64,000 nucleotides of DNA from Macrostomum lignano (GCA_002269645.1 NIVC01000858.1:124001-188000); one strand, 5' to 3'; numbered from the stretch's first letter, positions 1 to 64,000 are shown. The notes: a model not told the origin generated them from the sequence alone. Numbers and translations are program-made.

Positions 1-397
1 TGGGACAGCTTGTAATTGTCTTCTCCACAAAACCTATTGTTTTTACAGGGATCTTTAAAGTGTTCAAGTCTGCTTTCAATAAAAATACCAAGGACTACTA
101 CCGTAGTCCTTAATTGTTACCAACATTTTTACTCGAAGCCTTAGTGCTTTTAGGACGGGAGACTCGTTTCTTAGAAAACATTTTGGGCCTGATCATGAGA
201 GAAAAATACACACTGCGGAGACGAGAAATTTTCAAGGCAAGGTGGTCGTGGAGTCCGGCTTTTGTGTCATAGTTATAACGTGATGGATTTTTTACAAATG
301 AAAAAAATAATGATTATGGCATTTAGGCAAAAAAATCGATCTCCTTTTTGGGTAAATGATAATTTTCTCGGGGTCCCGGCATTTGGGCTTAAAAGAT

Positions 398-399
<2 letters not shown>

Positions 400-438
<39 letters not shown>
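400..438. repeat. (ATT)n microsatellite
   Basis: About 12 perfect ATT units read directly. Confidence 0.95.
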
Positions 439-1690
439 CAATTTATGCCATGTGTTTTACTTTTCAGCTAGGCTTTGGAATGGATTAGATTCTTTAATCC
501 ATTTAACGGCTTAACGTTCGTTCAGACCGTCATCAAATAAGGCCACTTTTCGCGTGATCAAGGGGCTTCTGTATATTTTTTGTCGCTTTGTTTATCGGTC
601 GTGTGAGTTGATGGCTCATTTGATGGCGGTGTGAATGCAGAGAGCATTTAATTATCTACAAGTACATGTGAGGAAGAATTAGCCGAAAGTGTTGCTTTTT
701 GCATTGTTGAATATAATTAAAAGAGCAGACACCACGAGAAGTGGATCATACCTTATACATATGAAACCGCAGATGTGGATTGAATTTCTCTTAATAAATA
801 AACTCGGTAGAGGCAGCATTCGATTGATTGACGACGGAAAATGTCAGATCAGACCGTGAAAATTGAAAGGACAGAGGAAACTTCCAAAGTGTTTGGAAAC
901 ATTTTTCAACATTTTTTGCTCATCGAGTCGTCGCTTGTTGCATGCGAAATGAATAGATCAGGATACGGTTATGAAGTGCTTAAGAATGCCCATACAGGAC
1001 ATCCGTTAAAACATTCCAAATAATATAGAGCAGAAAACCTCAGACCGTTACAGAAAGCGATCGGATTTAGGCAAGAAGCGAGTGTGCTAAGTGTGTCTGA
1101 ATCATCTTATTGAAAGACATTTTACCAGGCGCACAGCGTCGCAGTCGCGCAAGCCGTGCGAATTCCACAGAAGCCCCTTTTGGCTACATCTGTCTGAAAT
1201 CTATACCTTGCCAGATAATTCTGCAAGCGAGTCGGCTAACACATTGCACGCTGCATGAGTCACGGCAAGCTGCGGAAAGATCTGTTTTAGCGATGACGAT
1301 TCGCTTCGCAAAAGCTTCCGCTGAGAATTTGTGTAGTAGAAGCTATCAGCTATCAGCTATGCTGCATGGAGTGGGTGGGCATGTGTGAGCCACTGCTGCA
1401 GAGTGTCATACATGCATAAAATTGGATTCGTTACACACCGCCTCTAGGCAGCTTTTATTCGGTATTTGAGGGCCTGAATTAGCCTAAGCTCCTAACAGCC
1501 AACTATCTAAGCCAGGTGCTCAGCGATCCTCAATTCTAAAGAAGTTTTCTGCTCGCGACACCTTCAATACCCTCCGCTGGGAGTTCCTTCGCTGTCTGCG
1601 AGGAGACAGAAGATTCTCAGCGCGACGCGATCGACAGCTGCTGAGCTGTACTCTGGACGTCTGTCCACTGGCTCCGGCTCTCAAAGTCCC

Positions 1691-1697
1691 TATAAAA
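1691..1697 (+). promoter_or_regulatory. TATA box of the beta-tubulin gene
   Basis: TATAAAA about 100 nt upstream of ATG 1792, followed about 20 nt later by Inr-like CACTCAG. Confidence 0.6.
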
Positions 1698-1791
1698 ACT
1701 CCGAGTACTCCACTCAGGCCAAGCACTTGGCGGGGCAGCTCAGCTAACTGTAAAACCCAATAGCTAGTTGGTGAGCTTCAGGCAGAAAGCC

Positions 1792-3470
<1,679 letters not shown>

Positions 3471-4093
3471 TGACGGTCGCAGCTTTACTTCAAGTTTCAT
3501 TTGCTTCTGGTGGTGTCAGTGGTTTCTATAAGGAAACGGTCGCTATACCGTTTCCCATGCGTTTTGATTAACAAATTCTCCATATAGTACTTCGGCCACC
3601 TGCTCAATAGCTGCCCTCCCTGATATCCGTATGGCCTCCGGCTTGTGGCAAGGAGTCCGGTATAAACTGAAAATCCTGCCCGTGCTGTACCTTTTTGGTT
3701 TCTGGCATCTGTGAGTGACATTCCTCTGTCCTACAATGCTGTCCCTTCGAGTCTTTTACGAGATTCAGTAAGCCTCCCCCCAATGTTGGCGCTTTTGATT
3801 TGCCCTGCGTTTGAAGCGTAGGCGCTGTCGAGCTGGATGCGGCATCCCCTCACTCGCTTTGTTTGGGTTGACTTTGTCCGTTTCTGCTTCTAAATTAATT
3901 TAAAGTTGGGGATTATCCACAGTTTTCAATAAATTTCAATCTGCTTCAAGACTTTATTTAGCGTTCTATTCAGTTCATCTTCACGACGCTCCTGTGTGCC
4001 GGTGCATCGATGCGTCACTGCGACAGGGCGGATGGGCAGTTTGTTGGTTCAACTCATTCATTTGACGGCCTTCAGCTGTTGCGAGAGATGCCT

Positions 4094-4705
4094 GCAAGCT
4101 GTCTTGGTTGCAAGATGTGTCTTGGTAGCAAGATGTGTCTTGGTAGCAAGCTGTGTCTTGGTTGCAAGCTGTGTCTTGGTTGCAAGCTGTGTCTTGGTTG
4201 CAAGCTGTGTCTTGGTTGCAAGCTGTGTCTTGGTTGCAAGCTGTGTCTTGGTTGCAAGCTGTGTCTTGGTTGCAAGCTGTGTCTTGGTTGCAAGCTGTGT
4301 CTTGGTTGCAAGCTGTGTCTTGGTTGCAAGCTGTGTCTTGGTTGCAAGCTGTGTCTTGGTTGCAAGCTGTGTCTTGGTTGCAAGCTGTGTCTTGGTTGCA
4401 AGCTGTGTCTTGGTTGCAAGCTGTGTCTTGGTTGCAAGCTGTGTCTTGGTTGCAAGATGTGTCTTGGTTGCAAGCTGTGTCTTGGTTGCAAGCTGTGTCT
4501 TGGTAGCAAGCTGTGTCTTGGTTGCAAGCTGTGTCTTGGTTGCAAGCTGTGTCTTGGTTGCAAGCTGTGTCTTGGTTGCAAGCTGTGTCTTGGTTGCAAG
4601 CTGTGTCTTGGTTGCAAGCTGTGTCTTGGTTGCAAGCTGTGTCTTGGTTGCAAGCTGTGTCTTGGTTGCAAGCTGTGTCTTGGTTGCAAGCTGTGTCTTG
4701 GTTGC
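4094..4705. repeat. 18-bp minisatellite (GCAAGCTGTGTCTTGGTT), about 34 copies
   Basis: Nearly homogeneous tandem array; explains the ORFs in all six frames here. Confidence 0.97.
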
Positions 4706-6365
4706 ACAAATTCACACACACTAAAAAGCTCACAGCACCAGCACGGCCGTCATCGAAGGCACATGAGCAAGTGTAAATTTGCTAACTGTCAAGAAACAGA
4801 GAATTCCGCTGAGAAGTTATTCTTGAAAGATGCTGAGACTCGCGATGGCTCTGAGTTTCACAAAAACAAATTAAAATACTGATTGGAGCGCCTCAACCTT
4901 GATGTTGCTGGCAGGTACGAGCTAGCTCAGCTCGCAACGTTAAATAACTAAATATTTTTGTCATTCCTCTGCCAAAAAGTATAATTTCCAATTAAATTTC
5001 AATTTATTAGCTATTTCAAAAAGGACAAACCCATTTTGTATATTGCTGACTTAAGAGCTCAAATAAATTATAGCCGAGTTGATAATGCGAGTACTCAGTT
5101 TAATGCACTTTTCAGGTAATCAATGAATGAAATTTCGTCGCAAATTTTCCATAGTCGATTGGTCCGTTGGTTATAGTCAAACGGGCACCAAATTAGTGTT
5201 CAGTTCGGTGAGTGAGTGCATTTTTGTAAAAAAAATGGCGGTAGCAAACGGCATCAGCTCATTGAGCGCATCTTCATGTATTGCATACGACATCCTGCCT
5301 CTCGACTGCTCGGTCTTGTGAAGGTGGAATAGGGCTGCGAGTGAAGTAGCATGGAGAAGCCGTAATCTGTGTTTGGCGTTCTCCATGACTGAAGGAACAC
5401 TATGGATTAACACTCAGGACCGAGACTCAACGAAAACTTCACGTGGCAAGATTCCGCCAGTTCCTCAATGAGAAGGGGCTCTGCCAGGAGTTTGAGCTGT
5501 ACCGGATCGGTTCCTAAACGATTATCTGAGGCTTTTCTATTCGTCTCTTCGAAACTAGGGTGGAACATACTACGCACTGAAGTTTCTCATCTGTTTTCGA
5601 GTGGCCATTCAACGGCACCTGGAATCCCCGTCCGTAAATCGCCAGGTGAACATTATTACCGGAGAATCATTACCGTAGGAGCAAAGTTACTCCTTCGTTG
5701 CTTTTGTTGTTTGTAGTTTTCATGCTTCGATTCTTTTCTATAGCCAAATGCTTCCGTTAATTTTCCGGGCAACAATCCAAAACCGCCGGCAAGCAACTGG
5801 GTTATTGCCGAAAGTCTTACTGCCGAAAACCATAGACAAAGGGTACAATGCAAAGAATCAGCGGTCGCAGCACTTAACAACGAATTGTCTATGGCTCGCG
5901 CCGGAGACAACCATTGTCACGCACTGGGACCGTTGATTGTATCGCTGAAAGAGCAACTTCCTTCTCGGCTGCTTATCCTTGTATTGCTACTATTCTATGA
6001 AATCAAAATTCAATCTCATTCCCCGATCTTCGGATTTCCACACACTGACTCGGCAGCGAGTTAAATCCTACGGGGGATTATTTTTAACTTTCATCAGCCA
6101 AATTGACCATGGATTATTTCAGATGAGCAATCCATAGTATTCCTTCATCCCTAGACGTTCTCGGACTGGTTGCCAATGGCAGCTGTATCTATTATAAGTC
6201 CACGAAGCCTCCCACTCAGCAGTTTGCGATTGCCGCTGATTGGCTGCCCGATGACACTGGGCTCCGCTGTGCTGCTTCTAAAGCTGATCTGAGCCTCTCC
6301 TGGCTGCTGCCTGCTCGACTCTCATCACCTGCCGCTGCTCCCTCTCTGGCGCTCTGACACTGCAG

Positions 6366-7878
6366 ATGCTGCGACTCCTCTCACTCTTCGCTGTCGCCCT
6401 CGCGCTGCTGGCGGCCCAGGCCTCGGTGTCGGCCTCCCCAGTCGGCAAGCGCTTTCTGTTCTGGCCCTGCCTCGGCTGGGGCGCCGGCTGCCAGCAGGAG
6501 GAGGCGGACGCGACGGTGCCGCACAAGGCTGGCGGTGGGCATCGACAGAGCGTCTTCTTCCGCAGCAGCTGGTACCCGGGAGTGAAGCGAGGTCGTGGAG
6601 GTAATTTTGATAACTCACTTTCTATGAATTTCGATCAATTTTTTCTGCTTTAGAAAGCCATCAAAAGCAGAGTGAGCTCTGTACGTCAATAAGCAGAGTG
6701 AGCTTTGTGGCCTATCGTAGATCCCCATCAGGCTGTCCTGTGAGAGCTTGCGAATTTCCAATTTAGGCCTATCGCTTCTGAAGAGGATCGGCTCTACAGC
6801 GCTTCGTAAAAAATGCCTTAAAAATCATAAATTCATGCTTGATGAGCTCATCTGCCGATGCTTATCCTGAACAGCAGTTGCCCCTGATTCCAGCCCCTAT
6901 CCTGATATGAGCACTTACACTCTTATCATAAAGTGGTTCCAAGCACACTACTAATTGAATCCACCTGTTAACGGATTCAAAATTGAGTGAGAAGTGTTTT
7001 TACCTGCAAACTGTTAAAACCCATATTATCAGATGCTGCTGAGTGGAATCAGGCTGTCCTGTGAGAGCTTGCGAATTTCCAATTTAGAAGGCCTATCACT
7101 TCTGAAGAGGATCGGCTCTACAGCGCTTCGTAAAAAATCCCTTAAAAATCAATAAATTCATGCTTGATGAGCTCATCTGCCGATGCTTATCCTGAACAGC
7201 AGTTGCCCCTGATTCCAGCCCCTATATATCCTGATATGAGCACTTACACTCTTATCATAAAGTGGTTGCAAGCACACTAATTGAATCCACCTGTTAACGG
7301 ATTCAAAATTGAGTGAGAAGTGTTTTTACCAGCAAACTGTTAAAACCCATATTATCAAATGCTGCTGAGTGGAATTAATTTGCTTCCTTGGCAGATCTAG
7401 TGCATAGGAACCATTAGTGATTAGAATTTTGCTCGTCTATTTAGCGAAAATTTCAGTCAGTCAGTCAGTCAGTCAGTCAGTCAGTCAGTCAGTCAGTCAG
7501 TCAGTCAGTCAGCCAGTCAGTCAGTCAGTCAGTCAGTCAGTCAGTCAGTCAGTCAGTCAGTCAGTCAGTCAGTCAGTCAGTCAGTCAGTCAGTCAGTCAG
7601 TCAGTCAGTCAGTCAGTCAGTCAGTCAGTCAGTCAGTCAGTCAGTCAGTCAGTCAGTCAGTCAGTCAGTCAGTCAGTCAGTCAGTCAGTCGTCAGTCAGT
7701 CAGTCAGTCAGTCAGTCAGTCAGTCAGTCAGTCAGTCAGTCATCAGTCAGTCAGGCAGTCAGTCAGTCAGTCAGTCAGTCAGTCAGTCAGTCAGTCAGTC
7801 AGTCAGTCAGTCAGTCAGTCAATTTTACTTGCTTCATTTGCAGCTAGGTTTCGCGCTGATAGGAGGAAGACCGACTGA
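6366..7878 (+). CDS. Small secreted neuropeptide-like precursor; proposed exons 6366-6600 and 7844-7878 (89 aa)
   Basis: Hydrophobic signal peptide MLRLLSLFAVALALLAAQASVSA, GKR and KR dibasic sites, Cys pair in WPCLGWGAGC. Donor GGAG|GTAATT at 6601; phase-compatible acceptor TTTTACTTGCTTCATTTGCAG at 7843; AATAAA at 8154. Without splicing the ORF ends at 6653. Confidence 0.65.
6727..7375. repeat. Tandem duplication of about 320-330 bp (6727-7047 / 7048-7375)
   Basis: Both copies start ATCAGGCTGTCCTGTGAGAGC and end GATGCTGCTGAGTGGAAT (AATGCTG in copy 2), with only a few small indels or substitutions. Confidence 0.92.
7453..7820. repeat. (TCAG)n microsatellite, about 90 units
   Basis: Direct reading, few interruptions. 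Confidence 0.97.
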
Positions 7879-9337
7879 AAACGACTCAGGCGCCTCGGTG
7901 GGCAGCGCAGCGCATCGGCAGACTCAGCGCAGAGAATGGAACTGTTGATTCCCTGCCACCTGCCAACGTGTTTAACAAGCACCCGTTCCGGCAGTCAGCA
8001 AATAAATGTTACAAACTGTGAAATATTGGCAAACTGCAGTCTTGTTAATAATGCAAATTAAGGCTTGAAAATGATCAGAGAGGTAAAGACCTGTAGAAAT
8101 TATACCGAAAGCAAACTTCGAAGCTATCCAGTATGTAATATACAGTACTTGTAAATAAATATGCATATGCATACTTGTAGCTCAGCTCATTAACTATACG
8201 GTCACTTATAGTGAGATCAATTAATAATGACCATTCTAATTATGTGTAAACAAATGTGTTGAAAAGCCAGTCTTGAAAAATACGAATTAACCCGAATAGG
8301 AATACAAGTACCAAATATATGGAAACTAAACTAAACCTACTTTTGTCACTTAGAGTATAGTCACAATCTTCCTCCCCAAGGATATAATATAATAATTATA
8401 TATAATTAAGGACGCTTAGCTATAGGGTTCCGCGCAAGCGCCTGCCTGCAAGTCAGCGATAGGCGATTCAGTAAGAGTGACAGTGCAGATCTGGCCGCGG
8501 CGCATGCAGTTGCTCGGTCGGCCGGTGCATCAGGGCAGGGCCAGAGGGACGGCCGCGCACCGCGGCACAGGGTCCGTAGGAAGTGCAGCCCAGCAGCATC
8601 CGACGGCCCTGGTGAAGTGTACTTCTCAGGGGCGGAGCTCCAGTGCATGTCTTCAGAGCGTTTGTCGGCAGGCGCTCCAGTTAGTACACGCTAAGCGCGT
8701 AGCGCAGCAGCGATCTCGCGTCCGCGGGCTCCGCTGCTCTCGCGTGTGTTTGTCGGCGGCCACAGCTAGCTTTCCTTCATCGTTACAGGAAGGATCGGAT
8801 CGGGTGCACCTTCAGATAGTCTCTAAAAGCTGACTTGAAGACGTTTCTGGGAAGGTGCACACCAGGCCTGGTTCTGTAGGAGACATGATGGCAATTGAGG
8901 TTGATAATTACCAGCTAAGCGCCGAGATATGGGGAGTTCTCGGTACACCACGACGCGGTCTCGCTGGGGACTTAACAACAGTTGAAATTTTTTCAAAAAG
9001 AAATTCTGGTCACTATTTTCTTCAGGAAAAAGAAAAAGCAAAAAGCATCAGCCCTGTAAGCCCACCTATCGGTACCCCGTTGAGCTTCGGTCTCCAGGCT
9101 ATTATTAAAATCTAAGTTTGCCCACTCCCAAGGTTCTAATTATCGCTCTGTCAGCTAGAGTGCTGACGACGCCGCCTAAAACTTTACTATTTTTTCGATC
9201 TCAAAATAACTTTAGATTTGTTTTTCTGAATGTCTTTCTATTTTTTAATCATAGCTTTTTCCGGGAAATACCACAGAGGTCAATTTTAGTGTGTCCCATT
9301 TCCCATCGTTTGACACAATTTGCTTTTATGTTTACCG

Positions 9338-10931
9338 CAGGAAATAAGAAGAAAGTAGACAAAATAGATTTACTTTTTTTGTTCTGTATATTTAAACTCA
9401 ACTATTTTTAGGACTACCTTTTGTATTTTCAGACTGTAGCTGTATCTCATTTGATTTATCTAATTTCTATTTTTCATTGTTGTATTGTAGTTGTAGGCAG
9501 GCAGGCCTATTCAGTCAGTGAGTTAGCACTAATAAAAATAAATAACAAAGTTTTAGTGACTTGTGGCTCCAAATAAAAACTTTCTAGCTAATTGATAAAG
9601 GTGAAGTTTAGCATAAGGATTCCACAGAGAACCATTTTAAACCATTGATAACTTTAAATAAACAATGTTATTATTGTTTTAACTTTTTATAAATTTTATG
9701 TAAATTTGCAAAGAAATTTTTATTCTTTTCAACCAAAAGTGCACCCAAGGGGGTAGTCCTTTGGCAGAGACCTAAAAATAAAAAGTAGGACCAGATGCAT
9801 TTTCCCAAAATTTCCAAAAATATATATCTTATCTAATCCCTTTTTGGTCTTTAGCCTACTTTCCAAAGCTGCCCCCTCAACAATTCTCTAATTGTACTAA
9901 TGATTTAACACAAATCCCAAATGATAAATAAATTTTGTATTTATTTATCATTTGGATAGTATTAAATATTGTTTATTAGTATTAATTATACTTTTTCTTT
10001 AGTTTTTATAAAAAAACTCTAATTTACTCTAAATTACATATAACTCTAAATTGGGATTCAGAACTTAGATCAGTAAGTAATTATTTAACTATAATAGTTA
10101 AGTATTGAAGTTAATAATAATGGATTTTATAAAATCAATATATTGGAAGTCTATATTGAAAATAATAGATTTTGCTTGAATATTCATTATACTAAAATAT
10201 AGCAAACATAGAAATTTATATAAATAATATAAGTTTTTGCTTATTATAAATTTGTACATTATTTTATTATGGTGCTCTCTATAGTAATCTTTTTTATAAG
10301 TGTAACATAATGCTATGTAGTATGTTTTATTGATTTTTTAACCATGGTAGACTATATTGCTAGTCTAATTTAGGCTCAAAAGTCATTTAAAAAGGAGTTG
10401 AAAGAAAAAAACATATAGTTAAGTTTAAGTAAGAACACTAAGAATGTAATATTAATAATTATATATAGGACCATGTCAAGAATAAAGCTTCAGATATTGG
10501 ATAAAATAATTAAAAATCTGGTTGCAAATAAACCTATATAATATTAATACCTTAAAGGAAGTGAATCTATTATATAATATATATTTATAATTTCAGTAGA
10601 TTAATTTAACAAAAAACTGAAAGACCTAAAGATCATAATTGAAATAAGGTAGATAAGAAAAAATATCATATATAGTCATTGTTAGACAAATATAGCAATA
10701 AATGGCTTCTGCAATAAAAAATAGCATTAAAGAATCAGATGAATTTATATACATGGAAAATGTGCTTGCACTCATGTTATACCCAAATAATGCCCAAACA
10801 TAATTTGGGTGTCAATATTTAAAGTTTTTGTAAAATACTACTTTCAGCTAAAATGCTATTTATCCATGTAATTGCATGGTGCCATGGCAACAAAGAAAAC
10901 AGTAGTCAGTACAAAGCCATATGCCTGCAAT
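9338..10931. other. AT-rich block without CpG, upstream of the first supported MROH1 coding exon
   Basis: No CG dinucleotide found by eye between about 9337 and 10932, although GC, CC and GG dinucleotides are present. Confidence 0.75.
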
Positions 10932-11033
10932 CGTCAGATAGATTGTGAGTTTCTGTTGCATTCCATTTAGCTTATGAAATTGCTCTGTATCTCATGAACT
11001 ACCTTGTCAAGCCCACACTGTCTCCAATTGCAG

Positions 11034-23669
<12,636 letters not shown>

Positions 23670-23811
23670 GCTGGCAGTCTGGGATGTAACTGGGATCTGA
23701 CTGGGATCTGACTGGCAATTGCCGTTAATTTTATGAACAAATTGATAAACCAGTGAAAAAATTGGGCTGATTTATTTTTGTCCAGCGCTACGAGTATCCT
23801 TTTCGTTTTTA

Positions 23812-24392
23812 TTGTAAGTCTTTGTTGGCCGCACTACCCCTGTTATTGTAGGACTTTGTTGGCCGCACTACCCCTGCTATTGTAGGACTTTGTTGGCCGC
23901 ACTGACTGACCCTTGTTATTGTAGGTCTTTGTTGGCCGCACTGACTGACCCTTGTTATTGTAGGTCTTTGTTCCTCATTGACCCCTCATATTGTAGGTCT
24001 GTGTTGGCCGCACTACCCCTGCTATTGTAGGTCTTTGTTGACTTCATTGAACCCTCATATTGTAGGTCTGTGTTGGCCGCACTACCCCTGCTATTGTAGG
24101 TCTTTGTTGGCTTCATTGAACCCTCATATTGTAGGTCTGTGTTGGCCGCACTACCCCTGCTATTGTAGGTCTTTGTTGGCTTCATTGACCCCTCATATTG
24201 TAGGTCTTTGTTGGCCGCACCATCCCTGCTATTGTAGGTCTTTGTTGGCCTCATTGACCTCTCATATTGTAGGTCTTTGTTGGCCGCACTACCCATGCTA
24301 TTGTAGGTCTTTGTTGGCCACACTACCCCTGTTATTGTAGGTCTTTGTTGGCCTTCTGACCCCTCTTATTGTGGGTGTTTGTTGGCCGCATT
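23812..24392. repeat. About 34-bp minisatellite, partly as an alternating dimer (about 68 bp)
   Basis: TATTGTAGGTC(T/G)TGTTGGCCGCACTACCCCTGC alternating with ...TTCATTGACCCCTCA units. Confidence 0.92.
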
Positions 24393-25094
24393 GGCATTGC
24401 CTGAGACCAAATTTTCCTAATCCTTCCTAATCCCAGGATTTTGCAACTTGCCCCAGAGTTTGAATTAGCAGCGCGCTGGCAAGCTACTATTAGTAGTGCG
24501 CATGCACTGATTCAGCAATGCTCTCATTGCCATTTCACCCGGACAGTTTTGCTACTTGTTTGCATCGATTTCCCATTAAGTTTGCAATTGTTGATTTCCA
24601 ATTTCTATTTGTTTGCCTCCTATGTGCCTGGCTTAATTATCAATACTTCTCTCGAGATCCCCATGTTTTCAGGATTTGCACTTTCTTAAAAACCCAGAAT
24701 CCATTCTGTTCAATACTTCGGACTTTGTTATTCAGTAGAGTTTTTATAACTTGCAACAATTCACGCTTGTAGCTTTCGTATTTTGCTACTGATGATTGCG
24801 GATATTTTAAGTAGTATTATTCGCGCATATTCTAGACTACGGTTTTATCTCAATAAGTCCATTATTCCTTTCAATGCGGCGTGCTGTTGAAGCAAGCACA
24901 GAGTAAGAGGTTCTCCAATACGGCTGTTGTGTGATGATTCCTAAATGCTATTTTTTACAAATCCATTGTGAACATTTTGCAGATTAAGCATCCACTAATG
25001 ATTTTGATTAGTTCTGGTGTTTAAATATAAAATTTGATTGTTTTCATTGTCTGTGTGTGATTTTAACTTTTTTTGCCATTAAACTGTCTCTCAT

Positions 25095-25690
25095 GTCATT
25101 AGACAGACTCCCGTGCCATTAGACAGACTCCTGTGCCATTAGACAGACTCCCGTGTCATTTGACAGGCTCCCGTGTCATTTGACAGGCTCCCGTGTCATT
25201 GACAGACTCCTGTGCCATTAGACAGACTCCTGTGCCATTAGACAGACTCCCGTGCCATTTGACAGGCTCCTGTGTCATTTGACAGGCTCCCGTGTCATTT
25301 GACAGGCTCCCGTGTCATTGACAGACTCCTGTGCCATTAGACAGACTCCTGTGCCATTAGACAGACTCCCGTGCCATTTGACAGGCTCCTGTGTCATTTG
25401 ACAGGCTCCCGTGTCATTTGACAGGCTCCCGTGTCATTGACAGACTCCTGTGCCATTAGACAGACTCCTGTGCCATTAGACAGACTCCCGTGCCATTTGA
25501 CAGGCTCCTGTGTCATTTGACAGGCTCCCGTGTCATTTGACAGGCTCCCGTGTCATTGACAGACTCCTGTGCCATTAGACAGACTCCCGTGGCATTAGAC
25601 AGACTCCCCTGTCATTAGACAGACTCCCGTGGCATTAGACAGACTCCCATGTGATTAGACAGCCTCTCATACCATTAGATAGACTCCTGT
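25095..25690. repeat. 20-bp minisatellite (TAGACAGACTCCCGTGCCAT) with a 6-unit higher-order repeat of about 119 bp
   Basis: The variant pattern recurs three times between about 25199 and 25555. Confidence 0.92.
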
Positions 25691-25791
25691 ACCAGTAGAG
25701 CAAGAGCAGTTGAAAGAAATCGAATTGAAAAAGAAACACTGCTGCACTACTTAAAGTAGCAGTTCAATCGAACCCCCCTCTCCACCATGCG

Positions 25792-28700
25792 ATGCCGTCC
25801 ACCGCTCGCATCTCGAAGCTGCTGGTGGCGAACCGCGGCGAGATCGCCTGCCGGGTGATCCGCACCGCCCAGCGCCTGGGCATCGAGACCGTCTCCGTCT
25901 ACAGCGACGCGGACCGGAACGCCCTGCACGTCCGCCTGGCCAGCGAGGCCTTCCGCATCGGCCCCGCGCCCGCCAGCCAGAGCTACCTGCGGGCCGACCG
26001 CCTCATCGACGTGGCCAAGCGGTCCGGCGCCCAGGCCATCCACCCCGGCTACGGCTTCCTGTCCGAGAACACCGAGTTTGCCGAGCTCTGCGCCAGCAGC
26101 GGCGTCACCTTCATCGGGCCGCCAGCCAACGCCATCCGCGACATGGGCATTAAGAACACCTCCAAGGAGATCATGGAGCGCGCCGGCGTGCCGGTCATCG
26201 CCGGTTACCATGGCAACAACCAGGAGCCGCAGTTTTTGCTGGAACAGGCTAGGAAGATCGGCTTCCCGGTCATGATCAAGGTGCGGCCGGCTCAGATCCC
26301 CAGATCCCATAATCCCGCCCGAATCCTGTCCTGCCTCCCTTGACTTGCTTGACTCAGCTGCAGGGGGTTCCGGGCGTCCGCTAACCCCCTGGCGACCACG
26401 GGCAGCTGGGCTGCGGTGTCGCGCAGGGAAATCGGGAGGTGCCGGGGTCCGCAGCGCGGTCCCCCGGCCTCCGGAGAGTCCAGGAGGTGGATGGTCGCTC
26501 GTAGCCCTTGGGTAGCGGACGAGCTGACAGAAATTCTCGGGCATGAAACCGTCGGAAAGGTCCGGGTTTGGACCGAGGTAGGTGAGCCTGTCCTGAGTAA
26601 AGGCGGGGAATTCACAGCTGAAGTGCTCCGCATTCTCGACACTGGAAAGGCAGAATGGGCATTCCTCACTACGAATTTTTCCCTGGAGGTAGCCATGCTT
26701 AGCGAAGTGAGCCAGTGAAACTGGCTCTGCGAGAGGGCCATGGTGACCTCGCCCTCATCTATTCTTGGGTCTCAGATCACCAGAATCTCCGCCCTCATCC
26801 ATTCTTGGGTCTCAGATCCTCAGATCCCCAGAATCCCCGCCCTCATCCATTCTTGGGTCTCAGATCCTCAGATCCTCAGAATCCCCACCCGCTGCCCCCC
26901 CCCACTCCCAGGCGATCCGCGGCGGCGGCGGCAAGGGGATGCGCATCGCCCGCTCCGAGGCGGAGTTCCGCACCCAGCTGGACAGCGCCCGCCGGGAGGC
27001 GTTGAAATCCTTTGGCAACGACGACGTGCTGCTGGAGCAGTGCATCGAGCAGCCTCGCCACGTGGAGGTGCAGGTGTTCGGCGACCAGTACGGCAACTAC
27101 CTGTACTTCTTCGAGCGCGACTGCAGCGTCCAGCGGCGTCACCAGAAGGTTATCGAGGAAGCGCCGGCTCCGGGCATCTCGCCGGAGACCCGCGTCCAGC
27201 TGGGCGAGGCTGCCTGCCGGGCCGCTGCGGCCGTCGGCTACGTCGGCGCCGGCACGGTGGAGTTCATCATGGACGCCAAGGAGAAGTTCTTCTTCATGGA
27301 GATGAACACCCGCCTGCAGGTGGAGCACCCCGTTTCCGAGATGGTCACCGGCGTCGACTTGGTGGAGCTGCAGATCCGCGTGGCCGAAGGACAGCCGCTG
27401 CCCATGCGTCAGGACCAGGTGGGCCGCTGGGGTAGCAACGGGGTAGCAACAGCTTGACTCAGCCGGTAGCTCAGTCATTAGCTTTGTCTGTAGGTGTGTC
27501 TATAGCTGTCTATAGCTGTCTATAGCTGTCTGGAGCTGTCTGTAGCTCTGGCTGTTGTCCAGTGTGTAGCTGTGACTGGAGCTGTCTGTAGCTGTGTCTG
27601 GAGCTGTCTTTAGCTGTGTCTGTAGCTGTGTCTGGAGCTGTCTGTAGCGGTGACTGTAGCCCGTCGGTAGTTCAGCCGGCAGTTCACTCCGAACCCTCTC
27701 GACGCCCGCAGGTCCGCCTGAGCGGGCACGCATTCGAGGCCCGCATCTACGCCGAGGACACCCCGGCCGGCTTCCTGCCCACCGCCGGCCGCGTCAGCCA
27801 CCTCTGCGCCCCGGCTGCCGAGGCTGGCGCCGTCCGCGTCGACAGCGGCGTCCGCTCTGGCGACGACATCGGCGTGTTCTACGACCCGATGATCGCCAAG
27901 CTGATCGTCTGGGGCCCCGACAGGCCGGCCGCCCTGCAGCGCCTCTGCGCCGCCCTGCGCGACTACCAGATCTGCGGCCCGCCCACCAACCGGGACTTCC
28001 TGATGGCCCTGGCCGGCCACCCCGAGTTCGCGGCCGGCCGGGTGCACACCGGCTTCATCGAGCAGCACCGGGGCCGCCTGCTGGCTTCGCCGCCGCCCGG
28101 CCCACGCGAGCTGGCGCTGGCCGCCCTCGGCCTCTTCCTGCTGCGTCGGCAGGCGGCCCGCCAGGCCACCGTCGGGCTGGCCGACTTCCGGCTGAACCAC
28201 GCGCACAGGGAGGCGGTGCACTTCCGGCTGGGCGATGGCCCGGGCTCCAAGGATGCCCACCTGGTTGTTGAGGCCTCGCCTGACGGCCTCCTGACTGTCC
28301 ACGGCGGCGGCGAGGCCGAGGCACTGCGGGCCCGCGCCCGCCTCCTGCCGCCGGACGAGCGGGGCCGGCGCCGGGTTGTCATCGAAGAGGCGCAGGCGGC
28401 GCAGGCGGACAGCGGGAGCCGCCTTTCCGGCTTCGACTTGTTCCTGGAGGCAGACGGCTCTGCGCTGAGCCTCTTCTTAGGCGACCGGCAGCACCTGCTG
28501 CAGGTGCGGGCGGGCTGCGCCTCAGTTCCACTGATTTGTTTATTTTGTTTTCCCGCTGCAAAATATGCTTCTCGTCTACTTTAAGTAGGCTAAAATATTG
28601 CGCAACAAAGTCTTGTTGGCTTGAGCACTTGGTTGGATGGAGCCCAAACTTTGGCTAAAAATTGATTATTAGATTTACGGGTCTGGATGACTTAAAATGC

Positions 28701-29879
28701 TGAGAAATGCAATCTGAGTTCATTCTATCGGATCCTGGTGACTAAAGTGCATAAAATTGGGATTTTTTTGAAACTGTAGAATTGAGCTCGAGCTTGGGCA
28801 CTTTAAATGAAGTGAAAAGGCTGCATTGTAGCCAAAATGGCATGGCTTTTTCTGTTACCTGTTGGCGTACTAGTCAATTGTATCTGGGATTGGGCAGCTG
28901 AGTGGGCACTGAGTGGGCACCCCTATCTCTGAGTGGGCGCCCCTGTCTCTGAGTGGGCACCCCTGTCTCTGAGTGGGCACCCCTGTCTCTGAGTGGGCGC
29001 CCCTGTCTCTGAGTGGGCGCCCCTGTCTCTGAGTGGGCACCCCTGTCTCTGAGTGGGCACCCCTGTCTCTGAGTGGGCACCCCTGTCTCTGAGTGGGCAC
29101 CCCTGTCTCTGAGTGGGCACCCCTGTCTCTGAGTGGGCACCCCTGTCTCTGAGTGGGCACCCCTGTCTCTGAGTGGGCACCCCTGTCTCTGAGTGGGCAC
29201 CCCTGTCTCTGAGTGGGCGCCCCTGTCTCTGAGTGGGCACCCCTGTCTCTGAGTGGGCACCCCTGTCTCTGAGTGGGCACCCCTGTCTCTGAGTGGGCAC
29301 CCCTGTCTCTGAGTGGGCACCCCTGTCTCTGAGTGGGCGCCCCTGTCTCTGAGTGGGCGCCCCTATCCCTGAGTGGGCGCCCCTATCTCTGAGTGGGCGC
29401 CCCTGTCTCTGAGTGGGCGCCCCTATCTCTGAGTGGGCGCCCCTATCTCTGAGTGGGCGCCCCTATCCCTGAGTGGGCGCCCCTATCTCTGAGTGGGCGC
29501 CCCTATCTCCGGGTAGGCAAGCAGATGCCGTGTCCAAGTTCACTTTGAGTGCCTGCTAGAAAAAAAAAAAAAAAATTTTTTGTCAATTTTTTCGCCATCC
29601 CAGGTGGCGCCGCCCAAATGGCGCAGCGCAGTCTCGGACGCCGCCGCCGGCTCGGGGTCCGGGGTTCGCGCCCCGATGCCGGGCGTCATCGAGAAGGTGC
29701 TGGTGTCGCCAGGACAGGCGGTGAAGGAGGGCGAGCCGCTGGTCACGCTGATTGCCATGAAGATGGAGTACGTGGTGAAGGCGCCGCAGGCGGGCTCCGT
29801 GGCCAAAGTGCTGTTCGCCGAGGGCCAGACGGTGGCCAAGAACGCGGAGCTGGTGCAGTTCGAGGCGGCCAGCAGCTGA
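25792..29879 (+). CDS. MCCC1: Methylcrotonoyl-CoA carboxylase alpha (biotin-containing) subunit; exons 25792-26280, 26912-27418, 27712-28503, 29604-29879; N-terminus uncertain
   Basis: [88 protein letters not shown] and the biotin-site AMKM. Three phase-0 GT-AG introns. Confidence 0.93.
28905..29510. repeat. 20-bp minisatellite (GAGTGGGCACCCCTGTCTCT), about 30 copies
   Basis: Direct reading; lies in the last MCCC1 intron. Confidence 0.96.
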
Positions 29880-30635
29880 TGCTGCTGTAGGCGAATTTCT
29901 CCACTTAATAATGTGAACCACCTATTTTAGTGCGTAGCTACTAATATTTTCCAGTGTACCGCGTTCATTGCGCAGCACTAATTGCCAGGTTATTGCAGAC
30001 AGATTAAGCTAATGCATGTGCAAGATTCCATTGCTGTTCAACACCCTTTCCAGCTGTCATGAATAAATAAATGTGTAGCAAGCTCGAGTAAGTAGTATGT
30101 ATAGTACGAGTATGAGTAGCTCGCAGACTTATTTCAAATTAAAATTTTCTTTGTATTTTGATCTTTTCTTGCGTATTTTATTCACAAAATGGGGTACTTA
30201 AAGGCTGCTTTTGATAGTGGCTCTTGGAAGCGCATTTTCTAGGAAAATCTTGCCGTTTTAGAGACAGTTTCGCTTCTTACTACTTTTTTACTACTTACTC
30301 GCATGCAAAGATTTTGGCTGGCCAAGTATGGTAAAAGAGAATCCAAATTGGCTGAATTTCGAAACTGTTTGGCTCTGATTGTCATCGTCTGGCAGGGGCA
30401 CAAAGGTTTAGAGGTTGCGTGAACTGGCATGGCACGGTACGGCATTGGGCTATTGCAAGCCTACTTTTGCGTATTTTCTATACATATCGGCAATTAGTAT
30501 TTATGCTAACCAGACGTTTGTGTGCCAATGCTAAAACTGAAGTTTCTGGTATGGTGAAATTAAAAAGGAAGTAAAGCATTTTTATAATTAAATGTAAAAG
30601 TTTAGGCCAACTTAATAAAGCAAAAATTATTCAAG

Positions 30636-30708
30636 CGACCACGCCAGGACTCGAACCTGGAATCTTCTGATCCGTAGTCAGACGCGTTATCCATTGCGCC
30701 ACGCGGCC
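30636..30708 (-). tRNA. tRNA-Arg (anticodon ACG)
   Basis: Reverse complement GGCCGCGTGGCGCAATGGATAACGCGTCTGACTACGGATCAGAAGATTCCAGGTTCGAGTCCTGGCGTGGTCG folds as a 73-nt cloverleaf with A and B boxes; oligo-T terminator about 10 nt downstream. Confidence 0.97.
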
Positions 30709-31328
30709 CTCAATCGAAGCAGTCGCGGAGCTACTATTTATAGTTGTATTCTCTGCTAAATTTTTAAGATGCTAGCTAGCCAACCTTTGCCAGCTAGACA
30801 TTTACAATCTAGATGTTTACAAGCTTAAGCTTTAAGCGCATACTTTGAACTTGAACATAGTCCGCTCGGTAGTATGACATGAACAGGCCTATTATGTGTT
30901 AAGTGTACTTGATGTGTGTGTTTATGCGCTGCTGTGCCAGCCTTGCTACCATAGACAAAATCTTTATTACATTGACAATTATATCTTGGATTAAATTTAA
31001 TGCGCGTAGGCCCAAAGGGCTGCACAAAAAGCTAATCTAATCTAATTAACCTAATTTACTCTAACCAATTTGTCCATATTGGTTTGCTTTCGGTTTTTCT
31101 GTACTGTACTCCGTTTTTCGGTGACTTTCACCTTTTTCGCCCTGGCCAGCGCCGGCAAACAAACTGGGACAGCCACGGGGGAGAATAAAATCAAGTCGCA
31201 GATCGAAACGAAAAGTTAAATGGATTTTTGATATATTTTCAACAAATGAAAAAAGCTACAAGTACGCACATGCAGGCGCAGTCCTTTAGGAAACTCTGTC
31301 GTCATGCATAGCCAAAAGGCATTCATCA

Positions 31329-31994
31329 TCAAGGCAGCGCTCGCTTGACCTCGCCGTTCGAGCCGCCATAGCCGTAGCCCGGAGGCTGCTGGAAGCTCGA
31401 GTTCGGGACCGGCTGGTGCTCGTAGCCATTGTGCAAGAACACCTGCTGCTCACGAGGCACGATGCCGCCGTCTACAACATATGCAACCGTCTGCCGCTGC
31501 TGCTCCCGGTTCAGCTGGATGTCCGGCACGCAGCAGCACGAGGCCTTGCAGGCGAAGGCGCTGTGCACTACGGCGAGCAGGAACTCGGCGGCAAGTAGAA
31601 GGCAGCAGATGACACTCATCACGAAGTTCTCAGTGCTGCTGTACGAGCTGTGGACGCTGGAGCTCAGGGACAGAACGAAGGCGACCATGATGAGGGCAAT
31701 GGCGCTGAACACGGAGGCCAGGATGCTGAACACCAGGCAGGTGACCACGCAGCCCAGCGTGCAGCGCCGCTCGCTCTTGCCCGCCACCAGGCCGGAGATG
31801 CCCGCTCCGATGAAGAACGGCGCCGACCAGATGCCGCTGGCGGCGAAGACGGAGGTCATGTTCACTCCGGTGACCACAGCGGCGACGCTGAACACGATGG
31901 TGAGCACCCCGACGCTGAGCTGCAGGGAGCCGAGGATCACGTGAGCTGTGAGAACCCCGGCGGGGACCCGGCTGGCATAGGTTGGATTCTCCAT
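31329..31994 (-). CDS. Intronless four-transmembrane MS4A/CD20-like protein (221 aa)
   Basis: Four hydrophobic segments, LG..Q..VG in TM1, GIWS..FFI..GI motif, Cys-rich juxtamembrane segment (CKASCCC) and Gln/Pro/Tyr tail. TATAAA on the minus strand at about 32046-32051. Confidence 0.75.
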   Translation of the reverse strand: MENPTYASRVPAGVLTAHVILGSLQLSVGVLTIVFSVAAVVTGVNMTSVFAASGIWSAPFFIGAGISGLVAGKSERRCTLGCVVTCLVFSILASVFSAIALIMVAFVLSLSSSVHSSYSSTENFVMSVICCLLLAAEFLLAVVHSAFACKASCCCVPDIQLNREQQRQTVAYVVDGGIVPREQQVFLHNGYEHQPVPNSSFQQPPGYGYGGSNGEVKRALP

Positions 31995-32503
31995 TGGTGT
32001 CACCGCACTGAGACACTGCAGAGAAGCTGCTGCCGTGCGGGCCAGTTTATATCTGGTGGGTCGGGTGAGTAAATTTGGGGTGGGGCCGCTTCGCAAGTGC
32101 ACAGGCCGCCGTGGCCTCTGTGGTCCGCACGTTGCAATTTAAGCAGAGCTGCGCGCAAGGCTTGCGTCACCCATCAAGGCAGCCACTGTAGAGTCGGTTT
32201 GCTCAAGAACTGCTCAAGTAAATGCTTACAAGATATATTATTTCATTCAATAATAGTGCAGTGATAGTGATAGGGCATCAGCTTTGGGGGTGAAGGGGCT
32301 TACAGTTGGAAATCAGAGTGACTATCTTACCAAGAAGAAACTCATTTATTCAATAAATTCTGCCCACTGCCTAGTCACTGTTGTCCATATAAGGAGACAA
32401 TTGTAGGAATATCATTAATAAAAACAATAAGAAAATAGTGAATTGCCAAACAATACAAATAATAGTAATCATATTGTTTATAGGAGGGTTGTATATGCAC
32501 TCA

Positions 32504-32778
32504 ATCGGGTATCGGGTATTGAGTACCGGGTACCGGGTATTGGGTACCGGGTATTGGGTACCGGGTATTGGGTACCGGGTATCAGTAACCGGGTATCAGG
32601 TAACGGGTATCAGATAACGGGTATCAGGTAACGGGTATCAGGTAACGGTATCAGGTAACGGGTATCGTGTAACGGACATCATGCAACGGGCATCAGGTAA
32701 CGGACATCATGTAACGGGTATCATGTAACCGGTATCAGGTAACGGGTAATCAGGTAACGGTATCAGGTAACGGGTACT
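32504..32778. repeat. Degenerate 14-bp minisatellite (GGGTATCAGGTAAC / GGGTATTGGGTACC)
   Basis: Direct reading. Confidence 0.88.
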
Positions 32779-32954
32779 GGATGAATGTACCCGCACAGTC
32801 CCCCAAACCCATATTTTGCAGCCTCCTGCAGCACCTGCCTGTATATGTGCACTATAATCTTTAGTCAAATTTTTAAAGCTAGAAATGACACTGCACACTG
32901 GCGCGAAGTTAACACAAAAAAGCAGTCATTAATGTGCAATGGCCCAATTACATA

Positions 32955-34611
32955 CAGTCATGCACAAAAGTAAGTACACCCCAAGCAAAAATTGAGAAAA
33001 ACGGTTATAATTTCTGAACCGTCAGCTCTATTACGACAAAACTGCATCACAATGATCCTTATTGACTGGCGCTTATTTTGACACATCAAGCTTTGAAAAA
33101 CTCTTTGTGGCTAAGGAGCTGTGGCCAAAAATGCTCAAACACACCTGTGCAAAAGTAAGTACACCCTGCCCTTCACTACCAGTATAACCTCCTCTGTGCA
33201 AATGCGAGCCACCACAAGTACATTGCCAGCCGCCTCACTGCCTGTTACGTCACCAGCGACTTTAGTCCTGCTCGCCCCTGCCCTCAATCGGCTCAGCTAC
33301 TGGTTTTCATGCTACTATAAAGCTCATGTGCACTGCAGCCGCTTCGTCATTGACTTGATACACGCCAGGACAATGCCAAGAGGCCAGGAGCTGTCAGTTC
33401 AGTTAAGAAATCGCATTGTAGCAGCTCACGATAGTGGCGATGGCTACAAGCGGATATCTGCTGCCTTCAATGTGCATGTATCAACGGTTAGGCGCATCAT
33501 CGCAAAGTACAAACAGCACGGCACCACAGCATCTCTGCCTCGCAGTGGCCGGCCGAGCAAAATTTCAGCTCGCGCGCTGCGCAAACTCATGCAAGAGGTC
33601 AGCCAAAACCCGAATGCAACATCAGGCGAGCTGCAGCAGATGCTGAATGCAGCTGGCTTATTGCCGCACAGGACTACTGTTCGCCAAGCCCTGAACCGCG
33701 CGGGCCTCCGCAGCTGCATTCCAAGAAAAAAGCCTCTGCTGCAGCAGCGACATCGCGATGCCAGGCTGCAGTTCGCTAATGCGATGCTGAGCAAGCCAGA
33801 CAGCTACTGGCAGTCAGTGCTTTGGACTGATGAAACCAAGATTGAGCTGTTCGGCAGGAATGAGAAGCAGCGCGTGTGGCGCAAGCCGAACACTGCATTT
33901 GAGCAGAAACACCTGAAGCCGACAGTCAAGCACGGAGGCGGCAGCATCATGCTGTGGGGCTGCTTTGCAGCTGCTGGCACCGGCAGGCTGATGCACATCA
34001 CCGAGAAGATGAATTCGGCCGTGTATCTGCAGATCCTTGACGAAAACCTGCAGTCATCAGTGCATGACCTCGGTCTTGGACGAGCTTGGACACTGCAGCA
34101 GGACAATGACCCCAAGCACACGAGTGCTGCAACTCGGCGATGGCTGCAGCAGAGGCGCATCAAGGTTATGGAGTGGCCAAGCCAGAGCCCTGACCTGAAC
34201 CCGATCGAGATGCTGTGGACGGATCTCAAGAAGATGGTTCACGCGAGGAAGCCGAAGAATCTGCGGGAATTGGCCGAATTCTGCATCGAGGAGTGGCGGA
34301 AAGTGCCCGCTGAGAGGTGCGCTGCCCTGGTGAATGGCTACCGCAAGCGGCTCTTGGCTGTGGTGGCTGCACGAGGCGGAGCTACAAAGTATTAAGACAG
34401 GGTGTACTTACTTTTGCACATGTGTGTTTGAGCATTTTTGGCCACAGCTCCTTAGCCACAAAGAGTTTTTCAAAGCTTGATGTGTCAAAATAAGCGCCAG
34501 TCAATAAGGATCATTGTGATGCAGTTTTGTTGTAATAGAGCTGACGATTCAGAAATTATAACCGTTTTTCTCAATTTTTGCTTGGGGTGTACTTACTTTT
34601 GTGCATGACTG
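32955..34611 (+). mobile_element. Full-length Tc1-family DNA transposon, IR/DR type (1657 bp)
   Basis: 214-bp TIRs (32955-33168, 34398-34611) with about 3 mismatches, each carrying an inner and outer CAAAAGTAAGTACACC direct repeat; TA duplication at 32953-54 and 34612-13. Confidence 0.97.
33373..34395 (+). CDS. Tc1 transposase, DD34E (340 aa)
   Basis: MPRGQELS start, GRPS linker, WTDETK, QQDNDPKH, SPDLNPIE with 34 residues between the second D and E; no stops or frameshifts. Confidence 0.97.
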   Translation: MPRGQELSVQLRNRIVAAHDSGDGYKRISAAFNVHVSTVRRIIAKYKQHGTTASLPRSGRPSKISARALRKLMQEVSQNPNATSGELQQMLNAAGLLPHRTTVRQALNRAGLRSCIPRKKPLLQQRHRDARLQFANAMLSKPDSYWQSVLWTDETKIELFGRNEKQRVWRKPNTAFEQKHLKPTVKHGGGSIMLWGCFAAAGTGRLMHITEKMNSAVYLQILDENLQSSVHDLGLGRAWTLQQDNDPKHTSAATRRWLQQRRIKVMEWPSQSPDLNPIEMLWTDLKKMVHARKPKNLRELAEFCIEEWRKVPAERCAALVNGYRKRLLAVVAARGGATKY

Positions 34612-34641
34612 TAGGTGGCGTGAATGAGCCTCACTTTATAA

Positions 34642-34942
34642 CAGGGGTTGGCGAAATTTTTTACCTTAAGGGGCAGATAGAGATCGTGATTGCGGGCCAT
34701 GGAGGTAGCGGAATTGGCGACCCTCGCCTCCCCGCTGTGTCTGCCGACCACCCTGCAGAAGATGGGAGAAAGGAGAGTGAATAGAGAACAGAGAAAAAGA
34801 GGAGAGAAGGGAGAGGAGAGGAGATTAGAGAGAAGAGAGATGAGAAGAGACCTAAAACCTTGAGTGGGCCGGATTGCTTTTGTGAAGATTCAAAGGACCC
34901 GAGGGCCGCGTGTCGCCCACAGGCCGGAGTGTGTCGTCCCTA
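34642..34942. mobile_element. Degenerate hAT (Charlie-like) non-autonomous element
   Basis: Starts CAGGGGTTGGCGAA; ends GAGGGCCGCGTGTCGCCCACAGGCCGGAGTGTGTCGTCCCTA; flanks CTTTATAA / CTTCATGA match 6 of 8; internal GA-rich tract. Confidence 0.5.
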
Positions 34943-35225
34943 CTTCATGACAATGTACTTTAATGTACTTTATAACCATGACATCCGCACCAACGACAGC
35001 AACAAAGGCTTTGAAACTTTTCTATATTGGAATAAACTTCGGTCAGCAAACAGCCCAGACGAATTGGGATGGAAGCTCTGGACACAATAGTGAAAATTTA
35101 GCTTTCTGCGAGCGTATCATGCATGCAGCCGCTCAAAGCTGCCATCAGTTTAAAATTCAGCCTTCAAAATATGTACAACTTTTGCTAAAGCAGAGTCCTC
35201 TTTCTTAAGTAGTCCTTGTGGCGGG

Positions 35226-35453
35226 GCAGGGTGAGATGCGGGCAGGTGAGGTAGGGTGAGATGCGGGCAGGTGGGGTAGGGTGAGATGCGGGCAGGTGAG
35301 GTAGGGTAAGATGCGGACAGATTGGGTAGGGTGAGATGCGGGCAGGTGGGGTAGGGTGAGATGCGGGCAGGTGGGGTAGGGTGAGATGCGGGCAGGTGGG
35401 TAGGGTGAGATGCGGGCAGGTGGGGTAGGGTGAGATGCTTGCAGGTGGGGTAG
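35226..35453. repeat. 25-bp G-rich minisatellite (GTGGGGTAGGGTGAGATGCGGGCAG), about 9 copies
   Basis: Direct reading. Confidence 0.93.
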
Positions 35454-37121
35454 GAGTGCTTTAAGAGGGAAGACAAGATTCGGAGAGAGGTTTGGTTAGA
35501 TGGGTGAGAGCGGGAGAGGTAGAGAAACGGGGCGGGTAGTCCTACTTAAAGTAGCATCATTTAATTAATGGGCTATTTTTGTACAACTAATACATTTCAT
35601 TAGGTAACAGCTGCTTCCCGAAAGCCGTAAAATTAACTGAGTCAATATGAATCAGCGTAGGCCATGCCGGCCCTTTGTTAGAAAGGCCTTGGTAAAAAGA
35701 AATAGGACAATTAAAATGGGTTGTTTTTAAATTAGGTGCCAAATGGGATACAAAGTTTCGAGCTCGTAATGACAAAACCCGGAACAACAGCTTTGGAAGT
35801 GTCTGTCTTGAAACAGTCTCGGAGTGCAAGGGCTATCGGTGGGTTTCAGGTTCAAAATCAGTTTTAAGATGAGTCTGAACCAACTGCGCATTGATTTGAG
35901 GAATGTGAACCGGACTTCCGGACCGCCGCCATCAAATGAAGACAATTTTGAATGATCAAAAGGCTCGTAAGCATTGCGCTATCAAACGTCGTGCGTGATT
36001 GGGTGATTAATTTAATACATTAGACATTTTCGTGGCTGTGCAATGGACTGTATTAGCACTTCAGTTCCAGGCTTCACACGCCCATCAGTCCCGCAGTGCT
36101 GTATTTGCCAACGGTGTCCCCTGGCTGTGTTCGAATCACTGACAAGGCCGATGCCAGATGACAGCGGAGCGGCTGGGCCGACTGTCCGCCTCAACTGCTT
36201 GATTGATTGGCCACCCGGGTGTTTTTCAAGCCACTCTGCGCGCGACATTCGCAAGCAGATTTACTGAAGGAAAACAAAGCAGCGCTTCCAGGCCGCCCCC
36301 CCCCCCTGTAATCGCGCCCACTTCAGCCTCTTACGGGCCAAACTTTCTCCAGCCACCAGCGGGCACAGGTGAATCTCATTTTTCTATCCAAGTCTTTCTT
36401 TCGCCCTCAATATCCCAGGCAGACCCACGCACACGCATAGCCATTGCACCCGCATAACCATGCCGCTTCTGTCCCTACCAAGCATTCTTCTTTGTTTAAA
36501 CAGACTTGGGTCTGCGGGCTGCAATCGAACCGCGCTGCAACTTCAGAATGCGTCAGGATGTGCGCTCAGTGTCCGCGGCGTCCCTGCCAATGGCCCCCTC
36601 ACTTCGAAGCCTTGGTGATGCACACACGGCACCCAGCTTCCCTCCATGCGCAACGAATCGGCGAATGCAACACCCCGAGTGCGCTGTTGGCCCATCCGTA
36701 GCTCTCCTGTGCAGGTAAATTCTTGACGCACCCGGTCTTTGCTTGCTGTTTTACAGATGGTGGGCAGAAATGACCTGGCCAGGCCGAGGAACAGCGCTGC
36801 GCAACGGTCCCGGAAGGTACGCGGCCGACTGAGGGGGAAAGAGAGCGCACGCTGCAGCAATAGAGGTGCGCCGCCATTTCGACCCGTTGGGGTTTCAAGT
36901 TTCTTATGCGAGCCCGGGAAAGGCAGGCCAGTGTACGATCGGCGGGTGTTTCATCTTCGCCCTTCAACCATCCTCTCTCCGATTTGAGGCGAGCGCCAAT
37001 GGCATCCAGCCGGTTCCATTAGATAGGCAGAAAACTGGCCTGGTCTCTCTGCATCTCAGTGTATCTTGGCAGGCGTACTGGCAGCGCAATAAATGCTCGC
37101 CCCTGAAGCCGCCTGCAGCAG

Positions 37122-39239
37122 ATGAGGCTGCAGCAGCCAACTGGAGCAGCTTCCTCAGCAGCTGCAGCTTCTCCGCGGCGTCGCCTTCTCGGCTGCCTTC
37201 CCGAATCGCTCTGCGACCTGCTGGTTTGTTGCCGGCGAAGGCAACGTCTGGGAAGTTTGGAGACCTCCTCTTCTAGCAGCGAGGTCACGTTTCTCACCGC
37301 AACCACCAGCTCGCCTCCCTTTAGCGCAACCGCCGAAAATCAGCTCGACTGGCGTCTCAGTTCGTGGAGCTCACCATGGCTGCCTAGGCTACCGGCGTCC
37401 TCCGAGACTTTCATACCCATGACGCAGAGCGGCTCCAGCATGCTCTCGCACTCGTCTTCGAGCCGCAGCAAGAAGAAATGCCGGCGGTCCCGCTGCTACA
37501 ATGGATCCAAAACTGAGGCGTCCATACCGCTGACGTTTAAAGACCCCGAGCTGCCCGATCCACAGATAGTTGAGCCTCCGGAAGCCGCTGCACAGATGGG
37601 CAACATGCCAACTCTCGCTGTAAGCAGTCACTGTCGGAAAGGCCAACTGGACCAACTGAGGGGAGATTTGGAAAGGCTGGGTCAGCAGATCGCATCTCTG
37701 GCTGTGAGAAATAGCAAAAGCACAGCGGAAAGTCCCGAGCAGAGGTCAAACAGCACTCAGCAGCCAGTGACGGTGACAAATTCCGGCGCAGAGGAACTGC
37801 TTGACCCAGAAATCCCCGGAGCAATCGGGCTTTCCAGTGATCGAGGAAATGTAGAGGCCGTATCTGCAGCCGCTGGACAGGCAGAGGAAGCCGTCGACTT
37901 TGGGTTCAGTGCGGCCTCAACGGCGCTACAATCAGGAGCTCAACAGGTGGACCTTCTACCGGACGCCACAGACAAAACGATAAAGAACGGTGAGAAGCAA
38001 GGACCAAAGACTGTCGCAGCAGCCAGTTCGGAAATCATGCAAAGTCTGCCCAAAAGTCGCGACCGGCAGAGAGCAATCGAGCCGCGCGAGGAGCCTCAAA
38101 GGCGCAGAGTCCAGAGGAAGAACAGCAAATCTCCGTACAGGGACGACTCAGATGGGCACCTGATCTATGCATTTGGAGATGTGCTGCAGGAGCGATATGA
38201 AATAACAAAGACTCTGGGCGAGGGTACGTTTGGCAAAGTTACCGAATGCATTGACCTTCAAAGCGACAGCCGGAAGCGCGTGGCCATCAAAGTTATTAAA
38301 AATGTTGAGAAGTACAGAGAGGCAGCTAAGCTGGAGATCAATGTGCTAAAGAAGCTGGATGAGAAAGACCCAGAGGGCTGGTACCTGTGCATCAAGCTGC
38401 TGCATTGGTTTGAGTACTATGGCCATATGTGCCTCGTGTTCGGTTTGCTGGGCAAGTCTGTGTACGACTTCTTGAAGGACAACGACTACGCACCCTATCC
38501 CATGGACCATGTGCGGCACATTGTGTACCAACTGGTTCACTCCGTCAGGTTTCTGCACGACAACCAGCTGACGCACACGGACCTGAAGCCAGAAAATATC
38601 TTATTCCTGAACTCCGACTACACAACATGCTACAACCCAAAGCGTCGAAAGCACGAGAAGATAGTCAACTGCACGGATGTCACGCTAATCGATTTTGGCT
38701 CGGCCACTTTTGATCACGAGCACCACTCGACCGTGGTGTCGACTCGCCACTACCGAGCGCCGGAGGTGATTCTAGAACTCGGTTGGTCGCACGCCTGCGA
38801 CGTTTGGTCGATCGGCTGCATAGCGTTCGAGCTGTACACGGGCTTCACTCTGTACCAGACGCACGAGAACCGCGAGCACCTGGCCATGATGGAGCGCATT
38901 CTCGGCCACGCGCCCTACCGCATGACCCGCCGGTCGCAGACCAGCTACTTCTGGCACGGCCGGCTTGACTGGGACTACCATAGCAACGAGGGCCGCTACG
39001 TGAGGGAGAACTGCCGGCCACTGTATCGGTACATGAAAGACGAGTCCCAGGACACCAGGGACCTGTTCGACCTCATGCTTCGCATGCTGGAGTACGAGCC
39101 CGACGAACGAATCCAACTGGAGGCGGCCCTGGATCACCAGTTCTTCCAGTCGCTGCCGCCAGCCTGCTTGCGCCACGTCGCCAAGCCGCCCGGAGGAGTC
39201 AGCGATCCCGAAGCTTCAGAGGCAGCTCCACAGACCTGA
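37122..39239 (+). CDS. CLK: CLK/Doa (LAMMER) dual-specificity kinase, single exon; start ATG 37122 or 37419
   Basis: [41 protein letters not shown] and the diagnostic [11 protein letters not shown] in one uninterrupted ORF. Confidence 0.93.
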
Positions 39240-41198
39240 TTGGCCTCTCTTTTATTTTCTGGACGGCCTGTGCACTAAGGAAGTTGTCACAGTTGAGTGT
39301 CGGCTCTAACAGCTTCCAAGCAAAGCCGCTTCATTCAAGCCACTACACAGCTGCCTCTCGCATGCATCTTACCGAAATAACGTGTTTACGGTCTGTACTG
39401 AAGCTTCTGTATTATAGATCTGATAGATGCCTGCCGCCTCATCTACCAGTGATTTTGCCATATTCTGTATAGTTGAACATGCAGGCGCATCCTTCAGCAA
39501 ACGTCTAAAAGGAAGGCTATGGAGCCATAAACAGTCCCAGATTTGCCTTGTATGCATATAGGTGGCTTATTTTTGTACGCACGAGAGAGCCTTCGGTAGA
39601 CGAAACTCTCATTTTTATCAGACTGTTGCAGTGTCGCTTTGAACTATTTAAACATGCGCACCAGATTGGATCAAATAAATGCATGAAGCCCCAGTAGATT
39701 TTCTGCTTTTGTAGTTGTGTTCTAAATCGCATACAGCAAAGCTGCAACACTCGCAAGACTCTCGCGAATCTCTTTACTCAGTTTAGCAGGGGCACCTAAG
39801 AGCGTGTAAATATAGGGTGGAACATTTTGTATTGAGTGTATGGAGATTAAATTAAACAAAATTCGGAAAAAATTCATTTCTAATGAAAATGGCAACAATA
39901 CTACTGACACAGTTGAGTTCAGTAGTCTCACCCATCACGTTCCAAGGAATTTTACAATTCCTTCTATGGCCACACAAGCCGTTCGTGAATGGCCATCCCG
40001 AATATATGACAAACTAGCGCATGTAGCCATGGAAATTGAGAAGTAAAAACAAGACTTACAGAATTCTTAATCACCAAGACCATCTTTCACAGCACAGTAC
40101 CGATCTTGTTAGAACAGGGCGGATGAACTGAAGGGCAACCAGTGAGTCCCGGACCCTGGCGTGCCTGTCGGCCATCAGATTCGTAAATGTCAAATAGTTT
40201 CAGCGCAGTTGCTATGCAGTGGTAAAATATTCCACCGCAATATCCGCCAACTTTTCTTTCCTAAAGCAGAAATTAGCGGCAGTGGACACCGGCGCAGCAC
40301 GCTGAGTTTGGGCAATCTGCATCCTCAAAATTGAAAAAGACATTACAAAAGCTGCAATTCTGCGCAGAACATTTCTTCCGCTCTCCACCAGATCTGCAGC
40401 CCAGTCTAGCTGAAGCTGAGGCTGAATCTGAAGACAGGCAGTCTTGATGCAGCACTCAGGCTTCTCTTCATCTGCGCCTGCAGCTGCGCACTTTCGTGGT
40501 GCTCCGGCAGAAAGCTGACAGAAGTTGTCTGGTGCTTATCCTGCCAGACTGTTCAGCTTGCAGTTCCCAGCGAATACGCAAGACTAAGAAAGAATTTTAA
40601 GTGGCAAGCAACAGCGTGGAGTGTAATCTTAATGCCAAACGGTAAAAACCACTGGCTGCACACAAAGTGAATTAAATGACACGGTAACTGCACAGGGCGG
40701 GAAGCTGCAGTGCTAAGATTGAATGCCACCAATAAAAGTATGCGCATTGCTGCTGGTCATTGCGAGCCAGACCAAGTGATGCGCTCACTTGCCTGGGTAC
40801 AGGGGTTCTAAATTTAATCCTATTATAATTAAGACATTCCTTATCGTTCAGCCAGCCATAGGAAGGAGAAATTTATGGCCTACAGTGCTTTTAATGACCC
40901 CCCCTCGGTGGGCCACTTTTACTCGGATTTCTGTCTCCCCCAGGGTGGACAAGTGGCGCCACTCATTCGCACCCGGCCTGGCTCAGCTGCATGGCGCCCA
41001 GAGACAGGCGAGCGTCAGGATCGGCGGCTCTCAGACCCCGCAGCCGCACACAGTAGAGGCTTTAAAAAACTTTTAGTGAGGTCGCTCAGCCTTTTAAATG
41101 CAAGCCATCGAACAATTAGGCTCTGCTTAACAAGTGTCCGAACCCCAGCCTTGTCTGCTTGCTCAGCTCTCACTTAGCCTGAATCATTCTGTCACTGC

Positions 41199-42518
41199 AT
41201 GTCAGACCAGGACCTGACCCCGGAGCAGGTCGAGGAGCTGGAAGAGGCCTTCTCGCTGTTTGATGAAGACGGCAGTGGTGACATCACGATCAAAGAGCTG
41301 GAGCACGCGCTGCGGGCGTTCGGCTTCAAACCGTCTGACGATGAGCTCAAGGTGAGCCATTGAGGTGCTCAATAATATTAACGGAGAGAGAAGACACCAC
41401 ACAGAGTTGAAAGTCAGAATTTAGAAAGATTCATTCACACCTGCTTTATAAATAAAAGCGCGGCTTTGCAGAAAATGATCCAGGAGATCGACAAGGACGG
41501 CAACGGCACGGTCAACTTTGACGAGTTCAAGCAGGTCATGCGGTACCGAGTCACCGATTCCGTGCTGGAAAGCGAAGTCCAAGAAGCGTTTAGACTATTC
41601 GACTTGGACGGAGACAGTGAGTTCATGCACATCTACTTGTACGAGACATCTGCCAAAATTCTTTTATAATTAAACCAGAGGCGTCGCCAAGGATTTTATA
41701 GTGGGGGGACAAAGCCGAGAATTATACTGTCCATGTGCATGACTAAAGTCTTACATGTACAGTATTTTAGAATCGGTGTTGTCATCTGTCATTTTAGCGC
41801 CGCAGTCACTCATTTTGGCGCCGCAGTCACTCATTTTGGCGCCGCAGTCACTCATTTTGGCGCCGCAGGCACTATTTTAGCGCGCCGCGGGCACTCATGG
41901 CGCCGCAGGCACTCATTTTAGCGCCGCAGGCACTCATTTAGGCGCCGCAGGCACTATTTTAGCGCGCCGCGGGCACTCATGGCGCCGCAGGCACTCATTT
42001 TAGCGCCGCAGGCACTCATTTTAGTGCTGCAGGCACTATGTTTTGTTGCCCTAAAGCAAAATTGATTTCCATAATAGGTCAACAAGATGGGGTGGGGGGA
42101 CAAATCATTGGCATGTCCCCTCATAGCTTTTACTGGGGGGGGGGACATGTCCCCCCGGTGGCGATCCGCCCCTGGATTAACCATTTCCGTTTCAAATGGC
42201 TCAGCTTTGTCTCATATGCAGTGCATGCAAGTCATCCGGCATGCGCGATGACTGCAGTGACACCCGCGCTCCGCAGACTTTATCAACGCTAGCGATCTGA
42301 AGCAGGCCATGCTCAACATGGGCGAGCGGCTCACGGATGTCGAGGCTGAGATGATGCTGCGCCTGGCCGACAGGGACGGCGACGGGCGAATCGATCTGGC
42401 CGAGTTCCGCAGGGTCATGCAGGACGGCGACAAGTGGCTGAAGCTGCGGGCTGAAGCTGTTGAAGACATTCTGCTCCCTGGCGATGGCGAACAGTCGGAC
42501 GACAGTGACAAAGGTTGA
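41199..42518 (+). CDS. Calmodulin/centrin-like 4-EF-hand protein; exons 41199-41351, 41472-41616, 42277-42518 (179 aa)
   Basis: [72 protein letters not shown]; GT-AG introns in phases 0 and 1. Confidence 0.9.
41676..42174. mobile_element. Probable hAT-like non-autonomous element containing a 21-bp tandem array (GGCGCCGCAGTCACTCATTTT, about 41790-42030)
   Basis: Ends CAGAGGCGTCGCCA / TGGCGATCCGCCCCTG are imperfect inverted repeats; flanks AATTAAAC / GATTAACC match 6 of 8. Confidence 0.5.
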
Positions 42519-42689
42519 CCTGCCACGGCGTGTACATGTACATGTACTGCGACATGTATCTTGTCCAGCAATTTTACACACATTTTGAATATTTCTAACA
42601 AAACTGCATTGCCTTCACAACAATAAATACGCATTGCACACAGTTCGAGCCACAGGGTACATCAAATGGCACGCTTTATCTGTGCTTAT

Positions 42690-43115
42690 GGGGGAATTGT
42701 TGAGATATAAAGGCTTACGGGTGGGGAAATTGCTGAGATATAAAGGCTTAAGGGTGGGGGGAATTGCTGAGATATCAAGGCTTACGCCTTACGGGCGGGG
42801 GAATTGCTGATATATCAAAGCTTACGGATAGGGAGAATTGCTGAGATATCAAGGCTCACGGGTGGGGGAATTGCTGAGATGCCAAGGCTTACGGGTGGGG
42901 GGAATTGCTGAGATATCAAGGCTCACGGGTGGGGGGAATTGCTGAGATGCCAAGGCTCACGGGTGGGCGGAATTGCTGAGATGCCAAGGCTTACGGATGG
43001 GGGAATTGCTGAGATATCAAAGCTTACGGATGGGGGAATTGCTGAGATATCAAAGCTTACGGGTGGGCTTGCTGAAATGTTAAGGCTGGCGGGCGAGCTG
43101 CTGAGATGTCAAGGC
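42690..43115. repeat. About 33-35-bp minisatellite (GGGGAATTGCTGAGATATCAAGGCTTACGGGTG), about 12 copies
   Basis: Direct reading. Confidence 0.92.
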
Positions 43116-43877
43116 TAATGTCAGAAGCTATACATGTAGTTTAAAAAAATCATTACATTCTGTGCTGTCTATGGTATTGAATATTTTAGTTTGACTTTTG
43201 CTGCACGTTCACTAACTCTGTTACTTTCTAAAACAAGACAACGCATTTTCTGGCGGCTACGAGCCGGATTCAAATACACGATTGTATATGCAATTTTATA
43301 TAACAAGCCTGACCAATCTTTTCCGACTCACTACGACACAACTCATTCTTTGTTGGCTCCCCGTCGGTGGGGGGGGGGCGCTGACTGCTAGTCCTAACCT
43401 AAAACATCTCGTTAGAGAAGCGAGAACTTATTAATCTGACTGCAGCATGGCGACATGGCGAATTGATACTTTGGCTCTAGAATTTTAGTTTATGGGATGA
43501 ATCCGTGCACTCGTGTTATGGGTGTTGGTTTCACGAGACGGCCGTGTCAGAGAGAGAAAGGAAAAGAAAAACGGAGATTCCTTGCCGCAATGAATTGGTA
43601 ACTGAGAACGTGAGTTAAAATGACAAATTAATGATAAATTATAAATATAATAAATTAATAACAAGTAGTGGCATTCAGTTACAGCTACCGCATGCAGAAT
43701 TACTGAACAGCAACAACAATGTTTACCCGGAAATTGTTCAAATAAAACATCACCCACTGGACACTCGGGGCTGATTTTACACTGACCAACGCCTGACAAA
43801 TGCACAACACACACAATGAGCCTATGTACATTAAATTCAGTCTCAGGGACAGCCGAAGGAACCAATGAGCTGTCTGC

Positions 43878-46800
43878 TCACTGCTGGGCACCGCTGCCGC
43901 TGCCAGACGCAGCCTGGTCGATGATGTTCAGCAGCTTGGCCCGCTGCATCTCGCGCTGCTCGTCCTTCTCGTAAGCCGCCACCAGGGCCTGCAGTTGGCG
44001 CATCTTTTCCAGCACCTGGCTCACGGACAGGCTGCCCAGGTCGTGGATCATCTCCAGGTCGGACTTCTCCAGCTCCGCCTCGTATTTGGCAGCCAGAACT
44101 GGCAACACGATCTGCAAAGGGGAAAGCAGTGGATTGCTAGCGAACCCACAGGAATTAATGCCCTCTGCCAGCCCATGCAATCATTTCACTGCTTCGAGGC
44201 TGCAGATAGCTCATGTCCTGTAAAGTGTACTCCATTGTTTTAGCTGGTTAGTCTGCACTGCAGGGGGCTTTGGGAACTGAGCCTGAGCACACAAATGAAT
44301 GTCTAAGCAGGACAGCAGGCAGGGGTTTGACTTTCCCATTGTTAAGTATTTATGCATAGTTTAGTTAGCACAGGCCAACCACTGTGCACAAACCACAGGC
44401 CAATCATTCTTGCAGTTTCAATTGAAAATGGCCTTATACAGAACTGAACCTGGGTACTTGACATAGGAGAAACTAATTAACATACTCAAAGAGAAATACC
44501 AGAAAAATAACATACCTTAGCAGAACTAGCTAGCAAGTCATCTTTTTCTGAAACAATATAAACAATGTGAAGGTATAACCAAGTTATAAAAATGCTATAT
44601 AGGTTTCACAGATAAGACTTAAGAGAAAAGTTTTATAAAATAATATAAAATATAAAATATATAAAAAAGACAAAATCTCTCACCAGAAGTTGCTGAATGA
44701 AACTCAGTTAAGACTTCATTGGTCATTAAATCATCATCTAAAAGAAATAAAAAATTTTTAAGTTAGGATATAAAGACCAAAAAAATCTATTAATGATATA
44801 AATAATTGTAAAATCAATCCTATTTAAATCTGATTCCTTGTAAAAATTTGAATGTTCATCCTATCTAAGAATAAAAATGCTAATCCTATTTAGGCCTAAA
44901 CTCTCAGTGGCTGATTTAGAAAGGGGAGGGTAATGGCAATGAAGATGCCCATTTTTGCCCTAAAAAGGTATTTGCCCTCATAATGCTCCTCTAATTGGTT
45001 TTATTTGTCTAGTGTTACATGCTTTTATACACCAATATCATTTATATTAGCATTTTAATTATATGTTAGAATTATTCTTCCATTTATTATATTTAACTTA
45101 GAGATATTTCTTTTTATAAGTTCTTTTAAGTCTTAAATATTCTATATAAATTCATCACTTTTGTCTTATGATCCTCCTAATACAATTTTAAATGAATTCA
45201 CTACCGGTATGTGAAAGCCAGGGTTGCAAAATTTTAATATTCAAATAACTTGTGTTAAAACTGAAATTTTTTTTACTAAACTGTAGAGAACTAGTTCATT
45301 TTAACTATTTTTGTTTTATTTTTAACTTCTTGGAAAAGTTAAACCTAGTTTTTTAATTTAGTTTTCCATTTTTTTATAAAAGGCCAGCTATTCTTTCTGA
45401 TCAAAATTTAGCTACTGTAACTATGTACATAGAGACTATGCAAAATTCAAACTTAATCATTTTTGTATGCTAATTTTGTATGCTATATAAATATAGATTG
45501 ATTGTTGGGACTCAAAACTTTTGGTCCCATCTACTGGTCTCGGCAATCTCTATATGCCAAGCTATATACCAAGAGGGCATGCCAGGCCCCTTTGTATGCC
45601 AATGTGTAATCTAGGTCCTTCTGTATGCCAACAAATTCTGGCATACATGTATACCATCCAGAATCTGGTATGAAAGATCATAAGACAAAAATAAAAGCAG
45701 AGGCAGATTAAGGGGAAAGGATGGAGGGTAGTTGCTTCCCTTTTTAAAATAGCTTTAAAGAAAATTTTGTGCTCTCGAAAACCTAAATTTGCACCCTTTA
45801 ACAAAATTTCATTTTTTGCCCCCTAAATGTTTTTTTTGCATTAATAAGCTTGGTTTTTTGCCTTCAAACACCTTTTTGTGCCTTTAAGCTTGATTTTTCA
45901 ACCTTTACATATATTTTTATGCCTTTTAGCTTAAAAAAATTGGCATCCCTTAAGGTTCAACTTGTGTTGGTGCCCCAAACTTGGACTACCACCCTTCCAA
46001 AATAAACTTTAGATCTATCACTGGTAAGAAAAGTATGCTTGATCTGAATTCTATATAAAAAACTTGTTACAATTGTTAAAAACCTTGAGTATCTATTACT
46101 TTTTCATAATGTAATCCACAAGATACAAATCTGCCAAGATGAAATGATCACAAAATGAAATGTCACTTTTTTATTTTTGTTAGACCCATACATGCGCAAC
46201 TGCTGGCCGACCTGGCCGATCTGGCCACCATAAATTGTGGTGGACCAGGGGTAAGTCGCAAAAATGCCCACCCCAAAGAATAGACGTAGTACTAATTAGA
46301 TGACGAGGCATTTAGACCTTATAAGACAGTCATAATTACTCCCGCCATTTACCCACAATTGCGTTATGTTGCTCTAGAGTTTCTTCCACAGGTAAGTTGC
46401 ATTTTTGGTCAAAAAGTAAGTCGCATGGCCAGTGTAAATCAGGGGGTTGCGCATGTATGGTTAGACCTAATGTTATCCACTCCTCCCAATACAAATTAAA
46501 AAAACTTATCATTTTAAAGATAATAGACCCTATTACAAAAGTAAATTTTTAATGTAGCTTCATATTGCTTTGAACAAAGAAAATTTTGCAACACCTATGA
46601 TTAATACGTGAAAACTGACATTGCCTTCTATATTGTGAAAGGTATAGTATATGCCAGAAAATTCCAGTGTACAAATGCTTTAGCTGGTGTACATCTGGCG
46701 TACAAATGCTTTAGCTAATGTACATATGGCATATAGGGAAGAAATACAACTTTCTGTTTTTGGCAAAATCATTGGCATATAATTCTTAATTATACATATT

Positions 46801-47568
46801 CAAACTTGTTGTGCAGTGTACAAAAGCATTGAAATATGTGTCATAATTGCATAAATTATGCTAAACAATTGTTTCCTATAGTAAGGTTAATTTAAAATTT
46901 ATGACAATAAATTAGTTTTTCAAATAATATAGTTATTTTTTCTACATTTAATAATAAAAATATACATAAAATGATTATATATGTAACAATTTTGTTTCAC
47001 TAATTATTTTTATTTTTAAATGATATACATTTGTTTTTCTGAAGCAATTATTTTTCTTGCCATGTCTAATGCTTGTTACATTGATTATGTGCTTGTTAAT
47101 CACATAATTTTTAGTGGCGTACAATTTATTACAACACTTTATTGGTGTAATTTACTAGCATACACTTTACTAGATAGCCGAATACTATCTGGCGTACATG
47201 TAACACGATCTGTAATATGGGTTGCCTTGACTTTCTTAAGAGGGATTGTATAACAAAACAGTGCAATAGAAGAGATTGCATAATGAATCAATAGTAATAT
47301 ATAGCCTAAGTGCAAAGGGATCTCATAACAAAAAAATTCCACCTAACCAAAAAACAAATAAGTGATACAATAAATTCTACACTATTTCAATTGTGCTTTG
47401 ATGATATTATAGAAGTGTAACTTTGATGAATAGTAGGCCTAGTATAGTATAGTATCTAGTACTAGTAGTGATTTGATTAGTGAATAATAGTTAGTGAATA
47501 GAAGTTAGAACTTAAAACAATATTAAAATTGTAATTAAAAAGAAGAAACATTTACCCGATGCCGCCAT
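43878..47568 (-). CDS. LIN52: LIN52 (MuvB/DREAM subunit); exons 47568-47556, 44737-44684, 44547-44516, 44111-43878 (110 aa)
   Basis: The last exon ELEKSDLEMIHDLGSLSVSQVLEKMRQLQALVAAYEKDEQREMQRAKLLNII resembles recalled human LIN52 (ERDDIDMLKELGSLTTANLMEKVRGLQ...ESREMTRGKFLNIL). Three small upstream exons have clean GT-AG sites and matching phases (1,1,0). Confidence 0.8.
46187..46459. mobile_element. hAT-type MITE (273 bp)
   Basis: Perfect 14-bp TIR CATACATGCGCAAC / GTTGCGCATGTATG; perfect 8-bp TSD GTTAGACC at 46179-46186 and 46460-46467. Confidence 0.9.
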
Positions 47569-47997
47569 TAGATATGAAAAACAATTTATTTCACAAGAAG
47601 TACTGATAACAATAGTCAGAATAATAGTGTATCCTATGCCGCTCTACGTATGACTCAATAATTAAAATCCAGATTTCTGTAAAAGCCCTTTTGAAATAAA
47701 TAAAAAGTTGCAATAGTAAGTTAAAACAAAGCAAACGCTTCTGTAATCTGAAACAAAACACAATAAAAATTAAGTGCAGTTTTTTAAAAATTTAAACTTT
47801 TTTACAATGAAGTTTTTAATAATCATAATCTTCTACTACACTCTTTCTTGGAAAAACATTCCCTTTCCCTTCGATCGATCGATCTCCATCCACTTACCAA
47901 GCTGATAGGCAGCAACTGTTTTTTGACAAAGAGATTTTCAGTTTGTGTCAACCCAAGTTTTATATTAAGAAGCAGTGTTGCTTTGCGTGCTTTAATA
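47569..47997. promoter_or_regulatory. Bidirectional promoter region between LIN52 and TOMM20
   Basis: Start codons are 429 bp apart, head-to-head; CpGs retained; TCGATCGATCGAT at 47871-47883. Confidence 0.7.
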
Positions 47998-50900
47998 ATG
48001 ATTACAGGAAGACAGTATTTAGCTATTGGTGCGGGTCTTGGTGCTGCATTTCTAGGTTACTGTGTATATTTCGATCAAAAGCGTCGAAGTGCACCCGACT
48101 TTAAGCAGAAGCTAATTGAAAGTAAGCCTTTTCAATTCTCTTAATCTATGTATCTCAGTAATAATAATTATTTTTTTCATAGTCACCAATTCAAGAGATT
48201 TCTCAATAGGGCTAACCAGGGCTAATTTACTTAATATGTCAAACAAGAAGACAAGGAAGTTTGATAAAACACAGGTAGGGGGCCTACCCAGTAAAACGCG
48301 GAATCTGCAAAAATGGAATGGAATAGCATGGTAAATTGTAGAATCTGTAGCAGAATTATAAATTGTGGAATGAACTATGGATTCCAATTAATTTGAAGTA
48401 AAATGCAAAGTATGGTGAATAAAAAATTACAATTTTAAATATGTGCAGCTATGCCTAGATCAGGGGTCCTCAACCTGCAGCCTGCAGGCCAATTCTATGT
48501 GGCCTGCAACTGTCTTTCCAATTTTGCATTTGATGCAGCCCACTGAGTAAAATAGATGGAAAATTTATAGGGAAAGATGTCATTTTATATGGAAAGGTAT
48601 CATTTTTGGGAAAAGAGGTAATTTTGTAAGGAAAAGTGTCATTTTGTAGTAGACATATTATATATTGACTTTGACTTAATTTTTCTTAAGTTTTGTGCTT
48701 TTTTGCAGCTAACATATTTTAAATTAGTATTGAATGCAGCCCACTACTAATAATAAGTTAGGGTCCCCTGGCCTAGATACTCTATAGCAATGTAGCTAGT
48801 GATGGATCCAAATATTCGGATTTAAAATCCAAATCCAAAAAAGTCTGATTTTTTTAGAAATTCAAATGTTTTAGATTTAGAATTTTTTCTAAATTTCCAA
48901 ATATGCTTCTAAATAAGAAAAAATCAAAAAAACCAAAACAAATTATGCAAACATAAAAGAAATACAACTTTTGAGAAAAGAAAGTAAATTTGAAAAATGA
49001 GAAAAAAAATTGAATATAATATTGCTCATTTTTACAATTATATGTTTTTGCAGTAATGTATATTTTTAAAAAAGTATTATTAAGTAAAGTTACTTAACTT
49101 TAAATATTCCACCAACTAAGACCTAACTAAGATTGAAGTGAAGATGAGAATTATATGTACATTTAAATATAAATAAGGCAGTTGCTATTGTTACGGTGAC
49201 TGTATAAATTGCAAGATGTTATTTTTATGGTTAACACTTAAAACAAATACCATCTAAATGAAGTGACAAACTTGCTGTTCAAATACTATGATAGTTAAAT
49301 TTAAAAAATAAAGAAAAGTTTTATCAATAAATACGATAGTAACTTCTTGTGGTTCTTGTCATGGTACCTTACTTTAGGTAATTGTTAACTATTACCTTGT
49401 AATTTAATAGAAATTTCTTCTATATGACCATAAAAAATAGCCATTTTGCTTCTTACCTACAGTGACTGTAAAAATATCAGTTTAGCTATTTATAGGGTTA
49501 CATTAAGTTAAAACCATAGGCCTGCATAGTGTATTATGCATAGTGTATAACCATTTTGTTATTTAAATGGTCACCATAACAATAACAACTGCCTAAAAAT
49601 AAAGATAAAAACTGATATGCAGGCTAGTTGCAAAGTATGTCTTATTGATTATAGGCTATATTGTGGCATGAAGTATATTGCTTTTGTAGAGTTATAGAGT
49701 TATCTATACCTACAAAAATAGATCTATAAATATAAGCTCTGCTATATACCATGGCATTTGTAAATGTTTTTATAAGCATTTTGATACTTTATACACATAT
49801 ATACATGCAAGGAATACATTAAGATACACTATGAACTAAAGTAGCATATTTTTTTATAAAAACAGACAAGTAGAAATCTTCATTGAAGACACAAATTCTA
49901 TATATTTTTATTGATTTCTCCCAGTTTTCAAAAGATACACCTTGTAGTCCAGCAAACCATTAAAACTATAGATCTAATTAGACACCTTAATGTTGCAACA
50001 ATATAAATCACTTAGTCAAAAAATACCTTTATGTGATATGCCAAGACTGCCAGTTTGTTTTTTGAATCTTTTAAAAGAAGCTGAGTTTTTGTTATTGCCT
50101 ATCTGGTATATAGGTATTAAGGTATTCTGGTATTAAGGTATACATGCTTATCTGGATTAGTATATAGAAGGGCAACTGCTTATGGCTACATCAAAATATA
50201 TTGCATCAATGACCTAAGTTTAGCATTATTTGATTCTGAAGCCATTGATGTAACTTGTTAAGTAATCTATAGTATTATAGACAAATTTAGAAAATAAAAG
50301 CAGATATCAATTGCATGCAACTAAACTTATATCAACTAAATCATTGTACTTTTTAGCACTTGAAAGTACTTGATGCCCTATGGTATATTGAGCACTATTA
50401 TATATGAAATCATATTTAATCATCTAAGTAGGACTAATAGTCCAATGTTCACTTTTGCAAGCATAGCATAAATATAAAAGATTATCTCCTTTGCTTCTGA
50501 GTAGAAAAAAACATGATATCAAAAAAGAACAAAGTGCTAATGAAAACACTTGTAAAGATAAACATTCAATAATATATTGTGACTGTTTGTTCAAACTTTA
50601 ATTACTGATCACTTTTGAAGCTCATAAAAGGCTTTTTTCTCTAATGCAAAAGATTTTAAGAGCTCCACATATTGTTGTTTGGTAAACCCTTAACAAAGAG
50701 GCTATTTGGTTAAATTAGATACAACTTAATAAGCTCTTTGAATTATAATACCTGCAATGCATTTTAGTATGTATTTAACAAATGATAAGTTTAAATTGAA
50801 TGGAATGCCACTTAACTTTTGATTAAAAGATTCAAGACAATTCATTGTATGGTTTCCATAGGCACCTTTCTTATGCTAATGGTCTATTTCTTCAAGTGTT

Positions 50901-53900
50901 TTGTGCCAATTGCTGGTAAAATACATTAGCCAGCAGGACAAAGGCAGAAAATGCAGGGATGGCAAGGATAACAAAGGGCAAGCAAAGTGCAATTCCAAAT
51001 CAAACATCATATAGCCAAAATAAATCATAGTAATATTATCGGGTATTTTAGTATACATGTATAAAAAATCTAGAACAAGGTTCTAACCTTGTCTAACCTC
51101 CTTAATACTTTTATTATAGTATATAAATATTTATTGTAAATAGGAATCAAAATACATTGATTAGGTATAATTTTATTCCTTACCTCTTTAGTTTGTTAAT
51201 CTATATCCAAAATTCTAAAATATTCTAGAAATTTTTTTAGCACAAAATAAATACGTAGAAAGAAATTCATAACTGATTTAAGTTTTCATTTTCACTTTTA
51301 GCTAAATCAAACAACTCATTGAAGCTATTAAAGTATATATTAAATTTTAACCTAATAGTAATAAGCTTATTAGACTGGTTTTGGCTAACTTGCTTCAAGT
51401 TTTGTTATTATGTTACATTTTGCAACTTGTATACAATACCAATATATATTTAGTAGAGATTATATAACATCTTAAGCCTATTCCTAATGACCTAGTATTA
51501 AAGTTAAAATTAGTGATCTAAAGCTAAGGTTCCCAACCTGTGATGCCTCATTAAGTGGGATTCTGATAGTCAAAAGATCAAGCAATTGGTCAAAATAATT
51601 TTTTGCCAAAGTCAAATAAAATCAAAATAATTACTGGAACCAAGTCTAGTAGTTGCTATAGCTAACCATGGCAAAGAACCCAGTCCTAGTTGCAGAAATC
51701 CTTTACATTTGCATAACAAAAGCATATTACTGAATTGTCACTTATAGTAACCTTGCTACTACTAGTAGTGTAGGTAAATTGATATACATATTTGGTTTCA
51801 CTTTTTGTAAAAATTTGAGCTCCTTAAATAGCTTAAGATATGCTTATGAGTTTTTTCTTTGCCCTTGAAATGAATGAAAGTGCATTGAGGATCAAAGAGC
51901 AGCAGCATATGACACGCCTCATTGAACTTGGCCACGTTGCAGTATGTAGTCTGTTCGTGAAATAGTAACGCCCCATCAGCCAACAAATGCTTCAGCCACC
52001 CAGTCAGCAGTACCCAGTGCCCCAGCCACCCAGTCACAGCAGTACCCAGTGCCCCAGCCACCCAGTCACAGCAGTACCCAGTGCCCCAGCCACCCAGTTA
52101 CGGCAGTACCCAATCAGAGCAGTACCCAGTGCCCCAGCCATCTAGTCACAGTAGTACCCAGTGCCCCAGCCACCCAATCACAGCCGTACCCAGTGCCCCA
52201 GCCACCCAGTCACGGCAGTACCCAGTGCCCCAGCCACCCAGTCACGGCAGTACCCAGTGCCCCAGCCACCCAGTCACAGCAGTACCCAGTGCCCCAACCA
52301 CCCAGTCACGGCAGTACCCAGTGCCCCAGCCACCCAGTCACAGCAGTACCCAGTGCCCCAGCCACCCAGTCACAGCAGTACCCAATGCCCCAGCCACCCA
52401 GTCACGGCAGTACCTAGTGCCCCAGTCACTCAGTCACGGCAGTACCCAGTCACAGCATACCCAGTGCCACCCAGTACTCAATAGCTCAGCATTGGGTGGA
52501 TGTGCTCAGCTGACAGTGCCAAGAAGCTAAAGAATGCCGATTTTCTACACTAGCTGACATGCCTCCAGTCTGCATGAATCTGCCTTGCATTCAGTCCTCT
52601 GCAGCTGCAACAGAGAATACAGACCAGTCCCCTCCCAGTCGGAGATGCCAGTGCATGAATTTCCTGAGTTGCCATTTCGCAAACTGGGCACGCAAGTAGG
52701 GGTGGCAGCCTCTTTCAGCGCTGTCATCAGACCATAGAAAGCATTTTTTACAAAAAAGATAAAAAGCATTCGCCAGATAAAATTGCTTCTAGAATTCAGT
52801 GTGACATGAGGCGATAAAACCCAAGCCAATTGTTTGCATTCTGTTTGAGCAAGCAATCTCCTATTTTGAATGGGAATCCATTATCGGCTGCTGGTGCTGG
52901 TTAGCCGGGCGGGATAATCAAGCCGCATGGAGTGCCTGCTTCAGTGCAGCCTGATTTGTTGGGATTTAATCAGGCACTTAATGCAGATTCCCAGTTGAGT
53001 AGGAGGCGGGAATAATGGCATTTGTTATGCCATTGATTAAAATCATATCGCCGCGTTTGATTTTTTACTGTTTATTCTCGAGATACCAATCTGAACTTGA
53101 ACTGAAAATGGGAGCTTGAAGTGGCTTGTTTTTGTCTGTCTTGGATATTTCGAGGCCTCAATATTTCGATGCACTGGCAGCTCTTCTATTCAGCTATTGA
53201 GCATATTCAATTTGGGTTGCTACGTCAGCTTAGACTTAAAGCTTAAAGTTGCCATCTCTTTAGTGTATTTTTTGTTACCGGCTGAGTTTGTCTATGGCAA
53301 AAGCGTTTTTAGCGCTATGCGAAAAAGCTAATCTTTGCGAAACCCGTTTAGAAAACACAAATAACTTGGAAAAACTTGTGAACTAAACTTGGACAAAACT
53401 TGTCTGCGTTCACGCGCTTGTATGAGCCCAGAAGTCAGTGGGATGGACAGAGTTGCATCAGTGCTGGTTGTGGGAAGCTGTCGAAGTGCTCCTGGAAAAT
53501 ATATTGTTACTTCTCGCATTGTTTTCAGTTTAGGACTGCGGTGCACTGAATTCTCATATTTCTAATTCATTTTGCCCCAACTACCGGCCTATAGTAAGAT
53601 TCGGATGGTTTGCGGATGTAAGTCCCTTCTACTATGAGACAGATAGCAATGAAGATGTTATAAAAAATTCCCGCTAAATTTGCCATCCCAGCAGCAGCAG
53701 CAGCAGAATTCCGTGTGCAAAATTTGCATCCATCAAAGACCCACTGGCTTCTGTTGGCTCATTTCGGTGCAACAATTGCAATAATCTGCCTGTGCAGCAC
53801 AAAGCTACCATAAGGGAATGATGAAGCTTTCAGTTTTCAGGTGCTTGAGCTGCCCAGCCTCTCTGCCCATAGCCTGCCGCTTTGGTCTAATTATGCTGGT

Positions 53901-55499
53901 TTAATTAAATTGATGATGCCCAGATCAGGGCCAACTAGTTCAGGGATGAAGCCGTGAGCAGTCCTTCAGTTAATTATAACCACCCGCTGGCCAGTTGTGT
54001 CAACCCTAATGCTGTTCCACACTGGAGAGGATACCCACTACAGTTAATCTGCTGCGCTTCGTATCACCCGGCTAGGCTAAATAAGCCAGGATGTTAGTTA
54101 AAAAAATTGTTGGAATATACTCTAGTACAGTGTTTAACCAGGAACAATATTTATACTTTCTAGTTTGACCTGTATATATTTATCTATTTTTAATGATATG
54201 CAAAGTGTGGTTGCTTAAATAACAAAAAAGATCTCTTTCTTTTGTGATCCTTGAGAGCCCACCGTTGTTTGTTCCTTCTTAAACAGACTGCTTAAACAGG
54301 GAGTTGCTAAGATGCAACTTCCATTCTAGAGGCTTAAGTTGATTCCATTCTTGGCTTATGCATTGCAACAGACTTCTGATTCGGGAGGTTAAAGCAAATG
54401 ACAACTCGTGCTAAAAAAATGCATCTGCGAGATGGGTTTATTGTTATCGCCATTTTTCACCTTGAGGGACCATGACCGTCCTTATTCTGTAAAAAACATC
54501 TAACGGTGCTTTTATGACATTAAAAGCTAAGGGATGATGGTGACTTCTTGGCGGGTGCTTCAGGTTATTTTGTTGCTTTTTGAGGCGCTCTTCAAGCCGC
54601 AAGAATTGCTGTTAGGACAAATCTTGTCTGAGGCGGTGATTTAACACTCGAAAGCTCTCTTGAGGAATGCGCTGCACTTGCAGGGTTGCTTGCTTGAATG
54701 CAAATCTCACAGTTCAATTGGGACAATTAGGACCGACAGTGACTACCGAATCAGTCCCTCCGATGATTGCGGCTTTCCCTTAGTGAATCACAGCTAGATA
54801 TGTTCGACCAATGACTAATCCGTTGGAGTTAAAATCGGATTAGCATTTATTAATCCAAGTGGTCGATTGTAGTTTTGAAAATCTGTACGCGAGTGCCAAT
54901 CTACACTGTAGCTGTCAGACTTAAGAGAGTCGGATTGAAGCTTTGAAGGCCATGTAAATAAAAATTGAGCTTCGACGCATTTTTATTAAAGTTCAAAATG
55001 CAATTCAGACCGGACATTTTTATCGAATTCCGCAGAGCGCCGTCAGCAGAAGGAGGACCGCCGCCTGAAGGCCGAAGGCGGCCTGCCCGACCTGCGCGAC
55101 GCCGAGGCAGTGCAGCGCTTCTTCATGGAGGAGGTCCAGACTGGCGAGAGCCTGCTCGGCCGCGGCGACATCGAAGGCGGCGTTGAGCACCTGGCCACCG
55201 CCATTGCCGTGTGCGCCCAGCCCAGCCACCTGCTGCAGATGCTGCAGCAAACCCTGCCCAACGAGATCTTTGAGCTCATCCTGGCCGCCCTGCCCAAGGC
55301 CAAGCAGAAGTTCAGCAAGGCTCGCGAGGCCCTCATCAGGGAGATGAGCGGCGGCACCTTCACCGTGCCCACGGAGGAGAAGGTGAGGGGCGTTGGGTCA
55401 GCTTGCAGCCTAGCAGTGCAGCTAACCGCTTGTAATCTTTGCTTTTAACCATTTTTTCAACAGAGAGTCGTCGAGATCCAGGAGGATGACGTCGAATAG
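47998..55499 (+). CDS. TOMM20: Mitochondrial import receptor TOM20; exons 47998-48121, 55036-55382, 55464-55499
   Basis: AFLGYCVYFDQKRRSAPDFK, LPDLRDAEAVQRFFMEEVQ, AIAVCAQP..LLQMLQQTLP and terminal EDDVE; 6.9-kb phase-1 first intron. Confidence 0.95.
48461..48770. mobile_element. hAT (Charlie-like) MITE (310 bp) with no CpG
   Basis: TIR CAGGGGTCCTCAAC / GTTAGGGTCCCCTG; perfect 8-bp TSD GCCTAGAT at 48453-48460 and 48771-48778. Confidence 0.85.
51992..52470. repeat. 32-bp minisatellite (CAGTACCCAGTGCCCCAGCCACCCAGTCACAG), about 14 copies
   Basis: Direct reading; lies in TOMM20 intron 1. Confidence 0.94.
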
Positions 55500-57170
55500 T
55501 GAAGAGTCGAGGCAACCAACCGCGCCGGGCCGCACCAGTGCCGGAAGCTGCGCTCATTACGTTATATGTGTTTTTAGTGTGTCCCCAGGTCGATCAAGTA
55601 TTTATCCAGGTGTTAGCGTAGCTGTAGGGAAAGCGCACCTTTGTGAATGCTAGTGCTAGTGATGCTAGTAAACCTGAATTTACTTACTCCGTGCATGACC
55701 AACCTCTGGCTGCTATCGGCTTGCTCTGCCAGTAATTCCACCTTTAAGCATGCCAGCCCTGAGCTGCGCTTGTAAAATTACACACTGCTCGGTTATCTTT
55801 ATTATTAGCTGGTGTTCGTTTCTTCATTTATTTCGATTTTAAAAATGTAGATTAGATGTAGATTTAAAGTGTAGGAAGCTCCAAGCACACTAGAAATTGT
55901 ATTCATATCTCTACTATTTGTCCGCGAGTCTTGACTGCTTCGTTTACTTTATTCCGATTCGGGTTTTTGATTTAAAGAATTCTATTTTTTTGTGGACTAT
56001 GATTGCGGGATCTTCTGGTATTTGGAATTTTTCAGAATCTTTTGCTTTCCTGTGTGCCAGCTTCCCCGTGTGTTTGGATGCTTTCATTTTCAGCTTGAAG
56101 CAGTGTTCCTGAATGTCATTGTTTTCTAGCTCACAGCTAAAGAGACGGTGCCAGATGCGGGGAGTTGGCAGGCTTCAATGCAGGCATTTCTTCAGGTTGG
56201 TGGATGACAGCACAGCTGTGCCAGATGGAGTTGGACTTTCCAGTCTGGCATTGTGAATTCTTGATTAGCCTGGCTGGCGATTCTCTCGCAAGCAGGTAAG
56301 AGCTAAAGGGCACTGAGTAGCAGCGACTTCTCTGAAATGCCGCAGAAAACTTATTAGAAGCCGCTGTGAAGCAGCAGTTGGCCTGAGAGGGGTGGCTGGT
56401 GACTGCACTTGTGCATGCAAAATTTATACTCAATGGGAATTCGCTTTAGCAGCTGGGCCATCCTGCTAGTTTTTAGCAAACTTAGGACGCTCACGTGACT
56501 CCAAATCTTTCCTTTCTGCACTTCCTTAGTCACCTCTAATAGTGTTTCATACAGGGTTGGTTTGTGTAAGCACTGTTGTGTCTGAAATGATGAAGAATTC
56601 TCTGTGGTTCTTTGCTACGTTTAAAGCTTTGTGAGACATATCAAGTTATGTCGATTTTTAAACGCTCTAAGTACTCTTTCTATGATCTTCTCTGCCGCAT
56701 AAATAATGAACTTGTACTCCTGTTCCGATGAAACTCGTGCTGTAGTTGTGAAGAATTTATTCAGCTTTAAAACAGAACCAATTTTTTTTAAAATCAATTT
56801 TGCTGCTCGGAAGTTATTGAGGATTTTGTGAAGTTGATAAGGTTTCTCCGTCTAACTTGCCAAGCTTTTTTTCTAGGGGAAGTCGCTTTCATATTTCCAG
56901 TGTTCTTTGGCTAAGTACGTGTACTGATAGTCGTAGTGGAGTAAGGAAATAACTGCATCTGCAAATAGACTCCAAGCATCCATTGTCTGATTCGCCTGTC
57001 TTCCACCAATGGCAGAGCCCACAAATTTGTCCATAAATTCTGGAATCGATTGAATCAAAATTGCTTTTTTCGTGCATACCTTGCCAGTTGACACCAAGTG
57101 TTTTTGTGCAAAAATTATTCTCCGTGATGATTGAGCTACCTATAGAATAAGTCCGATAACTTTATCCAAA

Positions 57171-60100
57171 ATGGATTCCTTACACCGCTGTCACATGTGC
57201 GAGAAAACATGTGATACAGCTGCGCGTTTGACTGAGCATTTTAACGATGAGCACAACATTTCCCAATCGGTACCTGGCAAAGAAATGTCAGCGCGAATGG
57301 TGAGAAAGGTTCCTTCTAAAGCGAATTTACAAGATCGCGAAGGGGTTGGTCAAGCTTCAAGAACGAACGTCTCTGCTAATATTGAAGACGCGGATCAACC
57401 AAGTGCTGATTCTACTATCTGTCTCGAGTGCAACGCTTTTCTACGCGAGGAGCAAGATGCTGAACAGCACTTCATGCGCTTTCATTCGGAGCTTTATGCT
57501 GCTTTTAAAGAAGGTTTTCTCGGCGACTCTATTGCTTTTACTTCTCTGACGAAAGAAAAAATTGCTGATTTTTATTCGAAAAGATGTTCCCGTCAATGCG
57601 TTCACGAGTCACCGTTTTCTACGCCTCTAGACGGAAGAGGGGGCGCCGCTGCAGATCTGCACCATCAACCGCCCATTGAGGACGTGTTTGACGATCGACT
57701 GCAAATAAAGCAGCAACTTGCTCGCGTAGATCGACTGTTTACTAGATTTAGGAGTAGGGGGAAAATATCCAAGTTGAAAACTCAGTTAGCAAACACTGCT
57801 CCCTTCTTTATTAACGAAGACGGAGTGTTTGAATTCAATTCCAACGAAGATCCGTTAGACATTAACTGTCCATTCTGCATTACACACAAGACAACGATTA
57901 AAGGTCTTGCAAAACATTGTGTCAATCATCACGCACATGGTTTCGCGGATTGGAAGAGCGGCAAATACGGCCAGATCCAACTTCGCTTCGTACCCCCTGA
58001 CTCTGACGTCGCCGTTTCAGTCCTTCAAGCTCTTGATGGGGCTATGCTACTTAAAGAAATTCCTCGCGGTGTTTCCTCGAGTTCGCTGTCAACCGAAAAG
58101 CAGTTAAGATGCTTTCCTCAAATTTTAGCTCAAAGGATTGATTGGAATATGTCAGCCAAAGCAGAAGCCGACAAAACTCACAGGGTAGTTCCCTCTTCGT
58201 CACTTCCGTGTCCTATTTGTGGTAAGCAAATCAGTGCCGAAGGAATAACAAACCACTGCTCAATTTACCATCTAAAAGAGTACAATGACTGGAAAGAAGG
58301 AAAGTATGGTCGAGTCTCACTTTTCTCATTGAACTCTGTACTTTCCAAGAGTCCAAGCTCTGTACATCAAAGTTTTACTAAGCCAAAGTCCTTCATTCGT
58401 CGAGAATCGAAGAAACCCGTCTTTGTTTCTACAGCGGGTCGCAAGAAAGAGGCCACACGAGTACCGTGTCCTTTTTGTGGCGAGCGTATTTTTTCAAAGG
58501 GCATGGGAAAGCATTGCATCTACTTTCATAAAAAGCATTACCGTGAGTGGAAAGCTGGGAAGTACGGCAGCGTTCCGTTGCGTTTCGTTCCCCTCCAGAT
58601 TAGTTTCGAGTCTGCAGAAGCTGATAAGCATCATGAATCATTAGAGGTCGGCAGAATTATTGACGCTCCAGCATCTGAGCTCACCTCATCATCAGTTTTA
58701 ATGAATCGATCAATGGATGCTACCGGTACCGAATTGCAATTGGCTGAATCGCGTCAGAAAAACTTTTCTTTCGATGGCTCTGTTTGTTACGCTGCAAGTC
58801 AAAAAGTTCTCTTTGACTCCGCTAAATCCGATTCCACTGAACTAAGAAAAAGTTTTTGTGTTTGTCATCTCTGCGATGGAGCCTTTGATACAACTGCCAA
58901 GCTGATAGAACACTTTGTAATTGATCATTTTGACTGTGGTGAGCTACGTAAGTCGTTTATTATGCGAGTTGTATTCCACGAGCAACGATCCATGAACGGG
59001 TCTTTAGAGCCTTCAGGTGCTGGGCTTGGTATCTGTCACTATGTTTGCGATATCTGCCACACCAACTTCCTGACATGGCTCAGTCTCGGACAACATTATC
59101 GCTATCACATGCTTGAATTGTCCCAGAATGCATTCTCAACGTTTGACAATTGTGCTCCTGGCGGATATACCCAGACTGATGTTAGTAAATTCAGTGCTTT
59201 CGCTCATCCTCGTCACAAATCTATAGAAAGCGACTCAGCAAAGAGCACATCGAGTAGTGATTCGAGCCATCAGATTGTGCATACTGACACCCAAAACTTT
59301 TTGCTGGATGTCCCAAGAAGAATCAGCCATGCCGAAGGATCCTATAGCCTTCTGAATGGTAGTGCACTCGTCGGCGAGTCGCGGGCGAATCCCGTTCCAG
59401 CTTCATCCAAATGTAATTGGAAATGGAATAGGCCGGCAGTCGAATTAAATTTCCGCACTTCCACTGTTTTGAGCGGCTTGGAACAAGTCTTGCATTCTAT
59501 AAATAAAACAAGATCTACGCACAATTACCAGGCCTTAATTGATGCGACTGATTTGCGAAATTACGAGGCTCCACGCGATCTAAACTTTCCTGATCCCACA
59601 AAGGAGTGGTTTCCCTGTTGCTATTGTGCCATGCGATTTCAAGACGAGAGTGTCGCAAAAGCCCACATGTTGAGCTGTGGACATTTTTTCGCCTCTAAGC
59701 ATCAAGAAACAACAAAAAGTTTCCTACAAGATAGAGATGATTTCGATAATTATGAACGATTTAAGGTGAGCTGAATGACATACTGTACTAAACGAGTTAT
59801 TCCTATTTTGTGCAACATTTATCATATTAAAAATATTCTATAATTTTAGGAATTGAATGAACGGCGAGAAGTCGTTTACAGGTGCAAGTTCTGCATGAGC
59901 ACATTTAGCAACCGCCCTCTTATTGCCAACCATATGAAGTTCTGCAAGACTTCATCGCATGCAGTTTCTTATAATAAGTGCTTTATGTGTGGTCAGCATT
60001 TCAATTTCAAGGAGTCTCTTCTCGCGCATATTTCGGAGTTCCATGCCACCCAAAGTCGGCACCAGTCGAGCCGCTACGCTCCTGTGTCGGACGCTTCAGC

Positions 60101-60638
60101 TAAACGGCAACAAAAGTTTCAATGTGGAATGTGTGGCAAAGAGTTTTCATCACAAGCCAACCTTCTGAAGCACAATGTAGTCCACACCAGTGCTCGAGTC
60201 AGTTGCCAGAACTGTGGTCGTGAGTTTAAGATGCCGTGTCACCTTGCTCGCCACTATTGTTTAGCAGACCCAGCTGAGACAAGATGCCATCCAACCTCCG
60301 CTGGTGACGAACAAGTTGCGGCAATGCTGCTTGATGACGATGAGCCACTGCACGAGTGTGACTTTTGTAACGCCGTTTTCCGTAAGCCTGAGGGCCTGCG
60401 CGTTCACAGTATTCGATGTCGTCAACGCGGCCGCGAGACCGTTGGCGACCGTGTCAATCTTGTGCACACCGGCTTGGGGCTTCAGGCTGTCGCAGCACTC
60501 AAGTTTTGCTGCGACCAGTGTCCCATGCAGTTTAATACTCGGAACAGTCTACTCTTACATCAACGTGCCCACACGAAACTGCCATGTACGCATGGAACCG
60601 TCACTTCCTCGGTTGGTGATGGCGCTGGAAATCGCTAG
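57171..60638 (+). CDS. Multi-zinc-finger protein; exons 57171-59765 and 59850-60638 (1127 aa)
   Basis: Long ORFs joined by an 84-nt phase-0 GT-AG intron; many CxxC...H..H units, including canonical FQCGMCGKEFSSQANLLKHNVVH and FCCDQCPMQFNTRNSLLLHQRAH. Confidence 0.85.
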
Positions 60639-61510
60639 TGCTGGCAGTGTGGAAACTTTTTATTTTTGGAAGCAAACGTTTGTCGGTTCAGCCTAATTGC
60701 TCTTATTGCGTATTGTTTTTTTGAGTCCTGTAACACCAAGTTTTCATAGATATTTTATGAATAACCTGTAATTTCGTCGGATTCAGCTTGCTCTTGTCCC
60801 TGGATCTCGTTGCACTCACATGATTTGCTTTCTTTTTATGCTTAGCACGCTTGTGATTAGCATCTTTTCTAATATAATTATTTTCACAATTTTCTGATGG
60901 CTCTGCAATAATTTTAAACTTAATTTATCTTCTATTCTATGGCTATTCGGATCGTGTTAGACTACTCTCTCCCATTGTGTATGAGGTACTTTGAATGGCA
61001 GTACATACTAGTAACTCACAAGTAAGACATAAAAAATATTTAAATTCTACAAGTTGTATCAATTCGCACTTTAAAATACGCATTTTAATTCGTATGCTCA
61101 CTGCCGTTCAGACAGAGTCTTGTCACAATGGACATATTTATTCACTATCTGTACTTATTCTGCGGCTATTTGCAGTCTGATAGCTTAAAAGAGACGCAAA
61201 ACTATTTGATTTAAGGCGGTCTTCAATTTTATTACGTGTCTGCTGCTTTCTCTGGAGTAAATGCGTATGTTTTTGTAGCTACTGACAGTAGAGATAATTT
61301 CAAAGTGCGGCTAAGCAGTACTAGACTACCATGGTCTTGACTGGCTGAGCCAAGAAATGAGATTTGGTGTATAATTTCCACTATAACTTAAAGTTCCAAT
61401 ACAACTTAATAAGCTGACAATTTGATTCTTGTTTTATCTAGTTAGGAAAATAAAAAGCATGGGTTTGTTTAAACCAATTGATTTGCTATGATGTATCGAA
61501 TTTGCAGTCA

Positions 61511-62767
61511 ATGCTGGCGCACTTTGCTCTGCTGATCCTGCTCCTGCAGCAGGCAGCTGCTGACAGCCTGTACGATCCGTACGGGCTCAACAAGGCCGAG
61601 ACTGAGCAGCAACCGTTGGCTCAGCCTGAGTCAGAGTCGCGGGCAGCTCAGGCTGCAGCCTACCGCACCTACTACCTCATTCTGGTGCGCCGGCTCCATC
61701 GGATTGTTTCTCGCCAGTTTGAGTCGCTGGATCCGCCAGACGATGCCAAAGTGCCGCTTGGCCTCGGCAGCGGCTGGACGCTCGATGGTGCCAGTCTGCG
61801 CCGTTTGAAGGCAGCTGCCGAACTTGACGAGCCCGGCGTTGAGCAACTGCAAGACGCGAACGAGCTGCTTCTGGCACTGTTTGGCAACCTGCAGCCTGCG
61901 AGTGAAGCCGGCAGCAGCCATCAATGGTGGCGCCTGTTTGACTCGGATTGGCTGGTGCTCGCAATTGTGGCATTCTGTGGGGTTGCGGCATTCTGCTGGA
62001 TTGTGTTGCGCCGTGTTAGCGCTTGGCAGCTGTTTGCCGCAATGTTTATCTCCAGCTGGGCGGTGAACTATATCCGGTTGTACCGGCTGGAGCTGGCTCA
62101 GCGACAGCATGCGGTGACCAGTCTCCATTGTCGGCCCGCGGGACAAACTCTGAGCATCTTTGAGTCCATCAGCCTGTGGTTCACCGGCACAATGCGCGTC
62201 GCTCCGCCCAAAAACGACTGCCTGAAGCAGTTAGAAGCGCTGGCAGTTGATCCCTTTTGGGATGTCAATCCGCTGGAGGCGGCAATCGACCTGCTAGGAA
62301 ACATCGTATTGAACCGTCTGGTGCAGCTGATGCAGGCGGTAAATCTGGGCTACCGACAACTGATTGAGGGCCTGCCAATCTGGCACTCTGTCGGCATCGC
62401 CTTCATCTTACTGTTCTTGCCCACGCTTTTCTTGCTGCTGCGCTCTGGCTACGTTCTCCGCCTTATGTACGGCCTCCTTCACGTGGGTCCGGACGCGAAC
62501 CGCTTGCACGCGGAGCGCCTGGACACTTTGGAGAGGGAGAATCGGCGCCTCCTCGAACTTGTCCACGCGGCGCCGCAGCCGACACCTGCTCGGGCGCTGC
62601 AGCGATCGGCGTCCATCGCCGTCAGCCAGCGGCAGCGTCCAGACGACCGGGGAGACGGCCCGGCAGCGGCGCCCGCAGTGTTGGCAAGGACGCCGCCGCT
62701 GCGGATGCGCGCATCGCGGTCGGAGTGCAACATCTCGGTGGCCGCGTCGGTCGGTGACGATCAATGA
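61511..62767 (+). CDS. CLCC1: CLCC1/MCLC-like ER membrane protein, single exon (418 aa)
   Basis: Signal peptide; DPYG; then ISSWAVNYIRLYRLELAQRQ, LWF...DCLKQLEALAVDPFWDVNPLEA and LIEGLP resembling recalled CLCC1 ([47 protein letters not shown]); three TM segments. Confidence 0.78.
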   Translation: MLAHFALLILLLQQAAADSLYDPYGLNKAETEQQPLAQPESESRAAQAAAYRTYYLILVRRLHRIVSRQFESLDPPDDAKVPLGLGSGWTLDGASLRRLKAAAELDEPGVEQLQDANELLLALFGNLQPASEAGSSHQWWRLFDSDWLVLAIVAFCGVAAFCWIVLRRVSAWQLFAAMFISSWAVNYIRLYRLELAQRQHAVTSLHCRPAGQTLSIFESISLWFTGTMRVAPPKNDCLKQLEALAVDPFWDVNPLEAAIDLLGNIVLNRLVQLMQAVNLGYRQLIEGLPIWHSVGIAFILLFLPTLFLLLRSGYVLRLMYGLLHVGPDANRLHAERLDTLERENRRLLELVHAAPQPTPARALQRSASIAVSQRQRPDDRGDGPAAAPAVLARTPPLRMRASRSECNISVAASVGDDQ

Positions 62768-63347
62768 CGGAGTTTCTCGGTGCCTTAGCCATTAGCTGTG
62801 GGATGTTCCCATGCACTCTCCGCTGCTTTTCTGAAGCTCAAGAATGGCTCACCTAACAGATATTGGTTTTTGAAAATCTGGAATCTTGAAGCTTCAGCTT
62901 AATTCCTCTATTCCTCTAAAGCTTGAGCTCAATTGTAGGCCAAGCAGTGATGCCCGATTGAGCCCTGAATTGGAGTTGTTTTTGAGTCTGTTCTGGTTCA
63001 TCCTGGCCTCGTTTTCGCACGCTCTTTAAGCGCCACTCTCATGAATCGCCCTCTGTGAAACCCGTGAATAATGATTACTCTATTTTCCTCTCGGCAGCAA
63101 ACTTGCTTCGAAATTCTATATATTTTATTATTGAGCTAAATACAGTTCACAGTTCGCTGCTGGCCTTATATTCCGAATTCGTATGTTTTTATCTTCCTGG
63201 CTATAATGTCCAATCACTTTTTGCCTTTCTGCTTTGAAAATCAAGTTAGTGACTGCAGTAAATTAGTTGCATTTTCTGGCTCTCACTCTAGCTGACAGGC
63301 CTTGCACTCAATGACTCTCGCAACCCGGCTTGTCCCGCTGCCGCCGC

Positions 63348-64000
63348 ATGGGCAAGCACAGAACTGACTCCCAGCAGCAGCAGGACGCTTCGCCTGACAG
63401 AGCCGCATCCAGTCGCAGCAGCAAGCGAAAGAAAGACAAGTCCAAAAAGAAGGAGAAGAAGTCCAAGAGCTCCAAGCGCGAGGGCCGGCGGGGCCGCAGC
63501 CCCTCCGAACGGAAGCGGCGCCACCGCCGTTCGTCCTCGAAGTCGGCATCCCCGGCGCCAGATTCGCTGAAGCGGCAGCAACGCAAGCGCGCCCGCAGCA
63601 GCAGCGACAGCCCCCTCGGCCAGCGTCACCGGGAAGGAAACTCGCGCGACCGGCCGCGGCCCGCCATGCCCAGCACCGGCCGCGGGAGCGGGCCCGATCG
63701 CCCAGCCTCGCCTCCCAGATCCCCCTGCCAGCTGGGCCGCCGCCCGCCCAGCAGCCGTCAACTGCTCAGGCGCCACCGCCGCCAACACCGCCACCGCCAC
63801 CGCCTCCCCCACCAGCGACATCGGCGTCCGTGACGGCAGCGGCGAGTCCCTTCGGTGCGCCTGCGCCTCAGCAATTTCAGCTGAATCCGTCGGCCGCTGA
63901 CTTTGTTCCGCAGCTTGCCGCCTTCAACAGCCCGCCGCCTCAGCAGGCCTTCCTGTCGCCACCTCCCGCCCGCTTCTGCGCTCCGGCTCTGTCAACGCCG
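63348..64000 (+). CDS. 5' part of an RS/Lys-rich and Pro-rich protein with a PAM2 motif; contains an apparent frame switch and runs off the window
   Basis: Frame from ATG 63348 gives KRKKDKSKKKEKKSKSSKR...RSPS and stops at 63833. The -1 frame is open from 63398 to the window end and gives poly-Pro and FQLNPSAADFVP (63875-63910). Confidence 0.55.

Follow-up and report, generated by a model that had tools for sequence, protein, structure and literature searches.

The bidirectional promoter shared by LIN52 and TOMM20 in Macrostomum lignano is flanked on both sides by DNA from which CpG has almost vanished, and the promoter and first exons themselves retain it. The window, i.e., the whole stretch of 64,000 nucleotides analysed here, corresponds to NIVC01000858.1:124001-188000, and CpG positions and observed/expected (o/e) ratios were recomputed along it. 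The depleted shoulders reach 3.4 kb into LIN52 and 3.6 kb into TOMM20 (Table 1), in a genome whose background is CpG-rich (o/e about 0.8). Judging from the sequence, we consider it rather likely that the depletion was caused by CpG methylation, maintained over a long time in the germline, of the 5' gene bodies beside the promoter; the AT-richness would probably owe something to reduced recombination or GC-biased gene conversion as well.

CpG loss on both sides of a shared promoter

The near-loss of CpG on both sides of the promoter, reported by a first-pass annotation of this DNA, was borne out by the counts. On the LIN52 side, 9 CpGs remain against 67.9 expected once a 288-bp MITE is removed (o/e 0.13, GC 0.30, Poisson P = 3e-19), and positions 44196-46194 hold 3 against 46 expected (o/e 0.06). 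On the TOMM20 side, there are 5 against 73.3 expected (o/e 0.07, GC 0.28, P = 3e-25). The shared promoter and first exons keep their CpGs, as the same annotation had described. The four-exon model of LIN52 translates exactly into P0121 (110 aa), with Pfam LIN52 listed in the NCBI gene call, and P0001 is 100% identical to the 168-aa TOMM20 model over 93% of its length.

Table 1. Positions of the genes, CpG domains and repeats discussed in the text, counted from the first nucleotide of the window.
Feature	Position	Strand	Remarks
LIN52 exon 1	47556..47568	-	ATG at 47568
LIN52 exon 2	44684..44737	-	Within shoulder; GC3 0.22, 0 CpG
LIN52 exon 3	44516..44547	-	Within shoulder; GC3 0.27, 0 CpG
LIN52 exon 4	43878..44111	-	Beyond shoulder; GC3 0.86, 17 CpG
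TOMM20 exon 1	47998..48121	+	GC3 0.27, 5 CpG
TOMM20 exon 2	55036..55382	+	Beyond shoulder; GC3 0.91, 31 CpG
TOMM20 exon 3	55464..55499	+	Stop codon included
CpG-retaining promoter island	47557..48299	.	743 bp, 15 CpG, o/e 0.71, GC 0.34; LIN52 exon 1 and TOMM20 exon 1, the 429-bp spacer separating these head-to-head genes, and ~180 bp at the start of TOMM20 intron 1
LIN52-side CpG-depleted shoulder	44196..47556	-	Intron 1, exons 2-3, intron 2, most of intron 3
TOMM20-side CpG-depleted shoulder	48300..51914	+	First 3.6 kb of intron 1
MITE in LIN52 shoulder	46181..46468	.	Terminal inverted repeat CCATACATGCGCAAC, 8-bp target-site duplication GTTAGACC
32-bp-unit minisatellite	51993..52453	.	TRF, 13.9 copies; distal edge of TOMM20 shoulder
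34-bp-unit minisatellite	42690..43116	.	TRF; opposite edge of hyperdivergent block
Second CpG-free AT-rich domain	9337..10931	+	1595 bp, 0 CpG vs 25 expected, GC 0.25
MROH1-like gene, first coding exon	10994..11179	+	ATG-initiated ORF up to GT donor

Introns make up more than 95% of the depleted DNA and have lost CpG as deeply as LIN52 exons 2-3. These exons are CpG-free with AT-ending codons and exon 4 is GC3-rich, a contrast already pointed out in the earlier annotation; the same switch occurs inside both genes (GC3 from 0.22-0.27 to 0.86-0.91), and exon GC3 tracks the GC content of the flanking non-coding DNA. Depletion stops before the 3' ends of LIN52 and TOMM20, a result at odds with a whole-gene-body pattern, and the final exons of both genes rank among the most CpG-rich sequences of the window. 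Intron 1 of TOMM20 is a single 6.9-kb intron in which the shoulder is followed by a CpG-free minisatellite, whose low CpG content stems from its repeat unit, and then by normal intron with o/e of 0.6-0.9.

Correction for GC content had been set beforehand as a test of the deficit. Among 250-bp windows binned by GC, the domains show o/e of 0.04-0.15 in each bin versus 0.74-0.88 elsewhere in non-satellite DNA, which indicates that AT-richness is not the cause of the deficit. Positions 44251-44500 have no CpG at a GC content of 0.44, and AT-rich unique DNA with CpG retained is found at 1-1000 of the window (GC 0.37, o/e 1.05) and at 2501-3000 of contig L004 (GC 0.33, o/e 1.14). CpG is the only one of the 16 dinucleotides to be strongly depleted: CC and GC are overrepresented in the domains and the other C-containing non-CpG dinucleotides are undepleted. 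The CpG-to-TpG excess that was anticipated is weak. TG (1.19-1.23) and CA (1.05-1.13) are slightly elevated, but these values overlap those of AT-rich controls (0.98-1.24 and 1.07-1.18, respectively); further AT-biased decay may have wiped out the missing surplus.

These properties bear on a different mutational process linked to transcription initiation or gene 5' ends, such as single-stranded deamination in R-loops or paused transcription bubbles. Such a process would fit domains that are promoter-proximal and run with transcription on both sides, but it would be strand-asymmetric, whereas strand asymmetry is absent from the shoulders (GC skew of -0.06 and +0.04, AT skew <=0.03, within noise). 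It would also not be specific to CpG, in contrast to the intact non-CpG dinucleotides, and we regard it as quite improbable.

A second depleted stretch, likewise recorded in the first-pass annotation, lies at 9337-10931. It is preceded by a CpG-rich block (8401-9336) and followed by the first coding exon of an MROH1-like HEAT-repeat gene, the later exons of which match Pfam HEAT_Maestro_2, HEAT_MROH2B_1st and HEAT_MROH2B_C. This domain could be located upstream, rather than downstream, of the transcription start of the gene. Depletion is thus found at two independent promoters and concerns 3 of the ~10 genes of the window (LIN52, TOMM20 and the MROH1-like gene); the other 7, including beta-tubulin and a biotin carboxylase, present no such domain. 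From the sequence of these ~10 genes, the three affected ones would fit broadly expressed housekeeping targets. A protein search with the Tc1/mariner transposase of the window returned a single M. lignano match (P0123, on L004).

Paralogous copies and inserted sequences

The same layout is found on two paralogous contigs, L001 and L003, where the shoulders have o/e of 0.04-0.16 and the centre 0.73-0.75; a search with the single-exon kinase identified no further copy of the locus. The shoulder interiors of L001 and L003 are largely unalignable with the window. Since the layout is kept in copies whose shoulder sequence differs, the depleted state belongs to the position and not to a particular sequence. 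The window copy has 16 island CpGs and the B copy 21; twelve are common to these diverged haplotypes, and their conservation equals that of other dinucleotides, so that island CpGs are not hypermutable. CpG sites differed between L001 and L003 at 16/58 in the shoulders versus 13/193 (Fisher P = 6e-5), a comparison in which loss and gain are inseparable; because gains from abundant TpG/CpA inflate this excess, we did not count it as independent evidence.

Shoulder CpGs lie mostly in lineage-specific sequence, with insertion status shown for two MITEs only. The CpG patch at 46195-46450 belongs to one of them and not to the promoter: this MITE is flanked by a target-site duplication, contains 10 CpGs (o/e 0.65) and is present in the window copy only, being absent from L001 and L003. 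The second MITE, found in the shoulder of L003 only, is still CpG-rich (o/e 1.43), and 30 residual shoulder CpGs are held by L003:5687-5959. A segment confined to the B copies has an o/e of 0.57 versus 0.04-0.13 for shared shoulder sequence. Two indel segments between L001 and L003 (458 bp, o/e 0.42; 266 bp, o/e 0.18) were set aside because they cannot be polarised, and a CpG-to-TpG comparison of the MITE copies was dropped because these belong to different subfamilies with a core of ~100 bp alone in common.

Selection for AT-rich, CpG-free DNA beside housekeeping promoters, through nucleosome positioning, intron-mediated enhancement or avoidance of CpG-binding proteins, would agree with a composition that is maintained in both haplotypes while the sequence is not. 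Nevertheless, turnover of the shoulder sequence is free, CpG-rich MITEs are tolerated in it, and synonymous sites of LIN52 exons 2-3 share the intron regime. It is also implausible that selection acts on intronic sites that number in the thousands and are each neutral; this explanation seems to us very improbable.

It is also conceivable that the shoulders are compositionally foreign inserts that were CpG-poor on arrival, such as old transposons, a nuclear mitochondrial DNA copy or a satellite. Minisatellites or microsatellites do account for the other CpG-free gaps of the window and of L004, and the shoulder interiors differ across haplotypes. The shoulders themselves, however, are free of tandem repeats, resemble no other part of the 64 kb and have no Rfam match. 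With the standard code, they contain only short stretches without stop codons; a flatworm mitochondrial code gives long ones, but none of these matches Pfam. Across haplotypes, the LIN52 side is collinear at 67-87% identity and is thus old resident sequence, and the coding exons 2-3 of LIN52 are depleted too. Foreign origin is therefore exceedingly improbable; repeat, Rfam and Pfam searches for a transposon, satellite, mitochondrial-insert or ncRNA origin were all negative.

Methylation and recombination as candidate causes

We infer that methylation is the cause of the depletion, that it acted in the germline and that it is linked to recombination. Methylation would begin just beyond the unmethylated island and extend ~3.5 kb into each transcription unit, with the 3' exons remaining unmethylated. 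Deamination of 5-methylcytosine would have stripped nearly all CpGs from introns and small coding exons alike, and the 9337-10931 stretch would have the same long history of germline methylation. The proposal of a 5'-restricted methylation or other mutational domain, put forward at first pass, is supported in part, in that the depletion is CpG-specific, 5'-placed and recurrent in paralogues, but it is incomplete with regard to base composition. CpG decay alone cannot yield a GC content of 0.25-0.31 or a shift of GC3 from 0.27 to 0.9, so that a second process is needed. This is probably reduced recombination or GC-biased gene conversion, adding AT-richness to the loss of CpG, as the comparison of paralogues also indicates. 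The shoulders would take little part in recombination and gene conversion and so miss the GC-biased conversion by which the remainder of the genome would stay rich in GC and GC3; this would account for their low GC content and AT-ending codons.

A cold spot of recombination or gene conversion might also act by itself: shoulders escaping GC-biased conversion would drift AT-rich, and a mild genome-wide CpG hypermutability would be masked elsewhere by conversion. GC, GC3 and paralogue identity do shift together at the shoulder edges. The shoulders coincide with a block in which the copies differ by 13-33% or fail to align; in the flanks, divergence is 0-3% and shows a weak negative correlation with GC (Spearman -0.33, P = 0.046). 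The block is bordered by the two minisatellites of Table 1, and identity to L003 falls at the 34-bp-unit one. A cold spot alone is nonetheless unlikely. Outside the domains, CpG is retained in all GC bins, even below a GC of 0.35; the AT-rich island between the shoulders retains and conserves its CpGs; and positions 44251-44500 are CpG-free despite a GC content of 0.44. Moreover, no unmethylated animal genome is known to have an o/e as low as 0.07, which counts against this explanation.

Methylation therefore remains our preferred cause, and the hyperdivergent block together with the GC3 switch within genes suggests a link among methylation, recombination and base composition. A stronger version, which we hold to be unlikely, is that methylated shoulders are refractory to kb-scale recombination and gene conversion. 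Their escape from GC-biased conversion would then produce the GC3 switch from 0.27 to 0.9 within single genes, and ancient unalignable A/B haplotypes would be preserved in chromosome copies that otherwise diverge by 0-3%, with breakpoints at the flanking minisatellites. If true, DNA methylation would directly shape the base composition and homogenisation landscapes of a recently polyploid flatworm genome. A literature search returned nothing about GC3 or gene conversion for M. lignano.

The genome paper of the species (Wasik et al. 2015) reportedly contains bisulfite data. Three reviews, all citing one primary paper, state that M. lignano keeps DNMTs (two of them name DNMT1 and DNMT3); the reviews further indicate that ALKB2 is retained and that adult 5mC is low, and one describes flatworm methylation patterns as unknown. 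If the targets of methylation have been stripped of their CpGs, a low global 5mC is what one would expect. DNMT1 and DNMT3 have been lost from most of the flatworms studied, i.e., planarians and parasitic species.

Comparison with known methylation systems

The island resembles vertebrate CpG islands in being an unmethylated-looking sequence on a bidirectional housekeeping promoter amid CpG-poor DNA. Its GC content misses the usual criterion for a CpG island, and, unlike in vertebrates, the background of M. lignano is CpG-rich and the depleted part is the exception.

In the honey bee, GC heterogeneity results from recombination and GC-biased gene conversion, and methylated genes are located in AT-rich, low-recombination DNA. 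M. lignano likewise presents an extreme kb-scale heterogeneity of GC (0.24-0.72 per kb) and AT-richness that coincides with the putatively methylated state. Unlike in the honey bee, composition changes within individual short genes, and this change is accompanied by a block in which the haplotypes of the paralogous copies are hyperdivergent.

The loss of CpG within the transcription unit and its retention at the promoter are also reminiscent of gene-body methylation in annelids, molluscs and Ciona. In the annelid Owenia, for which methylomes have been published, the TOMM20 gene body has an o/e of 0-0.24. This is equally deep, and the magnitude observed in M. lignano is therefore usual among methylated invertebrate genes. 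Owenia TOMM20 is depleted to its 3' end, whereas depletion in M. lignano ends after ~3.5 kb, leaving CpG-rich last exons.

Holometabolous insects (honey bee, Nasonia, ants) display a 5'-biased gene-body methylation that spares the promoter, sets in just past the start and fades within a few kb. Insect gene-body methylation targets housekeeping genes at low global levels (PMC7343188, PMC9246332). M. lignano is similar in its very low global 5mC, the putative targeting of a subset of genes, the spared promoter and the CpG-rich 3' parts. In insects, however, methylation is exon-enriched and o/e only moderately lowered (0.6-0.8 for sawfly TOMM20), whereas the introns of M. lignano are stripped as fully as the exons (0.07-0.13). 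The locus leads us to predict that methylation in M. lignano is limited to a few kb beside promoter islands in a subset of broadly expressed genes, which would account for the low global 5mC since these targets are already devoid of most CpGs. The predicted pattern would be closer to that of holometabolous insects than to that of annelids or molluscs.

Gene models and CpG composition at the LIN52/TOMM20 promoter

The first-pass annotation had placed LIN52 and TOMM20 on either side of a bidirectional promoter, and the gene models confirm this. The start of TOMM20 lies 429 bp from that of LIN52 on the opposite strand, which establishes the head-to-head arrangement; transcription starts were inferred from the coding models. 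Locus L002 (GenBank assembly GCA_002269645.1, contig NIVC01000858.1) matches positions 33878-57568 at 100% identity, which places the window at 124001-188000 of this contig from a free-living flatworm. The three-exon TOMM20 model, with a first intron of 6.9 kb, is 100% identical to the M. lignano proteins P0001 and P0002 over the covered parts (93% and 75% of the model, respectively) and aligns end to end with TOMM20 of other animals. The public annotations of this gene (47998-55499) seem to be in error: exon 1 is absent from the NCBI models (126 and 123 aa), and the UniRef model P0001 (276 aa) misses the last coding exon and runs on into unrelated C2H2 zinc-finger-like sequence.

Features and their coordinates in the window, unless another locus is named (L001 is contig NIVC01000020.1)
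Feature	Position	Strand	Description
LIN52, four exons	47568-47556, 44737-44684, 44547-44516, 44111-43878	-	Exact translation to the annotated 110-aa M. lignano protein P0121
TOMM20, three-exon model	47998-48121, 55036-55382, 55464-55499	+	168 aa; assembled from the window
LIN52 shoulder	44196-47556		
Promoter island	47557-48299		
TOMM20 shoulder	48300-51914		
MITE in LIN52 shoulder	46181-46468		Terminal inverted repeat and perfect 8-bp target-site duplication GTTAGACC
Tc1/mariner element, 1657 bp	32955-34611		Transposase frame apparently intact; HTH_Tnp_Tc3_2 and DDE_3
MROH1-like gene, first coding exon	10994-11179		
tRNA-Arg(ACG) gene	30635-30708	-	AT-rich surroundings, normal CpG content
AlkB-like gene	~63350-64000 (runs past window end); L001 18352-20389		Pfam 2OG-FeII_Oxy_2, 489 aa
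Minisatellite/microsatellite arrays	4083-4743, 7408-7945, 19486-20481, 20484-22100, 28873-29462, 42690-43116, 51993-52453		Very dense; several also in L004

The near-loss of CpG described on both sides of the promoter was recovered in the AT-rich shoulders. Against a CpG observed/expected ratio (o/e) of 0.76 for the whole window, the LIN52 shoulder without its 288-bp MITE contains 9 CpGs with 68 expected (o/e 0.13) and the TOMM20 shoulder 5 with 73 expected (o/e 0.07). As claimed, CpG is retained in the intervening island (15 CpGs, o/e 0.71). Among all 16 dinucleotides, strong depletion affects CpG only, and the excess of TpG/CpA in the shoulders is weak. Transcription-linked deamination would lack such CpG specificity and, since no strand asymmetry was found in the shoulders, appears quite improbable.

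The depletion holds after correction for GC. In a comparison of GC-matched 250-bp windows that left out satellites, the domain showed an o/e of 0.04-0.15 in every GC bin versus 0.74-0.88 for all others. CpG is kept in AT-rich unique DNA at window positions 1-1000 (o/e 1.05) and at 2501-3000 of L004, a further M. lignano locus reached via a Tc1/mariner transposase (GC 0.33, o/e 1.14). At the LIN52-side edge, there is no CpG over 44251-44500 although GC is already 0.44. A cold spot of recombination or conversion acting without methylation fails the GC-matched control and is therefore an unlikely explanation.

The codon switch within LIN52 is real: GC3 is 0.22 in exon 2 and 0.27 in exon 3, neither of which has a CpG, and 0.86 in exon 4, which has 17. 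Likewise, GC3 in TOMM20 is 0.27 in exon 1 and 0.91 in exon 2 (31 CpGs), such that the distal exons of both genes are indeed rich in GC3 and CpG. An origin of the shoulders as a foreign insert seems extremely unlikely given that coding exons are depleted too and that the shoulders carry neither a repeat nor a mitochondrial signal. We detected no significant tandem repeats in the shoulders, no similarity to the rest of the 64 kb and no Rfam match. Long reading frames are absent with the standard code, and the long stop-free stretches that a flatworm mitochondrial code yields had no Pfam match.

Divergent copies of the locus and turnover of the shoulders

The LIN52/TOMM20 locus is found on two more contigs of the same assembly, L001 and L003 (NIVC01003020.1), with the same layout (o/e 0.04-0.16 in the shoulders and 0.73-0.75 in the centre). 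These two contigs are 94-100% identical along the whole length compared. Their flanks are 96-100% identical to the window, but over a block at ~43132-52750 (L001 1-7900, L003 3000-11500) identity drops to 67-92% or the sequences are unalignable. Within the block, identity is 90-93% at the shoulder edge, 67-87% on the collinear LIN52 side and 72-92% at the promoter, and it falls to the random level (40-50%) over 45000-45750 and 48250-51500. The block edges coincide with the minisatellites 42690-43116 and 51993-52453. L003 shows zero differences from the window over 34612-41111 and 98-100% identity at 52750-54500, regions where L001 diverges by 1-3%; L003 thus combines window-like flanks with the block type of L001. 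The block thus exists in two highly diverged versions, A (window) and B (L001 and L003), set in nearly identical flanks. Since both versions are AT-rich and CpG-free, this compositional state is tied to the promoter-adjacent position and not to a particular sequence, and it has been kept through long divergence.

Twelve island CpGs are common to A and B; the window copy has 16 in all and the B copy 21. This equals the sharing rate of other dinucleotides, which indicates that island CpGs are not hypermutable. Shoulder CpGs concentrate in lineage-specific sequence, and shared shoulder sequence has an o/e of 0.04-0.13. The ratio is 1.43 in a 273-bp MITE found only in L003 (30 CpGs), 0.65 in the window-only MITE, which is the sole CpG-containing patch inside the LIN52 shoulder, and 0.57 in the B-only segment L001 1332-1862; of these, only the two MITEs are proven insertions. 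Such a gradient is consistent with sequence that keeps losing CpG once it has arrived, although very few elements are involved. Selection for CpG-free, AT-rich DNA is very unlikely, because the shoulders show free sequence turnover and accept CpG-rich insertions.

Both MITEs belong to a family with a shared conserved core of ~100 bp (GTACTAATTAGATGACGAGGCATTT...) and differing arms, with further copies at window 18376-18440 and L004 18908-18982. The L003 copy (5687-5959) is missing from L001, implying that the family was recently active. The Tc1/mariner element is missing from the otherwise near-identical L003 and therefore represents an insertion polymorphism. A copy at 96% identity lies in an importin intron of L004, and the next-best relatives are fish elements (44-66% identity).

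Other CpG-free stretches and genes of the window

The second CpG-free stretch cited in the first-pass annotation (9338-10931) was also found, with 0 CpG over the 1595 bp of 9337-10931 and a GC of 0.25. It is bounded by a CpG-rich block at 8401-9336 (o/e 0.8-1.06) and by a first coding exon (ATG 10994) of an MROH1-like gene, whose later exons match Pfam HEAT_Maestro_2, HEAT_MROH2B_1st and HEAT_MROH2B_C. The region 8401-10931 looks like a candidate promoter island with, downstream of it, a 5'-UTR intron or outron. Within the first coding exon, which has its first CpG at 11046, GC3 rises from 0.53 over codons 1-17 to 0.76 after, so that the change in composition does not track the exon-intron boundary. 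Two independent promoters were examined, and a comparable domain is absent at the remaining identified genes of the window (beta-tubulin, biotin-dependent carboxylase, kinase, AIF-1-like EF-hand, zinc-finger, CLCC1-like and AlkB-like). Published work describes ALKB2 as co-occurring with DNMT1 and DNMT3 and as kept in M. lignano.

The other long CpG-free gaps of the window (4083-4743, 19525-20471 and 21094-21852) are minisatellites with a CpG-less unit, as are those of L004, and are unrelated to the shoulders. CpG-free units in several arrays generate spuriously low o/e in 1-kb windows (e.g., 4-5, 7-8 and 21-22 kb), and genome-wide CpG scans need such arrays to be masked.

A possible methylation footprint and comparison with other animals

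In the mechanism we consider most likely, DNMT1 and DNMT3 would maintain germ-cell CpG methylation on the DNA flanking an unmethylated promoter island at certain broadly expressed genes, and deamination would strip CpGs from these flanks. We estimate that CpG loss lowers GC by a few points at most, so that another process must be behind the GC of 0.25-0.31 and the AT-ending codons. The alignments suggest that recombination or gene conversion keeps the flanks near-identical but does not extend to the shoulders, which would thereby also escape GC-biased conversion. Methylation may cause this exclusion, or non-homology itself may now block exchange. The proposed 5'-restricted germline methylation is upheld in part: depletion is CpG-specific, independent of GC and alike in the paralogues, but the TpG/CpA signal is weak and methylation would account for only part of the AT-richness.

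Three reviews describe M. lignano as having kept its DNMTs (two of them name DNMT1 and DNMT3), and low 5mC in adults is also reported; all three cite one primary paper (Wasik et al. 2015). Housekeeping genes have been described as targets of methylation, with a link to promoter-proximal nucleosomes (PMC7343188). Methylomes have been published for the annelid Owenia fusiformis, whose TOMM20 has an o/e of 0-0.24 from ~+1 kb as far as its 3' end and 1.1-1.25 immediately past it. TOMM20 of the sawfly Neodiprion pinetum is at 0.6-0.8 with a background of ~1.1. By this yardstick, M. lignano shows a depth of depletion that is not unusual for methylated genes of invertebrates. Unlike canonical whole-body methylation, depletion in M. 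lignano stops within the 5' 3.5 kb. Holometabolous insects show a 5'-biased methylation pattern, which this restriction appears to resemble. The feature is most aptly classed as a putative flatworm example of the known methylation-type footprint of CpG depletion, with a 5'-restricted layout.
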